Shown here piece after piece: positions 1-64,000 of a stretch of DNA of 64,000 nt. The translations under genes were made by a program, and so were the position numbers. The stretch lies in contig JAGBIF010000019.1 of the NCBI GenBank assembly GCA_017935065.1, positions 64,985 to 128,984 on the forward strand, read 5' to 3'. The notes under the pieces were generated by a model. That model was given only the letters and a program-made list of their open reading frames with translations. It did not search any database and was not told where the DNA came from. Position 1 is the stretch's first letter. Each line of letters starts with the position of its first letter. Source of the DNA: Clostridia bacterium. Its GTDB lineage: Bacteria; Bacillota; Clostridia; Oscillospirales; CAG-272.

Positions 1-1
1 G

Positions 2-1078
2 GAGCTAAACGAGATAAGACAGGAAATCAATGCGGTCGACGCGGAGCTTCGCTCGCTTTTTGAGAGGCGTATGCTTCTTGCGCGCGAGGTTGCCAAGTAT
101 AAGACGGCGCACGGACTTCCCATACTCGACGCATCACGTGAGGCAGAGGTTATTGAAAAGAATGTAACCAAGATGAAAAACGAGGAGCTGCGTCCCTTTT
201 ACGTCAACTTTATGCAGTCCAACATGGCAATATCGAGAAGCTATCAGGACATGCTTCTTTCGGGAATGAGAGTTGCGTATTCGGGCGTTGCGGGCGCGTT
301 TGCCTATATTGCCGCTTGTAAGCTCTTTCCTAAATCAAGAAAGCTCGCCTACCCTAATTTCGATGCGGCGTACAACGCCTGCGTCAGCGGCGAGTGTGAC
401 TGTGTCGTGTTGCCGATTGAGAACAGCTACAACGGCGAGGTGGGCGCTGTCACCGACCTTATGCTCTCGGGCGAGCTGAAGGTAAACGGCATTGTCGATG
501 TGGATATCACTCACTGTCTGCTCGGTGTAAGCGGCGCCTCTATCTCGGATGTAAAGAGTGTCGTAAGCCATCCTCAGGCGCTGGCACAGTGTCGCGGCTA
601 TATCCGCGCTCACGGCTTTGATGAGGAAGAGTTCGAAAACACGGCTCTTGCTGCAGAGGCGGTTGCCGAGCGAGGCGACAGGTCGGTTGCGGCCATCGCG
701 AGTGAGGAAGCCGCGGGGCTTTTCGGTCTTGAGGTGATTGAGAAGAATATCAACGAGTCAAGAACCAACACCACTCGCTTTGCCGTATTCTCAAGATCCG
801 AGCACAAGCACGAATCAAACGAGCCCGGGATTTGCAGCATAATGCTCTTTACCGTAAAGAACGAGGCGGGCGCTTTGGCTAAGGCACTTGATATTATTGG
901 CAAGCATAACTTCAATATGAGAACTCTCCGCTCGCGTCCTGTCAAGGACGCTATGTGGCAGTATTACTTCTATATTGAGGCAGAGGGAAACGTGAATTCC
1001 AAGGAGGGCAGACGAATGCTCGAGGACCTCGAGGAATACTGCGACAAGGTAAAATTCGTCGGCTCGTACACTAAATAG
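2..1078 (+). CDS. pheA: Chorismate mutase / prephenate dehydratase fusion (P-protein), 5'-truncated by the window edge
   Basis: The frame of ORF 71..1078 stays open back to nt 2. The N-terminus ELNEIRQEINAVDAELRSLFERRMLLAREVAKYK matches the AroQ chorismate mutase helix pattern. It is followed by a prephenate dehydratase core (RVAYSGVAGAFAY, NTTRFAVF) and a C-terminal ACT domain (SIMLFTVKNEAGALAKAL, LRSRP). Confidence 0.85.
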   Translation, partial: ELNEIRQEINAVDAELRSLFERRMLLAREVAKYKTAHGLPILDASREAEVIEKNVTKMKNEELRPFYVNFMQSNMAISRSYQDMLLSGMRVAYSGVAGAFAYIAACKLFPKSRKLAYPNFDAAYNACVSGECDCVVLPIENSYNGEVGAVTDLMLSGELKVNGIVDVDITHCLLGVSGASISDVKSVVSHPQALAQCRGYIRAHGFDEEEFENTALAAEAVAERGDRSVAAIASEEAAGLFGLEVIEKNINESRTNTTRFAVFSRSEHKHESNEPGICSIMLFTVKNEAGALAKALDIIGKHNFNMRTLRSRPVKDAMWQYYFYIEAEGNVNSKEGRRMLEDLEEYCDKVKFVGSYTK

Positions 1079-1093
1079 CTTTCAGGTGAATTT

Positions 1094-2092
1094 ATGAATA
1101 TATACAAGACAATCCATTTAAGCCTTGAGGGCGGCGGATATGATATTACCGTTGGAAGGGATCTTCTCGCGCATGCAGACGAGTTTTTTAATCTTAACAG
1201 GCGCGTGCTTATCGTAACAGATACGGGCGTTCCGCGCGAATATTCTCAAAAGATATGCGAGAGGTGCCGCGAGTGCAGAATATTTACCTTTGAGGCGGGT
1301 GAGGAACGCAAAAATCTTCGCACGCTTGAGGAAATATTCACCGAGATGCTTGACTTCGGTATGCAAAGAGGCGACTGCGTGGTTGCGGTCGGCGGCGGCG
1401 TTTCGGGGGATATGGCAGGCTTTGCGGCGGCATGCTATATGAGAGGCGTTGATTTTTACAACGTGCCCACTACTCTGCTTTCGCAGGTCGATTCCTCCAT
1501 CGGAGGCAAGACAGCGGTCGACTTCGGCGGTGCTAAAAATATTATAGGCGCGTTTTATCAGCCGAGCGCGGTGCTTATCGACACAGACGTTCTCAAGACG
1601 CTTGACGACCGACAGATAAGCGCAGGGCTCAGCGAGGTTATAAAAATGTCGCTTACCAGTGACGCTGAGCTTTTCGCATTGCTTGAGGAAAAAGAGCTTA
1701 ATGACAATATTTGCCAGATCATAGTCGCCGCGCTGGAGATAAAGAGGCGCGTTGTCGAGGCGGACGTCAGAGAGGGCGGCATACGCAAGATACTGAACTT
1801 CGGACATACTCTGGGACATGCTATCGAGGCGTGCGGCGGACTGCTTCACGGTGAGTGCGTGGCGCTCGGTATGATACCTATGGTATCGGACGGTGTCAAA
1901 GAAAGACTTATCAAGGTGCTGAGGAAGTATTCCCTTCCCACAAGCCACAGCTATGACAGAAAGCAGGCGCTCCATTATCTTGTCTCTGACAAAAAAGGAA
2001 ACGGTGATGCGGTTGATGCGATATACGTTGATGAGGTCGGGCAGTTCGTTATCAGAAGAACCCCATTCCGTGAGCTTGCGAAGCTACTGTAA
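1094..2092 (+). CDS. aroB: 3-dehydroquinate synthase
   Basis: 332 aa with motifs VAVGGGVSGDMAGFAAA, TTLLSQVDSSIGGKTAVD and NFGHTLGHAIE. Lies within the shikimate operon. Confidence 0.9.
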   Translation: MNIYKTIHLSLEGGGYDITVGRDLLAHADEFFNLNRRVLIVTDTGVPREYSQKICERCRECRIFTFEAGEERKNLRTLEEIFTEMLDFGMQRGDCVVAVGGGVSGDMAGFAAACYMRGVDFYNVPTTLLSQVDSSIGGKTAVDFGGAKNIIGAFYQPSAVLIDTDVLKTLDDRQISAGLSEVIKMSLTSDAELFALLEEKELNDNICQIIVAALEIKRRVVEADVREGGIRKILNFGHTLGHAIEACGGLLHGECVALGMIPMVSDGVKERLIKVLRKYSLPTSHSYDRKQALHYLVSDKKGNGDAVDAIYVDEVGQFVIRRTPFRELAKLL

Positions 2093-2180
2093 GAGGATTT
2101 AACATATTGGCTTCCATTGTGTCGCAACAAGCAGTTTTTGTAAATAGTTGTTTGCATATTTTATTCTTTGGGTGATATAA

Positions 2181-3272
2181 ATGAAAAATACTTTTGGAAA
2201 CAATCTTAAGATTACACTATTTGGCGAAAGCCACGGTGAGGCAATCGGATGTGTGCTTGACGGAATTACGCCCGGCGTTGCAGTCGATATGGAATATATA
2301 AAGGACAAGATGCTTCGCAGGGCGGCAAGAGGCAATATCTCTACTCCGAGGCGCGAGGCTGACGAGGTGCATATCGTCTCGGGCGTAAAGGACGGATATA
2401 CCGAGGGCACTCCCATCTGTATTATAATCAAGAATGAAAATACAAAAAGCGGTGCCTACTCACCGCTTGAAAATACCCCCCGTCCGTCTCACGCGGACTA
2501 TACTGCCGAGTGCAAGTATCACGGCTTTCAGGACAAGCGCGGTGGCGGACATTTCTCGGGAAGGATTACAGCCCCTATCGTTGCGGCGGGCGCCATTGTA
2601 AGGCTCGCCCTTGATAAAATGGGGATAAAAATCGGTAGCCATATAAGAAGGCTTCATCAGGTGTATGACGACGGCTTCGGCAACATTGAGAGCGATGTCG
2701 AGAGGCTGCAGAGCCGTCCCTTCCCCACCCTTTCCGAGACCGCTGAGGAATATATGAGGTCTGAAATACTTGATGCTAAGGAAATGCAGAACAGTGTCGG
2801 CGGAATTATCGAGACCGCGATTATAGGTGTTCCCGCGGGTGTAGGCGAACCTTGGTTTGATACGCTTGAGGGTATGCTTGCGCACGCGATGCTTTCTATT
2901 CCCGCGGTAAAAGGAATTGAGTTCGGGCTTGGCTTTGACCTTGCGGGCTACTATGGAAGCGAGGTCAACGATGAGTTTACATATGACGACGACGGACGTA
3001 TTATAACCAGAACGAACAACAACGGCGGTATTAACGGCGGTATTTCAAACGGTATGCCAATAGTATTCTCGCTTGCGGTTAAGCCTACCCCGTCCATCTC
3101 GCGTGAGCAGAGAACGGTGGATCTTACGACAGGCAAGGATACCGAAATCGTTATCGGGGGCAGGCACGATCCAGCTATTATTCACCGCGCGTGCGCGGTC
3201 GTTGACGCTCTGAGCGCCCTTGTTATCGGCGATATGCTGATAACTAGGTTCGGCACGGACGCGCTTAAATAA
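2181..3272 (+). CDS. aroC: Chorismate synthase
   Basis: 363 aa with signatures FGESHG, RPSHADYT, GGGHFSGR and GGRHDP. Confidence 0.93.
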   Translation: MKNTFGNNLKITLFGESHGEAIGCVLDGITPGVAVDMEYIKDKMLRRAARGNISTPRREADEVHIVSGVKDGYTEGTPICIIIKNENTKSGAYSPLENTPRPSHADYTAECKYHGFQDKRGGGHFSGRITAPIVAAGAIVRLALDKMGIKIGSHIRRLHQVYDDGFGNIESDVERLQSRPFPTLSETAEEYMRSEILDAKEMQNSVGGIIETAIIGVPAGVGEPWFDTLEGMLAHAMLSIPAVKGIEFGLGFDLAGYYGSEVNDEFTYDDDGRIITRTNNNGGINGGISNGMPIVFSLAVKPTPSISREQRTVDLTTGKDTEIVIGGRHDPAIIHRACAVVDALSALVIGDMLITRFGTDALK

Positions 3273-3294
3273 ATTCGGGGGCATATAGCAGGCT

Positions 3295-4530
3295 ATGAAA
3301 TACGGCTGTATTGGTGAGGTGCTTAAGCACAGCTTTTCCGCACAGATACACAATGCGCTCGGCTACGAATACGAGCTTGTCGAGCTTTCACGCGACGAGG
3401 TTGGCCCCTTTATGACAAGAGCCGACTTTCTCGCGATAAACGTGACTATTCCCTATAAGGAAACGGTTATTCCCTATCTTGATGAGATCGACGAGGCGGC
3501 AAGGCTTATAGGAGCTGTCAACACAATAGTTAAGAGAGACGGCAGACTTTACGGCTATAATACCGACTTCTTCGGACTATCAGCGCTTGCAGGGCGTATA
3601 GGAATAGATTTCAAGGGTAAGAAGGTGCTTATTCTCGGTACGGGCGGCACCTCAAAAACCGCCACCGCCGTGGCAAGACATTTTGGCGCAAGAGAAATCA
3701 TACGTGCCTCAAGAGATGGTAAGGAAATGGCAGTTTTGTATAGTGATGTTTACAAATATCACACAAACGCCGATATTATTATCAACACTACACCTGTCGG
3801 TATGTATCCAAAATGCGACGGATGTCCCATTGATATTGATAAATTCCCGTCACTTTGCGGTGTGATTGATGCTATTTACAATCCCAACGAGACGAGGCTT
3901 ATAAGAGGGGCAAAAAGACGCGGTATTGCCGCTGAGGGCGGTCTTTATATGCTGGTAGCACAGGCGGTGCTTGCCTCCGAGCATTTTCTCGGGGTGAGGT
4001 ATGACACAGGCGTGCTTGATAGGGTGTTTAAGGATATCAGCCGAAGGAACCGAAGCATCGTTCTTATCGGTATGCCCGCCTCGGGAAAAAGCACGGTGGG
4101 CAGACTTATCGCACAGGCTCTTAACAGAGAGCTTGTTGATACCGATACGCTTATAGAGAGGGCGTGCGGTATGACTATACCCGAGATATTCTCGCGCTAT
4201 GGCGAGGAATACTTCAGGGACCGCGAGAGCGAGGCGGTGCGTGAGGCTTCAAAAATGACGGGTGTTGTTATCGCGACGGGCGGCGGTGCTGTTTTGCGTG
4301 AGGAAAACGTTGAGGCCTTGCGGCAAAACGGCAGGCTTTATTTTATCGACAGACCTCTGTCTGCTCTTATACCGACAGACGACAGACCGCTTTCCTCAAC
4401 TAAAGAGGCTATCGAAAAAAGATATAACGAGAGGTATTCTATCTATTTATCCTCGTGCGACGAGAGAATAGACGCCGACTGTGAAGCGAGGGCGGTATGC
4501 GAGAGGATACTTTCGGATTTTTCAAAATGA
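3295..4530 (+). CDS. aroE/aroK: Shikimate dehydrogenase fused to shikimate kinase
   Basis: The N-terminal ~245 aa carry NVTIPYKE, NTDFFG and the Rossmann motif ILGTGGTSKTA (AroE). The C-terminal ~165 aa carry the P-loop GMPASGKSTVGR, DTD and ATGGGAV (AroK). It is one uninterrupted ORF. Confidence 0.85.
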   Translation: MKYGCIGEVLKHSFSAQIHNALGYEYELVELSRDEVGPFMTRADFLAINVTIPYKETVIPYLDEIDEAARLIGAVNTIVKRDGRLYGYNTDFFGLSALAGRIGIDFKGKKVLILGTGGTSKTATAVARHFGAREIIRASRDGKEMAVLYSDVYKYHTNADIIINTTPVGMYPKCDGCPIDIDKFPSLCGVIDAIYNPNETRLIRGAKRRGIAAEGGLYMLVAQAVLASEHFLGVRYDTGVLDRVFKDISRRNRSIVLIGMPASGKSTVGRLIAQALNRELVDTDTLIERACGMTIPEIFSRYGEEYFRDRESEAVREASKMTGVVIATGGGAVLREENVEALRQNGRLYFIDRPLSALIPTDDRPLSSTKEAIEKRYNERYSIYLSSCDERIDADCEARAVCERILSDFSK

Positions 4531-4549
4531 ACCATTTATGGAGATTAAT

Positions 4550-4990
4550 ATGAAGCTATACATTATAAACGGACCCAACCTTAATATGCTCGGTATCCGC
4601 GAGCCTGATAAGTACGGCAAGCAGAGCTACGATTATCTTCTAACGCTTATCAGGGATAAGTGCGAGAGGATTGGGGTTACTCCCGTGTTTTTCCAGTCAA
4701 ATCACGAGGGCGCTCTGGTCGATAAGATACAGGAGGCGTATTTCGAGGGGGCTGACGGTATAGTTATAAATCCTGGTGCTTATACACACACGAGTATAGC
4801 TCTTCTCGATGCGGTTAGCGCGACCTCCCTGCCCTGCGTTGAGGTGCATATCTCAAGGGTTGAGGAGCGCGAGGATTTCAGACAGATAAGCTACATAAGG
4901 CGCGCTTGCGTGGCAACTATAACGGGTAAGGGGCTTGACGGATATCTTGAGGCGATAGATATTCTGGTAAATAAGAGCTATGAGAGTTAA
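4550..4990 (+). CDS. aroQ: Type II 3-dehydroquinate dehydratase
   Basis: Motifs MKLYIINGPNLNMLGIREPDKYG, QSNHEG, INPGAYTHTSIAL and VEVHISR. The ATG at 4550 was chosen (4538 is also possible); the ORF-track start 4481 overlaps the end of the upstream gene. Confidence 0.88.
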   Translation: MKLYIINGPNLNMLGIREPDKYGKQSYDYLLTLIRDKCERIGVTPVFFQSNHEGALVDKIQEAYFEGADGIVINPGAYTHTSIALLDAVSATSLPCVEVHISRVEEREDFRQISYIRRACVATITGKGLDGYLEAIDILVNKSYES

Positions 4991-6200
4991 AATAGAGCCA
5001 AGCCGAGCCACGGGCAGGATTGTAGCGCCTACCTCAAAGAGCATTGCGCACAGAATGCTTATTTGCGCATCTCTTTGCGAGGGCGAGTCACATATTTCGG
5101 GCATTACCGAGTGCGCGGATGTTATAGCAACAAGAGAATGTCTTCGCGCGCTGGGCGTTAAGGTTGATATTGACAGCCGCGGTGTCTACACCGTGCGCGG
5201 TATTAATATAAGAAGGGCTTTCCCAAGAGAAAGCTTGTTTGCAAACGAGAGCGGAAGCACGCTTCGCTTTCTTATTCCTCTTTGCGCTATGGCGGCGGCA
5301 CCCGTCACACTTACAGGAAGTGAAAAGCTGCTCTCAAGACCTCTTTCGGTATATGAGGAGATATTTTCAAAAGAAGGGCTTTCCTTCGTGCGGGATGATG
5401 GCGGTATAACCGTAAGCGGTGGCTTTCACTCGGGCGAGTACACCGTACGCGGGGATATAAGCAGTCAGTTTATTACAGGACTTCTCTTTGCGCTTTCTCT
5501 GTGCGAGGGCAGAAGCATAATACACCTAATTCCGCCTGTCGAGAGTCGCTCGTATATCGACCTTACGCTTGACGCAATGCAGCTTTTCGGTATACACGCA
5601 AGATTTCTCGATCAGTTTACGATAGGCATTGAGTCAGGACGATACCAGCCGCGGGAGGTAACGGTCGAGGGTGACTACTCCGCCAGCGCCTTCCTTGAGG
5701 CGCTGAACCTGCTTGGCGGTGAGGTTGAGGTCCTCGGTATGAATGAGAATACGAAGCAAGGCGATTCGGTATACAGAAAAATCTTCCCTAAAATAAATAA
5801 GGGCTTTGTCACCGAGGATATTTCCGACTGCCCCGACCTTGCGCCTATACTTTTCGCGCTATCGGCGGCGAGGCACGGCGGAAGATTTCTTGGCACGGAC
5901 AGGCTGAAAATAAAAGAAAGCGACCGAGCGGAGGCTATGCGGAGCGAGCTTTTAAAGCTTGGGGCAGAGCTTACGGTTGGTGATAACGAGGTAACGGTAG
6001 CAGGCTCGGCGCTTCACGCGCCCACCTCGCCTATCTGCTCACACAACGACCACAGAATAGTTATGGCTATGGCAACGCTTCTGACACAGGTCGGCGGTGA
6101 GATAGAGGGCGCTGAGGCAGTAGCGAAAAGCTACCCCGACTATTTCTCGCATCTGCGCGCGCTCGGTATTAAGGTTATAGAATATGATACTGACAAGTAA
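4980..6200 (+). CDS. aroA: 3-phosphoshikimate 1-carboxyvinyltransferase (EPSP synthase)
   Basis: 406 aa with motifs TSKSIAHR, ESGSTLRFL, SSQFITGLL and DHRIVMAMA. Overlaps aroQ by 11 nt. Confidence 0.9.
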   Translation: MRVKIEPSRATGRIVAPTSKSIAHRMLICASLCEGESHISGITECADVIATRECLRALGVKVDIDSRGVYTVRGINIRRAFPRESLFANESGSTLRFLIPLCAMAAAPVTLTGSEKLLSRPLSVYEEIFSKEGLSFVRDDGGITVSGGFHSGEYTVRGDISSQFITGLLFALSLCEGRSIIHLIPPVESRSYIDLTLDAMQLFGIHARFLDQFTIGIESGRYQPREVTVEGDYSASAFLEALNLLGGEVEVLGMNENTKQGDSVYRKIFPKINKGFVTEDISDCPDLAPILFALSAARHGGRFLGTDRLKIKESDRAEAMRSELLKLGAELTVGDNEVTVAGSALHAPTSPICSHNDHRIVMAMATLLTQVGGEIEGAEAVAKSYPDYFSHLRALGIKVIEYDTDK

Positions 6201-7047
6201 TACGAAAATACTTATAGTCGGTCTTGGCGTTATAGGCGGCGGCTATGCGAAGGCTCTTACCGACAAGGGCTATCGCGTGAGCGCTATAACGAAGGACGAG
6301 GCGGATATCGACTATGCATACAAGAGAGGTATGATAGAGTACGGAACCACGGAGGTTGAGGAAGCTCTTATTCAAAAATCCGAGCTTATCATATTCGCTC
6401 TCTACCCTACTGTTTTTATTGATTGGATAAAGAAATATCAACATTTATTTACAAAAGGCACTCTTATCACCGATGTTACGGGTGTTAAGTCTAGCGTGGT
6501 CTATGAGGTGCAGAGCATTCTCAGAGAGGATGTTGAGTACATCTCTCACCACCCTATGGCAGGACGGGAGAGAAGCGGTGTGGAATACTCGACCCCCGAC
6601 GTATTTCAGGGCGCGAACTTTATCATCACGCCCACTATGAAGAACACCGAGTCGGCAAAGGCGGTATGCTATGCGCTTGCGCGTGAGATAGGCTTTTCAA
6701 AAATAAGCGAGCTTACTCCTGAGGAGCACGACTCTATGATAGCCTACCTATCACAGCTCACTCACGCGATTGCAGTAACGCTTATGCGCGCAAACGATGC
6801 GCCCGAGCTTGAGAAGTATACGGGCGACTCCTTCCGCGATCTTACCAGGATAGCAAAGATAAACGATGCGATGTGGTCGGAGCTTTTCCTGCTTAACAAG
6901 GATGCGCTTCTTTCACAGATGGATGCGTTTATAGGCTCGTTTATGAAGCTTCGCGGTATGCTTGAGGCAGATGACAAGGAAGGGCTTCGCCGTGAGATGA
7001 GAGCCGCAACCTGTCGACGCGAGCTGTTTGACAAGCCGACGAAGTAA
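6184..7047 (+). CDS. tyrA: Prephenate dehydrogenase
   Basis: 287 aa with N-terminal Rossmann motif ILIVGLGVIGGGYAKAL and the catalytic region SHHPMAGRE. Overlaps aroA by 17 nt. Confidence 0.85.
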   Translation: MILTSNTKILIVGLGVIGGGYAKALTDKGYRVSAITKDEADIDYAYKRGMIEYGTTEVEEALIQKSELIIFALYPTVFIDWIKKYQHLFTKGTLITDVTGVKSSVVYEVQSILREDVEYISHHPMAGRERSGVEYSTPDVFQGANFIITPTMKNTESAKAVCYALAREIGFSKISELTPEEHDSMIAYLSQLTHAIAVTLMRANDAPELEKYTGDSFRDLTRIAKINDAMWSELFLLNKDALLSQMDAFIGSFMKLRGMLEADDKEGLRREMRAATCRRELFDKPTK

Positions 7048-7100
7048 ATACTCTTAGCAAAATTTTCAGCACATTTTTGATTTTTTGAGGTACTTATATT

Positions 7101-8132
7101 ATGAATATGCAATTCTTTCGCAAGCTCCCTATCCCTATGGAGGTAAAGGAGCAATTCCCCGCTACGCCCGAGATCGAGAAAATAAGAAGCGCACAGCTTT
7201 CGGCTATGAAGGATGTTTTCTCGGGCAAGAGTGACAAATTTATACTTGTTATCGGCCCCTGCTCTGCCGACAGAGAGGATGCGGTGCTTGATTACATTTC
7301 AAGACTGAGACTCGTTCAGGACAAGGTATCGGACAAGATACTTATCGTTCCGAGAATTTATACAAACAAGCCGAGAACCACGGGTGAGGGCTACAAGGGC
7401 ATGCTTCACCAGCCCGACCCTAATCAGGATCCCGACCTTCTTAAGGGCATCGTAGCTATAAGAAAGCTTCATATGAGAGCTATTTCCGAGTGCGGCTTTG
7501 CCTGCGCGGATGAGATGCTCTACCCCGAAAACCACAGATATCTCTCCGACCTTATCGGCTACGTTGCGGTGGGCGCGCGCTCGGTTGAGGATCAGCAGCA
7601 CAGGCTTACGGCATCGGGTCTTGACGTTCCCGTTGGTATGAAAAACCCCACCAGCGGTGACATTTCGGTTATGATGAACTCTATCAAGGCGGCTCAGTCC
7701 TCTCACGTATTCTGCTACCGCGGATGGGAAGTCAAGAGCGCGGGCAACCCCTTTGCGCACGCAATTCTGCGCGGTTATGTAGACGATGAGGGACGTTCTC
7801 ACTCAAACTACCATTACGAGGACCTCGTTTCACTCGCAAGAAAGTATGCCGACTCGGGTCTTTCAAATCCTGCCTGCATAGTTGATACCAACCACGCAAA
7901 CTCGGGTAAGAAGTATCTTGAGCAGATAAGGATCGCGATGGAAATAATCCATTCCAGAAATTACGATAGCGCGGTCAAGGGACTTGTAAAGGGACTTATG
8001 ATCGAGAGCTATATCGAGGACGGCTGTCAGAAGATCTCGCAAGACGAGGTCTACGGCAAGTCAATAACCGACCCCTGTCTCGGCTGGGAAAAGACCGAGG
8101 ACCTTATTTACAGAATAGCGGATAAGGTGTGA
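7101..8132 (+). CDS. aroG: 3-deoxy-7-phosphoheptulonate (DAHP) synthase, class I alpha-like
   Basis: 343 aa. VIGPCSADRED and IVPRIYTNKPRTTGEGYKGM parallel the E. coli AroG-type motifs (VIGPCS, KPRTT). Confidence 0.85.
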   Translation: MNMQFFRKLPIPMEVKEQFPATPEIEKIRSAQLSAMKDVFSGKSDKFILVIGPCSADREDAVLDYISRLRLVQDKVSDKILIVPRIYTNKPRTTGEGYKGMLHQPDPNQDPDLLKGIVAIRKLHMRAISECGFACADEMLYPENHRYLSDLIGYVAVGARSVEDQQHRLTASGLDVPVGMKNPTSGDISVMMNSIKAAQSSHVFCYRGWEVKSAGNPFAHAILRGYVDDEGRSHSNYHYEDLVSLARKYADSGLSNPACIVDTNHANSGKKYLEQIRIAMEIIHSRNYDSAVKGLVKGLMIESYIEDGCQKISQDEVYGKSITDPCLGWEKTEDLIYRIADKV

Positions 8133-8137
8133 GGAAC

Positions 8138-8173
8138 AAAAAACAGAAGTCCTTTGAGGGCTTCTGTTTTTTG
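8138..8173 (+). terminator. Rho-independent terminator of the aro operon
   Basis: Stem acagaag / cttctgt flanked by an A-run and followed by ttttttgtt, 6 nt after the DAHP synthase stop. Confidence 0.75.
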
Positions 8174-8175
8174 TT

Positions 8176-8283
8176 AGTGAAGTTTTTGCTAACGCAAAAG
8201 TGAAGTTGCTACGCAGTGAAGTTACAGGCTCTGCCTGCAGTGAAGTTAGTCTTGCCACACACTCAAGGCAAGACTAGTTTTTT
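8176..8283 (+). repeat. Array of 4 copies of the 9-mer AGTGAAGTT, each followed by a different short hairpin
   Basis: Word copies lie at 8176, 8199, 8215 and 8239. The spacers are tttgc-taac-gcaaa, gctacgc, caggc-tct-gcctg and agtcttgcc-N9-ggcaagact; the last is followed by a T-run. Confidence 0.8.
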
Positions 8284-8337
8284 ACTTTAAGGCGGTTCCC
8301 TTTTACCGTTTTACTTCCATTTTTATTTTGCTATGTA

Positions 8338-8366
8338 TTGACATTTTCTTTAACGAGTGGTATAAT
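8338..8366 (+). promoter_or_regulatory. Consensus sigma-A promoter (TTGACA-17-TATAAT)
   Basis: TTGACA at 8338-8343, a 17-nt spacer and TATAAT at 8361-8366. It lies ~200 nt upstream of the LRR gene start. Confidence 0.7.
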
Positions 8367-8491
8367 ATGCGTGCGACATAACTGAACAAATCACATTCAA
8401 GGGTGTACTATGCCATTTTTTAGTACTTCCGTCTTTTTCTATACCTTGAGTGTGAAAAGTTGTGTCGCAGCAAAGTGAAGTACGAAATGGG

Positions 8492-8523
8492 GTGCGCTCG
8501 CTTTGCGGGCGCATTTTTATTTT
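8492..8523 (+). terminator. Intrinsic terminator-like hairpin inside the 5' leader of the LRR gene (possible attenuator)
   Basis: A ~10-bp GC-rich stem (gtgcgctcgc ttt gcgggcgcat) is followed by ttttatttt. It sits between the promoter (8361) and the RBS (8551). Confidence 0.6.
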
Positions 8524-8562
8524 GCGCCTTTGATAAGATATTTTATTAAAGGAGAAAAGAGA

Positions 8563-11500
8563 ATGAAAAAAGCATTAGTACTTATCCTAGCGCTTATCCT
8601 TGCGGTTGCGGGAATGCTTTCTTTAAGCTCGTGTGAGCTTGAGGATTTTTTGGGTTCTGCGACAAAGTTTGAGATAAGCTTCGTCGTAGACGGTCAGGTC
8701 TACGACACGGTTAAAACAAGTGGCAATGAAACTATCAGCATGCCTGAAAATCCCACCAAGGAAGGCTACACCTTTGACGGATGGTATTGGGATGAAGGAA
8801 GCTGGGAAAAGCCATTCACAGCAAATTCGCTGCTTGACGCGCCTATACAGCAAAGCATTAGCGTATATGCAAAATGGCAGACCGTTACCGAGCCTTCGCC
8901 CGATGATAATACACAAGGCGACAATAACGGTGGTACTACTACACCCGACAATAATACTCAAGGCGGTAATAATGGTGGTACTACTACGCCTGACGATAAT
9001 ACGCAAGGCGGTAATAACAGCGGAACTACTGCACCCGATACGCACGTCCACTCCCTTACTTACATCGAAAGGGTCGAAGCCATCAATTGCACTACCGAAG
9101 GCAATATTGAATATTGGCACTGTTCCGGATGCGGCAAGAATTATTCCGATGCAAACGCTGAAAATGAAGTTAGTTCTGTCGTAATACCTGCGGGACACAA
9201 CGCATCTGCATCCTCTGACGTATGCACAAGGTGCGGATTAGTTTCATTCGATGGGTTAGTATTTACCTTACTGAGCGATAGTACTTATGCAGTAACCGAT
9301 TATACGGGAAGCTCAGAAAGCGTAGTAATTCCTGCGACATATGAAAACACTTTAGTTACCGCTATCGGCGAGGATGCGTTTAGTGGTTGCAGCTCGCTTA
9401 CAAGTATTAGTATCCCGAATAGCGTAACATCTATTGGCTCAGATGCGTTCGATGGTTGCATATCGCTTAACTTTAATACGTATGATAACGCATATTATCT
9501 TGGTAATGACGAAAACCTCTACTTATTCCTTGTAGAAGCTAAGGATACTTCTATAACTGCTTGTACTATCAATAGTAATACCAGATTTATATTTTCTTCC
9601 GCGTTCTATAATTGCACCTCGCTTACGAGCATAACGATCCCGAACAGCGTAACCTCTATCGGCGAGGGTGCGTTCTATAAATGCACAGCACTAACCGAAA
9701 TCAATTTCAATGCAACCGCGATGAATGATTTGTCATCTTATAACTTTGTATTCTATAAAGCAGGACGAAATGGTAGCGGTATTAAGGTAACGATAGGAAA
9801 GAATGTAACAAAGATACCTGCATATTTGTTCTGTGTTGGTCGTTATAGTAGCTCCGATTCTCCTAAGATTACAAGCGTAGAATTTGAAGAGGGTAGCGTT
9901 TGTACCTCTATCGAAAAAAGTGCGTTCAATGGTTGCAGCTCGCTTGCGAGTATAACAATCCCGAACGGAGTAACCTCTATCGGTGATTATGCGTTCGTTA
10001 ATTGCGACTCGCTTACGAGCATAACTATCCCGAACAGCGTAACATCTATTGGCTCAGATGCGTTCGATGGTTGCAGATCGCTTAACTTTAATACATATGA
10101 TAACGCATATTATCTTGGCAATACTGATAACCCCTATTTAGTACTTGTAAAAGCCAAGGATACTTCGATAACGTCTTGTACCATAAACAGTAATACCAGA
10201 TTTATTCGTTCTCATGCGTTCGATGGTTGCGCCTCGCTTACAAGTATAACTGTGGACTCGGCTAATACAGCATATAAATCATTGGATGGAAATCTTTATA
10301 CTAAAGACGGTTCTACTCTTATACAGTACGCAATAGGAAAGAGTGATACGTCATTTACCATCCCGAACAGTGTAACCACAATCGGCGAGGGTGCGTTTTC
10401 TGATTGTAGCTCGCTTGCGAGCATAACCATCCCGAACAGTGTAACTTCAATCGGCGATGGTGCGTTCGCGAGTTGCAGCTCGCTTACGAGTGTAACGATA
10501 GGAAGCAGCGTAACCACAATCGGCTCTTATGCGTTCGGATATTGCACCTCACTTACAAGCATAACCATCCCGAACAGCGTAACCTCTATCGGCGAGGGTG
10601 CGTTCTATGGTTGTAGCGCACTTACGAGTGTAACGATAGGAAGCGGAGTAACCACAATCGGCAATTCTGCGTTCAATGGTTGCTACAAGCTTGTCGAGGT
10701 ATACAACCTTTCAAGTCTTAATATCACTAAGGGTAGCACATCTTGCGGCTACGTAGGCTGTTACGCTCTTGATATTTATACCTCAGCAACGGATGCAAGT
10801 AAGCTTCATACCACCTCTGACGGATATATATTCTATGAAGACGGAAACATCGTATATTTGGTAGGATATACAGCGAACAGCACTACTATTATTCTTCCCG
10901 ATGAATACAACGGTAAGAATTATGCTATTAATGAATATGCGCTCTATGGCTGCACCTCGCTTACGAGTGTAACGATAGGAAGTGGCGTAACCTCAATCGG
11001 CAATAATGCGTTCAAGGGTTGCACAGCACTAACCGAAATCAAATTCAACGCAACCGCGATGAATGATTTGTCCTATTCTAATTATGTATTCGCATCTGCA
11101 GGACAAAGCGGTAGCGGTATCAAGGTAACGATAGGAAAGAACGTAACTAAGATACCTGCATATTTGTTCTATACTCCTAATAGTTCCTACACGCCCAAGA
11201 TCACAAGCGTAGAATTTGAAGAGGGTAGCGCTTGTACCTCTATCGGCTCTTTTGCGTTCAATCATTGCACCTCGCTTACGAGCATAACTATAGGCAGCAA
11301 CGTAACCTCGATCGGCTCTTATGCGTTCTATAATTGCACAGCACTAACCGAAATCAATTTAAACGCAACCGCTATGAATGATTTGCCACATGATAACCTT
11401 GTATTCTCTTATGCAGGACAAAGCGGCAGCGGTATCAAGGTAACTATAGGTAAGAACGTAACTAAGATACCTGCTTATTTGTTCGATCCTTATAGTAGTA

Positions 11501-14500
11501 GCTCCTACGCTCCTAAGATTACAAGCATAGAATTTGAAGAGGGTAGCGTTTGTACCTCAATCGAAAAATGTGCATTCGCGATTTGCACCTCGCTTGAGAG
11601 CATAACCATCCCGAGTAGCGTAACCACAATCGGCGATTATGCGTTCTATGATTGCACAGCACTTACCGAAATCAATTTCAATGCAACCGCGATGAATGAT
11701 TTGTCCTATGGCAATTCTGTATTCTATAATTCGGGACATAGCGGTAGCGGTATTAAGGTAACGATAGGAAAGAACGTAACTAAGATACCTGCATATTTGT
11801 TCTGTCCTGGCAACAAACCTAAGATTACAAGCGTAGAGTTTGAAGAGGGCAGTGTTTGTACCGCTATCGGCGAGGGTGCGTTCTATGGTTGTAGCTCGCT
11901 TACGAGTATCATTATCCCGAACAGCGTTACCTCCATCGGAAATTCTGCGTTCTATAACTGCACAGCACTAACCGAAATCAATTTCAACGCAACCGCAATG
12001 AATGATTTGTCCTCTTCTAACCGTGTATTCTCTTATGCAGGACAAAGCGGCAGCGGTATTAAGGTAACGATAGCTAAGAACGTAACTAAGATACCTGCAT
12101 ATTTGTTCGCGTCGGCTTCCAAGATTACAAGCGTAGAATTTGAAGAGGGTAGCGTTTGTACCTCTATCGGCGAGGGTGCGTTCAAGTATTGTACCTCACT
12201 TACGAATATTACTATCCCGAACAGCGCAACCTCTATCGGTGAGGATGCGTTCAATGATTGCACCTCGCTTACGAGTATTACTATCCCGAGTAGCGTTACC
12301 TCTATCGGAGATTCTGCGTTCGAGGATTGCTACAAGTTTGTCGAGGTATATAATCTATCGAGCCTTGATATAACTAAGGGTAGCTCATCTAACGGTTACG
12401 TAGGCCGTTACGCACTTGATATTTATACTTCAGCAACGGCTACAAGCAAGCTTCATACAACGAGCGACGGATATATATTCTATGAGGACGGAGATACCGT
12501 ATATTTGTTAGGATATACAGGAAATAGCACCACGCTTACTCTTCCCGATAATTATAACGGTAAGAGTTATGCTATTTACAAATATGCTTTCTGTTATAAC
12601 GATAAGATTACTAGCGTTACAATCCCGAATAGCGTTACCTCTATCGGAGATTCTGCGTTCTATGGTTGCACCTCGCTTACGAGTGTGACAATAGGTAGCG
12701 GTGTTACCTCTATCGGCTCTTCTGCGTTCTATTATTGCAGCTCGCTTACGAGTATAACTATCCCGAGTAGCGTTACCTCTATCGGCTCTTATGCGTTCTA
12801 TGATTGCACCTCGCTTAACTTTAATACATATGATAACGCATATTATCTTGGAAATAATGAGAATCCGTATTTAGTACTTGTAAAAGCTAAGAATACTTCT
12901 ATAACGTCTTGTGCTATAAATAGTAATACAAGATTTATACATTCTTATGCGTTCTATAATTGCACCTCGCTTACAAGTATCACAATCCCGAGTAGTGTAA
13001 CCTCTATCGGCTCTTCTGCGTTCTCTGCTTGCACCTCACTTACGAGTATAACTATCCCGAATGGCGTTACCTCTATCGGTTATTATGCGTTCTATAACTG
13101 CACAGCACTAACCGAAATCAATTTCAACGCAACCGCGATGAATGATTTGTCCGATGATAACTATGTATTCTATAAAGCAGGACAAAGCGGTAGCGGTATT
13201 AAGGTAACTATCGGTAAGAACGTAACTAAGATACCTGCATATTTGTTCTATCCTTATAACGACAGCTCTTACGCTCCCAAAATTACGAGCGTAGAATTTG
13301 AAGAGGGAAGCGTTTGTACCTCAATCGGCAACTATGCGTTCAAGTATTGCACCTCGCTTACGAGTATTACTATCCCGAGTAGCGTAACCACAATCGGCAA
13401 TAATGCGTTCTATGATTGCACCTCGCTTACGAGTGTGACATTTGCCGAGGGCAGTCAGCTTACCTCTATCGGCAATAGTGCATTCTGGGGTTGCAACTCG
13501 CTTACGAGTATTACTATCCCGAGTAGCGTTACCTCTGTCGGTGATTATGCGTTCCGTGGTTGCACCTCGCTCACGAGTATTACTATCCCGAATAGCGTTA
13601 CCTCTATCGGCTCTTCTGCGTTCTATAACTGCACAGCACTAACCGAAATCAATTTCAACGCAACCGCGATGAATGATTTGTCCTCTTCTAACCATGTATT
13701 CTATTATGCAGGACAAAGCGGTAGCGGTATCAAGGTAACTATCGGTAAGAACGTAACTAAGATACCTGCTTATTTGTTCTGTCCTGCTGGTAGTACTTCC
13801 TACGCTCCTAAGATTACAAGCGTAGAGTTTGAAGAGGGTAGTGTTTGTACCTCTATCGGATATTCTGCGTTCCGTGGTTGCGGCTCGCTTACGAGTATAA
13901 CTATCCCGAACAGCGTTACCTCCATCGGCGATTATGCGTTCTATGATTGCACCTCGCTTGCGAGTGTGACAATAGGTAGCAGCGTTACCTCTATCGGCAC
14001 TTCTGCGTTCCGTGATTGCAACTCGCTTACGAGTATTACTATCCCGAGTAGCGTTACCTCCATCGGCGATTATGCGTTCCGTGATTGCAACTCGCTTACG
14101 AGTATTACTATCCCGAGTAGCGTTACCTCCATCGGCGATTATGCGTTCGATGATTGTAGCTCGCTTACGAGTGTGACAATAGGTAGCAGCGTTACCTCTA
14201 TCGGCTCTTATGCATTCTATCGTTGCAGCTCTCTTGATAAGGTATATATATCGGATATAGCTAAGTGGTGTGCTATTAGCTTTGGTAATTCTACTGCTAA
14301 CCCTCTGTATTATGCAAAGAAGCTATATATGGTAGGAAGCGATACACCTATTACTAATCTCGTAATACCCGAGGGAGTTACCTCTATCGGCTCTTATGCG
14401 TTCTATGGTTGCACCTCGCTTACAAGCATCACTATCCCGAATAGCGTTACCTCTATAGGTGATTATGCGTTCTATAGTTGCGACTCGCTTACGAGTGTGA

Positions 14501-15450
14501 CAATAGGTAGCGGCGTTACCTCTATCGGCTCTTCTGCGTTCGACAATTGCTACAAGCTTGTCGAGGTATATAATCTTTCCGGGCTTAATATAACTAAGGG
14601 TAGCTCATCTAACGGCTACGCTGGTTATTACGCGCTTGATATTTATACCTCAGCAACGGCTACAAGCAAGCTTCACACAACGAGCGACGGATATATATTC
14701 TATGAGGACGGAGATACCGTATATTTGTTAGGATATACAGGAAACAGCACTACTCTTACTCTTCCCGATAATTATAACGGTAAGAGTTATACTATTTACA
14801 AATATGCTTTCTACGAGAACGGTAATATTACAAGCGTAACAATCCCAAGTAGCGTTACCTCTATCGGCTCTTATGCGTTCGAGGATTGCAACTCGCTTGA
14901 GAGCGTGACCTTTGCAGAGGGTAGCAAGCTTACCTCTATCGGCAAGAATGCGTTCTATAATTGCACAGCACTAACCGAAATCAATTTCAACGCAACCGCG
15001 ATGAATGATTTGTCCTCTTATAACTATGTATTCTATAAAGCAGGACGAAACGGTAGCGGTATTAAGGTAACGATAGGAAAGAACGTAACTAAGATACCTG
15101 CTTATTTGTTCTGTCCTGCTGGTAGTACTTCCTACGCTCCTAAGATTACAAGCGTAGAGTTTGAAGAGGGTAGTGTTTGTACCTCTATCGGATATTCTGC
15201 GTTCGAGGATTGCACCTCGCTTACAAGTATAACAATCCCGAACAGCGTGACCTCTATCGACGAGGGGGCGTTCGATGGTTGTACCTCTCTTGCGAGTGTA
15301 ACATTTGAGAATGAGAGTGGTTGGTGGTATTCATCATCAAGCGAGGCAACGAGCGGAACGAGCTTTTCGTCGGATGACATTGAGAATACTTCGACTGCGG
15401 CAACTTATCTTACTTCCGATTACGTCAATTATTATTGGAAACGTGGATAA
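8563..15450 (+). CDS. Giant BspA-type leucine-rich-repeat surface lipoprotein (2295 aa)
   Basis: RBS aaaggag lies 8 nt before the ATG at 8563. The signal peptide ends in the lipobox LSSC. An N-terminal Listeria/Bacteroides-type repeat is present (EGYTFDGWYWDEGSWEKPF). Dozens of ~23-aa repeats follow, of the form F..C.SLTSITIP.SVTSIG..AF (LRR_5/BspA pattern). Confidence 0.85.
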   Translation: MKKALVLILALILAVAGMLSLSSCELEDFLGSATKFEISFVVDGQVYDTVKTSGNETISMPENPTKEGYTFDGWYWDEGSWEKPFTANSLLDAPIQQSISVYAKWQTVTEPSPDDNTQGDNNGGTTTPDNNTQGGNNGGTTTPDDNTQGGNNSGTTAPDTHVHSLTYIERVEAINCTTEGNIEYWHCSGCGKNYSDANAENEVSSVVIPAGHNASASSDVCTRCGLVSFDGLVFTLLSDSTYAVTDYTGSSESVVIPATYENTLVTAIGEDAFSGCSSLTSISIPNSVTSIGSDAFDGCISLNFNTYDNAYYLGNDENLYLFLVEAKDTSITACTINSNTRFIFSSAFYNCTSLTSITIPNSVTSIGEGAFYKCTALTEINFNATAMNDLSSYNFVFYKAGRNGSGIKVTIGKNVTKIPAYLFCVGRYSSSDSPKITSVEFEEGSVCTSIEKSAFNGCSSLASITIPNGVTSIGDYAFVNCDSLTSITIPNSVTSIGSDAFDGCRSLNFNTYDNAYYLGNTDNPYLVLVKAKDTSITSCTINSNTRFIRSHAFDGCASLTSITVDSANTAYKSLDGNLYTKDGSTLIQYAIGKSDTSFTIPNSVTTIGEGAFSDCSSLASITIPNSVTSIGDGAFASCSSLTSVTIGSSVTTIGSYAFGYCTSLTSITIPNSVTSIGEGAFYGCSALTSVTIGSGVTTIGNSAFNGCYKLVEVYNLSSLNITKGSTSCGYVGCYALDIYTSATDASKLHTTSDGYIFYEDGNIVYLVGYTANSTTIILPDEYNGKNYAINEYALYGCTSLTSVTIGSGVTSIGNNAFKGCTALTEIKFNATAMNDLSYSNYVFASAGQSGSGIKVTIGKNVTKIPAYLFYTPNSSYTPKITSVEFEEGSACTSIGSFAFNHCTSLTSITIGSNVTSIGSYAFYNCTALTEINLNATAMNDLPHDNLVFSYAGQSGSGIKVTIGKNVTKIPAYLFDPYSSSSYAPKITSIEFEEGSVCTSIEKCAFAICTSLESITIPSSVTTIGDYAFYDCTALTEINFNATAMNDLSYGNSVFYNSGHSGSGIKVTIGKNVTKIPAYLFCPGNKPKITSVEFEEGSVCTAIGEGAFYGCSSLTSIIIPNSVTSIGNSAFYNCTALTEINFNATAMNDLSSSNRVFSYAGQSGSGIKVTIAKNVTKIPAYLFASASKITSVEFEEGSVCTSIGEGAFKYCTSLTNITIPNSATSIGEDAFNDCTSLTSITIPSSVTSIGDSAFEDCYKFVEVYNLSSLDITKGSSSNGYVGRYALDIYTSATATSKLHTTSDGYIFYEDGDTVYLLGYTGNSTTLTLPDNYNGKSYAIYKYAFCYNDKITSVTIPNSVTSIGDSAFYGCTSLTSVTIGSGVTSIGSSAFYYCSSLTSITIPSSVTSIGSYAFYDCTSLNFNTYDNAYYLGNNENPYLVLVKAKNTSITSCAINSNTRFIHSYAFYNCTSLTSITIPSSVTSIGSSAFSACTSLTSITIPNGVTSIGYYAFYNCTALTEINFNATAMNDLSDDNYVFYKAGQSGSGIKVTIGKNVTKIPAYLFYPYNDSSYAPKITSVEFEEGSVCTSIGNYAFKYCTSLTSITIPSSVTTIGNNAFYDCTSLTSVTFAEGSQLTSIGNSAFWGCNSLTSITIPSSVTSVGDYAFRGCTSLTSITIPNSVTSIGSSAFYNCTALTEINFNATAMNDLSSSNHVFYYAGQSGSGIKVTIGKNVTKIPAYLFCPAGSTSYAPKITSVEFEEGSVCTSIGYSAFRGCGSLTSITIPNSVTSIGDYAFYDCTSLASVTIGSSVTSIGTSAFRDCNSLTSITIPSSVTSIGDYAFRDCNSLTSITIPSSVTSIGDYAFDDCSSLTSVTIGSSVTSIGSYAFYRCSSLDKVYISDIAKWCAISFGNSTANPLYYAKKLYMVGSDTPITNLVIPEGVTSIGSYAFYGCTSLTSITIPNSVTSIGDYAFYSCDSLTSVTIGSGVTSIGSSAFDNCYKLVEVYNLSGLNITKGSSSNGYAGYYALDIYTSATATSKLHTTSDGYIFYEDGDTVYLLGYTGNSTTLTLPDNYNGKSYTIYKYAFYENGNITSVTIPSSVTSIGSYAFEDCNSLESVTFAEGSKLTSIGKNAFYNCTALTEINFNATAMNDLSSYNYVFYKAGRNGSGIKVTIGKNVTKIPAYLFCPAGSTSYAPKITSVEFEEGSVCTSIGYSAFEDCTSLTSITIPNSVTSIDEGAFDGCTSLASVTFENESGWWYSSSSEATSGTSFSSDDIENTSTAATYLTSDYVNYYWKRG
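8905..9039 (+). repeat. 3 x 45-nt in-frame tandem repeat encoding an Asn/Gly/Thr-rich linker
   Basis: The units encode DNTQGDNNGGTTTPD, NNTQGGNNGGTTTPD and DNTQGGNNSGTTAPD, read directly from the sequence. Confidence 0.9.
13747..13872 (+). repeat. Intragenic 126-nt segment identical to 15079..15204
   Basis: Base-by-base comparison of the two segments (aagaacgtaactaagatacc...ggatattctgcgttc) showed no mismatch. Confidence 0.85.
15079..15204 (+). repeat. Second copy of the 126-nt identical intragenic segment
   Basis: Identical to 13747..13872 at an offset of 1332 nt, which is in frame. Confidence 0.85.
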
Positions 15451-15485
15451 TGTTAATAATTGTTAGCAGGATTTGGGCTTAAATG

Positions 15486-15518
15486 ATGTGCCGAGCGATT
15501 TTTCGCTCGGCACATTTT
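15486..15518 (+). terminator. Rho-independent terminator of the LRR gene
   Basis: Perfect 13-bp stem atgtgccgagcga / tcgctcggcacat with a tttt loop and a trailing T-run. Confidence 0.8.
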
Positions 15519-15559
15519 CGTGTGGTTTTATAAATTAGGATAGATGGATAGAAAGCAAA

Positions 15560-15598
15560 AAGAACACCCAAGCGAGCTTGAGGTGTTCTTTTGTTTTT
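15560..15598 (+). terminator. Second, tandem terminator-like hairpin
   Basis: Stem aagaacacc / ggtgttctt followed by ttgttttt. Confidence 0.5.
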
Positions 15599-15660
15599 GG
15601 GCTTGATATAAAACACAGGCGGCAAAACGCGGGCTGTATTGCGTTTTGCGAAAATTTACA

Positions 15661-15689
15661 GTAGGGCGGGGGTTCTACTCCCGCCCTAC
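15661..15689. repeat. REP-like GC-rich palindrome (gtagggcggg-N9-cccgccctac)
   Basis: Perfect 10-bp arms. A half copy (cccgccctacg) lies at ~15702. An inverted near-copy lies at 63919-63949. Confidence 0.75.
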
Positions 15690-15744
15690 GGATGACATTT
15701 TCCCGCCCTACGATGCACCACTTCACTGCTGTTTATAGTTTAGA

Positions 15745-15945
15745 GTTATGATTTTGGCAAAGCCAAAAGTTATGAGATGCTTTCGCATCGTTATGATATG
15801 ATTTCCTGACGGCAGGAGTAAACCCCTGCCCTACAACGCGACGAAATCGCTCATAACTGCTCACCTTGGTGAGCATCATAACTTGGCATCGCCAATCATA
15901 GTTTTCCGTCAGGGAATCATAGTTGCGAGCTACGCTTAGCTCCGC
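15745..15945. repeat. Symmetric word + hairpin array: 3 x GTTATGA, then 2 x TCATAAC and 2 x TCATAGT, each followed by a small hairpin
   Basis: Forward words lie at 15745, 15769 and 15790. Reverse-complement words lie at 15851 and 15876, and variant words at 15896 and 15917. Interleaved hairpins include ttttggc-aaa-gccaaaa, gatgc-tttc-gcatc, tgctcacc-tt-ggtgagca and ttggc-atc-gccaa. Confidence 0.8.
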
Positions 15946-15948
15946 TCA

Positions 15949-16659
15949 TCAGCCGCCGAGGTAGGCTTTGCGGACGGACTCGTCGGAAAGAAGCTCCTTG
16001 CCTGTGCCTGTTTTGGTCATTTTTCCTATTTCAAGCACGTAGGCTCTATCGGCTATGGAGAGAGCCTTTTTCGCGTTCTGCTCAACGAGAAGAACGGTTG
16101 TGCCGAGCTTATTTACCGTCTTTATCATCTCAAAGATGGTATTTACGTAAAGAGGCGAAAGTCCCATGCTGGGCTCGTCAAGCAGAAGAAGCTTTGGGCT
16201 TGACATAAGCGCGCGGCTCATTGCGAGCATCTGTTGCTCACCGCCCGAAAGGGTACCTGCTATCTGATTCTTACGCTCGGCAAGTATTGGGAAGTGCGAA
16301 TACATTTCCTCAAGCCTTGCGTTAAGCTCTACGGGGTCCTTTTTGGTGTAGTAGCCGAGCTTAAGGTTTTCAAAAACGGTAAGCTCCTGGAAAATGCGTC
16401 TTCCCTCGGGTACCTGCGCGATACCGAGAGTAACGAGCTTATGCGCGGGGATATTGGTGATATCATTGCCGTCAAAGGTGACGGTGCCGCCGCTTTTTCC
16501 GATAAGGCAGTTGAGCGCGTGCATGGTAGTGGTTTTACCCGCGCCGTTAGCACCGATAAGCGCGACTATCTCGCCCTCGTTCACCTCAAAGGATATGCCC
16601 TTGATTGCCTTGATAAGTCCGTAATTAACCTCAAGGTCCTTTACTTCAAGAAGTGCCAT
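15949..16659 (-). CDS. livF: Branched-chain amino acid ABC transporter ATP-binding protein
   Basis: Start [14 protein letters not shown] is preceded by aaggaggga. Walker A GANGAGKTT, signature LSGGEQQ and Walker B LLLLDEPS are present. Confidence 0.88.
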   Translation of the reverse strand: MALLEVKDLEVNYGLIKAIKGISFEVNEGEIVALIGANGAGKTTTMHALNCLIGKSGGTVTFDGNDITNIPAHKLVTLGIAQVPEGRRIFQELTVFENLKLGYYTKKDPVELNARLEEMYSHFPILAERKNQIAGTLSGGEQQMLAMSRALMSSPKLLLLDEPSMGLSPLYVNTIFEMIKTVNKLGTTVLLVEQNAKKALSIADRAYVLEIGKMTKTGTGKELLSDESVRKAYLGG

Positions 16660-16672
16660 ATTATCTCCCTCC

Positions 16673-17449
16673 TTATTCATCATCACCGAGGTATGCTCTG
16701 ATAACCTCGGGGTTGGAGAGCGCATCCTCGGTCTTGCCCTCTGCAAGGGTAGTACCGAAGTTAAGTACGGTTACGTTATCGCAAACGCCCGTAACGAGGC
16801 TCATATCGTGCTCGATAAGAAGAACCGTCATATCAAAGTTGTCGCGGATAAATCTTATCGTCTGCATAAGCTCCTCGGTCTCGTGGGGGTTCATTCCCGC
16901 GGCGGGCTCGTCAAGCAGAAGAAGCTTCGGTCTTGTCGCAAGCGCTCTCGCAATCTCAAGCTTTCTCTGCTTTCCGTAAGGAAGGTTGAAGGCGAAGTTG
17001 TTTCTGTCCTCAAGAAGTCCGAAGATCTCAAGAAGCTTCTTTGCCTCCTGTCTCATAGCACGCTCGGCTCTGTAATAGCCTGGAAGCCTCAGAACGGTGG
17101 TGAGAGGATTGCATTTGAACTCGGGAAGGTTGTGAAGTCCTACCATAACATTCCTTATAACCGTCATATTGTTGAAAAGACGTATGTTCTGGAAGGTACG
17201 CGCAATTCCCTTGTGGTTTATCGCCTCCTGGCTCAAGCCCCTAAGCTCCTCACCGTTTAAGTAGAAGGTGCCCGTGGTGGGCTGATAAACGCCCGTGAGC
17301 ATATTGAATACGGTGGTCTTTCCCGCACCGTTGGGGCCGATAAGTCCGTATATCTCGTTTTTCTTTATCTTAAGGTTTACGTCCTGCGCCGCCTTAAGTC
17401 CGCCGAAGGATATGCCGAGATTTTTAGTTTCAAGTACGTATTCTGACAT
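16673..17449 (-). CDS. livG: Branched-chain amino acid ABC transporter ATP-binding protein
   Basis: Start MSEYVLETKNLGISFGG follows the RBS aaggagga. Walker A GPNGAGKTT and Walker B LLLLDEPAAG are present, and the BCAA-type C-terminus ends in AYLG. Confidence 0.88.
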   Translation of the reverse strand: MSEYVLETKNLGISFGGLKAAQDVNLKIKKNEIYGLIGPNGAGKTTVFNMLTGVYQPTTGTFYLNGEELRGLSQEAINHKGIARTFQNIRLFNNMTVIRNVMVGLHNLPEFKCNPLTTVLRLPGYYRAERAMRQEAKKLLEIFGLLEDRNNFAFNLPYGKQRKLEIARALATRPKLLLLDEPAAGMNPHETEELMQTIRFIRDNFDMTVLLIEHDMSLVTGVCDNVTVLNFGTTLAEGKTEDALSNPEVIRAYLGDDE

Positions 17450-17459
17450 AATATCCTCC

Positions 17460-18644
17460 TTATTCGTCACCGCCCGGTGCATCGGGCTTATCAGGCGAGG
17501 TAACGCTCTCGGTTACGACGAGGTCGGTAGAAAGCACCTCGTTCATAGAAATCTTAGTGGTAACAACGTCCCATCTTGCCTCATCGTCCTGAACGAAGGA
17601 TTCCTTTCTTCTGTGAGGAAGCAGCTTATTGAGAAGCTTCTTGAAATTGTACTTCTCTCTGAAGGACTTGAGCGCGGGGGCGTTCTTATAAACTACCATC
17701 ACGATAAGGATAACCGCGTAGATAAGCGTCTTTACTGCCGCCATATCGCCCGTGAGGTATGCCTTAAGGTAGAAGTTAAGCACGGTAATTACGGTTGCCG
17801 CAACGATAGAGCCTGTGATAGAGCCCATACCGCCAAGGACTACCATAACGAGTATTTCGATAGAATAATTGTAGTCAAAGTTGGTGTAAAGCACGGGGGA
17901 TACGCTCGCGCCGTAGATTACGCCCGCAACACCCGCGAATACCGCGGAAATGATGAACGCGAGAAGCTTATAGAAGGTGACGTTAATTCCCGTCGCCTTA
18001 GATGCAATCTCGTTATCGCGGATTGCCGTTATTGCTCTTCCGTGCTTGGACCTTATAAGGTTCTGAATAACTATAAGCATAAGGAAGAGGCAAATAAATG
18101 TTGCGATAAATAGCGGGGGCGAGTTCTTATCCTGAAGATTTGCCGAATACACGTCCGAAACAAGTCCAGGCGCACCGCCGAAAATGGGAATGTTCTTGCA
18201 AAGGTTACGTATAATTTCACCGAAAGCAAGAGTTACGATAGCAAGGTAGTCGCCGCGAAGCCTGAGCGCGGGAAGTCCTACGATGAAGCCGAACACGCCT
18301 GCAAGAAGTCCGCCTACTACCATTGCGATAACAAGGGCGAGGAGCGTATTCATACCTGCCGCAAGCAAAAGATTTGCAACGTAGGTGCCGACGTACGCGC
18401 CGATGCACATAAAGCCCGCGTGACCGAGTGAAAGCTCACCGAGGAAGCCTACCACAAGGTTAAGCGATACCGCAAGAATAATGCTGTAGCCAACCTGGTT
18501 TAAGAGGGACGGAAGCGATCTGTTAAGCGCTCCCATATAGTAAAGCGAGGTGAAAAGCACGAAAACTACTGCCACTGCAATATAGTTGGTATAATGCTTC
18601 CACTTAAAGTCCTTTTTGATATTAAGTAAATATTCCTTAAGCAT
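17460..18644 (-). CDS. livM: Branched-chain amino acid ABC transporter permease with a C-terminal extension
   Basis: 394 aa, polytopic. The LivM-type core (GELSLGHAGFMCIGAY) is followed by a ~70-aa hydrophilic tail. Confidence 0.85.
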   Translation of the reverse strand: MLKEYLLNIKKDFKWKHYTNYIAVAVVFVLFTSLYYMGALNRSLPSLLNQVGYSIILAVSLNLVVGFLGELSLGHAGFMCIGAYVGTYVANLLLAAGMNTLLALVIAMVVGGLLAGVFGFIVGLPALRLRGDYLAIVTLAFGEIIRNLCKNIPIFGGAPGLVSDVYSANLQDKNSPPLFIATFICLFLMLIVIQNLIRSKHGRAITAIRDNEIASKATGINVTFYKLLAFIISAVFAGVAGVIYGASVSPVLYTNFDYNYSIEILVMVVLGGMGSITGSIVAATVITVLNFYLKAYLTGDMAAVKTLIYAVILIVMVVYKNAPALKSFREKYNFKKLLNKLLPHRRKESFVQDDEARWDVVTTKISMNEVLSTDLVVTESVTSPDKPDAPGGDE

Positions 18645-18656
18645 CTGTCACCCTCC

Positions 18657-19520
18657 TTAAACCTTTTCGTTTCTCTTCTTTCCGAGAAGTCCTGAGGGCT
18701 TAACGAGAAGAATGATGATAAGAAGGCTGAATTCTATCGCGGTGGTGTATGCCGAGAGGAAGGGTATGCTCTGAGTAATCTTCTCAACAAGACCGAGAAG
18801 CACACCGCCGAGCATAGCGCCAGGAAGTGAGCCGATACCGCCTATAACCGCTGCGGTAAACGCCTTGATACCGGGCATTGAGCCGAGGGTGGGATCGATT
18901 TTGGGTATCTGCATTACGTAGAATATACTTGCGCAAGCGGCAAGAGCCGAGCCGATAGCGAAGGTGATCGCGATTATGGCGTTTACGTTTACACCCATAA
19001 GCTGCGCGGCTCCTCTGTCCTCGGATACCGCAACCATGGCACGGCCTGTTCTCGTATACTTGACGAAAAGAGTAAGACCTACCATAAGTATGGATGCGAC
19101 GATAAGCGTGACTATGCTATATACGGGAATTCCGCCGATATTTCCAGGGATCTTGAAATCAACCGTTCTGGGTGTTACACCGAAGATAAGCTGTGCCATA
19201 CCCTGAAGAAGGTAGCTGACACCTATTGCCGTAATAAGAACGGCAAGCGGGGATGCGCCTCTGAGCGGTCTGTAGGCAGTACGCTCTACTACGATACCAA
19301 GGGCCGTACATACTGCGATAGAAACGATAATAGCGAGAATGACGGATATTACGGGTGCGTTTATCATCATTATGGAAAGTATCGCATAGGCACCTACCAT
19401 TATGATGTCACCGTGCGCAAAGTTAAGCATCTTAGCTATACCGTAAACCATAGTATAGCCGAGCGCGATAAGCGCGTATATTGCACCGAGGCTCAAGCCG
19501 TCAATAATAGTGTTTAACAT
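18657..19520 (-). CDS. livH: Branched-chain amino acid ABC transporter permease
   Basis: 287 aa, LivH-type (MLNFAHGDIIMVGAY). Confidence 0.88.
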   Translation of the reverse strand: MLNTIIDGLSLGAIYALIALGYTMVYGIAKMLNFAHGDIIMVGAYAILSIMMINAPVISVILAIIVSIAVCTALGIVVERTAYRPLRGASPLAVLITAIGVSYLLQGMAQLIFGVTPRTVDFKIPGNIGGIPVYSIVTLIVASILMVGLTLFVKYTRTGRAMVAVSEDRGAAQLMGVNVNAIIAITFAIGSALAACASIFYVMQIPKIDPTLGSMPGIKAFTAAVIGGIGSLPGAMLGGVLLGLVEKITQSIPFLSAYTTAIEFSLLIIILLVKPSGLLGKKRNEKV

Positions 19521-19599
19521 TATAAAATCCTTTCTTTGCCGAAAAATGCAAGCAAAGCATTACAATCTTTAGCATTTTCAGCATTTCCCTATAACGCAA

Positions 19600-19636
19600 G
19601 ATAGACTCGTGACGAGAACTCGCCACGAGATCTATC
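19600..19636 (-). promoter_or_regulatory. Intercistronic stem-loop between the binding-protein gene and livH
   Basis: Palindrome gatagaCTCGTG...CACGAGatctatc lies in the 133-nt gap and has no strong U-run. Such hairpins commonly uncouple SBP and permease mRNA levels. Confidence 0.45.
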
Positions 19637-19653
19637 GTTGTTATTAAAGATTA

Positions 19654-20772
19654 TTAGCCAAGAGTAACGATCTTGGGTGCCTTAGTGCACTTACCGTCCT
19701 CACCCCAGGTCATATCGTTACCGGTAAGACCGTCGTAAGAGAAGTCAGCTGCAGTGATAGCTTCGAAGAGCTTGTCACCGATAACTTCAGCGGTGAGAGT
19801 GTAGTCGGTAACGCCTGCCTTCTCAAGTGCAGCTGCAAGAACCATTACAACGTCATAAGCGTCTGCCGCGAACTGGTCGGGGGTCTTGCCGTACTCTGCC
19901 TTGTATGCATCAACGAATGCTTTTACGTTAGCCTCGGTGCTTGCTGCATCAAAGGGAGTGATGTACTTGATGGTGTTTTCAACATCTGCAACGAGCTCAG
20001 CAATACCGTCAAAGCCGTCGCATCCGAAGAATACCGCATCAGAGCTCTTCTCTACTGCCTTCTTAATGAAGAGAGAAGCCTCGGTGTAGTAGAAGGGCAT
20101 AAAGATGATGTCGCAGTCCTTAAGTGCCTCTGCCTGAGTAGAGAAGTCTACCTTGTTCTCTGCGTCGAACTTCTGCTCGTTGTACTCAATGCCAAGATCA
20201 GCCATCTTTGTCTTGAATGCCTCGTAGATACCCGAGGAATAGGAATCGCTGGCATCATAGATAGCACCAACCTTAGCGAAGTTGCCTGCCTTGATCTCCT
20301 CTGCAGCAAGTGCGCCCTGGTCGGGGTCACCGAAGCAAAGTCTGAAGGAATACTTAAGACCTGTGATAACGGGATCAGCAGAGCCCGAGGGGGTCATGCA
20401 GAAGAGCTTGTCAGCGTTTGCCTTCTTTGCGAAAGCCTCGCCTGAGCCAGAGGTAACGCCACCGAGAGAAAGCTGCATACCAGCATCTGCGAGTGTATCG
20501 TAGTTAGTACCTGCGTCCTCAGCGCCAGCCTTGTCGTCAAGGATCTGGAACGAGAACTGTACGCCACCCTTTTCGTTGAGGTGCTTAACAGCGAGCTGAG
20601 CGCCCTGCTTTACGGAAGTACCGTAGGATGCAGCCTCACCCGTAAGAGGACCGGTTGCACCGATCTTGAAGGTGTCTGCCTTAAATCCGTCGCCGCCACA
20701 TGCGGTAAGGCAAGGTACAAGCATGCAAACAGCAAGCACCAAGCAGAAAATCTTTGCGAGAGTCTTTTTCAT
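19654..20772 (-). CDS. livJ: Leu/Ile/Val-type substrate-binding lipoprotein
   Basis: Start MKKTLAKIFCLVLAVCMLVPCLTAC carries the lipobox LTAC. FKIGATGPLTGEAASYGTSVKQGAQLAV is the type I PBP LivJ/K pattern. Confidence 0.85.
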   Translation of the reverse strand: MKKTLAKIFCLVLAVCMLVPCLTACGGDGFKADTFKIGATGPLTGEAASYGTSVKQGAQLAVKHLNEKGGVQFSFQILDDKAGAEDAGTNYDTLADAGMQLSLGGVTSGSGEAFAKKANADKLFCMTPSGSADPVITGLKYSFRLCFGDPDQGALAAEEIKAGNFAKVGAIYDASDSYSSGIYEAFKTKMADLGIEYNEQKFDAENKVDFSTQAEALKDCDIIFMPFYYTEASLFIKKAVEKSSDAVFFGCDGFDGIAELVADVENTIKYITPFDAASTEANVKAFVDAYKAEYGKTPDQFAADAYDVVMVLAAALEKAGVTDYTLTAEVIGDKLFEAITAADFSYDGLTGNDMTWGEDGKCTKAPKIVTLG

Positions 20773-20844
20773 TTTTATTCTCCTTTTGCCCTGAGGCATA
20801 TTAATTTTCCCGGGGATTTTTCTTTTCTCCCGAGGTATGGGTAT

Positions 20845-20873
20845 ATTATAATCTCTTTTGTCCTTATTGTCAA
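20845..20873 (-). promoter_or_regulatory. Consensus sigma-A promoter of the liv operon
   Basis: The minus strand reads TTGACA-ataaggacaaaagagat(17)-TATAAT, ~70 nt upstream of the livJ start. Confidence 0.7.
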
Positions 20874-21244
20874 TACATTTGGGTATGAAAGTTTCTCATA
20901 CCCATAAGGTATTTTTGCACATATTTATGATTTTTGCTATCCCTATTAAGACTACCGTCCGCTCTATTGTGCAACTTGTACAAACGGTCGGCATTCGCGC
21001 ACGGATTAAGCGAAAAAATATTTTAAAAAAATGCTAAAAAACGCAAATTTTCATATAACCTTTAACAAATTTCTATTGATTTTTCAGCCTTCCCTTACAT
21101 TTTTTCATCACTCCCCCGCCCTTTTTCTTCCTTTTTATTATATATAGGTTTTTTATATAAGCGACAGAGTATTATATATGCTAATTCAAGCTTCGGCGTG
21201 TGAATATACAGCACAAATACGGTATAAAAAATGCCTACCGACAG

Positions 21245-21280
21245 AAAAAGGACAGAGAATGTGAAAAACACTCTCTGTCC
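21245..21280 (-). terminator. Rho-independent terminator ending the carbohydrate-ABC-like locus
   Basis: Stem ggacagaga / tctctgtcc; on the minus strand it is followed by tttttct. Confidence 0.7.
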
Positions 21281-21338
21281 CCTTTGTCCTGTAGGCACTG
21301 CGTCCAAGGACGCAAATGCGATTGGTGAATTTGTCCGA

Positions 21339-22391
21339 TTATCCGACGATACCCGAACGCTCGATACCCTGAACGAGGTATCTCTGGCAGAAAAGGTACA
21401 TTATTACCAGAGGTAATATGATAAGAATTCCTGCCGTGTTCTGAATAACGTTAGAATAAATATCCCATCCTGCCAAAGCGCTGTACTGCTCAAGCGTGTC
21501 GGGAATGTTTCTATAGATGTCAGGCATCATATAGAACTTCTCTATGTCGTCAATCCAGAAGAGCGAGGTATAGAACTGGTCGGTCCACTGCCACGAGAAT
21601 GAGAACAGGAATATTGTAATCATCATCGGAATAGACAGCGGAAGAATAATCTGGAAGAAGGTGCGGTAAACACCCGAGCCGTCAACGTACGCCGACTCCT
21701 CAAGCTCATCGGGAACGCCCTTGAAGAACTGTCTCATAAGGTAGATATAAAGACCGTTCTTAAACGCGAGTCCGCAAAGCGATATGAGGAACAGCGGCCA
21801 GAAGGAATCGGTAAGCTCAAGCGTCGAGCCAAAGATAAGCTCAATGATACCCTTCATATTCCACGACTGAACCGTAAGAAGGTCGAAGCGAGTAAAATGC
21901 TGAGTAAAGGCGAGCTGAAGCGTCTTGTGAGGAATAATCATGCTGAATACGACGGCACCCATTATAAGAGTGTTGCCCTTAAACTTGAACTTTGCAAGTC
22001 CGTAGCCGATAAGGCAGGCAACGAGCGTCTGTATCAGCGCGCACATAAGAGCTACGAGCGCGGTGTGCCAAAGAGCCTCAAAGTAATGATTCTCTATAAT
22101 AATGTACTTATAGGTATCAAGCGTGAAGTTCTTGGGAATGAGCGAAACCGTCGCGTCAAGCACGTCCTCTCTCGTCATAAACGAGCCCGCTATTCTTGCG
22201 AAGAAGGGATAAAGTATAACGTACGATACACCGAGCATAAGAATAAATCTGAAGATATTTACGATAACCTTGATCCAGGTGTTGAAGGTCTTGACCTTGC
22301 TGAGAAGTCTTTCCTTTAAGCTGATCTTGCCCTCGTAATCAACTCGGATCCTATTCTTGCTTTCTTTAATTACAGGTCTGTTTGCATCCAT
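21339..22391 (-). CDS. Carbohydrate ABC transporter permease (MalG-like) with a long N-terminal extension
   Basis: The start at MDANRPV follows the RBS aagggggg. EAA loop ESAYVDGSGVYRTFFQIILPLSIP. 350 aa. Confidence 0.8.
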   Translation of the reverse strand: MDANRPVIKESKNRIRVDYEGKISLKERLLSKVKTFNTWIKVIVNIFRFILMLGVSYVILYPFFARIAGSFMTREDVLDATVSLIPKNFTLDTYKYIIIENHYFEALWHTALVALMCALIQTLVACLIGYGLAKFKFKGNTLIMGAVVFSMIIPHKTLQLAFTQHFTRFDLLTVQSWNMKGIIELIFGSTLELTDSFWPLFLISLCGLAFKNGLYIYLMRQFFKGVPDELEESAYVDGSGVYRTFFQIILPLSIPMMITIFLFSFSWQWTDQFYTSLFWIDDIEKFYMMPDIYRNIPDTLEQYSALAGWDIYSNVIQNTAGILIILPLVIMYLFCQRYLVQGIERSGIVG

Positions 22392-22404
22392 ACTGTCACC
22401 CCCC

Positions 22405-23466
22405 TTAATCCTTTCTCTGGTAGAAGATGAACGTGGATACAATACCCGCAACCGCCGCTATAATAAGTATAATGACGATGAAGTATATCCAGTACATCGC
22501 AGTAGCATAGTAAGGTCTGTTGGTATATACGCCCTGAATGAATTTCATCGTTACATTCTCGGTTCTCGTAAAGGCGTCTATGACCGTGTAAACCGCGTTA
22601 ACCAAAATCATCGGGGATATCATCGGGAAGGTAATCTTCCAGAAGGTCTCCCATCCCGTTGCGCCCTCAATCTGGCACGCCTCGTAAATTGCGGGCGATA
22701 TCGACTGAAGACCTGCGAGGAATATAAGCATCTGTACACCCGAATAGTTGATGATGTTATAGACGTTATTAACAAGCTCAACAACGTATGTAACAAGCTC
22801 GCCGCCGATTTCCATCGTAGCAAACAGTCTCTCAATATCAAGCGTTGATACTATTCCCGCGCCTGCACTTGAGCCTGTACCGTCGTTAATACCACCTCCT
22901 GATGAGCTGGTAACCGCGTCTTGCGCATTGATAGACTCCATAAGTCCCGTAGCAATAATAACGGGAACGAAGAATATCGCACGGAATACGGCACGGCCAA
23001 GCATCTTCTGGTTCAGGACTACCGCGATAAAGAGTGAGAATACTATTACCGCGGGAACCTCGAATATAAGCTGCTGAATACCCTCAAACAGGCTCACGAC
23101 GAAGCCCTTGGAGTCGGTAAACGCGCTTATATAGTGCTTAAAGTTGTTCCACTCGATCCAGGAAACCGCGTTTCCGTTTTCATAGCCCTGCTTAAGGTCA
23201 CCGAGTGAAAACCAAATAGAGTCAAGAAGTATCGGAATATAAATAAGTATTACACCGAGAATAAAGGGCAAGGTAAAGACATAGCCTGCGCGCGCACGCT
23301 TGGAATCAAGCGAAACTCTCTTGCGCTTGGTCCTTAGCAGGCCCGTCTTGGAATCTATTACCGCCGCATCATTCAGGTCGGCGGGCGTAACATACGCCTC
23401 GCCTGCCTGGGTGTCAGCTACCGCCTCGGAATTATCTTCCGCAGCAGTCAAAATCTTTTCATCCAT
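22405..23466 (-). CDS. Carbohydrate ABC transporter permease (MalF-like) with an acidic N-terminal extension and a Gly/Ser-rich loop
   Basis: 353 aa. EAA loop EACQIEGATGWETFWKITFPMISP and loop SSSGGGINDGTGSSAGAG. Confidence 0.8.
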   Translation of the reverse strand: MDEKILTAAEDNSEAVADTQAGEAYVTPADLNDAAVIDSKTGLLRTKRKRVSLDSKRARAGYVFTLPFILGVILIYIPILLDSIWFSLGDLKQGYENGNAVSWIEWNNFKHYISAFTDSKGFVVSLFEGIQQLIFEVPAVIVFSLFIAVVLNQKMLGRAVFRAIFFVPVIIATGLMESINAQDAVTSSSGGGINDGTGSSAGAGIVSTLDIERLFATMEIGGELVTYVVELVNNVYNIINYSGVQMLIFLAGLQSISPAIYEACQIEGATGWETFWKITFPMISPMILVNAVYTVIDAFTRTENVTMKFIQGVYTNRPYYATAMYWIYFIVIILIIAAVAGIVSTFIFYQRKD

Positions 23467-23486
23467 TTTGTGCTTTACCTCCTTTA

Positions 23487-26400
23487 TCAGTCAAGTCTGA
23501 CACAGCCGTACTTTTCCAGCGTGTAGACGTTACCGTCACCGAGATTTACGTTAACCGAATAGATATTGTAGTTAAGAATAAATCTTACGGTATCGGTGCC
23601 ATTGGAATAGGTAACCAGAACGATATTGTTGATATCGCTGGTATAATCGGTATGCTCGTAGTTCTCGTCGGTGCCGAGCGAGTCGGTGATGTAGTTGTAC
23701 TTTGAGGTGTACTCTATCGTGCCGAAGCTGATAACACCGTCGGGATTCGGGCTTGCGGGTGCGGGATACTCAGCACGGTACTTATCGTAAACCGCGTTGA
23801 TTGCAGCGACGAACGAGGTATCGTTGTCAAGCTCCTCACGGCTCTTGTTAAGCACGGAGGTAAGCTGATTCATAAGAGCATCGGTGTCAAACACGAAGCT
23901 AATCTCGATACCGGGTGCCGCGCCGCCTGCCTGAAGGGCTGCAAACTTATCGCTTATAGCCTTGGCAATCTGTGCGTCGAGAAGCTCTACTATCTCATCC
24001 TTAAGCGCTATATAGTTTGCGGCGGTCTCGCCAGCGTCAATCACACGCTCGCCTATTACGAGTCTGTGGTCTACGATCTTGTAGTCCTGAAGGTCGCCGA
24101 TATAGCTATTAAGAAGATTATAGGTCTCAATGATGCTGTCATACCAGGTATTGTAGTCTACTCCGTAGTACTCGGAAAGAAGATGATCGTCCTTAAGGTA
24201 TGCCGAGTTCTGCGCGCAAAGCACGTAGTAGGGATTTGCACCGCTTTCAACAGAGCGAAGAATATCGTACATAGGAGTACCCGAGTAGTTGAGAGGAGTA
24301 CCCGCGTAGCTCTTGCTGCCGTGAAGCACCATTCCTACGAAGGGAACGGGATATGAGGAATATCTGTAATGGCTCGAATCAATGGCAGCGTCAAGAATGT
24401 GGCTTGCATACTTAAGCGTGTAAGCATTACCCTTGTCTACCATAATGTCAAGTCCCGCCTCGTTCTTCATCTTATTAAGAACTGATACGACGTACGCCTC
24501 GGAATCGGTACGGTTTACAGGCTCATCCTCGTCAAAGTTAGAGTTAAGGTCAGAGCCCATGGTCGATACGGATATACCGCTCGCCTCAAACTTAGAATAC
24601 TTCTTCTGGAATTTGGTGTAAATATCGTCAAGTGAAACAGAGTTTACAACGAGCGAATAATAGGTCACGTAATCCTGAAGCACCGAGTTGTATACCTGCT
24701 TGGATGCGTAACGGTTATCAACCATTCGGGATACGTTTCCGCGTATGGAAATACCGTCGAACATCTCGGTATTGTTGATATACATAAAGTCAAAGTCGGG
24801 ATATACGCCAAAGCTTGTGCCTGCCGTCTGTGAAATCTTCTTTGCTTCCTCGACGAGCTTCTTGAACTCGCGCTTGCCGCCGCATGCCTTTTCCCATCTT
24901 ACCTTGGTAGGATAGGTGAAGTACATACCGCCGTTTGAGAAGCCGCTGAGACGGAAGTTGATATTGGTAATCTTTTCCGCCGTAGCCGCAAGAGCTCTAT
25001 AATTCTCTGCAGTCTGAGCATAGGTTTCCTTAAGAGAATCCTCGTTTGCCTCCTCGGAAAGCTTATCGTACTCCTCCGCCTTCTTTAAGAAGGTAGACGC
25101 ATTATCGGATATCTCGTTATACATTCTGAGTATATCCTCAAAGGTCGTAAGCGGAATAGTCTGCGTTACGGGGAACGAAAGGATCTTAGTGGTGATATCC
25201 ATTGCGCCGAGCGCCTCTATATAAAGAGGAATATCATCGCTTACCTGTTCAAGCGCGGTAAGAACGCCTGTACCGTAGAGGTAATCGCGATAGCACGCTG
25301 CCATTCCCACGTAGGAGGAGAGGTAGCAGCCGCCCTCGGGATATGCGGTGGAAGCTATCTTCTCATCCGCGAGCATCGTAATTCTGGTTACGTAGGACTC
25401 GTTGTATCTTGAATCGGATACGATGGTATAGCTGTTCTGCGAGCCAACCGACGCACCCGCAGTCTCGGTAAGGTCAAAGATATCCGAGGGGTACGGGGAG
25501 AAGAGGCTGTATGCGTTTGCGTACTTATAGGCACCGCCGCCGCCGACGAACTCAAGATATGCAAGCGACGCACCCTCCTCGAGGATGGCGAAGTAGCCGT
25601 TCTTAACCGTATCTACTCCGTAGAGTGACTTGGTAAGCGGGTTTGCGGCGGTATCGGCGACCACACCGTATACGGGCATCGTGATCTGCGCGCGGTATGC
25701 CTGGGTTGAAATAAGGTTAGAGTAGCAGTAATCAAGTCCGTAGATGGACACCTTGGGCATCTTGATCTGCATCGACTTGAATTCCTCGAATTCGACAACG
25801 GTTCCGCTTCCGTCAGGGAAGAAGATGTATCCGTCGTTATCAAGGTAGCCTGCTCCGAAGAACTGAATGGGTACGATTGAGAGAAGCGTGTAAACCGTCT
25901 CGTCAAAGGAAATCGAGCTTGCGGGAAGTCTTACCGAAAGAGTTCCGTCCGCGTTCAAGCTATACTCAAGAGCGCATCTGAATACGGGCTTTTGCTCGGT
26001 CTTGCTTACATATCCGCACTCCTTCTCATGCTCAAGCATCATTGAGAAGGTATAAGTGGGACAGTATCTCTGGAACATAATCGAGTCGACTCTCATCTCA
26101 CTCGTCGAAACTCCGTCATATACGTACATAGGTGCGTGATAGAGCTCCGAATCCTCGTCATAAATCTCGAGCTTCTCATCACCAACGGGGGTGTAGAAGT
26201 CCTTGATAATTCCGAGATATGCGTTTGAATCGGTTCTGTCGGTTTCCTCGTATACTCTGGGATTCTTAAGCGCGTACGCGGTAACCATACTCATTATATC
26301 GTTACGGAGAGTGTGTATAGCCTTGTACTCGGGCGAGTTACGGTCGGTCAGAAGCTTCTGATATTCCGACTGCATTGCCTGAAGGTACCTGGAGATAATG

Positions 26401-27143
26401 CCGCTGTCAAGGCATCCGTAGGAATAGGGCTTATACTTATCGTTATCAAAGATAGAGAAGTTAAAGCTTGAGTTGAGAGGTCCGCAGTACTGGTTAAGCA
26501 ATGCTTCGATATCGTTAAGCATAGGAACGAGGATAAGCGCCTCGTAGTCCTCCGCGAGAATTCTACCGGGAAGCAGGAACCTTGAGGTCGTATCACCGAG
26601 GGTGTAGCTTACTCTGATTCCGCCGTTGATGAAGCTCGTGGATATCTGAGCACGGTCTGCCGCCCACTCGTTCGAGTTAAGCGACGGCTCCTCGTAGTTG
26701 GTCGAGTTGAGCAGATAATTGATATTAATCTGGCTCATAAGCAGACGTCTGTTGTCTATCGAAACCGTCGAGGTAGAGTTAACGTTGTAGGGATTAGAGG
26801 TAAGTATCTGTCCCGTTACGTTGTTCACGTAATACATAATACCGTTGTATCGGTTTACGTATATTGAATACCTGCCGTCGGGAGCGTGTACCGAATCAAG
26901 GTATCCGTCGGACAAATCTCCGTCTCCGTTGGGGTCAAGCTCGTACAGGAGCATTTCCTCAGCGGAGGAGAAGTTGTAATCAAGAGTTTTCGTCGAAATT
27001 TCCTTAATCTGTTCAGCGCTCAGCGCCGCGGTCGAGGCATTTAACTCGTAGGCTGCGTTTGCGGAGGTAGGAACAACCGCTATAAGCGTGGTGAAAAGCA
27101 TCACCAGCACCAGCGCAGACGATAAAAGCTTTTTAATTTTCAT
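23487..27143 (-). CDS. Large secreted protein of unknown function (resembles my recollection of DUF5696-type proteins)
   Basis: 1218 aa with signal peptide MKIKKLLSSALVLVMLFTTLIAVVPTSANA. Motifs GYIFFPDGSGTVVEF, RLSGFSNGGMYF and VPFVGMVLHGSKSYAGTPLNY. No catalytic family was recognised. Confidence 0.6.
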   Translation of the reverse strand: MKIKKLLSSALVLVMLFTTLIAVVPTSANAAYELNASTAALSAEQIKEISTKTLDYNFSSAEEMLLYELDPNGDGDLSDGYLDSVHAPDGRYSIYVNRYNGIMYYVNNVTGQILTSNPYNVNSTSTVSIDNRRLLMSQININYLLNSTNYEEPSLNSNEWAADRAQISTSFINGGIRVSYTLGDTTSRFLLPGRILAEDYEALILVPMLNDIEALLNQYCGPLNSSFNFSIFDNDKYKPYSYGCLDSGIISRYLQAMQSEYQKLLTDRNSPEYKAIHTLRNDIMSMVTAYALKNPRVYEETDRTDSNAYLGIIKDFYTPVGDEKLEIYDEDSELYHAPMYVYDGVSTSEMRVDSIMFQRYCPTYTFSMMLEHEKECGYVSKTEQKPVFRCALEYSLNADGTLSVRLPASSISFDETVYTLLSIVPIQFFGAGYLDNDGYIFFPDGSGTVVEFEEFKSMQIKMPKVSIYGLDYCYSNLISTQAYRAQITMPVYGVVADTAANPLTKSLYGVDTVKNGYFAILEEGASLAYLEFVGGGGAYKYANAYSLFSPYPSDIFDLTETAGASVGSQNSYTIVSDSRYNESYVTRITMLADEKIASTAYPEGGCYLSSYVGMAACYRDYLYGTGVLTALEQVSDDIPLYIEALGAMDITTKILSFPVTQTIPLTTFEDILRMYNEISDNASTFLKKAEEYDKLSEEANEDSLKETYAQTAENYRALAATAEKITNINFRLSGFSNGGMYFTYPTKVRWEKACGGKREFKKLVEEAKKISQTAGTSFGVYPDFDFMYINNTEMFDGISIRGNVSRMVDNRYASKQVYNSVLQDYVTYYSLVVNSVSLDDIYTKFQKKYSKFEASGISVSTMGSDLNSNFDEDEPVNRTDSEAYVVSVLNKMKNEAGLDIMVDKGNAYTLKYASHILDAAIDSSHYRYSSYPVPFVGMVLHGSKSYAGTPLNYSGTPMYDILRSVESGANPYYVLCAQNSAYLKDDHLLSEYYGVDYNTWYDSIIETYNLLNSYIGDLQDYKIVDHRLVIGERVIDAGETAANYIALKDEIVELLDAQIAKAISDKFAALQAGGAAPGIEISFVFDTDALMNQLTSVLNKSREELDNDTSFVAAINAVYDKYRAEYPAPASPNPDGVISFGTIEYTSKYNYITDSLGTDENYEHTDYTSDINNIVLVTYSNGTDTVRFILNYNIYSVNVNLGDGNVYTLEKYGCVRLD

Positions 27144-27167
27144 TATTTAATTTCCTCCTCTGCACTG

Positions 27168-29357
27168 TTATAGTCGGTTTCCTATTTCCGAAATTATTGC
27201 CGATACGAAGGTTACCATCTTAACCACGAGGTTCGAGAACAGAATTGCTACGAACATAATGACAACCATCGCCGCGATAGTTCCGACTACTGTAAGAATG
27301 TTCTTGCTGAGCGAATAGTCGTGAGTTACGAGCGTTCCGAAGAACAGAAGGAATGCAACCCAGATATATCCGAGCGTAACAAGAAGATTTACCATTGAGC
27401 CCTCGCCTACCGTCATTACGTTTGTAAGAATGGTGGAGATGATTATAAGCAGGGGCAGCGGTGCCAGCGAATAGGTCGTGGCAACGTAAATGTCCTTGAA
27501 GCTTCCCTCACCGTCAAAGAGCGTCGTCAGGCACCAGTTACCAACGCACCAGAGCATAACGGGAACGGTTATGGAAAGTATCTGAACTATAATAGTTGAG
27601 TAATTCTCACGGGGGTTGAAGGTATATCCCTGTCCTACCGCCTGATAGAAGAAGGCGAGGATGGTGATACCCATAATCGTTGAGCCTGCTCTGACAGAGC
27701 CGCGCTGCTCGTGCTTCAGATCCCAGAAGCCGTCGAACGGGTGCAGCCAGAGATGGAAGGCGTAAATAAGCTCCTCAACGTAGGTCTTTCTGCCAACCTT
27801 GAGCGAGGTCAGCTTGTTCTTCTTCTTTGCCCAGCCGAAGAACTTGAGCATTCCTACGATAAGTGCTATCACACCGACGAGAATAACTATAAGCACCCAA
27901 GAGCCGATAACGTTCTTACGGATAGCCGCGAACGCCTTGGAATAGGTCTCGGTCTCGTACGCGCCCTTAAGCATCTCCATAGCCTCCTCGTATTTCTCCT
28001 GGCTATAAAGCGCTTTACCTATACCGATATAGGCAAGGTCAAAGTTATTGTTTCTGGTAAGAACGTCCTGCCAATACAGAATAGCCTCGGAATAAAGATG
28101 CTCGTTCTGATTGTGAAGAGCGCTCATAATAGTGTCACAGTACTCGGTCGGCGAATAGACGGTAATCTTGAAGCCGCCCGCGGTCTCATTCGCGTTATCA
28201 AGGGTAAGAAGATAGGTTATACCGTCTACCTCATGGTAGGTGATCGCCACGAGATCCTCACCGTTACCGAGCTGGTCACCTATATCACCGAAGGCGAAAA
28301 GAAGGTTTCCGTTCTGGTCATAGGTAAATATTCTCGAGCGCTTGCTGTCAAGGATAGACCAGGAATTCTCTCTTCCTATTGCAACGTCGATTATCTTCGA
28401 GGCGCCCTTGGAGTCGGACATCGTGCTGACCATTACCTCTCCGCCAGGATCGAAGAAGCCGTTACGCTTCATAATCTCAGCGCCTGCGGAATTGAGCTTC
28501 TTGATAGGCGAATAATCGGAATTCTTTGATTTGATAGCGCCTATCTGGAGGTCAGGCTTAATACCGTCGGTGGTAGCGTATACGAAGCCGTCGCTGTCAA
28601 CCGTGATATTGTTGTAGGCGATAGAAACGTTACGTCCCGACTGCTCTCTCTGCTCCTTGGTCTGGAAGCGTCTCCAGATTATATCAATGATGGAGTAATC
28701 TGCCTTCTGCGCACCGATAAAGCCCGTGAAGTCGCCCTCCTTTGACATAACTATAACACCCTCGTTACATTCGGTCGAGGTGATGAAAAGTCTGCCGTAA
28801 AGGTCAACCGCGATAGCCATAGGCTTGAAGGAGTTCTCACGAAGAAGCGCACTCTTAGGCTCGTCAAGAGTTCTTACATAGTTAAAGTCTCTGTCAAATA
28901 CTACGATACGCATATTGAGAGTATCACAGATATAGATAAGACTCTGCTCTGTAGAGCCGCCAAGCGAGGAGGTTACGAAAACGCCCTGAGGCTTGTTGAA
29001 GGTCTGCCAATTACCGCTCTTGTCGGTAAATCCGTCTATAATGTGGATACAGGAGTAATACTTGTTAAGCACGACGATACGGTTGTTATCCTTATCCGCA
29101 ATGTAGACGTTTGCGGCATCGTCGGTTACGATATCGGTAGCGCCCTTAAGAGCCTTTCCGCCGAACTTCTCCTGAGTGATACCCATAGGAACCGAGGTAA
29201 GCGACTGAGACGCGTCATACGCCGCGGGTGACTTAAGAGGCTCACCGTCTATCGAATAGGTGTAGGTCTCGTAGGATTCAAACGCAAGAGCGTTTACCGT
29301 TCCGAAGAGCATTACGAGAACAAGGGTGAGGATAAAAATCTTTGAAAGCTTTTTCAT
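27168..29357 (-). CDS. Signal peptide + NHL-type beta-propeller + TPR + C-terminal Yip1-like polytopic membrane domain
   Basis: 729 aa. NHL-like repeats (VYIADKDNNRIVVLNK, IYICDTLNMRIVVFDRDFNY, LFITSTECNEGVIVMSK). TPR-like region (AYIGIGKALYSQEKYEEAMEML). About 5 TM helices in the last ~250 aa. Confidence 0.65.
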   Translation of the reverse strand: MKKLSKIFILTLVLVMLFGTVNALAFESYETYTYSIDGEPLKSPAAYDASQSLTSVPMGITQEKFGGKALKGATDIVTDDAANVYIADKDNNRIVVLNKYYSCIHIIDGFTDKSGNWQTFNKPQGVFVTSSLGGSTEQSLIYICDTLNMRIVVFDRDFNYVRTLDEPKSALLRENSFKPMAIAVDLYGRLFITSTECNEGVIVMSKEGDFTGFIGAQKADYSIIDIIWRRFQTKEQREQSGRNVSIAYNNITVDSDGFVYATTDGIKPDLQIGAIKSKNSDYSPIKKLNSAGAEIMKRNGFFDPGGEVMVSTMSDSKGASKIIDVAIGRENSWSILDSKRSRIFTYDQNGNLLFAFGDIGDQLGNGEDLVAITYHEVDGITYLLTLDNANETAGGFKITVYSPTEYCDTIMSALHNQNEHLYSEAILYWQDVLTRNNNFDLAYIGIGKALYSQEKYEEAMEMLKGAYETETYSKAFAAIRKNVIGSWVLIVILVGVIALIVGMLKFFGWAKKKNKLTSLKVGRKTYVEELIYAFHLWLHPFDGFWDLKHEQRGSVRAGSTIMGITILAFFYQAVGQGYTFNPRENYSTIIVQILSITVPVMLWCVGNWCLTTLFDGEGSFKDIYVATTYSLAPLPLLIIISTILTNVMTVGEGSMVNLLVTLGYIWVAFLLFFGTLVTHDYSLSKNILTVVGTIAAMVVIMFVAILFSNLVVKMVTFVSAIISEIGNRL

Positions 29358-29372
29358 TTTGCATTATCCTCC

Positions 29373-30257
29373 TTAATCCTTCATTCCCGAGGAGCCCATC
29401 GTCTCGATGATCTGGCTCTGGTTAAGCACGAATACCAGGATAGGCACGAGCATCATTACGACAGTTGCCGCAGCGCCTGCGCCCGAACGGGCTATACCGC
29501 CTGATACGATTTGCTGAATTGCGTAGTTGAAGGTCTTGAGCTCCTCCGAGTGGATGTAGATCGAGGATCCTGAGTTCCAAAGAGTCTTGAAGCACTCGAT
29601 AATAAGCGTCAGCCACGCGGGCTTAACCATAGGCATCGCGATTATAAGGTAGGTTCTGAACTCGCTTGCACCGTCAAGACGTGCGGATTCAAGAACCGTA
29701 TCGGGCACCGAGGTCTCCATAAACTGCTTCATGAGGTAAAGACCTATAGTAGTAGCCATTGAGGGTACTATAATAGAAAGGTAGGTATCAATCCATCCGA
29801 ATGCGGAAAGAATGATGAAGTGCGTTACCTGGTTAACCGTGGAGTGGAACATCAGCGACGCAACTATGAGCTGGAAGATTGCGTTTCTTCCGGGGAAACG
29901 AAGCTTTGCAAGCGAGTATGCCGCCATTGACGCAAAGATAAGGTTTCCGAGAGTACCGCATATCGTGATGAATACGGTATTGAATATGTACCTTGAGAAG
30001 GGCACCCACGAGTCACTCATAAGGGTGAACAGGTCGGAGAAGTTCTCAAAGGTGGGGCTCATAACGTAAAACTTCGGGGGGAACATAAACAGCTCGTCAA
30101 GCGGCTTCAAGGACTGAATTACAACGTAATACATAGGAATGAACATAAACAGTCCCATTATCGTGAGCAGTATTGTTATACCCGTATCTCCTCCTGCCGA
30201 ACGGTTGAGAACGACACGGTGGCCTCTGGTTCTTAATTTCTTTGACATACTACTCAC
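29373..30257 (-). CDS. Carbohydrate ABC transporter permease (MalG-like)
   Basis: 294 aa. EAA loop ESARLDGASEFRTYLIIAMPMVKP. Confidence 0.85.
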   Translation of the reverse strand: MSSMSKKLRTRGHRVVLNRSAGGDTGITILLTIMGLFMFIPMYYVVIQSLKPLDELFMFPPKFYVMSPTFENFSDLFTLMSDSWVPFSRYIFNTVFITICGTLGNLIFASMAAYSLAKLRFPGRNAIFQLIVASLMFHSTVNQVTHFIILSAFGWIDTYLSIIVPSMATTIGLYLMKQFMETSVPDTVLESARLDGASEFRTYLIIAMPMVKPAWLTLIIECFKTLWNSGSSIYIHSEELKTFNYAIQQIVSGGIARSGAGAAATVVMMLVPILVFVLNQSQIIETMGSSGMKD

Positions 30258-31197
30258 CTACCTTTGAAAGTGCCTTCTTAATGATTACGTTACAGGAGTA
30301 CATAATCACGAACAGCACTACGGCGATTGCCGATGCGTAACCGATTTCATAACGCTGTCCACCGTAGTCATTCAGGTGGTGCATTATTGTGTGCGCGGCA
30401 TAGTCGACCGAGGGGAATCCGCAGAGCGCGTCAACGACAGCACCGAAGCCGAACGAGTTAGTGATAGCAAGCACGGCACCGAACATAAGCTGAGGACGCA
30501 TCGTAGGAAGGGTTATGTACCAAAGCTCCTGCCAACGGTTCTTAATGCCGTCAACGGCAGCAGCCTCGTACATTGAGCGGTCGATAGTCTGGAAGCCCGC
30601 GATGAACGAAAGGAATGCGGTACCGAGCGAGGTCCAAAGCGCAACCACGATACAAAGAGGCATAACGTAGTCGGCATTCTGGAACCAGAGTATCGGCTCG
30701 CTGATAATTCCAAGGTCCATAAGCGTTGCGTTCGCCCATCCGTAAGAGTCCGACGAGAACAGTGTCTTCCAAATAAGGTAAACCTGTCCTGAAATCGAGG
30801 GGGCGTAGAATATAAGAGTTACAACCGAACGAAGCTTCGGAGGAAGCTCGTTGATGAACCACGCGATAAGCAGCGAAAGAAGGTAGGATACGGGACCTGT
30901 TATCGCTGCGAATATAAGCGTGTTCTGGCAAGCCAGAAGGAATATATCATCATTCAGGAACAGACGGATAAAGTTTGAAATACCAAGCCAGTTGGGCATT
31001 TCAAGCATGTTAAAGTCCGTAAGGCTCAGAATCATCGAAAGAAGAACCGGCAATATAGTAAATATAATGAAGAGAAGGAAGAACGGAGCGAGCATAAAGT
31101 ACGCCGTCTTATTGTTCTTCATCTCCTGCCATGTCCAGCGTAATTTCGAGACTTCTGAACGTTTTACAGGACGATTTGTCTCTGGGGTCTGTGACAT
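30250..31197 (-). CDS. Carbohydrate ABC transporter permease (MalF-like)
   Basis: 315 aa. EAA loop EAAAVDGIKNRWQELWYITLPTMRP. Confidence 0.85.
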   Translation of the reverse strand: MSQTPETNRPVKRSEVSKLRWTWQEMKNNKTAYFMLAPFFLLFIIFTILPVLLSMILSLTDFNMLEMPNWLGISNFIRLFLNDDIFLLACQNTLIFAAITGPVSYLLSLLIAWFINELPPKLRSVVTLIFYAPSISGQVYLIWKTLFSSDSYGWANATLMDLGIISEPILWFQNADYVMPLCIVVALWTSLGTAFLSFIAGFQTIDRSMYEAAAVDGIKNRWQELWYITLPTMRPQLMFGAVLAITNSFGFGAVVDALCGFPSVDYAAHTIMHHLNDYGGQRYEIGYASAIAVVLFVIMYSCNVIIKKALSKVGE

Positions 31198-31224
31198 TAC
31201 AATTTCTCCTTATCTCATAATGTT

Positions 31225-34200
31225 CTACTGCGTGACAGTAGTGGGAGGCTCAAGCTGGCCCTCCTCGAGAACGGGAAGGTCGAACTCAATTCTCTTACGC
31301 TCGATCTCGTCGTTGATAGCGTCAATGTATCCGCTGAGCGCCTCAACCGCATCTGCTCCGTCGTTAACAGCCGCAAGGAATGCGAACTCGGTATATCTTG
31401 CGATAATGTAAGAGCCAGGATAGTTAACTATAGAGGAAAGATGGTTCATCTGAAGCTCGATTGCCTCATACTCGCTAGCCGTCCAGGACATATTCTTAAG
31501 AGCCTTGACGTTAGCCGATTCGTATTTAGCGGAAGGACCGATGAGCGCTACCATTCTGTTACCGTAGTTGGACTGAACGCTCTCACTGGTCTGCCACTGA
31601 AGGAACTGCCATGCAGCAAGAAGATTGTCACAGCCGTTAAGAATAACCGTGGCACCTATTCCTGCAAGAGAGTCATAGTTGTAGTAGCCCGTCTGCTCGT
31701 TCTTGTAGCCGGGAAGCGACGTGAACTCCCACATACCCGCGATTTCGGTCGCGTAAACGACGAGCTGGTTGTAAATTGTTGCGTAGTCACCGATGATAAG
31801 AGGCATCTCACCCGTTCTGAAACGGTTTGCCGCATCAAAGGTTACAGGGAAGGAATAATCGCTGTAAAGTCGGCAGACATAGTCAAACGCCTCCTTTGCG
31901 ACGTTGGTATCAAGACCTATCTTGGCACCCGCATAATCGGGGTTGTCCGTGAACTTCCACATATTGCCGCCCATCTGATAAATCATAAAGTTAAGGGCAG
32001 AGCCGTAGGTAAGTCCTATCGACATATTGTTGGTCTGAAGAACGGGAAGAAGCGAAAGCAGCTCGCCCCAGGTCTCAGGAACCTCCTGACCGAGGTTTGC
32101 GAGAACGTCCATACGGTAGAACATCATAGCGAAGGACATCGTCTGAGGAATACCGTAGCACTTGTTACGGAGAATAACCGTATCCATTGCCGCGGGAACG
32201 AAGTTATCTGCGATTACCTCGTCATAGGTCAGCGATTTGAAGGTAAGCTTACCGTCGGCGCACTCCTCGCCCTTATAGGTCTTGCTGGTCGTATATACCT
32301 TTTCAATATTGTCGCCGTTCTTTACTTCCTTACAGTAGGTAAAGTAGTTGTTAGAGAACAGCTCGTTTGCGCTGACTGCATCCCTGTCAAGTGCGGATGC
32401 GGGCGCGCCCGTGTTAGGATTTATCTTAATTCCGTCAAGGTAGGGATCGTTACCGCTGACACCGTAAACTGCCTTACGAATAGCGTAGTTGATAACGTCG
32501 GTGGAACCAAGTCCTATATATACATCAGGTCCTTTACCCGAAAGGATAGAGGGAAGAAGCGTTCCTCCCGTAACGAGCTTAAGCGTTACGGCAACACCCG
32601 TGTTCTCGGTGAAGCTTCCCTTTGCGTCAATCATAGTACGCCAGATCTGCGACTGGTCGCGTCCCGTTGCAAGCCATACGTCAATCGTGACGGTGTCCTC
32701 GTCGGGAATCGTGGTAAGTCCCATCTGATCGTATTCGGTAAAGAATGAATAGAAGAAGGAGGATAATTCGAAGCCAATGGATCTGAAGAAGCCTGCGTCT
32801 CCGCGAGGAAGAACCTTTTCGTCCTTGTCTGCAGGACAAATCGAGATAGAGTCAACTATCATCGAGCTGCGCTTGGAGTTGTTTATCCAGGTACCGAGCG
32901 TACCGAGATAGGACTTAAGGGTGGTCATATTAGCCGCGATAGCGTCGCCGTACTCCTCACCCATCGTGTTAAGAAGAAGCGCTATCGTATGAAGCGTGGT
33001 GATATGAGAGCCTGTGGTACCGCAAAGCGTCTCAAACTCCTGCTTAACCGCCTCAAGCTCGATAGCCTCCTCAAGAAGGCCTCTTACAACCTCGGGCATA
33101 ATGCCGTAGAAGTCGTAGTCACGGTATTCGTCAGGATCGTTACCCGTGAGCTGAAGTATTCTTAAATAATGAGAGTTTATTTTATCAAGAGAGTTCTGTA
33201 CTCTGCGGATGAGGTCCTTAAGCGAGCCGAGCGAGCATTCAAGGTAGAGTGTGTACTCAACCCCCTCCTCGAAATAGAACTCAAAGGGTCTTTCCCTTCT
33301 TTCGATATCAACCACGTTACCGTCAAGATCGGTGTACTCGCCGTCGGAATTAACGCGGTAGCCCGTGATATCAACCTCGTTGCCGTCCTTATCGAGATAT
33401 ATGTAATCTCCGACGAAGGTCGACTGCCAAGCCTTATCGTAGTTGAACTGCGCGTCGTACGCCTCCTCAAACGGTGCGGTGGGCGTTCCGTCGGAAAGAC
33501 CGTACTTGCCGCCCGCAAGCTTTACGGTACGGCAGATATACATACCCTGAAGGGCATCCTGCTTGTAACGCATACCGAGCTTATAGAGTCCCGTGCTGTT
33601 AACCGTAAACTTGTACGCCGCCCACTGACCTACGGTATTATAGCTGTTCTCACCGATAACGTTGTAAAGCTGAGCGTTTGAGACCGAGGGGAAGGTCGAC
33701 GCGGAGGTGTTATCGTTGGTAGCCGCAACAGAGGAGTCGGATACAAAGTCGGGGAACTCCGCCTGAATATGGGTGATTTCTCCGTCCTTTGCCGTCTCGT
33801 AGCCGTTAGCCTTGTACTCGGCAAGCACATCGTTGTAGCTCCTAAGAGTAGAAGCCTCATCGTCCGCGGGAACAAGCTCAATGGACTTTACGATAACGGG
33901 ATCACGCTCTGCCGCGAGGGTGATGGTTCTGTAACCGCTCTCGAGGTAGAAGCTGAAGTAATCGTGATAGTAGCCCGTGGTATCCTGGCAGTAGTATACT
34001 CCCCACTTGGAAAGCTGGGTGATGTCAGGTGCCATCGAGTTACCGTTAATATCCTGGTGGATCTGGTATACCTCAACCGTCTCAATGCCGTCCTCAATCT
34101 TAACTACCTTCTTGAAGTAGCCAGGATTTTCTCCGCCCCGCTCGGTGTAGTATTCGACATCGTAGAAATCCTTCTCTGAGGATGCCTTGGATGTGGACGA

Positions 34201-34749
34201 GAGAAGCGTCTCGTACTTCCAGTATTTTGTGAGGTTGAGATGTCCTGCCTCGGCGAAGGGTATCTCTCCGTTAATGAAGAGCTTTCTCTCAATCGAGCTT
34301 ATACTGCTCTCGGAAGTCTCACAGTTGAAGTAGGTTATGCGGATGTAGTAGCGTCCTGCCGCACTCTCGGGAATAACCACACTCCAGGTAGCCTCGCCCG
34401 TCGAGGGAAGATAAAGCGAATTCTCCGCATTGTCTCCGAACTGCGCCCAGGCATCGGGCTTTTCCATCATAGAGTTTTGACACTCTGTGCTTTCTGATAC
34501 CTTTACTGCGCTGCCCGTGACCGTGGAGTTGTCTATGACTATCGTCGTAAGCCCCTCCTTGGATTCGGGAATCGTCTCAAGATACTCAGCGTAGGTCGTA
34601 GTACCGACCAGCTGCTGCATTTCCTTGAGCGATGCGGCGGTTGTCTCGGGCTTATTAACACCCGCGGAAGCACCGACCACAACAACGCTGAACAAGGTTG
34701 TCACGCAAAGAATCAAACAGATGATTCTTTGGAACACTGACTTTTTCAT
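31225..34749 (-). CDS. Giant extracellular solute-binding protein (1174 aa): N-terminal beta-sandwich-like modules plus a C-terminal family-1 SBP domain
   Basis: The start MKKSVFQRIICLILCVTTLFSVVVVGASAG follows the RBS gaaggag and lies downstream of the promoter at 34820-34848. The SBP-like part begins around IDVWLATGRDQSQIWRTMID. The N-terminal half contains two CBM-like segments (GRYYIRITYFNCE, GLYKLGMRYKQDA). Confidence 0.7.
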   Translation of the reverse strand: MKKSVFQRIICLILCVTTLFSVVVVGASAGVNKPETTAASLKEMQQLVGTTTYAEYLETIPESKEGLTTIVIDNSTVTGSAVKVSESTECQNSMMEKPDAWAQFGDNAENSLYLPSTGEATWSVVIPESAAGRYYIRITYFNCETSESSISSIERKLFINGEIPFAEAGHLNLTKYWKYETLLSSTSKASSEKDFYDVEYYTERGGENPGYFKKVVKIEDGIETVEVYQIHQDINGNSMAPDITQLSKWGVYYCQDTTGYYHDYFSFYLESGYRTITLAAERDPVIVKSIELVPADDEASTLRSYNDVLAEYKANGYETAKDGEITHIQAEFPDFVSDSSVAATNDNTSASTFPSVSNAQLYNVIGENSYNTVGQWAAYKFTVNSTGLYKLGMRYKQDALQGMYICRTVKLAGGKYGLSDGTPTAPFEEAYDAQFNYDKAWQSTFVGDYIYLDKDGNEVDITGYRVNSDGEYTDLDGNVVDIERRERPFEFYFEEGVEYTLYLECSLGSLKDLIRRVQNSLDKINSHYLRILQLTGNDPDEYRDYDFYGIMPEVVRGLLEEAIELEAVKQEFETLCGTTGSHITTLHTIALLLNTMGEEYGDAIAANMTTLKSYLGTLGTWINNSKRSSMIVDSISICPADKDEKVLPRGDAGFFRSIGFELSSFFYSFFTEYDQMGLTTIPDEDTVTIDVWLATGRDQSQIWRTMIDAKGSFTENTGVAVTLKLVTGGTLLPSILSGKGPDVYIGLGSTDVINYAIRKAVYGVSGNDPYLDGIKINPNTGAPASALDRDAVSANELFSNNYFTYCKEVKNGDNIEKVYTTSKTYKGEECADGKLTFKSLTYDEVIADNFVPAAMDTVILRNKCYGIPQTMSFAMMFYRMDVLANLGQEVPETWGELLSLLPVLQTNNMSIGLTYGSALNFMIYQMGGNMWKFTDNPDYAGAKIGLDTNVAKEAFDYVCRLYSDYSFPVTFDAANRFRTGEMPLIIGDYATIYNQLVVYATEIAGMWEFTSLPGYKNEQTGYYNYDSLAGIGATVILNGCDNLLAAWQFLQWQTSESVQSNYGNRMVALIGPSAKYESANVKALKNMSWTASEYEAIELQMNHLSSIVNYPGSYIIARYTEFAFLAAVNDGADAVEALSGYIDAINDEIERKRIEFDLPVLEEGQLEPPTTVTQ

Positions 34750-34819
34750 GAATCGTTCTCCTTCAAAATATCTTTTATTTGCACGCGTATAAATAATATG
34801 CGAGCCTTTTACGAAGAAA

Positions 34820-34848
34820 ATTATAGCACAAGCGAAAATAAAAGTCAA
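34820..34848 (-). promoter_or_regulatory. Near-consensus sigma-A promoter with extended -10 for the SBP locus
   Basis: The minus strand reads TTGACT-tttattttcgcttgtgc(17)-TATAAT, with TGc immediately before the -10. Confidence 0.65.
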
Positions 34849-35197
34849 GATTTGGTTTTTCACGCAAGCATTATAAATTCAGGTACGCACAGGCAAAACA
34901 TTGAATTTAAAATATTAAAACGGTTTTGCGAGGCTCGCATTTCAAAAAGAGAAAAAGCAGATTTGTTGGGGAAGTAAATTTCTTTTACCAAAATATTCGC
35001 TTCAATCCTTGGTTTTTCGCTATAATTTGTTAAAATGTAAGCTCTATTTACTTTCTCGCCGTTGAACATGACAAAAATTCCTCAAAAAAACGCCGTCTTA
35101 TAATACTTGTAAGGTTTGCACAAATTATGAATAATAATTTCTACATGAGTTTTTTGCGTTTTTTTGCTCCGTTCGGCAAAATCACCGAGACGGGACT

Positions 35198-35243
35198 AAA
35201 AAAAGGGACAGCGGCACGAGGCAAGCACTCGCTCCGTTGTTCC
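35198..35243 (-). terminator. Putative terminator downstream of apbE
   Basis: Imperfect GC-rich hairpin (ggaacaacgg...ccgctgtccc on the minus strand) followed by a U7 run. Confidence 0.5.
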
Positions 35244-35314
35244 TTTTTCAGTGCGCGACAAGAGAAGAAGGTGCTCTTTTCCGCGCCGTAAAATGAATGG
35301 CTTCTTCTTTAAGT

Positions 35315-36379
35315 TCAATTTATAATATAATCCTCAAAGCCGTCGGAATATATCTTCTCTCCGTCTGCCGTAACCCACATAACGTATACGCCCTCAAACG
35401 ACGAGACGAGCGCTCTGCCCTCCTCTATCGGCATACACATAAGCGCGGTTGAAAGAGCGTCGGCAATTCCTGAATCGGCACATATGACGCTTACCGAAAG
35501 ATAGCCCTCATCCGAGGGAAAAAGAGTGTCCTTATCAATAATGTGATGATACCTTACTCCGTCCTTTTCAAAGAAGCGCTGATATACTCCGCTTGTGACA
35601 AGAGAGGTGTCCGAGAGCGAAAGATACTCTATATAGGGCTTGTCCTTATCGGCAGTATCGGGGTTTTCTACGGCAACGGTAAAGCCCCCCTCGGGTGCCT
35701 GACCTATTACTCTGACGTTTCCGCCTACATTGAGAATATAGCCCGTAATACCCATTTCAGAAAGCCGCCTCGCTACACGTTCGGTAGCATATCCCTTGGC
35801 AATCGCGCCGACGTCAAGACGAAGCTCGGGGTCGGTGAGCGTTACGGTTGACGCCTCCTCGTCGATTACGATACACCCTATATCCGTATGCGCGTATTTC
35901 TCAAGAAGATAGGAATATTCGGGAAGCGAGAGCGCATCATCGGTCGGCCCCTCAGTATCCTCTGCCCTCTCTCTTACGGTATGCCATACCGAAAGCACGC
36001 TGCCCATAGCGACGTTTACGTAGCCGTCCGTCCTTTCGTGCATCTCGACGCAAAGCTTAAGCAGGTCGATTATCTCCCTGTCAACAGCCACACTCTCACC
36101 GCACGCGGAATTGACTGTGGCTAGGTTATTCATTCCCTCGTAGGTGTGATAAATATCAAAAAGCTTATGGTATCTTTCAAGCTCACCTAAAACAATATCG
36201 GCATTTTTATCAAAGCGCGCGCGGTTTTGGTCGTAGCCTATAACCGTAGTAAGAGTATCGAAGTAATCGAAGCTGTACTCGGTATACCTTTGGCTTGGAA
36301 GAGAGCAGGAAGATGTAAAAATCAGAACAGAAATAAGCAAGAGGACACCAACGCCCCTCTTGACAAGAGATAAAAGCAT
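35315..36379 (-). CDS. apbE: FAD:protein FMN transferase (ApbE family) lipoprotein
   Basis: 354 aa with lipobox FTSSC. ApbE motifs DVGAIAKGYA and TSGVYQRFF. Confidence 0.85.
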   Translation of the reverse strand: MLLSLVKRGVGVLLLISVLIFTSSCSLPSQRYTEYSFDYFDTLTTVIGYDQNRARFDKNADIVLGELERYHKLFDIYHTYEGMNNLATVNSACGESVAVDREIIDLLKLCVEMHERTDGYVNVAMGSVLSVWHTVRERAEDTEGPTDDALSLPEYSYLLEKYAHTDIGCIVIDEEASTVTLTDPELRLDVGAIAKGYATERVARRLSEMGITGYILNVGGNVRVIGQAPEGGFTVAVENPDTADKDKPYIEYLSLSDTSLVTSGVYQRFFEKDGVRYHHIIDKDTLFPSDEGYLSVSVICADSGIADALSTALMCMPIEEGRALVSSFEGVYVMWVTADGEKIYSDGFEDYIIN

Positions 36380-36438
36380 ACAGTGTCCCCCTTTTCTTAC
36401 ACTTATTTAATTTGCACCCTTTCGGTGGCAGATTTTAC

Positions 36439-37431
36439 TTATTTGAAAAGCTTGTTCGCAGATTTTACGAAATCGCTGACGTATATAGTACAGCCTGCTG
36501 AAATGATCTCGTCGTTGCCCTTACCCGTATTGCTGATAAGAGACGGTATGCCGTCCTTGCCAAGACCGACGAGCTCGTTAGCAAACACATCCGCCTGCTC
36601 ATACCACTCAAGTCTTGCATTGCCGTATTTCTTCATATTATAGTCATCGCCAAGAGCTCGCTTTGACTTGCTCGGCTCGTTCTTTACGGGTGAGCCCGCA
36701 AGAGTAAACTTAACGTCGGTATTGATAGCATCTATCGTAGCCGCGGTTATCCTTTCACCAGAGACGGTAGCAGCCGTTGCGGTGAGAGCAACCTGAACCT
36801 TGCCGTCACCCTCCGAAGAGGCATCCTTGCTATCGCCCGCGGACTGAGTTGCGACGATACCGAGACGAATCTCGTCCTCCCCGTCGGCATCCGATGCCTT
36901 AAGGTTAGAAAACGCCTCGTTGATAGCCTTTACGAAATCCGTAACGGTAATAGTGCAACCCGCCTCAATTATTTCATCGGTGCCCTTACCGCTGTCGGTA
37001 ACAAGTGCCGCGATCTCCTGAGCAGACTTACCGATTACCTTTTGCTCAAAGGCATCGCACTGAAGATACCATTCGGTCTTGCCGATATTGCTCATTCCGT
37101 AGGCATTTCCCTTCTCGCCCTTGGTCATAAGCTCGCTGCCCGCAACGACCTTGCCCTCGCTTGTAAACGATGCCGTGGCATCCAGCGCGTCGATTTCTAT
37201 ATCAAGCACGCGATTATCCTTATCTACAAGCAGCGCGCACACGGTATAGCTTATTTTAGCCGAGCCTGCCTTATCCGCCGTAGCATCGGCATAGCTTCCG
37301 ACCGAGGCGTATATTCCGAGACCTATAGAGTTGCCGCTCGGCGCAAAGATCAGCTGTGAGGTGAGGCTTGCCGCCGCAAGTAAAACGGCAAAAAGCAGCG
37401 CCAGAGTAAGCAATTTCTTTGAATTTAGCAT
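36439..37431 (-). CDS. Membrane-anchored extracytoplasmic protein with two FMN_bind-like repeats carrying an AGCT motif
   Basis: The start at MLNSKKLL follows GGAG at a 6-nt spacing. Two ~150-aa repeats end in GKGTDEIIEAGCTITVTDFVKAINEAF and GKGNDEIISAGCTIYVSDFVKSANKLF, which resemble the canonical FMN_bind ending (D..SGAT.TS). The gene is adjacent to apbE. Confidence 0.55.
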   Translation of the reverse strand: MLNSKKLLTLALLFAVLLAAASLTSQLIFAPSGNSIGLGIYASVGSYADATADKAGSAKISYTVCALLVDKDNRVLDIEIDALDATASFTSEGKVVAGSELMTKGEKGNAYGMSNIGKTEWYLQCDAFEQKVIGKSAQEIAALVTDSGKGTDEIIEAGCTITVTDFVKAINEAFSNLKASDADGEDEIRLGIVATQSAGDSKDASSEGDGKVQVALTATAATVSGERITAATIDAINTDVKFTLAGSPVKNEPSKSKRALGDDYNMKKYGNARLEWYEQADVFANELVGLGKDGIPSLISNTGKGNDEIISAGCTIYVSDFVKSANKLFK

Positions 37432-37495
37432 ATATTTCTCCATTCCGTCACAGAGGTGACATTATAAGGATTTATGGATTTTCGGTAAATATGAA

Positions 37496-37996
37496 TTATT
37501 TTATCTCGGGCACGCGCTTTATGACGAGAGCCGAGAGAAGTCCTACAAATACTCCCGCAAGAGTTCCCGTTACGGCAAGAACCGCCATATAATAGAGTAT
37601 TTCTCTTGTGCTTAAAAGCACCGCCGCCATAAGTATTTGCCCAAGATTGTGCATAACACCGCCCGCAATGCTTACTCCAACGGTAGAAAACAGGCGACAT
37701 TTCTTTAAAAGAAGCATAGTAACGAAGCTAAGAACGGCTCCCGCGAGACTGTACGCAAAGGTAAGTGCCGTACCGAAAAGAAGTGCCGAAAGGCATACTC
37801 TGACGAAGGACACTCCCATAGCGTGCAAGGGACCGAGCCTGTAAAGAAGGAAAATTACAACGACATTGGCAAGCCCCAGCTTTATGCCAGGCACCGCACT
37901 GAAAACGGGCGGCAGCAGAAACTCGATATACGAAAGTATCATCGCAACCGAGACTGCTATTGCAAGAGTGGTGAGAGTTCTGATTTGCTTTTTCAT
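37496..37996 (-). CDS. Gx transporter family membrane protein (Hpre_diP_synt_I / PF07456-like)
   Basis: 166 aa with ~5 TM helices. Motifs PGIKLGLANVVVIFLLY and GGVMHNLGQIL. Confidence 0.75.
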   Translation of the reverse strand: MKKQIRTLTTLAIAVSVAMILSYIEFLLPPVFSAVPGIKLGLANVVVIFLLYRLGPLHAMGVSFVRVCLSALLFGTALTFAYSLAGAVLSFVTMLLLKKCRLFSTVGVSIAGGVMHNLGQILMAAVLLSTREILYYMAVLAVTGTLAGVFVGLLSALVIKRVPEIK

Positions 37997-38004
37997 ACAG
38001 CCCC

Positions 38005-38385
38005 CTACTCCACCGCGACAACAAGCTTATTCGGCAGACATACTATCGTCTCGCCCGATTTTGATATCGGTCGGTGATTTTTGCAGATTTTATCGGGGCA
38101 TCCCGCCTCGGTTACACGCACCTCACCGCCGCTTATTACCACGGTGTTGTAGGCGTTCCCTCTTTCATCACCTACGGTGAACTGTGCATCCTCCCTCAAG
38201 GGATGGCGCGATATTTCCTCGTTGCCCGAGCGTATGACTACCCACTCTCCCTCCTCACCCGCAAGGATGAATACAAGGTACAGGGAAAGCGCTATAAGCA
38301 AAACCAGAGCAACGAGAAGAAGATCGTATAATACTCTGCCTCCCCGAGGCTTCGGGGCGGCAGAGAGATTTTTGTTTTCCGACAT
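38005..38385 (-). CDS. NusG domain II-containing membrane-anchored protein
   Basis: 126 aa with one TM helix. C-terminus GGEVRVTEAGCPDKICKNHRPISKSGETIVCLPNKLVVAV is the NusG_II pattern. Confidence 0.75.
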   Translation of the reverse strand: MSENKNLSAAPKPRGGRVLYDLLLVALVLLIALSLYLVFILAGEEGEWVVIRSGNEEISRHPLREDAQFTVGDERGNAYNTVVISGGEVRVTEAGCPDKICKNHRPISKSGETIVCLPNKLVVAVE

Positions 38386-38389
38386 TAAT

Positions 38390-39202
38390 TTAACCTATTG
38401 TGTGAGCCTCAAAATCAACGCTCTTGATACATTTTTTAGGACATACGGCAACGCACTCGCGACAGCCTGTGCATTTTTCGTAATCAATAACAGCGAGGTT
38501 ATTTACTACGGTAATTGCTCCGTGAGGGCAGGTCTTTTCGCACTTGCGGCAGGCAATACAGCCGACCTTACAGGTCTTGTTTGCCACAGCGCCCGTATCG
38601 TGATTAGAGCAGATAACCGCCGCCCTGGCAGTCCTTGGAAGCATTGAAATAATGTGCTTGGGACAGGTCTTGGCGCACATTCCGCAGCCGATGCAAAGTC
38701 TTGTGTCAACCCTTGCAATGCCGTCCTTTACGCAGATGGCATCCGCGGGGCAGACATCGGCACAGTCACCGCAGCCAAGACAGGAATAAATACAGCTTTC
38801 ACCGCCGCCGAAGGTAAGGCAAGCAGCCTTACAGCTTGAGCAGCCGTCAACCTCCGCGCATTTTGAGGTATGCTCATCGGTGCCGTTGCAGTGGACGAAG
38901 GCGCAAACAGCAACAGCCTCCTCTGCCGCAACTCCGAGCGCCGCGGCAATCGCGCTAGCGGCACCCGCTCCGCCGGGGATACAGAGGTTGGTCTTAACTC
39001 CGCCCTTGGCAAGCGCCTCGGCGTAGCCGTCACAGCCCGTGTAGCCGCACGCGCCGCAGTTGGCGCCAGGGAGGCACTCTCGCACTCTATTGACCGTCTC
39101 ATCGACCTCAACTCCCATATAATGGGATGCGAGCGCGAGAAGAACGGCACAGATAAGTCCTGCGGCAAAAAGTATTACGATAGCAAGAATAATATCAGTC
39201 AT
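38390..39202 (-). CDS. rnfB: Rnf complex subunit B (polyferredoxin)
   Basis: 270 aa with an N-terminal TM helix, CGACGYTGC and several CxxCxxCxxxCP motifs. Confidence 0.88.
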   Translation of the reverse strand: MTDIILAIVILFAAGLICAVLLALASHYMGVEVDETVNRVRECLPGANCGACGYTGCDGYAEALAKGGVKTNLCIPGGAGAASAIAAALGVAAEEAVAVCAFVHCNGTDEHTSKCAEVDGCSSCKAACLTFGGGESCIYSCLGCGDCADVCPADAICVKDGIARVDTRLCIGCGMCAKTCPKHIISMLPRTARAAVICSNHDTGAVANKTCKVGCIACRKCEKTCPHGAITVVNNLAVIDYEKCTGCRECVAVCPKKCIKSVDFEAHTIG

Positions 39203-39214
39203 TACTATACCTCC

Positions 39215-39820
39215 TTATACCGCGGGGAAAAGATTTTCAACGATTCCGCCAAAGCCCATAAACGCAAGAGCAACTATGGATGCGGATATAAGCGTAATAG
39301 GAAGTCCCTTGAAGTGCTGTGGCACATCGCTCTCATCAAGTCTTGAGCGAACACCCGCAAAGAGCACCATCGCAAGAAGGAAGCCGAGACCGCAGCCGAG
39401 TGCGGCAACTATGGATTCAAGGAAATTATAGCCGTCGTTGATGTTGTTGATGGTTACACCGAGCACCGCACAGTTGGTAGTAATAAGAGGAAGATAAACG
39501 CCAAGGCTCTTATGAAGGGCGGGCATAAACTTCTTCAGAACTATTTCAATGAACTGAACGAGCGCGGCGATAACGAGGATAAATACTATCGTCTGAAGAT
39601 ATCCGAGACCGAGAGGATCAAGGATAAAGGTCTGTATAGGCCAGGTCGCGAGAGTTGCCATTATCATAACGAAGATAACCGAAACACCCATACCAGTTGC
39701 CTGATCAAGCTTCTTCGATACACCGAGGAAGGGGCATATTCCAAGAAATCTTGATAAAACATAGTTATTGACCAAAACAGAGCCCATAAGGATTATTACG
39801 AGAGATCTGAAAAGCTCCAT
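39215..39820 (-). CDS. rnfA: Rnf complex subunit A
   Basis: 201 aa, polytopic, with motifs NNYVLSRFLGICPFLGVS and ITTNCAVLG. Confidence 0.88.
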   Translation of the reverse strand: MELFRSLVIILMGSVLVNNYVLSRFLGICPFLGVSKKLDQATGMGVSVIFVMIMATLATWPIQTFILDPLGLGYLQTIVFILVIAALVQFIEIVLKKFMPALHKSLGVYLPLITTNCAVLGVTINNINDGYNFLESIVAALGCGLGFLLAMVLFAGVRSRLDESDVPQHFKGLPITLISASIVALAFMGFGGIVENLFPAV

Positions 39821-40539
39821 TATGCCTCGCCTCCCTTCTCCTGTGCCTCAGGTGCCGAGGAGCAGCCTGCACATTCCTTTGAGCCGCATACGCCCGCTGA
39901 CGGACAGCCCTCGCAGGAAAAGCTCTTTTTCTTGGGATACTTGCCCTTGGTGATAAAGCTTGTCAGGGCAATCATTACACCGAACACGAAGAAGCCTCCA
40001 GGGGGCTGGGTAAGGAAGGCTATCTTGAACGGCTCAAGGAAGGGTATCGCAATTCCGAAGAAGCTTGCGTTTCCAAGCACCTCGCGGACGGTTGCCATAG
40101 CGGTGAGCGCTACGGTAAAGCCAAGTCCCATTCCGAGACCGTCAAGGGCGGATTTTCCTACCGAATTCTTGTTAGCGAACATTTCGGCGCGGCCGAGAAT
40201 GATACAGTTAACCGTTATCAGCGCCAAATATATACCCAATAGCTCATACAAATCGGGTAAATATGCGTGCATTATCATCTGAACGAGGGTTACGAAGCCC
40301 GCGATAACGACGATATAGCAGGGGATACGAACCGTATCGGGAATAACCTTACGAAGAAGCGAAATTACCGCGTTTGAGCAGATAAGCACCACCATTGCGG
40401 CAAGTCCCATACTGATAGCGCCGAGAAGCGTAGTGGATACAGCAAGCGTCGGACAGGTACCGAGAACCAGCACGAATACGGGGTTTTCAAAGAGAATACC
40501 GTTTAAAATAAGCTCTTTTGCGCCATTTTTCTTTTCCAT
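39820..40539 (-). CDS. rnfE: Rnf complex subunit E with a Cys-rich C-terminal tail
   Basis: 239 aa with ENPVFVLVLGTCPTLAVS and ITVNCIILGRAE. The tail reads SCEGCPSAGVCGSKECAGCSS. Confidence 0.85.
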   Translation of the reverse strand: MEKKNGAKELILNGILFENPVFVLVLGTCPTLAVSTTLLGAISMGLAAMVVLICSNAVISLLRKVIPDTVRIPCYIVVIAGFVTLVQMIMHAYLPDLYELLGIYLALITVNCIILGRAEMFANKNSVGKSALDGLGMGLGFTVALTAMATVREVLGNASFFGIAIPFLEPFKIAFLTQPPGGFFVFGVMIALTSFITKGKYPKKKSFSCEGCPSAGVCGSKECAGCSSAPEAQEKGGEA

Positions 40540-41063
40540 TACTGTGCTCCTCCCTTCGCTGAAATTATAATTGCCGCATCAAGTGCCGCCTTTACTGCGT
40601 TTCTGTAAGCCTTCGTGGTCTTGGTAACACCTGAGACGGTTGCGACAGAGTCGATAGTCTCGGCAGTAGCACCGACGGTCTTATCACCGTAGGTCTTTTC
40701 CTCGCCGTAGGTTTCGGCACTTGCGAGGCATTTCGCGCCGCTCACGGCACCGTTTTCATCAATTCCTACCATTATTACAAGTCCAGCCTGGTGTCCTGCC
40801 GTGGTAAGCTTTACAACGTAGCCACCGAGCGTGTCGGAATAGATGTCGGTTATAGTAGCGTCAAGTCCCTCGTAATCGGTAAGAGTGAGAGGGGTGAAGC
40901 TGTCGGCACCCGGGCGAACCTCGGCGAGCGCCTTGTTTGTAGCTTCGATTTCGGCCTGCTCAATAACGGGGGCGGTGATGAAGTTTACTACACCTAAAAG
41001 CGCGGCTATCGTAAGGCAGATAAGCGAGAGCACCGCAATGCTCTTTAAATACTTTGAATTCAT
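40539..41063 (-). CDS. rnfG: Rnf complex subunit G (FMN-binding)
   Basis: 174 aa with an N-terminal TM helix and FMN_bind-like C-terminus VSGVTKTTKAYRNAV. Confidence 0.85.
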   Translation of the reverse strand: MNSKYLKSIAVLSLICLTIAALLGVVNFITAPVIEQAEIEATNKALAEVRPGADSFTPLTLTDYEGLDATITDIYSDTLGGYVVKLTTAGHQAGLVIMVGIDENGAVSGAKCLASAETYGEEKTYGDKTVGATAETIDSVATVSGVTKTTKAYRNAVKAALDAAIIISAKGGAQ

Positions 41064-42001
41064 TTTGCCACACCTCCTGCTCCGAACGGACGCCTTGCCG
41101 TAAATCTATCGATATAGGGGGTAAGAATATTCATAATAAGGATGGCAAACGAGGCACCCTCGGGATACGCGCCGAAGAAGCGGATAAGCACGGTAAGAAG
41201 TCCCGCACCGATGCCGAAAACCGCCTTGCCAAGTCCCGTAGTGGGGGTGGTCGAGTAGTCGGTCGCCATAAAGAACGCGGCAAGCACGACACCTCCCGAA
41301 AGCACCCATGCAAGGGCGCCTGTGAGGCTGAAGCCCTCTCTTATAAGCGACATAAGGAATACAGTCGCGATGTAGCAAACGGGGGCATGCCAGGAGATCA
41401 CCTTGCGTGCAAGAAGATAGATGCCACCGATAAGAAGCGCAAGGATGCACACCTCGCCGATAGCACCGCCCTTATCACCGATAAAGAGCGAGAGAAGGTC
41501 GAGCTTCTTGCCCTCAGAGAGCAGAACGAGAGGGGTTGCTCCGCCCACCGTCTCCCAGACGGGGTACGCGGCGGACTTACCTACCTCAACGAAGGCGATA
41601 AGCATAAAAATTCTCGCGGTGATGGCAGGGTTTGCGAAGTTTCTGCCGATACCGCCGAAAAGACATTTTACGCACACTACGGCAAATACCGCACCGATAA
41701 CTGCCTGCCATACGGGAATATTTGCGGGAAGGTTGAGGGCTAAAAGAAGTCCTGTTACCGCGGCACTTAAATCGCCCGCGGTGTTCGGCTTCTTGGTGAT
41801 TTTACAGTAAACAAACTCACTGAGAACAGCCGCCGCTACGGTTGCGGCAATGACGAGCATAGCTCCCCAACCGAATATGAAGCAGCCTGCGATTGCCGCG
41901 GGGGCAAGCGCGATAAGCACGTCAAGCATTATCGACTGCGTGGTTCTCGGGCTCTTGAAGTGAGGCGATACCGAAATATGAAGCTTGTTATTCGTTTCCA
42001 T
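41060..42001 (-). CDS. rnfD: Rnf complex subunit D
   Basis: 313 aa, polytopic, with the GGATPL flavinylation-site region and NQR2/RnfD-type helices. Confidence 0.88.
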   Translation of the reverse strand: METNNKLHISVSPHFKSPRTTQSIMLDVLIALAPAAIAGCFIFGWGAMLVIAATVAAAVLSEFVYCKITKKPNTAGDLSAAVTGLLLALNLPANIPVWQAVIGAVFAVVCVKCLFGGIGRNFANPAITARIFMLIAFVEVGKSAAYPVWETVGGATPLVLLSEGKKLDLLSLFIGDKGGAIGEVCILALLIGGIYLLARKVISWHAPVCYIATVFLMSLIREGFSLTGALAWVLSGGVVLAAFFMATDYSTTPTTGLGKAVFGIGAGLLTVLIRFFGAYPEGASFAILIMNILTPYIDRFTARRPFGAGGVAK

Positions 42002-43320
42002 TACTTCTTCTCTGCCTCCTTTTTCTTCATTGCTTCCTCGCGAAGCAGCGCCTTTGAGAGCTTGTTGGTCTCAACGAGCCTCTGTCCTGCAGGACAGGTA
42101 TATGAGCAGCAGCCGCACTCCATACAAATGTCAACGCGAAGCTGCGCAAGCGCATCGGTGTCGCCACTCTTGTAGGCTCTCATAATAGCCGCGGGATTTA
42201 GACTTACGGGACAGTGGTTGGCACAGCCTCCGCAGCGTATGCACGCCGTCTCGGGCTTGGGCGCGGCATCCTTTTCATCAAAGGCCACGGTCGCGTTGGT
42301 ATTCTTCATAACGGGCGTATCTAGAGTAGGCACCGCGATGCCCATCATAGGTCCGCCGAGAAGCACCTTCTTGGGCTCACATCTAAAGCCGCCTGCAAAC
42401 TCAAATACATCCGAAAGCTTAGTTCCTATTGGAACTATAAGGTTTTTGGGCTCCTTAACTGCAGAGCCGTCGACGGTAACGCACTTAGATACGATGGGCA
42501 TGCCCGTCGCGATATAGTTACCGATAGCGCCGAGGGTGGTGACGTTTACTACGATACACCCGACATCAAGAGGAAGCTTTCCTGCGGGTATAACCTTTCC
42601 CGTAGTGTGATAGACGAGCACCTTCTCGCCGCCCTGAGGATAGAGACTGGGAAGCACCTTGACGGTAATTCTCTCATCCGCCTCAAGCGCGCGCATTGCC
42701 TCGATTGCCTTAGGCTTATTGTTTTCAATGCCGATAATTACTCTGCCGATATCAATGTACCTAAGAATATAGTCGATAGCACGCCTGATATCCTCGGTCT
42801 TGTCAATCATAGTGCGGGTGTCGCTCGTTATATACGGCTCGCACTCGGCACCGTTGATGATCATTTCGTCAACGTGCTTGCCCTCGGGTGTGTTAAATTT
42901 GATGTAGGACGGGAAGCCCGCGCCTCCAAGTCCAACCGTACCCGCGTTCTTGATAGCCTCGATAAGAGTTTCCTTCGAGTCAACCGTGGGTGCCTTGATT
43001 TCGGGATCGGGTGTCATCTCGCCGTCGGATTTGATTACCACAGCACAGCCCTTGGTGCCGTTTGAAAGTATAATCTCCTCAAGCTTCGCGACGGTGCCCG
43101 AAACGCTGGAATATACGGGGGCGCTGACAAAGCCGCTCTGAGCACCGATCAGAGTACCGACGTAAACCTTGTCCCCGACCTTAACAACGGGGTCGGCAGG
43201 CTTACCGATATGCATAGACATCGGAATGGTTACAGTCTCGGGTGGCACCATTCTGACAGGCTTCATATCCGCCGTATTTTTTCTGTGTGGCACGTGTATA
43301 CCGTGTAGAGAAAAAAGCAT
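42001..43320 (-). CDS. rnfC: Rnf complex subunit C
   Basis: 439 aa with GLGGAGFP and two 4Fe-4S motifs, CIRCGGCANHCP and CMECGCCSYTCP. Confidence 0.9.
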   Translation of the reverse strand: MLFSLHGIHVPHRKNTADMKPVRMVPPETVTIPMSMHIGKPADPVVKVGDKVYVGTLIGAQSGFVSAPVYSSVSGTVAKLEEIILSNGTKGCAVVIKSDGEMTPDPEIKAPTVDSKETLIEAIKNAGTVGLGGAGFPSYIKFNTPEGKHVDEMIINGAECEPYITSDTRTMIDKTEDIRRAIDYILRYIDIGRVIIGIENNKPKAIEAMRALEADERITVKVLPSLYPQGGEKVLVYHTTGKVIPAGKLPLDVGCIVVNVTTLGAIGNYIATGMPIVSKCVTVDGSAVKEPKNLIVPIGTKLSDVFEFAGGFRCEPKKVLLGGPMMGIAVPTLDTPVMKNTNATVAFDEKDAAPKPETACIRCGGCANHCPVSLNPAAIMRAYKSGDTDALAQLRVDICMECGCCSYTCPAGQRLVETNKLSKALLREEAMKKKEAEKK

Positions 43321-43354
43321 AAAGTCCTTCCTTCCTGATAAAAATTATGTATAA

Positions 43355-43384
43355 ATTATAAACGCGGGATAACTATTTTGTCAA
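43355..43384 (-). promoter_or_regulatory. Sigma-A promoter of the rnf operon
   Basis: The minus strand reads TTGACA-18 nt-TATAAT, ~35 nt upstream of the rnfC start. Confidence 0.6.
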
Positions 43385-43537
43385 GTAAAAGATTTTTGTG
43401 CAATTTTGACAACAAATATGCAATGAACTTTGTTTATTTTTTAACAATCTTTGCTTTAAAAGCCAAAGACTTCGGCTTGTCAGGCAAAAAATCCATATGT
43501 TCTTATGCCGTGAGGCGTAGATTTATATTATCAAAAA

Positions 43538-43590
43538 AGCACTCCAAGCTTAAGCTGTATTTTGCATAAGCTCGGTGTGCTTTTATTTGG
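43538..43590. terminator. Bidirectional terminator-like hairpin downstream of the aldo/keto reductase gene
   Basis: Imperfect 15-nt arms agcactccaagctta / taagctcggtgtgct, flanked by an A-run and a T-run. Confidence 0.5.
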
Positions 43591-43632
43591 CGTTTTTATA
43601 GTGTCAAATTGCGTTTATGGAAACTATTATTG

Positions 43633-44661
43633 TCATTTTATGCTTGTTTTACCTGAAATTATGTTTTTGTAGTCCTCAAGATTTTTACGAAGAAGCTCGG
43701 GTGTATTAAGTCCGTACGGACACTTTGAGGCACAGCTGTTACAGCCTATGCAATCCTCGATAAGAAGCATCTTCTTCTGCCACTCGGGTGTGAGGTAAGG
43801 CTCCGAGGGCGAGCGTCTGATAAGCTGTGACATTCTCGCCGAGTTATTTATCTCAATTCCGACAGGACAGGGCATACAGTAGCCGCATCCGCGGCAGAAG
43901 CCGCCCACAAGCTCCCGTCTGTCGGCATCTATGAGCCTCATCATATCATCGTCAAGCTGTATTTCTTCCTTGCCGAGAGCCAGGAACTCATCAAGCTCAG
44001 AGCGCTTCTGAACACCCCATATAGGCAGAACGTTATCGTAGGCAAGCATCCATGCGTAGGCAAGTCTTGCATTTGTGATAAGTCCGCCCGAGAGCCCCTT
44101 CATCGCGATAAAGCCGACGTTTTTCTCCCTACACAATTTTACAAGCTCTATATCTCCCTCGGTGGCAAGATAGCAAAAGGGAAACTGAAGCGTCTCATAC
44201 AAGTCCGAAAGCACCGCCTCTTTTGCAACGTCGGGGCGGTGATTGGTAATACCGATGTGCTTGATAAGCCCCTGCCTTTTCGCATCCAGAAGCACCTCAT
44301 ACATACCGCTTCCGTCATCAGGCCTTGGCATAACCGAGGGGTTATGAAACTGATATATATCAATATAGTCGGTCTTGAGAAGCTCAAGCGAGGTGTGAAG
44401 GTCGCGGATAAGCCCCTCCTTGTCCTTCGCGTGGGATTTTGTCGCTATTGTGATTTTATCTCTTACTGGGGACAGAGCAAGACCTATTTTTTTCTCGCTG
44501 TCGGTATACATACGCGCGGTGTCGAAGAAGGTTATTCCCTCCTCGTACGCGTGGATCAGAAGCTCTGCCGCAAGGGATTCGCTTACTCTTTGTATAGGAA
44601 GCGCGCCAAAGGCGTTCTTCGGTGAGGTTATGCCTGTCCTGCCAAGCGTTACTGTTTTCAT
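43633..44661 (-). CDS. Aldo/keto reductase fused to a C-terminal 4Fe-4S ferredoxin-type domain
   Basis: Start MKTVTLGRTGI. AKR core (FFDTARMYTDSE, DIYQFHNP). C-terminal CRGCGYCMPCP and CIGCNSCASKCP. Confidence 0.8.
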   Translation of the reverse strand: MKTVTLGRTGITSPKNAFGALPIQRVSESLAAELLIHAYEEGITFFDTARMYTDSEKKIGLALSPVRDKITIATKSHAKDKEGLIRDLHTSLELLKTDYIDIYQFHNPSVMPRPDDGSGMYEVLLDAKRQGLIKHIGITNHRPDVAKEAVLSDLYETLQFPFCYLATEGDIELVKLCREKNVGFIAMKGLSGGLITNARLAYAWMLAYDNVLPIWGVQKRSELDEFLALGKEEIQLDDDMMRLIDADRRELVGGFCRGCGYCMPCPVGIEINNSARMSQLIRRSPSEPYLTPEWQKKMLLIEDCIGCNSCASKCPYGLNTPELLRKNLEDYKNIISGKTSIK

Positions 44662-44715
44662 ATTATCTCTTTCCTTTTCTTCCCTGTCTTTTATAAACCG
44701 CAAAGCGATGAGTGC

Positions 44716-45738
44716 TTAAAGAATTTTTGCAAGCTCGTCTATTTCCTCTTTCGTCGTGGCAAAGCTCGTCGCAAAGCGCACTACAAGCCTTTCTCCGTCA
44801 AGCCTCTCCCAGAAGCTCATTTTTACCGATTTTGAAAGCTGCTCGTACTGTGAATTCGTTAAAATTACGAATTGCTGATTTGTGGGCGAATTAAGGTAGA
44901 GAGGATAGCCCTTTTCCCTGAGCATTGCCTTAAGCTCGTTTGCGCGCTCGATTGCGTTTCTGCTGATCTCATAATAAAGCCCGTCCTTGAAGAGCGTGTA
45001 GAACTGCACGCCGAAAAGTCTGCCCTTCGCTACCATAGCTCCGTGCTGCTTGGTAAGGCTCCAGAATCTCTCGGGGGCGCCGTACGGAAAAACGACCGCC
45101 TCACCGCAAAGCGCGCCGACCTTCGTGCCTCCGATATAGAAAACGTCACAAAGCTCAGCAAGATCGGCAAGGGTAACATCAGTGCCGTCGGCACAAAGTC
45201 CGTAGCCGAGCCTCGCTCCGTCAACAAAAAGCTTCATCTCATATCTTTCGCATATATCCGAAAGACGCTCAAGCTCAGCTCTTGTGTAAAGCGTACCGTA
45301 CTCGGTGGGGTGAGAGATGTAGATCATACCTGGTCTTACCATCATCACATTGTTTTCATCCTTGTAAAAGGTATCAAGATAGGCCTCGGCTTTATCAATA
45401 TCGAGCTTGCCTTCAAGTGCGGGAAGCTCTATTACCTTGTGTCCCGTATATTCGATAGCTCCTACCTCGTGAAGCGAGACGTGTCCTGTCGCGGGGGCAA
45501 TTACTCCCTCATCAAGCTTAAGACAGGTCGCGATGACCGTCTTATTCGCCTGCGTTCCTCCCGTGAGATAATAGACCTCGGCAGAGGGAGCCTTGCACTC
45601 CGCGCGAATACAGTCGGTGGCAAGGGATGTGTACTTATCCCTGCCGTAGCCCGAAAGCGGCTCGTCATTGGTTTCTATAAGCGCCTTAAGTATATCAGGA
45701 TGCGCACCCTTTATGTAATCACTTTCAAAATTAAGCAT
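44716..45738 (-). CDS. PLP-dependent threonine aldolase / beta-eliminating lyase family enzyme
   Basis: MLNFESDYIKGAHPDILKAL...SGYGRD, TGGTQAN and FYIGGTKVGA (putative PLP Lys). The start at 45738 lies downstream of the predicted promoter and has a GGGGA RBS. Confidence 0.7.
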   Translation of the reverse strand: MLNFESDYIKGAHPDILKALIETNDEPLSGYGRDKYTSLATDCIRAECKAPSAEVYYLTGGTQANKTVIATCLKLDEGVIAPATGHVSLHEVGAIEYTGHKVIELPALEGKLDIDKAEAYLDTFYKDENNVMMVRPGMIYISHPTEYGTLYTRAELERLSDICERYEMKLFVDGARLGYGLCADGTDVTLADLAELCDVFYIGGTKVGALCGEAVVFPYGAPERFWSLTKQHGAMVAKGRLFGVQFYTLFKDGLYYEISRNAIERANELKAMLREKGYPLYLNSPTNQQFVILTNSQYEQLSKSVKMSFWERLDGERLVVRFATSFATTKEEIDELAKIL

Positions 45739-45767
45739 AATATTCCCCATATAATTTATTTTAGGAT

Positions 45768-45797
45768 ATTTTACCATATACAAGGTGTCCCTGTCAA
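45768..45797 (-). promoter_or_regulatory. Sigma-A-like promoter for the aldolase/AKR genes
   Basis: The minus strand reads TTGACA-18 nt-TAAAAT. It overlaps the 5' end of the ORF-track prediction, which argues for the internal start. Confidence 0.55.
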
Positions 45798-46157
45798 GTT
45801 AAAACTATGCTTTAAGTAAAAATACATATCCCCGCGAAAAATAGCGGAAAATATAACAAAAGCAAGCTTCGCGACAGTTTAATACACTTTTGCTTTGTAG
45901 AAAACAAAGAAAGGTACCGTCATTAAAACTTTGCCGTTATATAAAGTCCGTGCTTATTATTTCAGGCCCCCGAGCTCCCTTTATATGCTAAGCGCTGTAC
46001 CGCGGTGATTTAACATATGAGGCTATACGGGCGGGCTTACTGTTTTATATGCCCGAACAAACGAGCTAAGTGATAAGGCTATACATATTGCACAACTTTC
46101 CGTCGCTTTTGTTATTCATATTATATTATTATTTATTATTAAATGTAGCTTTTAGTG

Positions 46158-46186
46158 TTGACTTTTTTGATTTATTGTGCTAAAAT
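46158..46186 (+). promoter_or_regulatory. Sigma-A promoter with extended -10 for the opp operon
   Basis: TTGACT (46158-46163), a 17-nt spacer and TGcTAAAAT (-10 at 46181-46186). Confidence 0.65.
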
Positions 46187-46196
46187 ATTTTATATA

Positions 46197-46282
46197 CTGC
46201 GCGCAGGTTTTTAATTTATCACAATAAATAGCGACGCGTCGCTATTTATTTAAGTCATATGACTTAAGGTATTGCGCGCAAT
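46197..46282 (+). promoter_or_regulatory. Cluster of four perfect palindromes in the opp 5' leader
   Basis: The palindromes are ctgcgcgcag (46197-46206), a 28-nt one aataaatagcgacgcgtcgctatttatt (46223-46250), an 18-nt one ttaagtcatatgacttaa (46250-46267) and attgcgcgcaat (46271-46282). All were read directly from the sequence. Confidence 0.7.
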
Positions 46283-46319
46283 CCCGAGCAATCGGAAAAA
46301 ATAAAAAGAGGTAAAGAAA

Positions 46320-47381
46320 ATGGATGAACAAAACAAGAAATCCAATTCTGGCGGTTTTGCTCTTGTGCTTGAGAAGCTGAAGTGGTTTTTCCTCCTCGTA
46401 TGGGGCGGAATCAAAAAGGGTATGGCCGCCTGCTGGGGTTGGATAACATCAAAGACAGGTATGTATGTCATCAAGAGACTGGGTCTTGCACTGCTTACCG
46501 TCTGGGTTGTAATTACGGTTACATTCTTCGTAATGCACGCCGTACCCGGTGGCCCGTTCAACAGCGAGAAGGCTATCACCGAGGAGGCTAAGGCGGCACT
46601 TGAGGCTAAGTACGGACTTGACCAGCCGCTTATCGTGCAGTACTTCAAATATCTTGGAGATATCGTTTTCAGATTTGATTTCGGACCTTCTCTTAAGCAG
46701 AGAGGAAGAACGGTTATGGGCGTTATCGCGGACGGTCTTGCGACCTCGGCTAAGCTCGGTGTCATAGCGGCATTCCTTGCTCTTGCGGTGGGCGTTGTGC
46801 TCGGCTCGATTGCGGCGCTCAAGCGCAACAAGCTTATCGACCGTATCATAATGGTTGTGACGACCGCATTCGTTTCGATGCCGTCGTTCATAATGGGTAC
46901 GCTACTATTGCTTGTGTTTTCGTCGATGCTGGGGTGGTTCCCCGCAAACGGCTCGGCAGACGCGGGCTTTGCGGGACTTGTGCTTCCCGTTATTACCCTT
47001 TCGCTCTATCCTACGGCGTACATCACGAGACTTACCCGCTCGTCAATGCTTGACGTTCTCGGTCAGGATTACATCCGTACCGCGAAGGCAAAGGGTGTGT
47101 CGGGCACTAAGATAATCTTCGGCCACGCGCTTAAGAACTCTCTTATCCCTGTTATTACCTACTTCGGTCCTATGCTTGCGTACATCGTTACAGGCTCGCT
47201 TGTCGTTGAGCAGATCTTCGCCGTTCCAGGTATCGGCCGCGCATTCGTAAGCAGCATAACCAACCGTGACTACCCTCTTATTATGGGTACTACTATCATA
47301 CTTTCGTTCCTCGTTGTCATTATGAACTTTGTCGGCGATATTCTCTACAAGGTTGTTGACCCGAGAATCAGTCTTGAGTAA
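46320..47381 (+). CDS. oppB: Oligopeptide ABC transporter permease
   Basis: 353 aa with the OppB/DppB N-terminus YVIKRLGLALLTVWVVITVTFFVMHAVPGGP and motif IRTAKAKG. An alternative start at 46461 would remove a ~47-aa N-terminal extension. Confidence 0.85.
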   Translation: MDEQNKKSNSGGFALVLEKLKWFFLLVWGGIKKGMAACWGWITSKTGMYVIKRLGLALLTVWVVITVTFFVMHAVPGGPFNSEKAITEEAKAALEAKYGLDQPLIVQYFKYLGDIVFRFDFGPSLKQRGRTVMGVIADGLATSAKLGVIAAFLALAVGVVLGSIAALKRNKLIDRIIMVVTTAFVSMPSFIMGTLLLLVFSSMLGWFPANGSADAGFAGLVLPVITLSLYPTAYITRLTRSSMLDVLGQDYIRTAKAKGVSGTKIIFGHALKNSLIPVITYFGPMLAYIVTGSLVVEQIFAVPGIGRAFVSSITNRDYPLIMGTTIILSFLVVIMNFVGDILYKVVDPRISLE

Positions 47382-47401
47382 AAGGGAAAGGAGAAAGACA
47401 A

Positions 47402-48832
47402 GTGAAAAAGAAGTTTCCTACTATGCACGTGGATCTCGATTGCTTTATGCCCGCGGATCCCAAGGACAAGGAATACATGGTTAAAATGCGTCCCTCCTCT
47501 ACCTTCTTCAAGGACGGCGTAAAAAGACTTATAAAGAACAAGATTGCATTCGTTTCCTTCGTAATTATCGTATTTATCACGCTTTCGGCTATATTTATTC
47601 CGCTTTTCTGGCCCTACGGCTACGAGCAGCAGCTCGGTGTCAAGCTCGGCAAGCCTGTCGATCCCACCTACTCGAACCTCGCTCCGTTTGAATACGGAAG
47701 AAGCGAGAGAGCGAAGATCTACGGCAAGGCAAGCTTCCATCAGGTATTTTACGATGCTCCCGTCTTTGCGGTTTATGCGGACGATGCTCAAAAGGCTGAG
47801 TTTGAGGGCAAGCGCGCAGCTGCTCTTGAGGCGGCAAATGCTATCCTCGCTTCCTACAATGCGGGCGACAAAACTCCCGTAGCATTCAAGGCACTTACGG
47901 CAAATCTTCCCGAGGGCGCTGAGTACAAGAGCCAATCGGGCATCGGCGCCGATAACAAGGATTACAGAAAAGAGACCGCCGTTCTTGAATGGCTTTGGGA
48001 GGGCAAGGGCAAGAGCGCTGCCCGTGAGGCAAACGACGCTGCAGTTATTGAGACCGACAACGGTGTATATCTGCTCTGCTTCGTCTCGCACAAGGGCGGC
48101 GAGAGCGTATTCCCCCACATCTTCGGTACCGATCAGCACGGAAGAGACTACTTCATCCGTATAGTTTACGGTACCAGAATTTCTCTTCTGGTTGGCTTCT
48201 TCGCTTCTATTATCGTTCTTATTATCGGTCTTACCGTAGGCTCTATCTCGGGCTACTGCGGCGGTAAGGTTGACCTTATCATAATGAGAATAGTAGATAT
48301 AATCTACTCGCTTCCCGATATGCTTATGGTTATTCTTCTCGCATCCGTCTTTAACGAGGTGCTGGGTGATGCGCTGTCGGGTACGTTCCTAGAAAAAATA
48401 GGTACGAATATCATATCCCTCTTCATAGTATTCGCGCTTCTGTACTGGGTATCGATGTCGCGTCTTGTAAGAGGTCAGATCCTCTCGCTTCGTGAGCAGG
48501 AATATGTGCTTGCTGCCAAGGCGGCAGGCGCAAAGGGCTCGTGGATAATCAGAAAGCACCTTATGCCCAACTGTATCTCGGTTATCGTTATTTCGACCGC
48601 CCTTCAGATACCCTCGGCAATCTTTACAGAGAGCTATCTTTCCTTCCTCGGCCTCGGTGTTAACGCACCTATGCCGTCGCTCGGCTCGCTTGCGTCGGAT
48701 GCGCTCAACGGTATCAACTCCTATTCCTACAGACTTATCATTCCCGCAATAGTTATTTCGCTTATAGTGCTTGCGCTCAACCTTCTCGGCGACGGTCTGC
48801 GCGATGCCTTCGACCCCAAGCTTAATGGTTAA
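47402..48832 (+). CDS. oppC: Oligopeptide ABC transporter permease with a ~170-aa extracytoplasmic insertion
   Basis: GTG start after GGAG. TM1 occupies aa ~48-70. The OppC hallmark FGTDQHGRDY appears only at aa ~241, against about 25 aa after TM1 in E. coli OppC. The core motifs REQEYVLAAKAAGA follow. Confidence 0.85.
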   Translation: MKKKFPTMHVDLDCFMPADPKDKEYMVKMRPSSTFFKDGVKRLIKNKIAFVSFVIIVFITLSAIFIPLFWPYGYEQQLGVKLGKPVDPTYSNLAPFEYGRSERAKIYGKASFHQVFYDAPVFAVYADDAQKAEFEGKRAAALEAANAILASYNAGDKTPVAFKALTANLPEGAEYKSQSGIGADNKDYRKETAVLEWLWEGKGKSAAREANDAAVIETDNGVYLLCFVSHKGGESVFPHIFGTDQHGRDYFIRIVYGTRISLLVGFFASIIVLIIGLTVGSISGYCGGKVDLIIMRIVDIIYSLPDMLMVILLASVFNEVLGDALSGTFLEKIGTNIISLFIVFALLYWVSMSRLVRGQILSLREQEYVLAAKAAGAKGSWIIRKHLMPNCISVIVISTALQIPSAIFTESYLSFLGLGVNAPMPSLGSLASDALNGINSYSYRLIIPAIVISLIVLALNLLGDGLRDAFDPKLNG

Positions 48833-48849
48833 AGAAAGGAGAGCTTAAA

Positions 48850-49986
48850 ATGGCATTACTTGAAGTAAAAGATTTAAGAACCTCCTTTTTCACCGACGCG
48901 GGTGAGGTTAAGGCGGTAAACGGTGTATCCTTTAACCTTGACGAGGGTAAGGTCCTCGGTATCGTCGGCGAGAGCGGCTCGGGTAAGTCGGTTACGGCAT
49001 ACTCTATTATGCAGATACTCGCGGGTACGGGTAAAATAGTCGGCGGCTCTATCAAGTTCCGCGGCGAGGAGCTTGTAAACTCGGGTGAGGAAAAGATGAA
49101 AACGATAAGAGGCAACAAGATCTCTATCATCTTCCAGGACCCTATGACCTCGCTCAACCCCACCTACACCATAGGCCACCAGCTTATGGAAGCAATTCTT
49201 CTTCATACCAACAGAAACAAAGAAGAGGCTTGGGACAGAGCGGTTGAGATGCTTAAGCTCGTTAATGTAAACGAGCCCGAAAAGCGTATGAAGCAGTATC
49301 CCTTCGAGTTCTCGGGCGGTATGCGTCAGAGAGTTATGATCGCTATGGCGCTTGCCTGCGAGCCTGATATTCTTATCGCTGACGAGCCTACAACGGCGCT
49401 TGACGTTACTATCCAGGCACAGATACTTGACCTTATGTCAAGCCTTCAGAGGGAGCTTGGAATGGCTATTATAATGATAACCCACGACCTCGGTGTCGTA
49501 GCGCAGATGTGCGACGAGGTTATCGTTATGTACGCGGGCTCTATCTGTGAGCAGGGTACGGCAGACGAGATTTTCTACAATCCCTCTCACGAATATACCA
49601 AGGGACTTATGCGTTCTATCCCCTCTACTACCTCGGCAGGAAAGAAGCTTCAGCCTATTACGGGTACTCCGATAGACCTTCTCAATATGCCTAAGGGCTG
49701 TCCCTTTGCTCCTAGATGCGACGCGGCTATGAAGATATGTATTCACGAGCGCGCGCCCAGAATTCAGATAAACGACTGCCATCAAGCGGCGTGCTGGATG
49801 AACGAAAAGAAGATAGTTGAGGCGGCTTACGCAAACGGTGACGCCGAGGTTGACGCTATGGAATGCCTGCTTAAGGCAGAGTTCCGCGAGGATGCGCCTG
49901 CGGCAGATGAGACTGCTGACTGCAAGACAAGTGAGACAGCGGTGGCAGAAAACGAGACAAATAACGGTGAGGGAGGCAATGAGTAA
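48850..49986 (+). CDS. oppD: Oligopeptide ABC transporter ATP-binding protein with an acidic C-terminal tail
   Basis: Walker A GESGSGKS, signature FSGGMRQR and Walker [12 protein letters not shown]. The oligopeptide C-terminal domain (GCPFAPRC) is followed by a ~55-aa Asp/Glu/Ala-rich tail. Confidence 0.88.
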
Positions 49987-50975
49987 TGAGCGAGAATAAG
50001 AACGACATACTCGTAGAGGTCAAGGGACTGAAGAAGTACTTTGACATTGCGATAAACGCCTTCCAGACGAAGCCTCTTAAGGCGGTAGACAACGTATCCT
50101 TCTTTATCAAGCGCGGTGAGACGCTCGGTCTTGTCGGTGAGTCGGGATGCGGAAAGACCACCGTAGGAAGAACGCTTCTTCAGCTTTACAAGCCTACTGA
50201 CGGTGAGATTATTTACGACGGCAAGCCCATCGTAACCAAGGAGGACCTTCAGGACTTCCGCAAGAAGGCAACGATGGTTTTCCAGGACCCCTACTCCTCT
50301 CTTAACCCCAGAATGACGGTTGCCGATATTATCGGTGAGCCGCTTGACATTCACGGTCTTTACGCAACAAAGGAAGAGCGTCAGGCGAGAATTCTTGAGC
50401 TTATGGACCACGTAGGTCTTAACTCCGAGCATGCGGCAAGATACGCGCACGAGTTCTCGGGCGGTCAGAGACAGAGAATAGGTATTGCGAGAGCGCTTGC
50501 GGTAAACCCCGAGTTTATCGTATGTGACGAGCCTGTATCGGCACTTGACGTTTCAATTCAGGCGCAGGTTATCAACATGTTTGACGAGCTTCAGGAAAAG
50601 CTTGGTCTGACCTACCTCTTTATCGCGCACGACCTTCTCGTCGTACGCCACATCAGTGACAGAATTGCCGTAATGTATCTCGGTAAGATGGTTGAGCTTG
50701 CTCCCTCCGATGAGATCTGCGACAGACCTCTGCACCCCTACACAAAGGCGCTTATGTCCTCGGTTCCTATGCCCGACCCCAAGGTCGCAAGAGAGAACAA
50801 GAGAATTACCCTCTCGGGTGATATTCCCTCGCCTCTCAACGCCCCCTCAGGCTGTCCCTTCCGCACAAGATGTCCCTATGCTACGGATATGTGCGCCGAG
50901 TCGATGCCCGAGTTCCGCGAGGTAAAGGAAGGACACTTCGTTGCCTGCCACAGAGTAGACGAGATAAACGCTTAA
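49986..50975 (+). CDS. oppF: Oligopeptide ABC transporter ATP-binding protein
   Basis: Walker A GESGCGKTT, signature FSGGQRQR and Walker B IVCDEPVSALD, plus GCPFRTRCP. The start overlaps the oppD stop (TAATG). Confidence 0.9.
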   Translation: MSENKNDILVEVKGLKKYFDIAINAFQTKPLKAVDNVSFFIKRGETLGLVGESGCGKTTVGRTLLQLYKPTDGEIIYDGKPIVTKEDLQDFRKKATMVFQDPYSSLNPRMTVADIIGEPLDIHGLYATKEERQARILELMDHVGLNSEHAARYAHEFSGGQRQRIGIARALAVNPEFIVCDEPVSALDVSIQAQVINMFDELQEKLGLTYLFIAHDLLVVRHISDRIAVMYLGKMVELAPSDEICDRPLHPYTKALMSSVPMPDPKVARENKRITLSGDIPSPLNAPSGCPFRTRCPYATDMCAESMPEFREVKEGHFVACHRVDEINA

Positions 50976-51090
50976 TACTCTCCCCCCCTGTTCGTATATA
51001 CGTAGGGATGCGGTGTGCAATACGTATTCCCTCGCGTATTTCGATATAGAAATACCTTTAAATCAAAAAATTTGAAAGGAAAGAAACACA

Positions 51091-52866
51091 ATGAAAAAGC
51101 TTTTAGCTGCTATACTTCTCGTTGTAATGGTATTCTGCTTCGCATCCTGCGGCGGCGTTACCAAGTCTGAGGCTCCTACTCTTGACTATCTTTACAACAC
51201 CAACGAGGGTCACAAGGCTATCGGTGAGTACATCCAGAGTGCGCTTGCTGCAGCTGACCTCAACGTAACTCTTACCAACCAGGAATGGAACACCTTCCTT
51301 AACACCCGTAAGGACGGCGACTACACCGTTGCTCGTAACGGTTGGCTTGCTGACTACTCGGATCCCATCTCCTTCCTTGATATGTGGACCTCGAACTCGG
51401 GTAACAACGACGCTCAGTTCGGTAAGGGCGCTCACAAGGATCTCAAGATGTACAATCTTGACCTCACCGATCTTGGCTACGATGTAAACGTTAAGAACGG
51501 TACCTGGGCAGAGACCTACGATGTTCTTATCGCTAAGATCAAGGCTTGCACCGACACCAACGTTCGTTACAAGCTCATGCACAAGGCTGAGGATATGATC
51601 ATGGATACCGGATGCCTTATTCCCCTTTACTACTACACCGACATCTTTATGATCGACGATGCAGTAAACGGTTTCTTCGCTAACCCCCTTGGCTACAAGT
51701 ACTTCATGTACACCACCATCGAGGGCAAGAACAGCATCAACGTATGCCTTTCCTCTGAGCCTGACACAATCGACCCCGCTCTTAACTCTGCAGTAGACGG
51801 CGCAACTATGCTTGCTCACCTCTTCCAGGGTCTTGCTAAGTGGAGCCAGAAGGCTGACGGAACTCTTGAGATCGTTGCTGATGCTGCCACCGCTCTCCCC
51901 GAGGGTGTTGTAAATGCTGACGGTACCGTAACCTACACCTACACTCTTCGTGACGGCCTTAAGTGGTCCAACGGCGATGATGTTAAGGCTTCTGACTTCG
52001 AGTACTCCTGGAAGAGAGCAGCTTCTAACGCACTCGCTGCTGACTACGGCTACATGTTCGAGGTTGTTAAGGGCTACGGCGAGGACGACGAGAACGGTCT
52101 TTCCAAGATCTCTGTAGTTGCAGACGATGCTGCTAAGACCCTTACCGTTACTCTTGCAAACGCTGTTTCCTACTGGAACGAGCTTCTTGCATTCCCCACC
52201 TACTATCCCGTACACAAGGCTACCGTAGCTTCTGAGTCTTGGGCAACCGAGGCTGCTACCTATGTATGCAACGGTCCTTACACCATCTCCGCTTGGGATC
52301 ACAACAGCTGCATCACTCTTACCAAGAACGCTAACTTCGTAGATGCTGCTAAGATCACCATGCCCGAGATCAAGTGCTTCCTTTCTGATGATGCTAACAA
52401 CATGCTCACCAACTTCAAGAACGGCACTTGGCAGCTTATCGATGATGTACCTACCAACGAGATCAAGAACCTTGAGGCTCAGTATCCTACCGAGTACAAG
52501 GTAACCGGTCAGATCGGTACTTACTATGTAAACTTCAACATCAACGCAGACCTTCTTCCCAACAACACCGAGCTTACCGGCGTTGAGAAGGAAAAGGCTC
52601 AGCAGGAGATCCGTAAGGCAATCGGCCTTCTCCTTGACCGTAACTACATCTGTGAGGAAATCGGTCAGGCAGGTCAGGTTCCCGCTCCTGCATTCGTACC
52701 CATGGGTATGACTGATCCTGAGACCGGCGACGAGTTCTACAAGAACACCGGCTTCAGCGACAAGTTCGACGGCTACTACGATGTATCTGAGGATGCTTAC
52801 GAGGCTAACGTTGACGCAGCTATCAAGACTCTTCAGAAGTACTACACCATCGAGATCGCTGAGTAA
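51091..52866 (+). CDS. oppA: Family-5 (OppA/DppA-type) substrate-binding lipoprotein with circularly permuted segment order
   Basis: Lipobox FASC. Residues ~30-210 match the usual C-terminal third of DppA/OppA (NGWLADYSDPISFLDMW ... LIPLYY). Residues ~215-560 match the usual N-terminal two thirds (SSEPDTIDPA ... TYTLRDGLKWSNGDDVKASDFEYSWKR ... GPYTISAW ... YYVNFN ... IRKAIGLLLDRN). Confidence 0.8.
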   Translation: MKKLLAAILLVVMVFCFASCGGVTKSEAPTLDYLYNTNEGHKAIGEYIQSALAAADLNVTLTNQEWNTFLNTRKDGDYTVARNGWLADYSDPISFLDMWTSNSGNNDAQFGKGAHKDLKMYNLDLTDLGYDVNVKNGTWAETYDVLIAKIKACTDTNVRYKLMHKAEDMIMDTGCLIPLYYYTDIFMIDDAVNGFFANPLGYKYFMYTTIEGKNSINVCLSSEPDTIDPALNSAVDGATMLAHLFQGLAKWSQKADGTLEIVADAATALPEGVVNADGTVTYTYTLRDGLKWSNGDDVKASDFEYSWKRAASNALAADYGYMFEVVKGYGEDDENGLSKISVVADDAAKTLTVTLANAVSYWNELLAFPTYYPVHKATVASESWATEAATYVCNGPYTISAWDHNSCITLTKNANFVDAAKITMPEIKCFLSDDANNMLTNFKNGTWQLIDDVPTNEIKNLEAQYPTEYKVTGQIGTYYVNFNINADLLPNNTELTGVEKEKAQQEIRKAIGLLLDRNYICEEIGQAGQVPAPAFVPMGMTDPETGDEFYKNTGFSDKFDGYYDVSEDAYEANVDAAIKTLQKYYTIEIAE

Positions 52867-52950
52867 TTTTAAAACTATTTAATTTCCGCTTCTTTCCGTC
52901 TTAATTGCACATTCGGACTGAAAGCACAGGGACTGTCCGTCCCATAAAGC

Positions 52951-52999
52951 GCGGGCAACTGCCTCCCCTCTTGGGGTTGCAGTTGCCCGCCTCTTTTTT
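52951..52999 (+). terminator. Rho-independent terminator of the opp operon
   Basis: 12-bp arms gcgggcaactgc / gcagttgcccgc followed by ctctttttta. Confidence 0.8.
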
Positions 53000-53077
53000 A
53001 TTCTATAAATGGATTAACGGTATTCACAAGACACAATACGCATCCCTTGTTTCATCATTATAATAATACTAAAAAGC

Positions 53078-53116
53078 AAAGGACGGACGTCGGCCCATGC
53101 CGCGCATCCGTCTTTT
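53078..53116 (-). terminator. Putative terminator of the four-gene operon
   Basis: Stem gacgga / tccgtc with an inner cggc/gccg pair. On the minus strand it is followed by ctttgcttttt. Confidence 0.5.
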
Positions 53117-53170
53117 GCCTTCTACACGCTGTCAAAAGCTATTATATCTCGTATTAAAGCGAGCTTTAAG

Positions 53171-53983
53171 CTACGCAAGCCTGTCGGTGTACTCCTTAAG
53201 TCTTTGGCGAAGTGCCTCCTCGGTGCTGCTGCTTACGATATTAATAAGCTCTCTGTGACACAGGAACAGCTCGCTGTCGGAAAGCTCCATTGAGCCAAGC
53301 TTGGTATAATCCGCCATAAGCCTCAGCATAATATCCGTCTTATTAAATGTGTGAATTCTATCGCCAAGGGACTTAAGTAGCATCATATGGATATTGCCGC
53401 CTGCAAGAGTTCTGAGACACATAGGGACACCCCGTCTTTGGTTTTCCTCGCGGTAATCGCGGTATACTCTGACAAGGGCGATAAGCTCCTGCGGTATTGT
53501 GGATATGCTTGTCAGGTCCTTAACAAGCTCGGGGACAGTAAGAGACATAGTTCTGTAGCATAGCTCCATGCATATCCTTGCCACCTCGGTTACGGCAGGG
53601 TCGGGACTTCCCTTTATAAGCGCATTTACCCTGTCTAAATCCCAGAGAAGCCTCACTTTACCGCGCCCGTCAAGCGTTGCTATACCGAAGGACCTAAGCA
53701 GGTCAAGCTCATACGAGCGCTCGGTGTCAACAGTAAGTCCCTCCATTACATTCTTTATATACCTTACGGCATCGGGGCTTAAGGTTGATTTTATAGCTAC
53801 CAGCTCATAATCAAGCGCCATATCGGCAAGCGCCTCGGGGCTACGAAGCCTCATTATAGGCTGGGTCCCCTCAAGAGATGCCTTTATAGCCTTTGCCTCG
53901 GTATAGGAAACACCCAGCTTTACCTGAATTTCGGCAGTTCCCGCCCCGGGGGTGAGGCAGGACAAATCTCTCTTCTCACTCAT
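53171..53983 (-). CDS. Hypothetical protein (270 aa), last gene of the VirD4-like operon
   Basis: The ORF overlaps the upstream gene by 4 nt (ATGA). It is predicted to be helical and cytoplasmic. No motif was recognised. Confidence 0.6.
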   Translation of the reverse strand: MSEKRDLSCLTPGAGTAEIQVKLGVSYTEAKAIKASLEGTQPIMRLRSPEALADMALDYELVAIKSTLSPDAVRYIKNVMEGLTVDTERSYELDLLRSFGIATLDGRGKVRLLWDLDRVNALIKGSPDPAVTEVARICMELCYRTMSLTVPELVKDLTSISTIPQELIALVRVYRDYREENQRRGVPMCLRTLAGGNIHMMLLKSLGDRIHTFNKTDIMLRLMADYTKLGSMELSDSELFLCHRELINIVSSSTEEALRQRLKEYTDRLA

Positions 53984-54453
53984 TTTGAATTCTTTATGTA
54001 TTCAAGCATCTCGCTATCTATGAGTGGATATACCTTGTCGTTCAAGAGGTATGCAACGCCTGCTGTGCAGAGCTGAGTTGCGTGCATTTTGCCAAGCGTG
54101 GGAATTCTTGCCTCTATTATAGTATTTATCTCAAGGTAGGTAAGCGAGCCACGCTCCACCAGCTCCTCAATGAGCTTTATATTAAGCTTCTTCATCCTTA
54201 CATTCTTAACAAAGCTCGCGCGCTTTGCCGCGGAAAGCTTTATCGGGGGCATCATATCGTGATTTACACGAAGAGCGCCCTCGGATGTGAAGAACCAGCC
54301 GCGATCCTTGAAAAAGCTAATCAGATCGCGTGTAAGGGTGTAGGTAAGCTTAAGCTCATACTGAAGCTCAGGCAGGGATATCACAAGCTTATCCGCGCAA
54401 TAATCAAGAATTCTTTTTACATTTTCAATTGCTACCATATAATCACCTGTCAA
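53980..54453 (-). CDS. Small protein with two winged-helix-like units (FtsK-gamma-like pattern)
   Basis: 157 aa. ISLPELQYELKLTYTLTRDLISFFKDRGWF..EGALRVN resembles the FtsK gamma pattern (S..QR.L.IGY.RAAR.I..ME..G.V). The second unit is LIEELVERGSLTYLEINTII. It has 4-nt overlaps with both neighbours. Confidence 0.5.
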   Translation of the reverse strand: MTGDYMVAIENVKRILDYCADKLVISLPELQYELKLTYTLTRDLISFFKDRGWFFTSEGALRVNHDMMPPIKLSAAKRASFVKNVRMKKLNIKLIEELVERGSLTYLEINTIIEARIPTLGKMHATQLCTAGVAYLLNDKVYPLIDSEMLEYIKNSK

Positions 54454-56123
54454 TCAAAGTTTGCACGTGTGCTTTTAGGTACGTATTCGTATTTCGGATC
54501 CCCCAGAATAAAGTCGCTCTCGTAGACGTACGGCGGCTTGTTATCCTTGGAAAGCTCGGGGCACATATAGTATCTTTCGAGGCGCGACCAGGTAACGTCC
54601 GAGTTCATTCTCGTAATGATGCACTCGCCTACCGCAAGGCAGGAAAGCGTGCTTACGGGAATTACGGGTATGGTTTCCTTCTGGTACTGAGCGATATGCT
54701 CACCCTCGCCGTTGACCGCGGACATAGCCGAGTATATCGTATGCTCTCCGCACTCGTGTGAAAACTCCTTCTTCGTCTCGGGGTTATTAGTGCCGAGGAA
54801 TACGTGCATATTAAGGTTATCCTTTATTATCTTCGCGTTGTTCTGTCCGTATACGTTATCAAGCTGGGCATAGGACTGTATAATCAGCCAGAACCAGATG
54901 TTACGTCCTCCGCAGGCGGTAATTACGCTGTCAAAGTCATTGAACTTTGGCATATTTCCGAACTCGTCAAGCACGAAGTAGAAGGGACTTTTTCTGGGAC
55001 GGTTGCCATTTTGCCTTGTCATATTGATAAGGTTTTTGTAAAGGTCGGTGAGGAAAAGTCCGATAATATCATAGTAAAGCTTGGTCTCGTCCTTCATCGC
55101 GATAAACACGGCACAGGGCTGCTTATCATCGTCGAAGTCGGAAAAGCTGAAGGTGTTGGCGCAGGTTATCTGTCTTATCGCACCGTCGTTTATCTTCGTC
55201 ATAGCGGTGGCAAGGGTACTCATATAGCCGTCCTTTGTCACCTCTGCCTTGATAAACATAAATCTCTGCACCAAGCGGTAGGCAATAGAGGTATTCTTGT
55301 CGCGCCTGTCAAAGTATTCATCGGTAAACGCATTATCCGCCCTGCCTATTCTGTCATATATTTCAAGAAGGGTGCTGAGCGAGAAGGTATCCCTTGTGAT
55401 GACGGTATATTTATCGCTGGGCACGCTGTCTTCGAGCATTGAGAATATAAGTCCTTTGAAAATAGAACGCGCTCCGTTCATCCAGGACGCATCCTTATCC
55501 TGTGTGGGGGGGCACATAACGTTGGAAATCTCCTCAACCCTCGCCTGCACCTCGTAAAGTATGCTCTTACGCTCGGCATTTATCGCATAGGAAAGCCGTG
55601 TGTCATCGCTATATTTCTTTCCCCTGAATACACTATAATAATTGCCGTTCTCAAGAATGGCGTCAACCTCGTCCTCAACGTGCAGGTATCTCTGATAGAG
55701 GTCAAATATAGGCGTAAAGGGGTTCCATCTGTCGGACTCCGAGGGATTGACGAAGTTCAGAAGAATAATTCTGTAGCCCTGCTCGGCAAGCGTCGGGGCA
55801 AGCGAATCAAATATCTCAAGCTTAGGGTCGGTGAATACCATACTGCACTTGTTCTTTCTCGTAGCAAGAAAGCTGCCGTAGGGTATAACGAAGGACTGTG
55901 TCTTACCCGATCTTGTCGCGCCGATGGTGAGAACGTGCGTGTCGGGGACGGTGTTTACATAGAGCTTTCCGTCCTCCTTGCGCCTTATGGAAAGAGGTGT
56001 ACCCTCTACTACCGTCTCGGGAAGCTTATCCCACGGCACCGACTCGCCAAGGTAGGAATCAAGCTCGGTATAATGCACAACTCTTGTATTTTCATAATCC
56101 TTAAATACATCAATTTTTTTCAT
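54450..56123 (-). CDS. Soluble (TM-less) VirD4/TraG-family coupling-protein-like ATPase
   Basis: The ATG at 56123 follows the RBS gaggtg. Walker A GATRSGKT in the context HVLTIGATRSGKTQSFVIPY, then FTDPKLEIF and RWNPF. Walker B is FYFVLDEFGNMPKF, followed by WLIIQSYAQLDNVYG. The N-terminal 70 aa are hydrophilic with no TM helices. Confidence 0.8.
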   Translation of the reverse strand: MKKIDVFKDYENTRVVHYTELDSYLGESVPWDKLPETVVEGTPLSIRRKEDGKLYVNTVPDTHVLTIGATRSGKTQSFVIPYGSFLATRKNKCSMVFTDPKLEIFDSLAPTLAEQGYRIILLNFVNPSESDRWNPFTPIFDLYQRYLHVEDEVDAILENGNYYSVFRGKKYSDDTRLSYAINAERKSILYEVQARVEEISNVMCPPTQDKDASWMNGARSIFKGLIFSMLEDSVPSDKYTVITRDTFSLSTLLEIYDRIGRADNAFTDEYFDRRDKNTSIAYRLVQRFMFIKAEVTKDGYMSTLATAMTKINDGAIRQITCANTFSFSDFDDDKQPCAVFIAMKDETKLYYDIIGLFLTDLYKNLINMTRQNGNRPRKSPFYFVLDEFGNMPKFNDFDSVITACGGRNIWFWLIIQSYAQLDNVYGQNNAKIIKDNLNMHVFLGTNNPETKKEFSHECGEHTIYSAMSAVNGEGEHIAQYQKETIPVIPVSTLSCLAVGECIITRMNSDVTWSRLERYYMCPELSKDNKPPYVYESDFILGDPKYEYVPKSTRANFD

Positions 56124-56138
56124 TGCCGTCACCTCACC

Positions 56139-57767
56139 TTAAAAGCCGAATTTTACGGTGTTTTTGAGAACACCCTTCAGAACGAGAGTGAGACACTCAT
56201 CGTCAACGACACCGCTCTTATCCTCAAGCGCCATATACTTTACAATCTCGTCAATAGCATCCTCAATCTGCTCACAGGATTTACCCTTTAGCTTTTCTAT
56301 AACAGAAGAAGATAGAGTGACGTTTTCAATATCGTAGGCATCAAGGTAGCGCTCAAGAATTTCGTATATTACGCAGCCCTTCTCGGCATCGCTGATGGGG
56401 GCTAAGCGTATAACGTCGCAGTACTGCTCAAGCTCACCGTCAGGCTCGCTCTGTGAGAACAGAATAGGAAGTATTCCCGAAAGGTCAATTCCGACCGATG
56501 GCTGAAGAATACGGAAATGCGCTCTTGTGCCTGCGTCAAGGAATTTGCAAAGTGAGGGCATAAGTCCCGGATTGATTGCGTGAACAAAGTCTATCATAAA
56601 TACAGTAGACATAGTGCGGCTGATGGCAATCTCGCTGATAAACACGTTGCTCGTGCTTTGCGAGAAGGTATAATCCCCGAAGTGTCTTGCGTCAAGCACT
56701 CTTATGGGGTTTGCGCCCAGCGCTCTGCCGAGTGCGCGCTTGTATTCACCGAGCACAAAGGCATCTCTACAGACAAGCAGAAGCGGCTTGTAGTGCGGTC
56801 TTGCCCTGCCCTTGATGCCGACAAGGTTACTTTTTATTCTGCGAATCTCGTCCTCTCTTTTAATTGACATATCCGAGAACGCCCCTCTGTCCCAGGTCAT
56901 CGGGGTGGTAGCGTCGGCATAGGCGGGAATTCCGTCATAGTGCGCCATCGTATTCTTGTTATAGCTCTCAATTATCATCTTCTTATCAGACGGGGAAATT
57001 ACGCCCGAATAGATGATATGCTCAAAGGTGACGTCACAGATATTACGCTCGACCGCGCCGAGGCAGAAGGCACGCTCAAGAAGTGCGGAGCATTCGTCGC
57101 TTGCGGCCTCGCTGACACCGTATGCCTGACTTACGAGATCGGCAAGCTCCTTGGTGTCAGAGCCCTTGTCCGAGGCAAGTATTCTCGCGATACACTCCTG
57201 TGCGCGCGAGGGGTCGAAGTAGGCAAGGAAAAGGTTTGCGTCAAGGCTGTTCCATCTTGCCGCGTGATTAAGGTTTACAAGCGCGCGGCGGGGGTTCTTT
57301 CCAATAGCGTAGCCTGTATAATTGAGGAACGCAAGCCCTATCATCGCGATAATATTACCGACCGATATACCCTTGAGAAGCGCATCGGTAACGGCATCGG
57401 GGTTGAGGTTTTCTACCTCGGGAAGAATATCCTTGGCACAGCGAAGCGCAACACGCTTTGCCGAGAGGATGCGCTTATCGTCGGGTGTAAGCCCCGCGTC
57501 AATGCCTCTTACCTGCGCATACTCAAGCATACGGCAGGCACGCTCATACTCCTCAAGAGTATTCATATTGTAGTAGTCCTCAGAAAACGAAAGCTCACGG
57601 AAGCGGTCAAGCAGCTCCACGTCGTCAATGAGGTATATTTCAGCGAGCTTATTGAATATCTCAATATCCTCCGCTCTGCTTATAAGACCGCCAACGAGCG
57701 CCTCTAAAAGATAGGCGGTGCCGAGAAATTTTGAAAAAAGCTTATCCTTTGCTATCATTAAATTCAC
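56139..57767 (-). CDS. Sel1/TPR-like N-terminal half fused to a Clp-type AAA+-like module lacking Walker A/B residues
   Basis: 542 aa. Sel1-like region GLAFLNYTGYAIGKNPRRALVNLNHAARWNSLDANLFLAYF. The C-terminal half follows the AAA_2 layout: PLLLVCRDAFVLGEYKRALGRAL sits where GxxGxGKT is expected, VFMIDFVHAI sits where hhhhDE is expected, and a lid-like LAPISDAEKGCVIYEIL follows. Confidence 0.55.
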   Translation of the reverse strand: MNLMIAKDKLFSKFLGTAYLLEALVGGLISRAEDIEIFNKLAEIYLIDDVELLDRFRELSFSEDYYNMNTLEEYERACRMLEYAQVRGIDAGLTPDDKRILSAKRVALRCAKDILPEVENLNPDAVTDALLKGISVGNIIAMIGLAFLNYTGYAIGKNPRRALVNLNHAARWNSLDANLFLAYFDPSRAQECIARILASDKGSDTKELADLVSQAYGVSEAASDECSALLERAFCLGAVERNICDVTFEHIIYSGVISPSDKKMIIESYNKNTMAHYDGIPAYADATTPMTWDRGAFSDMSIKREDEIRRIKSNLVGIKGRARPHYKPLLLVCRDAFVLGEYKRALGRALGANPIRVLDARHFGDYTFSQSTSNVFISEIAISRTMSTVFMIDFVHAINPGLMPSLCKFLDAGTRAHFRILQPSVGIDLSGILPILFSQSEPDGELEQYCDVIRLAPISDAEKGCVIYEILERYLDAYDIENVTLSSSVIEKLKGKSCEQIEDAIDEIVKYMALEDKSGVVDDECLTLVLKGVLKNTVKFGF

Positions 57768-57795
57768 TCCTTAATTCATTTTGAAGCATAACGGC

Positions 57796-58326
57796 TTATA
57801 AAAAGCATCTTTTGTAGCTTTCAATAGCAGCGTTGATTACCTCTATTGCCTCATCTCTTGCCATAACCTCATCAACAGCGGTGGTCTTGTTTTCAAGGTT
57901 CTTGTAGACGGTGAAGAAGTGTCGCATCTCCTCAAAGATATGGCGAGGTAGGTCGCTTATGTCCTTATAGTTGTTGTAGGTAGGGTCGTTCATCGGTATG
58001 GCTATTATTTTTTCATCGCGCCTGCCGTTGTCTATCATATTGATAACTCCGATGGGATAAGCGCGCACGAGCGACATCGGCTCAAGTGGCTCGGAGCATA
58101 GAAGAAGCACGTCAAGCGGGTCGCCGTCATCGCCGTAGGTCCTCGGTATAAAGCCGTAGTTTGCGGGATAGTGAGTTGAGGTATAAAGAATTCTGTCGAG
58201 TATGATAAGTCCTGTTTCCTTGTCAAGCTCATACTTCTTTTTACTTCCCTTTGATATCTCAATTACCGCGATAAAATCCTCCGCCGAGATACGGCTCTCG
58301 GAAATGTCGTGCCAGATGTTTGCCAT
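57796..58326 (-). CDS. ppa: Family I inorganic pyrophosphatase
   Basis: 176 aa with [24 protein letters not shown] and the KIIAIP region. Confidence 0.9.
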
Positions 58327-58370
58327 ATACTTCTCCTTTTTGTAATCAGCCTTGAAAATTATGCGTAAAA

Positions 58371-60209
58371 TCAGCTTCCGCTGTCAATTTTATAGGTAGG
58401 AACCAGCTCTCTTACCAGCTCCTTCATTCTCTCGCTCTCGCCGTGCGCCGCCTCGTCAAGCTCGGTAAGCTTATCCCAGAGCGCATCCTCGTCCATAGGG
58501 ATGGGACGGGCAATACTGATAAGACCGTTTGGCGTCTTGGAAAGCCCCTCCTCTGCCATAAGGCGCTCCTCGTAGAGCTTCTCACCGGGTCTTAGCCCTG
58601 TTATCTTGATTTCAATATCGGTGTGAGGCTCGAAGCCCGTAAGCCTGATAAGTCTCTCGGCAAGGTCGTATATTCTCACCTGCTCACCCATATCGAGCAC
58701 GTAGATTTCGCCGCCCTTGGCGTACGCGCCCGCCTGAAGCACGAGGCTTACCGCCTCGGGTATGGTCATAAAGTAGCGGATGATGTCCTTATGCGTTACC
58801 GTAACGGGGCCGCCTGCCATAATCTGCTTTTTGAAAAGAGGTATAACCGAGCCGTTTGAGCCGAGCACGTTTCCAAACCTTACCGCAACAAAGCTCGTCT
58901 GCGAGCGCTTTGCGTACGCCTGGATTATCATCTCGCATATACGCTTGGTAGCACCCATAATATTCGTGGGGTTTACGGCCTTGTCGGTGGATATCTGCAC
59001 GAAGCGCGATACTCCGTGCTTATCGGCACAGCTTACGAGATTGTAGGTGCCGCAAACGTTGTTCTTTACCGCCTCACAGGGGCTGGTCTCCATAAGCGGC
59101 ACGTGCTTGTGAGCGGCGGCGTGGAATACTATCTCGGGCTTATATGTTTCAAAGACCGAGTCAAGCTTTTTCTTATCGCGTATCGAGGCTATAAGCGTGG
59201 TGATCTTAAGCTCGGGATGCAGGCGGATAAGCTCCTGCTCAATATCGTACGCGCCGTTTTCGTAAATGTCGAGAATAATGAGATGCGCGGGATTTTTAGT
59301 CGCGATCTGTCTGCAAAGCTCGCTTCCGATAGAGCCGCCGCCACCCGTGATTATAACGCGCTTGCCGCTGATATAGTTCATAACCTCATCAAGGTTTACC
59401 AGAACGGGATCGCGTCCCAAAAGGTCGGTAACGTCAACGTCACGAAGCTGAGATACCGATACCTTGCCGTTCATAAGCTGGTAAAGCCCAGGCATAACCT
59501 TTATCTCGCACTTGGTGCCGAGACAATGCTCGGTTATTCTCTTTATGTCGGAGGGCTTTGCGGTGGGGATAGCGACTATTATCATCTGCGCGCGCGTTTT
59601 GTCGGCAATACGTCTGATATCCACCGTACCTCCAAGCACTCTCACACCGCAGAGATAGGAGCCGTGGAGATCGGGGTTATCGTCTACTATTCCAACGGGA
59701 AGATAATTTATCTTATCGGTGGTCTGAAGCTCCTTCAGCACAGTAGTGCCCGCATCTCCCGCGCCGACGATGAGCACGCGCTTCATTCCTCTGGTAGCGT
59801 GGCGCCTGTAAACGGTCATAAGCATATCGTAAAGGCGTACGTAGCAGGTCGCGAAGGCTGCCGAGATGAAGAAAAACAGAGTTGTAGCAACAACCCACGC
59901 AAAGGACATATGCTCGTTAAAGATAAGAAGCACCAGGTTTATCGCGGCGGTAAAGACGACTATAATTATCGCCTTGAAAAGCTCCAGAAAGCTTGCGTGC
60001 CTGAAGGATGCCGAATGCAGGTGAAGTCCGAATATCGCGAGGATTATTAAGATCGAGCAGATCAGCACCGAGGTAAAGCCTACCGTGGTGTAGGAGCCAA
60101 GATCTCCGAAAATAAGAAGCGTCGAAAGGACGGTGGATGCAAGATAGGATATGAGATACGCGAAGAGAACGAGGGCAGTTTTCATCTTATGCTTCAGAAA
60201 GAATTTCAT
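58371..60209 (-). CDS. Membrane-anchored polysaccharide biosynthesis NDP-sugar 4,6-dehydratase (CapD/PglF/WbpM family)
   Basis: 612 aa with 4-5 N-terminal TM helices, [22 protein letters not shown] and [13 protein letters not shown]. Confidence 0.85.
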
Positions 60210-60301
60210 AAAAGCCTCCTTTGATGTCTATTCGGTCAAGCAACTTAGCGAGGATGCGGTTAAAAGTCACCCTCACCGAAAAGCCGTCTTTGTTATTCTT
60301 T

Positions 60302-60330
60302 ATTATATCAAATGTATATATAAAAGTCAA
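60302..60330 (-). promoter_or_regulatory. Near-consensus sigma-A promoter upstream of the CapD-like gene
   Basis: The minus strand reads TTGACT-17 nt-TATAAT. Confidence 0.6.
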
Positions 60331-60351
60331 TATCGCGAAAGAAAGTGTATC

Positions 60352-60395
60352 AAAAAAAGAGCTGTCTCAAATGCCGAATTAAAAGCATTTGAGAC
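60352..60395 (-). terminator. Rho-independent terminator of the 211-aa orphan gene
   Basis: 11-bp arms gtctcaaatgc / gcatttgagac, followed on the minus strand by a U-run. Confidence 0.75.
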
Positions 60396-60407
60396 AACCC
60401 CAATATA

Positions 60408-61043
60408 TTAATACTCGTCAACACCGAGAAGCCTGCAAAGTCCTGAGAAATCATGCGGGAATACACCGTTTCCCTCATAAAATCTCGGCGCGATACCGTC
60501 GTTATACTCAACGAGAAGGCGCCATCTCACAGGCTCGCTGAAGCCCGTACCGTAATGCTCGGGAAGATAGCAGTCACGCCAGGCACCGATGTCAAGCGCT
60601 GATATTTCCTTTAAGAAATTAGCGCGGTCCAGCGATATTTCAACCGATTCTATTCCGCGACAGACGCGAGTAAGCAAGGCTCTGTCGGGGTAAAGTCTGA
60701 CCTCGTAGAAGCTGTCGAGGTATATACCGATAGTAAGCGATATTTTTCTGATTGACTGTAAATTATCGGCAAAATCCTTTGCCATCAGCTCGGTATCGGT
60801 AAGCTCATCCTCCTCGCCGAGTAAAGAGAGCGCCTCCCTTGCCTCGGAAAGATATCCAACGCAGGCACCAAGCTGATCACGCTCGGTCGGGAAGGGGTGC
60901 GTCTCATAGGGGTATGAGGGCGACTCCATCTTATACTTCAATCTTTCAATTTCGCTCTTCAGCTTTTTTATCTCTCCTCTTACAGCTTGCGCATCCTTAC
61001 CGTCAAGATACATATCACGGTAAATATCCTTGCTCAGTAGCAT
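60408..61043 (-). CDS. Hypothetical protein (211 aa), N-terminal coiled-coil
   Basis: Monocistronic, with its own promoter, RBS ggagatga and terminator. No family was recognised. Confidence 0.6.
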   Translation of the reverse strand: MLLSKDIYRDMYLDGKDAQAVRGEIKKLKSEIERLKYKMESPSYPYETHPFPTERDQLGACVGYLSEAREALSLLGEEDELTDTELMAKDFADNLQSIRKISLTIGIYLDSFYEVRLYPDRALLTRVCRGIESVEISLDRANFLKEISALDIGAWRDCYLPEHYGTGFSEPVRWRLLVEYNDGIAPRFYEGNGVFPHDFSGLCRLLGVDEY

Positions 61044-61102
61044 AAGATCATCTCCATTTCTTTACGACACTAGCAGAGACCCCTCTGCTATATAATAAAT
61101 AT

Positions 61103-61131
61103 ATTATATCACTATGAAAAAACATTGTAAA
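61103..61131 (-). promoter_or_regulatory. Sigma-A-like promoter with extended -10 for the orphan gene
   Basis: The minus strand reads TTTACA-17 nt-TGaTATAAT. An 8-bp hairpin (tagcagag/ctctgcta, 61071-61090) lies in the 5' UTR. Confidence 0.55.
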
Positions 61132-61325
61132 GATGAACGGGTGCCAAAGTTTTTTGTGCATTTTATATAGTTTTTTAATATTTTTTCAAGTATTTACTTT
61201 GCAGGTTGCAAAAAGCGACTATTATTTACAAAATCTTACGGTCTGTGATATTACATATTTTTGATCAAGCTGAATAACGCGCCTTGAACTTGACAATACT
61301 AAAGAAAAAAAGAAAGGAAAGGATT

Positions 61326-61781
61326 ATGATACTGACAGAAAAGGAACGCGGGCTTCTTAACGATATGAAATCACAGGAGGAGCTTTGCATCAAGAAATAT
61401 GAAAAATACGAAAGAGAGGCTAAGTGCCCATCACTCTCGGGGCTGTTCTCAACTATCAAGAGCGCAGAGTGTACGCATCTTGCCTCGGTAAATTCAATGC
61501 TTTCGGGAAACGAGCCCGAATCCCCCGCCCCGATTTCCGCCAACAACTCCGAGGCGGTAGCCTGCTCTTATGAAAATCAGGCGGATAAGGATGCCGACTG
61601 TATGCTGCTTTCGGATATGCTTGCTATGGAAAAGCACGTTTCGGCGCTTTACAATACGGGGATATTCGAGTTCTGCTCGCCTAAGGTGCGCAAGATGCTC
61701 AATCACATTCAATCGGAGGAGCAGCAGCACGGCGAGTGGATGTACGCCTATATGAAGGCAAACGGAATGTATAACGCATAA
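61326..61781 (+). CDS. cotF: Spore coat protein, CotF-like (ferritin-like fold)
   Basis: The ATG at 61326 follows aaaggaaagga. The two halves carry LTEKERGLLNDMKSQEELCIKKYEKY and DMLAMEKHVSALYNTGIFEF ... EEQQHGEWMY. Confidence 0.65.
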   Translation: MILTEKERGLLNDMKSQEELCIKKYEKYEREAKCPSLSGLFSTIKSAECTHLASVNSMLSGNEPESPAPISANNSEAVACSYENQADKDADCMLLSDMLAMEKHVSALYNTGIFEFCSPKVRKMLNHIQSEEQQHGEWMYAYMKANGMYNA

Positions 61782-61814
61782 GGCGTGCCTTCTTAATGAT
61801 TTCAAAAAAGCTGT

Positions 61815-61840
61815 GGGTGAGAGGCAGTTGCCTCTCACCC
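61815..61840. terminator. Shared convergent terminator hairpin
   Basis: 10-bp arms gggtgagagg / cctctcaccc. The U-run is clear on the minus strand (cagctttttt) and weak on the plus strand. Confidence 0.6.
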
Positions 61841-61865
61841 ATATTAATACTATAATTTGTAAATA

Positions 61866-62819
61866 TTAATTTTCAAAAATGATATCTACATCGCCGCTTG
61901 CGGTATCGAACTCAAATACGTGATTTACAGTTCCCTGCTCGTTGTAGCGGTTTCCTTCAATCTCTCTTCCGTCTCTAATAACCGTCATCTCACCGCTTGC
62001 CGCATCGTGCACTGCACTGACACCGACAGTACCCACGGGAAGCCTTACGGTTATATCACCGCTTGCCGAATCAAATGATAGCCTTTTCGGTGCGGCGAAG
62101 ATATTGGCGTCACCCGAGGCGGTATCCATTTCAAAATTATTAACCTCACCTGAAAGTTCGGCGTCACCCGATGCAGTGTCTATCTCAACTTCACCGAATT
62201 TACCCGAGAGCGAAACGTTCCCCGATGCCGTATCAATAGCCACGTCGTCGACATCAACCATTGATAACGTGACCGAGCCTGACGCCGTATCTATATCGAC
62301 CTCATCAAAGGCGGCTAACACCGCCGTGACCTGACCTGAGGCGGAGTCAAAGTCGAGTTTCTTCGCTCTTATATTATCGAGCGTGACGTCAGCACTCGCC
62401 GTGTCGATCTCTACCGTATCAAGCGATTTGGGTATATAGATAGTAAGGGTCTTATTGGGAATTCCTTCAAAGAAACTGACTTTCGACTTGCTGAACTTAA
62501 CGTGAAGAGTCCCGTTCAAAAGTCTTGTATGGACGGCATTCTCTTCACTGTCTGCACCCGTTTCAACAAGGTTCACGGTATCGCCGTCATATTTTACTAT
62601 CTTCACAGTCCCCTGCCTGTAATCTATTTTAAGAGAGGATACCGTATCGGTGCTATGTTCGGTATTTCCTGCCGTGTAGAGTTCTGCGTCTTTGTAGGTC
62701 AAATTAAGTATCATAAACGATGCACCCTCCTCGTTCGTTGCCATTGCGACTACCATAATCGCAAGACATACCAGAAGAGCAAGCGACCAAAGAACTATTT
62801 TAATTATGCTTTTTCTCAT
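61866..62819 (-). CDS. DUF4097-type beta-strand repeat protein with an N-terminal TM anchor
   Basis: 317 aa with ~9 repeats of the D(T/S)ASG(D/N/S)V unit. Confidence 0.75.
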   Translation of the reverse strand: MRKSIIKIVLWSLALLVCLAIMVVAMATNEEGASFMILNLTYKDAELYTAGNTEHSTDTVSSLKIDYRQGTVKIVKYDGDTVNLVETGADSEENAVHTRLLNGTLHVKFSKSKVSFFEGIPNKTLTIYIPKSLDTVEIDTASADVTLDNIRAKKLDFDSASGQVTAVLAAFDEVDIDTASGSVTLSMVDVDDVAIDTASGNVSLSGKFGEVEIDTASGDAELSGEVNNFEMDTASGDANIFAAPKRLSFDSASGDITVRLPVGTVGVSAVHDAASGEMTVIRDGREIEGNRYNEQGTVNHVFEFDTASGDVDIIFEN

Positions 62820-63324
62820 TGTCCTCTCTCCTTTTCTCTATTATTTCAAATGTCACGTCAAGAATATTCTCCGCGAAGATGGCGCAGATAAAGAGAAGCC
62901 AGGTAAAGCCCCACATACCGCTGAGAAAGCTTACGATGAGGTAGATGGGTACAACGCTGCCCCATATTATTTTTCTGCCTATCTTCTGTCCGAAGGGAAG
63001 ATTTTTATCTTCGTCCTCTTCGTTATCTTCGCTCTCCTTTTTCGCCTTTTTCTTTCCCTCGTTCTTATCAAGAACTGCCTCGAATGCATATCCCGCAAAT
63101 GACACGCCTTCTTTTTGCCTTATTTCTTCTATAAGCGGGCGGACGTCTCCTATTGAGGAAATTGCCGTATCGTACGCCTCCCTCTCACTCTTGCCGAGCG
63201 AGAGAGCATCCTCAAAGCGCATCATACAGTTCTGCATAATCTCCTCCTTGAGGTCAACGCTCTCACGGCAAAGAGGCGCGCCCTCAAACAAATTATCTAT
63301 GTAAGCCTTAATTTCAGTTTTCAT
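62800..63324 (-). CDS. DUF1700/HAAS-type membrane protein (permease prefix domain)
   Basis: Start MKTEIKAYIDNLFEGAP..., an acidic linker and two C-terminal TM helices. This is the typical partner of a PadR regulator. Confidence 0.65.
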   Translation of the reverse strand: MKTEIKAYIDNLFEGAPLCRESVDLKEEIMQNCMMRFEDALSLGKSEREAYDTAISSIGDVRPLIEEIRQKEGVSFAGYAFEAVLDKNEGKKKAKKESEDNEEDEDKNLPFGQKIGRKIIWGSVVPIYLIVSFLSGMWGFTWLLFICAIFAENILDVTFEIIEKRREDNEKKHN

Positions 63325-63346
63325 TTTGCTTTCCTCTCTATGCTCA

Positions 63347-63670
63347 TTAATTAACAAGTTTATCAATTATATCTCGTGTTCTGTTCCAATATGCGAGCTG
63401 CTTTTCATATTCCAGCCTGCCGCTGTCGGTGATTTTGTAATACTTTCGTCTGGCGCCCGAGTCCTCGTCTCCCCAATAGGATTTGATAAAGCCACTCTCC
63501 TCAAGTCGCTTGAAGGCGGTATAGAGCGTCGCCTCCTTAAGCTCAAGCTCACCCTGACTTATGTCGGTGATGTGCTTGTTGATATTGTAGCCGTAATCAT
63601 CCTTTTTCATAAGAAGAGAAAGTATTATCGCGTCGGTGTGGCCTCTTACTATATCCGAAGTTAATACCAT
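63347..63670 (-). CDS. PadR family transcriptional regulator
   Basis: 107 aa. GHTDAIILSLLMKKDDYGYNINKHI...LKEATLYTAFKRLEESGFIKSYW...RRKYYKITDSG. Confidence 0.88.
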   Translation of the reverse strand: MVLTSDIVRGHTDAIILSLLMKKDDYGYNINKHITDISQGELELKEATLYTAFKRLEESGFIKSYWGDEDSGARRKYYKITDSGRLEYEKQLAYWNRTRDIIDKLVN

Positions 63671-63701
63671 TTCATCACTCCTTTTCTTCATTTGTATATA
63701 T

Positions 63702-63730
63702 ATTGTAACACAAGATACCTCGCCTGTCAA
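63702..63730 (-). promoter_or_regulatory. Sigma-A promoter of the PadR operon
   Basis: The minus strand reads TTGACA-17 nt-TACAAT, ~30 nt upstream of the padR start. Confidence 0.65.
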
Positions 63731-63918
63731 GGTATTTCAGAAAAATTAATATATAAAAATGCGTAACTTGAGAAGCGCCCGTCTTATAGCATAAAAGGGA
63801 GAATGAGTCCGCGCAATTCAGCCGACTCATTCTCCCACAGATTGGGAATATTCGTAAAACGCAATTCACAGCAAGGCAAACCGAAAGTCCGACTTTTGTT
63901 ATAGTGAGAGCCTTGCGT

Positions 63919-63949
63919 CTACGGCGGGAGTAGAACCCCCGCCCTACGG
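63919..63949. repeat. Inverted near-copy of the REP-like palindrome at 15661
   Basis: ggcgggagtagaacccccgccctac is the reverse complement of gtagggcgggggttctactcccgcc (15661-15685). A neighbouring hairpin agtttgc-aac-gcaaact resembles tttgc-taac-gcaaa at 8185. Confidence 0.75.
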
Positions 63950-64000
63950 TACACCTTATGCGGTCCCCCGAGTTTGCAACGCAAACTTTCAGGATGCTCT

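Follow-up and report, generated by a model that had tools for sequence, protein, structure and literature searches.

The DNA analyzed here is a 64-kb stretch (referred to as the window) from a Clostridia bacterium, and its positions 21339-34749 are occupied by seven genes, all on the minus strand in the open reading frame listing. In the direction of transcription, they encode a giant solute-binding protein (SBP), a first permease pair (P1a and P1b), a membrane protein combining NHL and Yip1 domains (NHL/Yip1), a secreted DUF5696 protein, and a second permease pair (P2a and P2b), with gaps of -8 to 27 nt between them. Upstream lies a sigma-70-type promoter on the same strand (34820..34848; TTGACT, 17 nt, TG-n-TATAAT), which matches 11 of the 12 consensus positions, includes an extended -10 element, and is invariant in its -35, TG, and -10 elements across nine orthologous loci. 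Downstream, an intrinsic terminator (21245..21283, minus strand), comprising a GC-rich hairpin and a U-run, was not picked up by a consensus scan, although folding shows it to be real: the region 21236-21292 of the minus strand forms a GC-rich hairpin of 17 bp with UUUUUCU behind it (-28.3 kcal/mol, fold z-score -6.6), and none of 200 shuffles was equally stable. Judging from this layout, the seven genes are one operon. The first-pass annotation of this DNA had described seven co-oriented genes with very short gaps, a near-consensus promoter, and a terminator downstream, and each of these descriptions holds. The 5′ leader contains a small conserved stem-loop (34784..34802, minus strand) without a U-run behind it, which may be an mRNA-stabilizing hairpin or an operator; alignment and consensus folding yielded four pairs with little covariation and thus weak support, so that the hairpin, conserved as it is, could not be called a structured RNA. 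A palindrome at 34775-34796 overlaps this stem-loop. The window gave zero Rfam matches, including riboswitch and leader families, and a scan with the cre (CcpA) consensus found no site at the operon promoter.

All four permease translations contain a readable EAA-type motif, which couples to the ATPase, and each pair consists of the two MalF/MalG-type subunits with an EAA loop that are expected of a CUT1 importer. P1a (30250..31197, minus strand; 315 aa) is MalF/UgpA-like according to Pfam BPD_transp_1 and NCBIfam UgpA (3.5e-16), and P1b (29373..30257, minus strand; 294 aa) is MalG/UgpE-like according to NCBIfam UgpE (1e-23). P2a (22405..23466, minus strand; 353 aa) is MalF-like (BPD_transp_1, 8e-10) and P2b (21339..22391, minus strand; 350 aa) is MalG-like (BPD_transp_1, 2.3e-11; NCBIfam MalG, 8e-18). 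The BPD_transp_1 cut-off is exceeded by P1a, P2a, and P2b, whereas P1b scores 21.2 bits, below the cut-off of 26.4. The two pairs are only distantly related to each other, with 27% identity between P2a and P1a and 25% between P2b and P1b. The second pair had been noted for atypical extensions, and the greater lengths of P2a and P2b agree with this: P2a has a poorly conserved N-terminal extension of approximately 45 aa, before most orthologue alignments begin (near aa 44-52), and a Gly/Ser-rich external loop, while P2b has extended loops and starts at the ATG at 22391, where its orthologues align. Across 65 loci, the median orthologue identity is 86% for P1a and 90% for P1b, as against 65% for P2a and 67% for P2b.

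The giant SBP (31225..34749, minus strand; 1174 aa) begins at an ATG preceded by a GGAG Shine-Dalgarno sequence; a longer GTG open reading frame from 34863 was rejected because its start lies upstream of the promoter -10 element. Pfam SBP_bac_1 (53 bits) covers only aa 850-1059 in the C-terminal third. Residues 1-29 are an N-terminal helix that serves as a signal or as an anchor. In an AF2 model with a pLDDT of 78.3, two predicted beta-sandwiches come next (at about aa 110-295 and aa 326-506); behind them are a bundle of four helices at aa 508-626 and, at aa 688-1155, the MalE-like binding domain. The top Foldseek matches of the model are oligosaccharide SBPs with target-normalized TM-scores of 0.75-0.79 (the first being 5ysf, 0.76), and a sequence search of the PDB retrieved Lin1841 at 1.6e-5, so that the protein qualifies as the extracellular MalE-like (cluster B) SBP of a CUT1 system. 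No CBM family could be assigned to the N-terminal domains, for which the full-length Foldseek matches were swamped by MalE-like structures. The median identity among orthologues is 55%.

The NHL/Yip1 protein (27168..29357, minus strand; 729 aa) was delineated by Pfam, NCBIfam, and a hydropathy profile. Briefly, a signal peptide and an extracellular NHL-type beta-propeller, predicted from sequence at about aa 26-400, precede a TPR-like segment at aa 419-466; a transmembrane helix (aa 483-501) leads on to a C-terminal multi-transmembrane Yip1 domain (aa 535-703), in which four to five hydrophobic segments are seen. The domain composition proposed in the first-pass annotation is recovered with unequal strength: Yip1 (PF04893) reaches 51 bits where its cut-off is 28.6 (2.1e-13), a single NHL repeat passes its cut-off of 20 at a borderline 21.7-25 bits, NCBIfam ScyF-NHL matches at 1.8e-12, TPR is indicated weakly, and SGL, SBBP, and ANAPC3 match weakly. 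In distant relatives, NHL (approximately 490 aa) and Yip1 (approximately 206 aa) are two translationally overlapping genes.

The 1218-aa secreted protein (23487..27143, minus strand) had been likened to DUF5696, and it matches Pfam PF18952 at E 1.5e-116 with 390.8 bits against a gathering threshold of 25.6 bits; the same family is matched by all 31 diverse relatives tested, and it contains about 6,600 clusters at 50% identity. Median orthologue identity is 44%. A signal peptide and an N-terminal region precede a beta-rich domain with an invariant FPDGSG motif (D444) and D471, and the AF2 model (pLDDT 77.6, pTM 0.70) places behind it a (beta/alpha)8-like barrel at about aa 611-1030 that holds the invariant E966, and a C-terminal beta-sandwich. 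A conserved loop at aa 789-831 is modeled with low confidence. The search for cryptic glycoside hydrolase (GH)-like folds that the first-pass annotation had recommended returned a GH129 enzyme as the best Foldseek match (8rzk_A, E 5.4e-13, probability 1.0), followed by GH31 (8t7z, 3e-5) and then GH13 enzymes. The similarity to 8rzk is moderate, with TM-scores of 0.59 target-normalized and 0.35 query-normalized at 8% identity; over the GH129, GH31, and GH13 folds together, identity is 7-8%. According to the model, DUF5696 is thus a cryptic glycosidase-like fold; it shares the fold of GH129 and lacks the sequence similarity by which membership in that family is also judged. Sequence and profile searches against all PDB chains returned noise only, hhalign of the DUF5696 profile with E. 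coli YicI (GH31) gave no alignment (probability 0.2), and permissive Pfam scans (E up to 5), run on the domain segments and on 31 members, gave no informative match, whether to GH, CBM, or other families.

Six polar residues are invariant family-wide, i.e., D444, D471, E966, R878, N952, and K984, which is consistent with a conserved pocket. A canonical catalytic set could not be mapped: no invariant Asp is found at the end of barrel strand 4, the nucleophile site of GH13, GH31, and GH129, and of the three invariant acidic residues, D444 and D471 belong to the beta-rich domain rather than to the barrel. Any catalysis by DUF5696 is therefore putative. An assignment of the protein to a characterized CAZy family together with a match of the locus to a published system, an outcome that the first-pass annotation had named as speaking against its reading, was looked for and did not appear. 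In the literature searched, DUF5696 or PF18952 is not mentioned, and no paper describes the cassette or its two DUF-type components; for Yip1 with ABC, SBP, or NHL components, the one relevant report is that on YknW, an analogy discussed below.

On one side, the operon adjoins a Liv-type ABC system for amino acids, which has a promoter of its own, and on the other ApbE/Rnf; these flanks contain no glycoside hydrolase, MsmK/UgpC-type ATPase, or regulator. A tblastn search detected no orthologue of a MalK/MsmK/UgpC-type ATPase in the 64-kb window; the best matches are approximately 30% identical and belong to other ABC systems. Of the earlier statement that hydrolase, ATPase, and regulator are all lacking, the part on the hydrolase is correct at the level of sequence only, as the DUF5696 model shows a GH129/GH31/GH13-like fold. 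In Firmicutes, MsmK-type ATPases are as a rule unlinked and shared. Since this is so, and since distant cassettes carry a UgpC-type ATPase and regulators, the absence of both from the window is not odd.

All 80 related metagenome-assembled loci have the seven genes in the same order, without a single exception (61 are complete and 19 are collinear until cut by a contig end), and the long form of the cassette is carried by at least 281 GTDB species. The window variant is of this long form, in which insertions enlarge DUF5696 and the SBP and NHL is fused to Yip1. The 80 loci are flanked upstream by MnmA, NifU, and NifS and downstream by Liv, DAHP synthase, and EPSP synthase, with no GH and no regulator; the combination of a regulator and at least one recognizable CAZyme that marks a Gram-positive polysaccharide utilization locus (gpPUL) is absent from the window flanks and from these loci alike. 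Since the neighbors are housekeeping genes, we rejected the idea that, within its own clade, the operon belongs to a conserved glycan locus. The strong, conserved promoter and the position of the locus standing alone among such genes probably indicate high basal expression.

Furthermore, the seven-gene order recurs at approximately 25% identity in Butyrivibrio, Acetatifactor, Roseburia, Paenibacillus, and Cohnella; it is unchanged in all 12 distant loci, which come from Lachnospiraceae and Paenibacillaceae and so span Clostridia and Bacilli, and many of the Firmicutes that keep it live in guts or in soil. The co-occurrence of DUF5696, Yip1, and SBP genes that the first-pass annotation had mentioned is accordingly a fixed cassette in 80 close and 12 distant loci, and DUF5696 stands directly upstream of P2a-P2b in every one. 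Most distant cassettes are accompanied by both a regulator (LacI, AraC, or two-component) and a recognizable CAZyme, and most of these loci hold an extra ordinary SBP. The neighbors are GH43, a histidine kinase with a response regulator, and two extra SBPs in Butyrivibrio fibrisolvens pNP243; GH43 in Acetatifactor; LacI and two GH53 in Roseburia; LacI and GH26 in Cohnella; an adjoining UgpC-type ATPase in Paenibacillus cellulosilyticus; LacI, GH113, and GH2 in P. alkalitolerans; and LacI, GH26, and GH113 in P. catalpae. Three further loci carry GH43, GH35, LacI, and GH42; AraC, GH16, an SBP, and GH3; and GH9 and GH26. In cultured relatives, the cassette is thus the transporter core of loci with varied endo- and exo-glycanases and sugar regulators. 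These neighboring enzymes mostly target beta-linked glycans, whereas the best fold matches of DUF5696 belong to families of retaining alpha-glycosidases, a mismatch that speaks against such an activity. The window locus itself has neither a glycanase nor a regulator, and its putative link to carbohydrate use comes by homology to the distant cassettes.

Taken together, the cassette is probably a generic dual-channel module for oligosaccharide capture and import, of the CUT1 ABC type and equipped with uncharacterized accessory subunits, a reading that we hold with reasonable though not full confidence. The first-pass annotation had proposed an uncharacterized capture, processing, and import machine, and the synteny of the cassette and the family assignments support that proposal; that the substrate is large, as had been added, is plausible. 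In the mechanism that we envisage, the beta-sandwich domains of the SBP would capture glycan chains, DUF5696 would bind or trim the captured oligosaccharide at the cell surface, and the NHL/Yip1 scaffold and the extended P2 loops would hold DUF5696 in place. The products would then be imported via both translocators, which would draw their energy from one and the same MsmK/UgpC-type ATPase, encoded at another place in the genome. Synteny is what suggests that the parts of the cassette may assemble physically. A stronger version, offered as a tentative proposal that we regard as rather less probable than its negation, is that the seven proteins are one surface machine in which DUF5696 and NHL/Yip1 are integral and bridge the two translocators and a CBM-bearing SBP, so that the whole would be an ABC importer architecture not recognized before, the functional Gram-positive counterpart of the SusCD utilisome of Bacteroidota, and a generic core for many glycans.

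The varied glycanases beside the distant cassettes favor a generic rather than a linkage-specific role for DUF5696, and the same variety of GH families weakens the candidate role of a linkage-specific enzyme for a single polysaccharide. The alternative that survives best starts from this point and regards DUF5696 as a non-catalytic pseudo-glycosidase for glycan binding or docking, either the binding protein of P2 or a cap or vestibule over the translocators, with hydrolysis left to the variable GHs or to enzymes encoded elsewhere. Barrel strands 4 and 6 offer no canonical nucleophile or acid/base pair, the acidic residues at strand ends differ between DUF5696 subfamilies, and the glycanases alongside act on chemically different glycans (GH53, GH26/GH113, GH16 with GH3, and GH43). 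The gene order, SBP-P1a-P1b followed later by DUF5696-P2a-P2b with DUF5696 always just upstream of the second pair, and the lack of a second SBP in the window operon would suit a binding role. However, D444, D471, and E966 together with R878, N952, and K984 are invariant at approximately 25% identity, a pattern resembling that of an active site; the extra ordinary SBP in most distant loci could serve P2; and one fold can serve many substrates, as in GH5 and GH2, which are large, multi-specific GH families. A wholly non-catalytic DUF5696 is accordingly a serious possibility on which we would not rely.

A less probable explanation, which we consider unlikely, concerns the clade of the window and assigns the module a housekeeping role rather than the use of dietary glycans, namely the recycling or remodeling of the cell's own envelope polysaccharide or the import of some ubiquitous compound made by the host or by microbes. 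The 80 loci flanked by housekeeping genes without a GH or regulator would be in keeping with this role, as would the strong promoter that is invariant across species and has no cre site, the occurrence of the cassette in at least 281 species of the group, and P1a and P1b being 86-90% identical where DUF5696 is only 44% identical, as for a core function. Yet each distant relative is part of a locus for glycan catabolism that has sugar-type regulators, the binding domain is similar to SBPs for oligosaccharides, and the fast evolution of the extracellular parts, the SBP (55%) and DUF5696 (44%), fits diversifying substrate recognition. Finally, the notion that the locus holds no functional unit, just two ABC importers and two surface proteins that are unrelated and happen to be neighbors, is almost certainly wrong. 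In its favor, the permease pairs share no more than 25-27% identity, and either might in principle work by itself. It is effectively refuted by the identical order in all 80 close and all 12 distant loci from two classes at approximately 25% identity, with gaps of at most 27 nt, a single promoter, and a single terminator.

The generic import module favored here is relevant to gut ecology. Firmicutes are major fiber degraders in animal and human guts, and their capture and import of long oligosaccharides are far less understood than the Sus systems of Bacteroidota. The cassette, as the transporter core of loci for mannans, galactans, beta-glucans, and GH43 substrates, contains two protein families without an assigned function. 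Working out how it functions could establish a new family of glycosidases or glycan-handling proteins, provide the first nutrient-uptake role for bacterial Yip1 proteins, and better annotate thousands of gut-microbiome loci labeled "hypothetical". If the single-machine reading is true, DUF5696 would be the founder either of a CAZy family of its own or of a new class of pseudo-enzymes docked to transporters.

Among known systems, CUT1 importers (MalEFG/MsmEFGK and UgpABCE, e.g., the Lin1841 beta-1,2-glucooligosaccharide system of Listeria) share with the cassette the MalF/MalG pairs with EAA motifs, the MalE-like domain, and the expected shared MsmK/UgpC-type ATPase, which adjoins the cassette in Paenibacillus cellulosilyticus. 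Unlike these importers, the cassette has two permease pairs per operon, no ATPase in the window, and an SBP of 1174 aa with approximately 690 extra N-terminal residues, and its obligatory NHL/Yip1 and DUF5696 proteins occur in no described CUT1 system. The predicted arrangement of DUF5696, a beta-sandwich, a (beta/alpha)8 barrel, and C-terminal beta domains, is like that of GH129 (the 3,6-anhydro-D-galactosidase ZgGH129, 8rzk), GH31, and GH13, although the window protein has roughly double the length and the searches gave no sequence or profile match. The gpPULs of Lachnospiraceae and Paenibacillus resemble the distant cassettes, which form the transporter part beside a regulator and GHs, whereas the window locus is without a regulator or an annotated hydrolase. 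In Bacillus YknWXYZ, an ABC transporter acts together with YknW, a membrane protein that has a Yip1 domain (PMC4887032). The cassette likewise encodes a bacterial Yip1-family membrane protein with an ABC transporter, but YknXYZ is of the MacB type and exports a peptide toxin, while the cassette transporters are type I importers and their Yip1 is fused to or paired with a large extracellular NHL propeller. Lastly, the SusC/SusD utilisomes of Bacteroidota are a functional analogy only: there is no homology, the envelope and all components differ, and the cassette would use ATP where Sus uses TonB, but both present a generic, substrate-agnostic core for capture and import beside variable glycanases.

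The cassette comprises seven co-oriented genes on the minus strand, encoding a giant solute-binding protein (SBP, 1174 aa; 31225–34749), a first permease pair (P1a, 30250–31197; P1b, 29373–30257), a propeller–membrane fusion protein (NHL/Yip1, 729 aa; 27168–29357), a secreted DUF5696 protein (1218 aa; 23487–27143), and a second permease pair (P2a, 22405–23466; P2b, 21339–22391). All seven open reading frames (ORFs) were found where the first-pass annotation had described a run of genes with very short gaps, and neighbouring genes overlap by up to 8 nt or lie up to 27 nt apart. The operon promoter (34848–34820, minus strand) matches 11 of 12 consensus positions with an extended −10 TG, and its −35, TG, and −10 elements are identical across nine orthologous loci from other species. 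SBP starts at the ATG at 34749, preceded by a GGAG Shine–Dalgarno sequence; the −10 element extends as far as 34820, which rules out the GTG at 34863 that would give a longer ORF. The terminator (fold −28.3 kcal/mol, z −6.6) was overlooked by a simple consensus scan, yet is clear by reading the sequence. Immediately after the invariant promoter, the 5′ leader carries a short, GC-rich stem-loop (34784–34802, minus strand), overlapped by a palindrome (34775–34796) and common, with varying loop sequences, to nine species (that of the window and those of the orthologous MAG loci L001, L003, L004, L011, L017, L023, L059, and L080). It has no U-run and was therefore rejected as an attenuator; it may stabilise the mRNA or serve as an operator. 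The 450-nt AT-rich intergenic stretch from the upstream ApbE terminator to the operon promoter (34864–35314) gave no Rfam match and contains no noteworthy ORF.

The families proposed in the first-pass annotation were borne out by profile searches: the 1218-aa protein matches DUF5696 (PF18952, E 1.5e-116), a Yip1 domain (51 bits) forms the C-terminus of the 729-aa protein, and the four small proteins are MalF/MalG-type permeases (Pfam/NCBIfam), with EAA loops readable in each. P2a and P2b exceed P1a and P1b in length, and identity between the pairs is just 25–27%. The N-terminus of NHL/Yip1 is a probable NHL-type propeller (borderline Pfam support; NCBIfam ScyF-NHL match, 1.8e-12), and its hydropathy profile comprises a signal peptide, a transmembrane helix at aa 483–501, and then the Yip1 helices, which therefore places the propeller facing outward. 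SBP and DUF5696 each have one N-terminal signal or anchor segment by hydropathy. Only the C-terminal third of SBP is matched by an SBP profile; its structural model (pLDDT 78.3) consists of two β-sandwiches, to which no CBM family could be assigned, a four-helix bundle, and a MalE-like domain, whose nearest structures are oligosaccharide-binding proteins such as Lin1841.

Searches of DUF5696 revealed no PDB chain related by sequence and no link in Pfam to glycoside hydrolase (GH) families. A cryptic GH-like fold, for which the first-pass annotation had proposed a search, is predicted by its AlphaFold model (pLDDT 77.6, pTM 0.70), for which the best Foldseek match is ZgGH129 (8rzk; E 5.4e-13, probability 1.0, target-normalised TM-score 0.59), followed by GH31 YicI (3e-5) and a series of GH13 enzymes. 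GH13, GH31, and GH129 carry the nucleophile at barrel strand 4, whereas the cross-subfamily DUF5696 alignment has no invariant Asp there; its sole invariant acidic residues are D444 (in the FPDGSG motif) and D471, both in a β-rich domain ahead of the barrel, and E966, and R878, N952, and K984 are also invariant. The main rival explanation is that DUF5696 has no catalytic activity and instead serves docking or binding, possibly for the second permease pair. The loop at aa 789–831 (24651–24779; FDGIS..GNVSRMVDNRYASKQ) is among the best-conserved stretches in the clade, yet its pLDDT is <50, and it may contact a partner or act as a mobile lid.

DUF5696 relatives were sought in one genome per GTDB species, yielding 281 stretches, and one protein of a 'Clostridia bacterium' MAG is matched by the window at 100% identity. 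The best 80 of the 281 loci are all from gut MAGs labelled Clostridia, Eubacteriales, Oscillospiraceae, or Ruminococcus, and in tblastn with the seven window proteins as queries, gene order and strand were kept in 80/80 (61 complete, 19 collinear but ended by a contig edge, no exceptions). Median identities differ markedly between the proteins, at 90% for P1b, 86% for P1a, 67% for P2b, 65% for P2a, 61% for NHL/Yip1, 55% for SBP, and 44% for DUF5696. At the sequence level, the first channel is nearly frozen and the extracellular parts are fast-diverging, and the constraint on P1a/P1b is unusually strong for ABC permeases; across the species of these 80 loci, P1a/P1b are 81–99% identical and DUF5696 29–88%. 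In ten loci (L038, L039, L048, L050, L052, L058, L060, L073, L076, and L077), the NHL/Yip1 match is split after approximately residue 60 by ~300–830 nt of unmatched coding sequence, suggesting an extra domain inserted behind the signal peptide. Locus L041, labelled 'Coriobacteriaceae bacterium', is near-identical in cassette layout and identity to L033 and L072 from Clostridia MAGs and is likely a mis-binned or mislabelled contig.

The flanks of the 80 loci hold no CAZymes or regulators but housekeeping genes instead. In the window, the operon lies between ApbE/Rnf genes and a Liv-type amino-acid ABC system, which is served by a perfect promoter of its own; no GH, regulator, or MsmK/UgpC-type ATPase occurs in these flanks, nor any such ATPase in the entire 64 kb. 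A lesser rival explanation is that the cassette has a housekeeping, non-dietary role in this clade. Elsewhere in the window, BspA-type leucine-rich repeats (19 LRR_5 stretches) make up nearly all of a 2315-aa ORF (8503–15450, plus strand), a putative giant surface or adhesin-like protein that carries one Listeria–Bacteroides repeat at its N-terminus. No Pfam match at E ≤1e-3 was found for a 334-aa ORF (36439–37443, minus strand) flanked by ApbE and a heptaprenyl-diphosphate-synthase-component-I-like gene.

When 1.84 billion representative proteins were searched with a profile, the DUF5696 family comprised 6,628 clusters at E ≤1e-3 and 4,020 at E ≤1e-30. By tblastn against annotated plasmids, DUF5696 was detected at ~25% identity in Butyrivibrio fibrisolvens and Paenibacillus cellulosilyticus, and both loci are annotated as SBP (~980 aa), two permeases, NHL/YIP1, DUF5696, and two permeases; the former additionally contains GH43, a histidine kinase with a response regulator, and two ordinary SBPs, and the latter a UgpC-type ATPase directly upstream. 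Furthermore, this core, of seven or eight genes, was recovered in 10/10 further distant homologue look-ups, NHL and Yip1 being encoded there by separate, overlapping genes. Neighbours at distant loci include GH43 with a histidine kinase; GH43, GH35, LacI, and GH42; LacI with two GH53; LacI, GH113, and GH2; LacI and GH26; GH26 and GH113; GH9 and GH26; and AraC, GH16, and GH3. Since these neighbours vary from locus to locus, the cassette appears, from gene content, to be a generic core for transport that recurs in loci aimed at different glycans. Chance adjacency of its genes is excluded by the synteny.

The cassette is best interpreted as a CUT1-type oligosaccharide importer with two translocators and three conserved accessory proteins at the surface, as supported by its organisation as an operon, the families and folds assigned to its proteins, rigid synteny over two bacterial classes, and placement in glycan-utilisation loci. 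In such an importer, the N-terminal domains of SBP would capture the glycan, DUF5696 would bind or trim it, NHL/Yip1 would scaffold the assembly, the seven proteins would form a physical complex, and energy would be provided by a shared, unlinked ATPase. No paper on DUF5696 or this combination of genes emerged from literature searches; the sole precedent found for cooperation between an ABC transporter and a bacterial Yip1 protein is YknW of YknWXYZ, which is an exporter and thus of a different transporter class from the importers of the cassette (PMC4887032). ABC sugar importers are the known kind embracing the cassette, although its obligatory extra components and doubled translocator are undescribed, and the chance is appreciable that the cassette embodies both a novel architecture of importer and a new glycosidase-fold family.

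Follow-up and report, generated by a model that had tools for sequence, protein, structure and literature searches.

A probable circular permutant of the OppA-type peptide-binding lipoprotein in an Oscillospirales oppBCDF operon and its differently rotated relatives

The window analysed here is a stretch of 64,000 nucleotides of contig JAGBIF010000019.1 (positions 64,985 to 128,984, forward strand) from a Clostridia bacterium of the Oscillospirales (CAG-272). The source assembly, GCA_017935065.1, is a fragmented, 75%-complete MAG. All coordinates below are those of the window, and all features lie on its forward (+) strand. The locus is an operon with the gene order oppB-oppC-oppD-oppF-SBP. 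The first gene, oppB (46320..47381), encodes a permease with the Pfam domains BPD_transp_1 and BPD_transp_1_N, and is followed by the permease gene oppC (47402..48832), which matches OppC_N and BPD_transp_1. The ATPase gene oppD (48850..49986) was recognized by its Walker A and oligo_HPY-type sequence, and its counterparts at loci L082 and L083 match ABC_tran and oligo_HPY. The second ATPase gene, oppF (49986..50975), was recognized from its translation, the C-terminus of which matches the oppF end found 5' of the SBP gene in L001. The last gene of the operon, and its sole SBP gene, encodes the OppA-type lipoprotein that is the query of this study (51091-52866; 591 aa). A second oppA copy was not found near this gene.

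The query gene has an intact frame in the ORF list. An RBS-like sequence, GAAAGGAAAG (51074..51083), stands 8 nt 5' of the ATG. The N-terminus reads MKKLLAAILLVVMVFCFAS-C20-GG, a lipoprotein signal peptide with the lipobox F-A-S-C20 (51091..51150). This assignment was read from the translation. C20 shows no variation among 49 same-order homologues, and in an AF2 model the signal region is a helix at residues 2-18, then disorder at 14-22. The earlier note, made from the sequence alone, had described an intact ORF with its own RBS and lipoprotein signal, and the translation and upstream sequence agree. Past the gene, a stem rich in GC (GCGGGCAACTGC…GCAGTTGCCCGC) with a T-run behind it is a likely intrinsic terminator (52951..52999). 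No internal DNA repeats were found in the SBP gene.

The query is composed of four segments, which correspond to parts of canonical OppA in a different order. Segment a (residues 26-112; 51166..51426) aligns to canonical OppA ~365-454, and segment b (residues 118-210; 51442..51720) to the canonical C-terminal part, ~460-520, in alignments to 8are and 8ay0. Segment c (residues 213-490; 51727..52560) corresponds to the canonical N-terminal part, ~17-280, and segment d (residues 491-591 plus the stop codon; 52561..52866) to ~280-355. Thus, the final third of canonical OppA is found at residues 26-210 of the query, and its first two-thirds at residues 213-590. The old termini are fused between b and c (51703..51735), where comparison with the canonical protein P0160 gives the junction …GYKYF-MYTTIEG-KNS-INVC…, a stretch that contains …GYKYFMYTTIEGKNSINVC…. 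The new C-terminus lies directly past the helix, modelled at residues 567-582, that stands ahead of segment a in the canonical order. The motifs listed in the earlier note are all present in the ORF translation, and its break point and joining site were placed correctly according to these alignments.

The rotated order is seen with family profiles, solved structures and full-length relatives. The SBP_bac_5 profile (PF00496) matches the query with 185.3 bits (cut-off, 32.4), but the match is split into two stretches that share one frame, and profile positions 288-367 are encoded 5' of positions 12-261. A phmmer search of the PDB aligned query residues 25-112 to 365-454, residues 146-206 to 460-520 and residues 211-550 to 17-340 of Bacillus subtilis OppA (8are). 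The same out-of-order pattern was obtained with Salmonella typhimurium OppA (1b05) and DppE (8ay0), where the N-terminal part of the query aligns to chain positions ~351-520. E-values of the individual pieces range from 1e-41 to 1e-13, far past chance. Against a canonical family-5 paralogue from its own genome, the query gives two BLASTP HSPs that are out of order; against a doubled copy of the same paralogue, it gives a single HSP that spans the copy boundary. After rotation, the query aligns globally with the canonical-order protein P0146 over 557 positions with 67% identity, whereas no more than 370 positions align without rotation. Among PDB chains, none is continuous across the fused old termini or collinear over the full length of the query, and among NCBIfam models none is collinear with any permuted order. 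The collinear N-to-C order found in all solved members of family 5 (cluster C) is absent from the query. Judged by these alignments, the query very probably has the OppA/DppA fold (family 5, cluster C) in a genuinely circularly permuted form. The earlier note's claim that the segment order is rotated relative to DppA is borne out by the SBP_bac_5 order, the PDB alignments, the doubled-paralogue BLASTP and the P0146 rotation.

The AF2 model, built with 49 same-order sequences, is one compact protein with a mean pLDDT of 88.5 and a pTM of 0.86. In a Foldseek search with this model, the top PDB matches are all OppA, DppE or MppA, and PrgZ is among the fold matches. The aligner is sequence-order-dependent, and it aligned ~390 columns of the 591 residues with a TMq of ~0.48-0.50. 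A model of P0146, used as a canonical control, aligned over ~560 columns of the same structures with better E-values despite a pLDDT of 73.7. Between the predicted models of the rotated query and P0146, three-state secondary structure agrees at 93% of positions. The query is therefore confidently predicted to have the ordinary OppA fold with a circularly permuted chain.

Relatives of the query were collected by an exhaustive search over 1.84 billion 50%-identity representatives, followed by domain mapping (a = 26-112, b = 118-210, c = 213-490 and d = 491-588). All four rotations are present among the close relatives. Of 354 fetched proteins, 165 have the query order a-b-c-d (type A), 81 the canonical order c-d-a-b, 31 the order b-c-d-a (type C) and 23 the order d-a-b-c (type B). 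These rotations are found in complete proteins of normal length, most with a lipobox-type N-terminus. In S. typhimurium OppA numbering, the chain starts at ~1 in canonical proteins, ~280 in d-a-b-c, ~350 in a-b-c-d and ~445 in b-c-d-a; the breaks at ~280, ~350 and ~445 all fall in loops between secondary-structure elements of the model. Two further proteins, P0279 and P0329, have a break within segment c.

Proteins of different order are closely related over their whole length. In direct BLASTP comparisons, both halves match in swapped positions, with identities of 45-81%. For example, the canonical P0160 and the d-a-b-c protein P0196 are 76% identical in each of the swapped halves. Over all segments, identity with the query or among themselves is 54-76% for the pairs P0146/P0160 (c-d-a-b), P0196/P0172 (d-a-b-c) and P0208/P0226 (b-c-d-a). 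Like the query, all six have a lipoprotein signal, and they differ from it in the loop where the chain starts. Besides the query order, the close relatives show the normal one and two further rotations, and the family therefore appears to permute repeatedly in nature.

The query order itself is widespread. More than 160 full-length proteins with this order come from independent assemblies. As many as 119 of the 120 best database matches are full-length and have the same order, with 67-92% identity, from ENA, NCBI, JGI and Logan assemblies; the earlier note had proposed a search for such orthologues. Among them, the orthologue at L002 is 92% identical. When each GTDB species was represented by one genome, a scan gave at least 486 relatives. 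The 80 named genome loci that were fetched comprise 50 with the query order, 27 with another rotation (type B) and three fragments. In an even sample of the taxonomic order, relatives occur in 63 of 401 genomes. In 14 of these 63 genomes, from seven families, the match is continuous across the fused termini, and these genomes therefore carry a permuted form. The query order prevails in records labelled Acutalibacteraceae, Clostridia, Ruminococcus sp. and Flemingiibacterium, and d-a-b-c prevails in Oscillospiraceae and Faecousia records.

The operon is also shared between rotations. Among the 80 related loci fetched from genomes, 62 have oppC 5' of the SBP gene. A type-B relative (L082) and a canonical relative (L083) occupy the same slot after oppBCDF as the query, and P0146 and P0196 were seen in that slot in the loci examined. 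Compared with the L083 protein, the OppC of the query operon has an insertion of ~120 aa (residues ~105-230) in the extracytoplasmic loop that follows TM1. Adaptation of this partner to the topology of the SBP was considered and rejected, since the insertion occurs in 11 of 40 type-A, 4 of 22 type-B and 0 of 2 canonical loci and does not track with the order.

The number of order changes was counted on trees for which the four segments were extracted, aligned per block and concatenated in canonical order. A FastTree tree of 299 sequences needs 21 order changes and an IQ-TREE tree of 114 sequences needs 20; both are parsimony counts that depend on the tree and in which gain and loss are indistinguishable. 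Mixed-order sister pairs have SH-aLRT values of 93-100, and many deep branches are weakly supported. Monophyly of each permuted order is rejected by AU tests, run on a 40-row set under a simpler model with groups defined after tree inspection; the p-values are 1.8e-50 (a-b-c-d), 1e-7 (d-a-b-c) and 3e-74 (b-c-d-a). Several separate permuted lineages occur in multiple independent assemblies, and lineages with the same order differ in their exact cut positions and linker sequences. From these sequence comparisons, the permuted orders probably arose by recurrent independent origins.

The recurrence could also be an appearance, produced by later recombination or gene conversion between paralogues, or by tree error, after one or a few ancient permutations. 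The mosaic protein P0002, described below, shows that chains mixing two orders can exist or be mis-assembled, and the poorly supported deep branches, the change counts that are blind to gain versus loss and the naming of the AU groups after tree inspection leave room for this reading. It is nevertheless unlikely. The mixed-order sister pairs are well supported and their two halves are equally similar (62.9% and 63.1% identity between P0311 and P0308, which differ in order), the AU p-values are extreme, and proteins that share an order were cut and linked differently in different lineages. Recurrent origin is thus the preferred account of the family. A wider proposal, which is offered tentatively, is that OppA-type receptors form a natural hotspot in gut Bacillota, where circular permutation keeps recurring. 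At least 10 separate re-openings would have occurred at the same three surface loops (~280, ~350 and ~445), and homologous recombination between coexisting rotated alleles would duplicate part of the chain in tandem (c-d-a-b-c, as in P0002) and lead from there to further rotations. Selection may act on the choice of lobe for the lipid tether.

The sequences at the junction suggest how a rotation may arise. The query linker F-MYTTIEG-KNS-INVC is equal in length to, and in sequence partly the same as, the C-terminal tail of P0160 (F-MHCTYAE*) plus the three residues ahead of strand 1 in that protein (KTS-IAVC). The independent pair P0308/P0311 has a junction built like that of the query. A linker made of the old tail and the residues before strand 1 fits the expected remnant of an in-frame head-to-tail duplication. 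The most likely route would be an in-frame tandem or partial-duplication intermediate that was trimmed at both ends with the signal peptide retained. The old C- and N-termini would have been joined via the ~10-residue linker, and the new termini opened in the loop past the helix that canonically stands before the 'L-x-Y-N-T' strand (~350 in S. typhimurium OppA). The protein would belong to a gut Oscillospirales SBP clade whose order may have switched many times among the four rotations.

Candidate intermediates were sought among the family proteins that were mapped, and no clean recent duplication intermediate was found. Two tandem SBP-SBP polypeptides, P0363 with two b-c-d-a units and P0289 with two c-d-a-b units, were rejected as recent intermediates, as their copies are too diverged to match each other. 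P0002 (L001) has the order c-d-a-b-c. It was rejected as an ancestral intermediate because it is a mosaic on a single 3.5-kb contig: its 3' part matches type-B proteins with 95-100% identity, and its 5' part is 68-81% identical at best to other proteins. P0002 is therefore either a chimeric contig or the product of recombination between a canonical-order and a type-B gene. If real, it would point to a simple route to new orders, in which alleles of different rotation recombine and give partial duplications. A candidate second gene of this kind, that of L077, was rejected as a 5'-truncated type-B gene.

Selection and codon usage bear on whether the permuted gene is in use. Between the query and the 92%-identical orthologue, dN/dS is 0.135 with an unsaturated dS of 0.37, and by this measure the SBP gene is under strong purifying selection. 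Residues H41, W66, R82, W85 and D88 of segment a align to H371, W397, R413, W416 and D419 of S. typhimurium OppA and are invariant in the 49 same-order homologues. The S. typhimurium residues are presumably the contacts to the peptide termini and backbone known from the OppA structural literature. Codon bias was gauged by the effective number of codons (Nc) and by an RSCU correlation, in a MAG that lacks most ribosomal-protein and EF-Tu reference genes. The Nc of the query gene is 29.0, the lowest of 1,152 ORFs of the genome (31.0 for an EF-Tu fragment), and its codon preferences depart from the genome average in the direction of EF-Tu (r = 0.84). Because the gene has the lowest Nc and an EF-Tu-like bias, the earlier note's proposal of high-expression codon usage is upheld. 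Its view that the protein is probably functional likewise finds support in the operon slot, the dN/dS, the invariant contact residues, the codon bias and the confident AF2 model. The gene product looks functional and highly expressed.

The product would be a membrane-tethered oligopeptide-binding lipoprotein, the receptor of the OppBCDF importer encoded directly 5'. Peptides would be bound in the cleft between the lobes by the conserved backbone-contact residues and passed to OppBC. Both chain ends would lie on the lobe opposite to that of canonical OppA, and the lipid anchor would therefore have moved there too. This whole explanation, a working OppBCDF receptor with the OppA fold and a circularly permuted chain, is given a probability of nearly 0.9 on the sequence and model evidence.

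A real gene need not encode an Opp receptor. It could be a decaying relic, or it could have been recruited elsewhere, for example as a signal-peptide sensor or an adhesin. OppA-family proteins are known as recruited pheromone receptors, and the presence of PrgZ among the fold matches could be read in this way. The query also scores 184 bits with the NCBIfam OppA equivalog NF011684, far under the cut-off of 947; that model was made for enterobacterial OppA, and the permutation splits the match. A changed role is nonetheless improbable for the only SBP gene of its operon, in a slot shared with canonical relatives. Strong purifying selection, invariant peptide-backbone contact residues, the highest codon bias of the genome and a confident, compact model all argue against relic or recruit.

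That adjacent oppA copies or the reads of two strains were misjoined into an apparent rotation is a negligible prospect, for although the source MAG is fragmented and the related contig of P0002 may be chimeric, the gene has an intact frame under selection with uniform and extreme codon bias, has neither a second oppA nearby nor an internal repeat, and has an orthologue with the same order at L002, and an artefact private to one assembly is excluded in practice because this order recurs full-length in independent assemblies from different studies, including 50 named genomes.

The query thus remains a probable permuted receptor, and it can be compared with known binding proteins. It shares SBP_bac_5, the predicted fold elements and the five checked contact residues with canonical OppA of B. 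subtilis (8are/8arn) and of S. typhimurium/Escherichia coli (1b05, 1ola and 3tcf), with DppE (8ay0) and with MppA (3o9p). Canonical OppA has oppBCDF partners like those of the query, and the lipoprotein tether is as in Gram-positive OppA. The difference is in the chain: the canonical C-terminal ~165 residues come first in the query, and the termini and lipid anchor are predicted on the other lobe. Searches of the open-access literature found circular permutation described neither for OppA nor for other family-5 SBPs.

The closest published case is Tp0684/MglB-2 of Treponema pallidum, a natural circularly permuted ABC binding lipoprotein described as 'Type Ic / Cluster Bc' (PMC4990184). MglB-2 still binds its ligand, and homologues of the same topology occur in gut Gram-positive bacteria; its authors raised a possible link between permutation and membrane tethering (PMC4990184). 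Like the query, it is a permuted, bilobed, membrane-tethered ABC binding protein. Unlike the query, it is a sugar-binding cluster B protein of ~35 kDa from another Pfam family, with one permuted topology described. The cluster B fold and the MglB-2 break point are not present in the query, whose sequence and fold matches are all cluster C binders of peptides, nickel or opines. What is new here is the occurrence of several rotations in one clade; circular permutation of binding proteins is itself already known from MglB-2.

These findings have consequences for annotation and engineering. Profiles give out-of-order partial matches to permuted proteins, with scores far below equivalog cut-offs, and identity clustering parts permutants from their closest canonical relatives. 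The three loops where the chain has been re-opened are a map of positions that tolerate new termini in the OppA fold, and such a map is of use when binding proteins are engineered as biosensors or for domain insertion.

Circular permutation is rare in nature, and most known examples go back to one old event each. In this family, a well-studied fold occurs in several rotations at 55-80% identity in the same operon slot. The family offers a direct handle on whether docking to the permease depends on where the membrane tether sits, and it is a natural experiment on the origin of circular permutation in a secreted, lipid-anchored protein.

The opp operon ends with the gene for the circularly permuted OppA-type lipoprotein (the SBP). 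Upstream of the operon are rnfC/rnfD genes. Directly past the operon lies a gene for a TraG/VirD4-type type IV coupling protein (54450-56132, minus strand), with T4SS-DNA_transf and TraG-D_C domains, and beside this gene are unannotated ORFs (53171-54453, minus strand). With the coupling protein on one side and rnfC/rnfD on the other, the opp operon is located at the edge of a conjugative element. Moreover, among 24 further genomes from this genus, taken at species level, none has a close homologue of the SBP, which suggests that the SBP was horizontally acquired.

The source genome encodes only one other family-5 SBP, located outside the window on contig C46 (46014-47795). This protein has the canonical segment order and shares only ~25% identity with the permuted SBP. 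The codon bias of its gene is more moderate, with an effective number of codons of 40.3 (rank 78 among 1,152 ORFs). The extreme codon bias of the permuted SBP gene is most likely responsible, as a by-product, for a 399-aa open frame that runs antisense within it (51103-52302, minus strand).

The OppC protein encoded in the window (gene at 47402-48832) carries an insertion of ~120 residues in the extracytoplasmic loop after TM1 (residues ~105-230). The OppC of an operon with a canonical SBP lacks this insertion. Among 64 related loci, 15 have it, irrespective of the chain order of the SBP.

When the permuted SBP is divided into four segments, a-b-c-d, canonical OppA reads c-d-a-b, and relatives of types B and C read d-a-b-c and b-c-d-a. 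Rarer rotations also occur. In the related proteins P0279 and P0329, the break falls inside segment c (query-equivalent residues ~335-380), in the region that forms OppA domains I and II. P0002 is an 879-aa lipoprotein with the order c-d-a-b-c (locus L001, 409-3048). Type-B proteins match its 3' part at 95-100% identity, whereas the identity of its 5' part to anything else is 68-81%. P0002 is thus either a natural recombinant of differently rotated genes or the product of a chimeric contig. Locus L077 (6791-8302) retains part of a d-a-b-c type gene whose 5' end is missing. Because this remnant lacks a signal peptide and adjoins clpB instead of an opp operon, it is probably a pseudogene.

Complete SBP units are also found in tandem within a single polypeptide. 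P0363 (1,597 aa) contains two b-c-d-a units, and P0289 (1,238 aa) contains two c-d-a-b units; in each protein the two units have diverged strongly from one another. Four proteins from several sources make up the P0363/P0261 cluster, and P0289 is known from one contig. Very long secreted proteins, including P0215 (3,278 aa), P0216 (3,366 aa), P0212, P0214, P0259, P0280, P0290, and others, carry a complete OppA-like module at their C-terminal end, with its segments in d-a-b-c, canonical, or b-c-d-a order. In some of these proteins, the N-terminus is zinc-ribbon-like or kinase-like. It appears that large surface or signalling proteins have co-opted the SBP module.

What the first reader, a model, noticed from the sequence alone, without database searches (positions are those of the whole stretch)
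53171..57767. Four-gene, translationally coupled operon built around a TM-less VirD4/TraG-type ATPase, with no conjugation context
The four ORFs on the minus strand are joined by a 15-nt gap (RBS overlapping the upstream stop) and two 4-nt overlaps:
- a Sel1-like + Walker-less AAA+-like protein (542 aa);
- a VirD4/TraG-family ATPase with intact Walker A (GATRSGKT) and Walker B (FVLDEF), but without the N-terminal TM helices that anchor canonical type IV coupling proteins;
- a 157-aa tandem winged-helix-like protein;
- a 270-aa protein with no recognisable motif.

No relaxase, VirB4, pilin, integrase, recombinase or flanking direct repeats are present anywhere in the 64 kb. The neighbours are housekeeping genes (oppA terminator, ppa). 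Soluble FtsK/HerA/VirD4-superfamily motors paired with DNA-binding and scaffold partners recur in nucleic-acid-sensing and defence systems. I do not recognise this particular four-gene combination as a described system.
Basis: partly seen in the sequence, partly recalled or inferred. Interest (0 to 1): 0.78.

Follow-up and report, generated by a model that had tools for sequence, protein, structure and literature searches.

The report
Non-conjugative VirD4-like motor module
A gut Clostridia chromosome carries a conserved, undescribed operon in which a conjugation-type DNA/protein motor has been detached from conjugation and paired with an inactive Lon-like scaffold that probably docks the ClpP protease and with two fast-evolving FtsK-gamma-like DNA-binding proteins.

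Summary
The four minus-strand genes are real, tightly coupled and under purifying selection. They probably form one transcript with ppa and end at a strong terminator.

- **ORF2** is a soluble VirD4/TraG-type ATPase with invariant Walker motifs.
- **ORF1** has Sel1 repeats plus a Lon-type AAA+ fold (AF2 pLDDT 94, Foldseek E 5e-9). The P-loop is lost family-wide. A disordered C-terminal ΦGF tail resembles the ClpX IGF ClpP-docking motif and occurs in 89% of family members.
- **ORF3 and ORF4** are paralogous winged-helix proteins whose N-terminal domain resembles FtsK-gamma.

In 46 related loci from gut and rumen Clostridia MAGs, an ORF1 homolog precedes the ATPase wherever the contig allows (44). 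A divergent ClpP gene precedes ORF1 in 34 of 41 loci. The wHTH protein follows the ATPase, or is fused to its C-terminus in 3. Larger versions add sigma/anti-sigma-like genes, a CARF nuclease, SIR2 and an FtsH-like protease.

No T4SS, relaxase, integrase, plasmid or phage link was found. PADLOC and the literature searches gave no match to a described system.

The most likely function is a DNA-guided, ClpP-linked regulatory or defence machine. That function is inferred, not shown.

The parts
56139..57758 (-). ORF1, 539 aa. Helical Sel1-repeat N-domain, Lon-type AAA+ pseudo-ATPase and a C-terminal ΦGF tail.
   Evidence: ORF. The family has 263 representatives of about 525-555 aa. The profile hits the Lon AAA+ module at 3.5e-6 and Sel1 at 3.6e-6. 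AF2 gives pLDDT 94.1 and pTM 0.87. Foldseek top hits are LONP1/LonA at E 5e-9, prob 1.0.
57204..57407 (-). Sel1-like repeats of ORF1 (about aa 118-185)
   Evidence: Positions 122-185 of the family profile match Sel1 repeat proteins 8sxq and 6onw at E about 4-6e-6. The AF2 model is all-helical here.
56751..56792 (-). Degenerate Walker A position of ORF1 (YKPLLLVCRDAFVL)
   Evidence: The family consensus YxPLCxxSxxxYxL stands in the place of Lon GPPGVGKT. No GK[ST] occurs in the family consensus.
56142..56150 (-). C-terminal F-G-F tripeptide of ORF1, a putative ClpP-docking (IGF-like) motif
   Evidence: Sequence TTC GGC TTT TAA. The tail has pLDDT about 52. [FYILVMW]G[FYLW] occurs in the last 16 aa of 126 of 141 family representatives, against 3.8% of background windows.
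54450..56123 (-). ORF2, 557 aa. Soluble VirD4/TraG-type (T4CP-like) ATPase with an all-alpha domain.
   Evidence: Pfam T4SS-DNA_transf 7e-43, TraG-D_C 1e-27, TrwB_AAD_bind 1e-17. NF045973 scores 236.8 bits, below the cutoff of 250. The profile hits Cag5 at 1.6e-14 and TrwB at 1e-3. No TM segment.
55899..55922 (-). Walker A GATRSGKT (aa 68-75)
   Evidence: G68, A69, T70, G73, K74 and T75 are invariant in 32 homologs.
54954..54983 (-). Walker B FYFVLDEFGN (aa 381-390)
   Evidence: F381, F383, L385, D386, E387, F388, G389 and N390 are invariant.
53980..54438 (-). ORF3, 152 aa (157 aa from the alternative TTG at 54453). Tandem wHTH protein of the 'D180' family, with an N-terminal FtsK-gamma-like domain at 54292-54381.
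   Evidence: D180 HMM E 4e-5 and W300 HMM E 1.9e-7. It aligns over both domains. In the family, FtsK_gamma is hit by 8 of 17 members, best 2.7e-6, and 2j5p at 0.0034. The family is fused to the ATPase C-terminus in L030, L034 and L040.
53171..53983 (-). ORF4, 270 aa. Divergent 'W300'-type protein with a truncated gamma-like HTH (53867-53938), a second wHTH (about 53642-53704) and a C-terminal helical domain.
   Evidence: It aligns colinearly with the W300 family. The L008 ortholog hits the W300 HMM at 5.9e-5. The family profile's top PDB hit is FtsK gamma at 0.019. AF2 gives pLDDT 78 and pTM 0.65. No significant whole-chain fold match.
53070..53124 (-). Intrinsic terminator closing the transcription unit
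   Evidence: Hairpin of -31.3 kcal/mol, z = -6.27, followed by a U-run. It partly overlaps a scan hit.
57796..58326 (-). ppa (inorganic pyrophosphatase). Probably co-transcribed but not part of the system.
   Evidence: Pfam Pyrophosphatase. A 37-nt gap to the ORF1 ATG with no terminator. In L001, L009 and L010 a minus-strand gene separates ppa from ORF1, so the adjacency is lineage synteny.
58358..58387 (-). Promoter-like site upstream of ppa (TTGACA-18-CATAAT), a candidate promoter of the unit
   Evidence: Consensus scan, 11 of 12 matches. This is a pattern match only.

Best explanation
The locus is a reduced, four-gene form of an undescribed chromosomal gene cluster of gut and rumen Clostridia. 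The cluster is built around a type-IV-coupling-protein motor that has been taken out of conjugation.

**Shown**
- ORF2 is the only component with intact ATPase motifs.
- ORF1 is a Sel1-repeat protein with a Lon-type AAA+ fold and no P-loop.
- ORF3 and ORF4 belong to two paralogous winged-helix families whose N-terminal domain resembles the FtsK gamma domain.

**Inferred mechanism**
- ORF1 acts as an inert ring or hub. Its disordered C-terminal ΦGF tail docks a ClpP peptidase. Most relatives encode a dedicated ClpP paralog immediately upstream. In this genome the partner would be a ClpP encoded elsewhere.
- The Sel1 repeats of ORF1 hold the partner proteins.
- The VirD4-like hexamer supplies ATP-driven translocation.
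- The gamma-like wHTH proteins target or gate the motor on particular DNA. This parallels FtsK, where gamma follows the motor. Three relatives carry that fusion.
- The output is DNA-dependent, ClpP-mediated proteolysis that switches a response.
- In the large versions, the response genes (sigma/anti-sigma-like pair, CARF nuclease, SIR2, FtsH-like protease) point to a conflict or defence role.
For: **Gene linkage**
- An ORF1 homolog lies directly upstream of the ATPase in 44 of 46 class-i loci. The other two are cut by contig ends.
- The same holds starting from distant ORF1 relatives.
- A ClpP gene lies directly upstream of ORF1, often overlapping it, in 34 of 41 loci.

**The ClpP is a divergent paralog**
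- TIGR00493 scores 199 bits against a cutoff of 308.6.
- The N-terminus is altered, and Y-L-Y is replaced by L-T-[IL]-L just before INSPGG.

**ORF1**
- The ΦGF tail is present in 89% of ORF1 family members against 3.8% of background windows.
- The Lon AAA+ fold is supported.
- The P-loop is lost across the family.

**ATPase**
- Walker motifs are invariant.

**wHTH proteins**
- FtsK_gamma similarity is seen for both families.
- A wHTH protein is fused to the ATPase C-terminus in L030, L034 and L040.

**Selection and rate**
- Purifying selection acts on all four genes.
- There is a steep rate gradient against the syntenic genome L008: ppa 92%, OppA 90%, ATPase 87%, ORF1 69%, ORF3 42%, ORF4 29% identity.

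**Conflict-type genes in the larger clusters**
- A CARF-PD-(D/E)xK nuclease (2.4e-28), SIR2, a metallophosphatase and an AAA-FtsH-like protease lie in the same co-directional clusters.

**No mobile-element link**
- The ATPase family has only three distant viral-contig matches.
- ORF1 has no plasmid or phage hit.
Against: - No interaction, activity or phenotype has been tested.
- The ClpP link rests on gene adjacency and a three-residue motif.
- This window and its close clade lack the adjacent ClpP and every putative effector.
- In ClpX the IGF motif sits in an internal loop, not a C-terminal tail.
- The FtsK-gamma similarity is weak (best E 2.7e-6 in Pfam, 0.003 in PDB). It was obtained for the family, not for ORF3 or ORF4 alone.
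- Here the module lies in conserved housekeeping synteny between ppa/capD-like genes and opp/rnf, not in a defence island.
- PADLOC gives only a generic P-loop hit to mad8.
- T4CPs have no known role in feeding a protease.
Confidence: 0.42

Rival explanations
1. Housekeeping DNA translocase. A cytoplasmic FtsK/SpoIIIE-like pump is guided by trans-acting gamma-like wHTH subunits. It would serve chromosome segregation, dimer resolution or sporulation in these spore-formers. The ClpP adjacency would be incidental.
For: - Gamma-like wHTH proteins, with motor-gamma fusions in three relatives.
- A syntenic position, apparently vertically inherited, among housekeeping genes in the window clade.
- A CotF spore-coat gene nearby.
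- No effector genes in this window.
Against: - The distribution is narrow: 263 ORF1 clusters in all, and class-i loci in only about 45 of the 185,579 species scanned with two peptide patterns.
- The partner proteins evolve far faster than housekeeping neighbours.
- There is no membrane anchor.
- The motor is VirD4-type, not FtsK alpha-beta (FtsK_SpoIIIE E 0.15).
- The model does not explain the Lon-like pseudo-ATPase or the ΦGF tail.
Confidence: 0.12
2. Dedicated regulated-proteolysis machine unrelated to foreign DNA. ClpP, the Lon-like adaptor and a T4CP-type unfoldase control the stability of transcription factors: the wHTH proteins themselves, or the anti-sigma-like protein in the large clusters. 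This would serve a developmental or stress programme.
For: - The ClpP paralog and the ΦGF tail.
- An ECF-like sigma factor (4.8e-5) and a small HxxxCxxC protein in 21-23 loci.
- Conserved acidic/aromatic C-terminal tails on the ATPase and wHTH proteins that could be degrons or docking peptides.
- The profile's best solved relative is Cag5, the T4CP of a protein-translocating T4SS.
Against: - CARF nuclease and SIR2 in the clusters are typical immune effectors.
- The rapid divergence of ORF3 and ORF4 fits conflict better than housekeeping regulation.
- No unfoldase activity is known for T4CPs.
Confidence: 0.2
3. Decayed conjugation remnant. ORF2 is an orphan coupling protein left from an ICE or plasmid, with unrelated neighbours.
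For: - The ATPase belongs to the T4CP superfamily. Its nearest named relatives are CD1115-type VirD4-like proteins on conjugative Firmicute plasmids.
Against: - Identity to plasmid T4CPs is at most 30%.
- Walker motifs are invariant and the synonymous to non-synonymous ratio is 42/0.
- The ATPase is invariably linked to ORF1 in 44 loci across several families.
- No T4SS, relaxase or integrase gene is present, there are no flanking repeats, and GC content is normal.
- True T4SS-linked relatives form a separate, TM-bearing class.
Confidence: 0.03

Closest known systems
TM-less VirD4-like coupling proteins of Firmicute conjugative elements (NCBIfam NF045973 'CD1115 family'; TraJ of pIP501 class)
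   Same: - P-loop NBD plus all-alpha domain.
- TraG-D_C region present.
- No N-terminal transmembrane domain.
- Intact Walker A and B motifs (PMC7431656).
   Different: - Identity is only 25-30%.
- The score is below the family cutoff (236.8 against 250).
- No relaxase, VirB4 or pilin gene is nearby.
- It is always preceded by the ORF1 family, which has no homolog on any plasmid or phage record.
FtsK/SpoIIIE DNA translocases
   Same: - The same ATPase superfamily.
- A gamma-type wHTH associated with the motor, placed C-terminal to it when fused.
- In FtsK, gamma reads KOPS and directs translocation (PMC2680272).
   Different: - The motor is VirD4-type (FtsK_SpoIIIE E 0.15).
- Gamma is a separate two-wHTH polypeptide present as two paralogs.
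- There is no membrane domain or linker.
- There is no link to XerCD/dif.
LonA and ClpXP ATP-dependent proteases
   Same: - The ORF1 C-terminal half has the LonA AAA+ fold.
- The [FYIL]GF(GG) tail resembles the ClpX IGF(G) ClpP-docking motif. The IGF role comes from established knowledge of Clp ATPases.
- A ClpP gene is adjacent in most relatives.
   Different: - No Walker A and no Lon protease domain.
- The Lon N-domain is replaced by Sel1 repeats.
- The motif sits at the C-terminus rather than in a loop.
- The only active NTPase in the operon is a RecA-type T4CP, not an AAA+ unfoldase.
Menshen (NsnABC) variants with a T4SS-DNA_transf domain
   Same: A TrwB-like domain is proposed as a DNA sensor in a defence context, from computational work (PMC12065111).
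   Different: - No Nsn proteins are detected by PADLOC.
- The partners are different.
- Here the T4CP-like protein is a full stand-alone ATPase.

Membership tests
Type IV coupling protein (VirD4/TraG/TrwB) | P-loop NBD with Walker A and B motifs | tested here: met
   GATRSGKT and FYFVLDEFGN are invariant in the family. T4SS-DNA_transf scores 7e-43.
Type IV coupling protein (VirD4/TraG/TrwB) | All-alpha domain inserted in the NBD | tested here: met
   TrwB_AAD_bind scores 1.2e-17 over aa 197-471.
Type IV coupling protein (VirD4/TraG/TrwB) | N-terminal transmembrane anchor (typical, though a TM-less class exists) | tested here: not met
   No hydrophobic segment at the N-terminus. The ~670-aa class-ii relatives have two.
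Type IV coupling protein (VirD4/TraG/TrwB) | Genetic and functional linkage to a relaxase and/or a T4SS (VirB4, pilin) | tested here: not met
   None found in the annotated parts of the 64-kb window, nor among the class-i loci and gene clusters that were annotated. Class-ii loci do have a pilin and a VirB4-like gene.
NCBIfam NF045973, VirD4-like CD1115 family (equivalog) | Score at or above the curated cutoff of 250 bits | tested here: not met
   236.8 bits.
FtsK/SpoIIIE translocase | FtsK alpha-beta motor domain | tested here: not met
   PF01580 E 0.15, P-loop only.
FtsK/SpoIIIE translocase | Gamma wHTH domain | tested here: inconclusive
   For the family, PF09397 is hit by 8 of 17 members (best 2.7e-6) and 2j5p at 0.0034. 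ORF3 and ORF4 alone do not reach Pfam significance.
LonA protease | Lon-type AAA+ module fold | tested here: met
   Foldseek top 34 hits are all Lon, E 5e-9. The profile scores 3.5e-6.
LonA protease | Functional Walker A and a Ser-Lys protease domain | tested here: not met
   The P-loop is replaced (YKPLLLVCRDAFVL). The protein ends after the AAA+ lid, and there is no Lon_C hit.
ClpP-partner Clp/Hsp100 ATPases (ClpX/A/C) | [LIV]-G-[FL] ClpP-docking tripeptide | tested here: inconclusive
   A ΦGF motif is present in 89% of the family, but in the C-terminal tail. Binding was not tested.
ClpP-partner Clp/Hsp100 ATPases (ClpX/A/C) | Active AAA+ unfoldase | tested here: not met
   Walker A is absent across the family.
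Known anti-phage defence systems (PADLOC-DB v2) | Significant match of the proteins to a system's models | tested here: not met
   Only mad8 at 2.2e-8 for the ATPase. An unrelated AAA protease hits the same model at 5e-7, so the match is a generic P-loop one. ORF1 and ORF3 have no hit; ORF4 has only a chance-level one (HEase, E 0.039).
Sel1-repeat proteins | Sel1/TPR-like helical repeats | tested here: met
   The profile hits 8sxq and 6onw at about 4-6e-6. The N-domain of the model is all-helical.

The most novel reading that the evidence does not exclude
The triad of ClpP paralog, Lon-like pseudo-ATPase with a ΦGF tail, and soluble T4CP motor would be a new class of ATP-dependent protease. 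In it, a conjugation-type coupling protein, rather than an AAA+ unfoldase, captures its ancestral substrates and feeds them to ClpP. Those substrates would be relaxase-like or other DNA-bound proteins on incoming DNA, selected by fast-evolving FtsK-gamma-like readers. The system would therefore act as anti-plasmid or anti-conjugation immunity (or anti-phage immunity). The window carries the minimal sensor-motor core of such a system.
Probability: 0.12. Interest if true: 0.92.

Novelty: categorically new. Interest (0 to 1): 0.74.

Why it matters
**Exaptation of a coupling protein.** If confirmed, a type IV coupling protein would have been taken out of conjugation into a conserved chromosomal machine.

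**A new ClpP partner.** ClpP would be driven through a nucleotide-dead Lon-like adaptor by a RecA-type motor. That would widen the known repertoire of ClpP partners.

**A DNA reader supplied in trans.** The FtsK-gamma DNA-reading principle would be used in trans, by rapidly diversifying subunits.

**Annotation and follow-up.**
- A family of at least 260 uncharacterised ~540-aa proteins would gain a handle.
- A recurrent cluster in gut and rumen Clostridia, with a CARF nuclease, SIR2 and sigma/anti-sigma-like genes, becomes a candidate immune or regulatory system.
- These ATPases are currently auto-annotated as 'conjugal transfer' proteins. That label misleads mobilome surveys.

Tried and rejected
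**Searches that gave little**
- Two word-index protein searches for ORF1 (single sequence, then a 42-sequence profile) returned only the query and one ortholog. The exhaustive representative search was needed.
- PHROGs gave nothing for any of the four proteins.

**Hits rejected as uninformative**
- The PADLOC mad8 hit was rejected as generic, because an unrelated AAA protease hits the same model.
- Weak Pfam hits were treated as noise: Cas_APE2256 for ORF1, YabP for ORF3 and a homing-endonuclease model for ORF4, all with E of at least 0.04.

**ORF4**
- BLASTP of ORF3 and ORF4 against the downstream genes of distant loci showed nothing. Homology only appeared with family HMMs.
- Fold searches against PDB and BFVD gave no significant match, so its C-terminal domain remains unassigned.

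**Apparent pseudogene**
- An apparently split ATPase gene in two near-identical assemblies looked like a pseudogene. In L090 it is a run of N in the scaffold. L095 was not read.

**Other readings considered**
- ppa as part of the system: rejected, because the adjacency is lineage synteny and is interrupted in L001, L009 and L010.
- The ClpP-like gene as a phage prohead protease: rejected, because it scores far better as ClpP (210 against 81 bits) and the context is not phage-like.

It was circumvented through exact cluster look-ups.

Full report
**1. Observation**

The four minus-strand ORFs are present as described.

- ORF1 most likely starts at ATG 57758 (539 aa), with AAGGAG 8 nt upstream.
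- ORF2 starts at ATG 56123 (557 aa), 15 nt after the ORF1 stop. GGTGAGGTGA fills the spacer.
- ORF3 most likely starts at ATG 54438 (152 aa), 11 nt after the ORF2 stop, behind a GGTGA. This start is shared by its ortholog and by public gene calls.
- ORF3 and ORF4 overlap by ATGA.
- ppa ends 37 nt upstream of ORF1 with no terminator between them.
- A hairpin of -31.3 kcal/mol (z = -6.3) plus a U-run follows ORF4. The likely unit is therefore ppa-ORF1-ORF2-ORF3-ORF4.

A strain 97.6% identical in DNA shows synonymous versus non-synonymous changed codons of 26/1, 42/0, 5/0 and 12/6 for ORF1-4. All four are real genes under selection. An apparent split of the ATPase gene in that assembly is a run of N.

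GC content is unremarkable. There are no flanking repeats beyond chance.

**2. Context**

The parts of the window that were annotated are housekeeping:
- shikimate pathway genes;
- a 2315-aa LRR surface protein;
- Liv-type and sugar ABC transporters;
- Rnf and Opp;
- ppa and a CapD-like epimerase;
- CotF and PadR.

No relaxase, VirB4, pilin, integrase or transposase family was seen. ORF4 is identical to MBP3308411.1 from a 'Clostridia bacterium' MAG.

**3. The proteins**

*ORF2*
- It is a VirD4/TraG-type ATPase: T4SS-DNA_transf 7e-43, TraG-D_C 1e-27, TrwB_AAD_bind 1e-17.
- Walker A and B are invariant in 32 homologs.
- It has no hydrophobic N-terminus.
- The nearest named family is the TM-less 'CD1115' VirD4-like family of Firmicute plasmids. 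ORF2 scores below that family's cutoff (236.8 against 250 bits) and is at most 30% identical to any plasmid protein.
- TM-less T4CPs are a recognised class (PMC7431656), so the lack of TM helices is not in itself unusual.

*ORF1*
- It has no Pfam, NCBIfam, PHROG or PADLOC match.
- It belongs to a compact family of 263 representatives, nearly all 525-555 aa.
- The family profile matches the Lon AAA+ module (3.5e-6) and Sel1 repeats (3.6e-6).
- An AF2 model from 69 sequences is confident (pLDDT 94.1, pTM 0.87).
- Its best structural matches are all LonA/LONP1 (E 5e-9, prob 1.0).
- The P-loop position reads YKPLLLVCRDAFVL, with family consensus YxPLCxxSxxxYxL. The protein is therefore a pseudo-ATPase without a protease domain.
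- The last ~10 residues are disordered and end in K-F-G-F.
- A [FYILVMW]-G-[FYLW] motif, mostly FGFGG, YGFGG or FGYxGG, lies in the last 16 residues of 126 of 141 family representatives, against 3.8% of background windows.
- From established knowledge of Clp ATPases, this resembles the ClpX IGF(G) tripeptide that docks into ClpP.

*ORF3*
- It aligns over two winged-helix units with a conserved ~180-aa family, here called D180.
- Eight of 17 members hit Pfam FtsK_gamma (best 2.7e-6).
- The family profile's top PDB hit is the E. coli FtsK gamma domain (0.0034).

*ORF4*
- It aligns colinearly with a paralogous ~300-aa family, here called W300: two wHTH units plus a helical extension.
- That family's top PDB hit is again FtsK gamma (0.019).
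- Its AF2 model (pLDDT 78) shows an HTH remnant, one wHTH and a helical C-domain.
- The whole chain has no significant fold match.

**4. Related loci**

A scan of 185,579 species genomes with the ATPase profile returned two classes.

*Class i: 43 of the scanned loci plus three distinct ones from contig look-ups, 46 in all*
- They come from Oscillospiraceae, Acutalibacteraceae, Faecousia, 'Ruminococcus' and Eubacteriales MAGs from herbivore and human guts.
- The ATPase is about 550-585 aa and TM-less.
- An ORF1 homolog lies immediately upstream in every locus where the contig allows (44).
- Two distant ORF1 representatives, looked up independently, again sit between a ClpP gene and the ATPase.

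*Class ii: Christensenellales*
- The ATPase is about 670 aa with two N-terminal hydrophobic segments that look like TM helices.
- The neighbours are a T4SS pilin and a VirB4-like gene.
- These are canonical coupling proteins.

*Typical class-i cluster*
- The usual gene order is:
  - ClpP
  - ORF1
  - ATPase
  - D180
  - an ECF-like sigma factor
  - a ~90-aa HxxxCxxC protein
  - two YbjN-like genes
  - a CARF-PD-(D/E)xK nuclease
  - a W300 protein
  - a metallophosphatase
  - SIR2
  - a RyR-like protein
  - a ~1150-aa AAA-FtsH-like protease
- Content varies between loci.
- ClpP directly precedes ORF1 in 34 of 41 loci, often overlapping it by 4 nt.
- That ClpP is a divergent paralog:
  - it scores below all curated ClpP cutoffs (199 against 308.6 bits);
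  - its N-terminus cannot be aligned to solved ClpPs;
  - it carries a 7-aa insertion;
  - the Y-L-Y before INSPGG is replaced by L-T-[IL]-L.
- D180 is fused to the ATPase C-terminus in three loci, the same order as motor then gamma in FtsK.

*The window clade (L001, L008-L010)*
- It has ppa instead of ClpP upstream, through lineage synteny.
- It has none of the accessory genes.

*Mobile elements*
- ORF1 has no homolog in 72,556 plasmid or 50,697 phage records.
- The ATPase family has only three distant matches in viral contigs.

**5. Evolutionary rates**

Against the syntenic genome L008, amino-acid identities are:

| Protein | Identity |
|---|---|
| ppa | 92% |
| OppA | 90% |
| ATPase | 87% |
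| ORF1 | 69% |
| ORF3 | 42% |
| ORF4 | 29% |

The partner proteins, especially the DNA-binding ones, diverge far faster than their neighbours. Specificity determinants in conflict systems behave this way.

**6. Interpretation**

*Shown*
- A conserved, selected, non-conjugative module of a T4CP-type ATPase, a Lon-like/Sel1 pseudo-ATPase and gamma-like wHTH proteins.

*Inferred*
- ORF1 is a hub that docks ClpP through its ΦGF tail.
- ORF1 may hold the partners through its Sel1 repeats. The ATPase, D180 and W300 families carry conserved acidic/aromatic C-terminal tails such as MFDF, DDDDDDLF and LFDxLFDDE.
- The ATPase is the only motor.
- The wHTH proteins read DNA.
- The output is DNA-dependent proteolysis that switches a response. 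The CARF nuclease, SIR2 and sigma/anti-sigma-like genes of the large clusters point to defence.

*Rivals*
- A housekeeping FtsK-like translocase.
- A purely regulatory protease.
- A decayed conjugation remnant, which the evidence contradicts.

**7. Novelty**

- PADLOC v2 has no matching system.
- Nine literature searches found no description.
- The only precedent is a computational note that a few Menshen NsnA proteins carry a T4SS-DNA_transf domain (PMC12065111).
- The module fails the defining features of conjugative T4CP systems, FtsK, Lon and Clp ATPases while borrowing parts from each.
- I rate the architecture as categorically new. The function remains hypothetical.

Noticed in passing
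L050-L086 (class-ii loci; e.g. L072:1345-1710, L080:1-2086): In Christensenellales and 'Onthoplasma' MAGs, a TM-bearing ~670-aa T4CP is conserved with a T4SS pilin gene and a VirB4-like gene in 26-31 of 37 loci. The neighbours are housekeeping genes: a U32 peptidase, CobW and an Mfd-like gene. This may be a chromosomally fixed T4SS.
   Followed up: partly
Class-i loci, e.g. L022:6516-7741, L014:5833-8142, L036:11718-15224, L096:8050-9614: The larger versions of the cluster carry several further genes:
- an ECF-like sigma factor with a ~90-aa HxxxCxxC (ZAS-like) protein;
- two YbjN-like genes;
- a CARF-PD-(D/E)xK nuclease;
- SIR2;
- a metallophosphatase;
- a RyR-like-domain protein;
- a soluble ~1150-aa ClpA/B-AAA + FtsH-AAA + M41 protease.

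No obvious cyclic-oligonucleotide synthase was identified for the CARF nuclease.
   Followed up: partly
ClpP paralogs upstream of ORF1 homologs, e.g. L014:565-1200: - The Y-L-Y that precedes INSPGG in solved ClpPs is L-T-[IL]-L here.
- A 7-residue insertion lies just before it.
- The N-terminal ~22 residues do not align with solved ClpPs.

These changes lie where, from recalled literature, IGF loops and ADEPs bind. They may indicate a remodelled docking pocket.
   Followed up: partly
C-termini of ATPase, D180 and W300 homologs (A2, A4, A6); window ORF2 ends ...STRANFD at 54453-54473: Three different components end in short acidic/aromatic tails: MFDF, PFSF or DDDDDDLF on the ATPase, LFDxLFDDE on D180, and DDDD..LF on W300. 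They resemble SSB-type or TPR-binding tails. The window copies are degenerate.
   Followed up: no
window 8503-15450 (+): A 2315-aa ORF encodes an LRR_5/Flg_new surface protein directly after the aromatic amino-acid biosynthesis operon.
   Followed up: no
L090:12232-12241; L095:7862-9534 was not read: Two independent metagenome assemblies of near-identical strains show the ATPase gene as two ORFs. In L090 the break is a run of N, not a frameshift. L095 was not inspected. Automated annotation would call it a pseudogene.
   Followed up: yes
window 52951-52990: An 18-bp-arm hairpin, followed by a T-run on the plus strand, serves as the oppA terminator. It lies between the convergent oppA gene and the module. 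The module has its own separate terminator at about 53070-53124.
   Followed up: partly
window 60408-61043 (-): A 211-aa ORF with no Pfam family lies between the CapD-like gene and cotF. It is conserved in the near-identical strains (L090:6610-7245).
   Followed up: no
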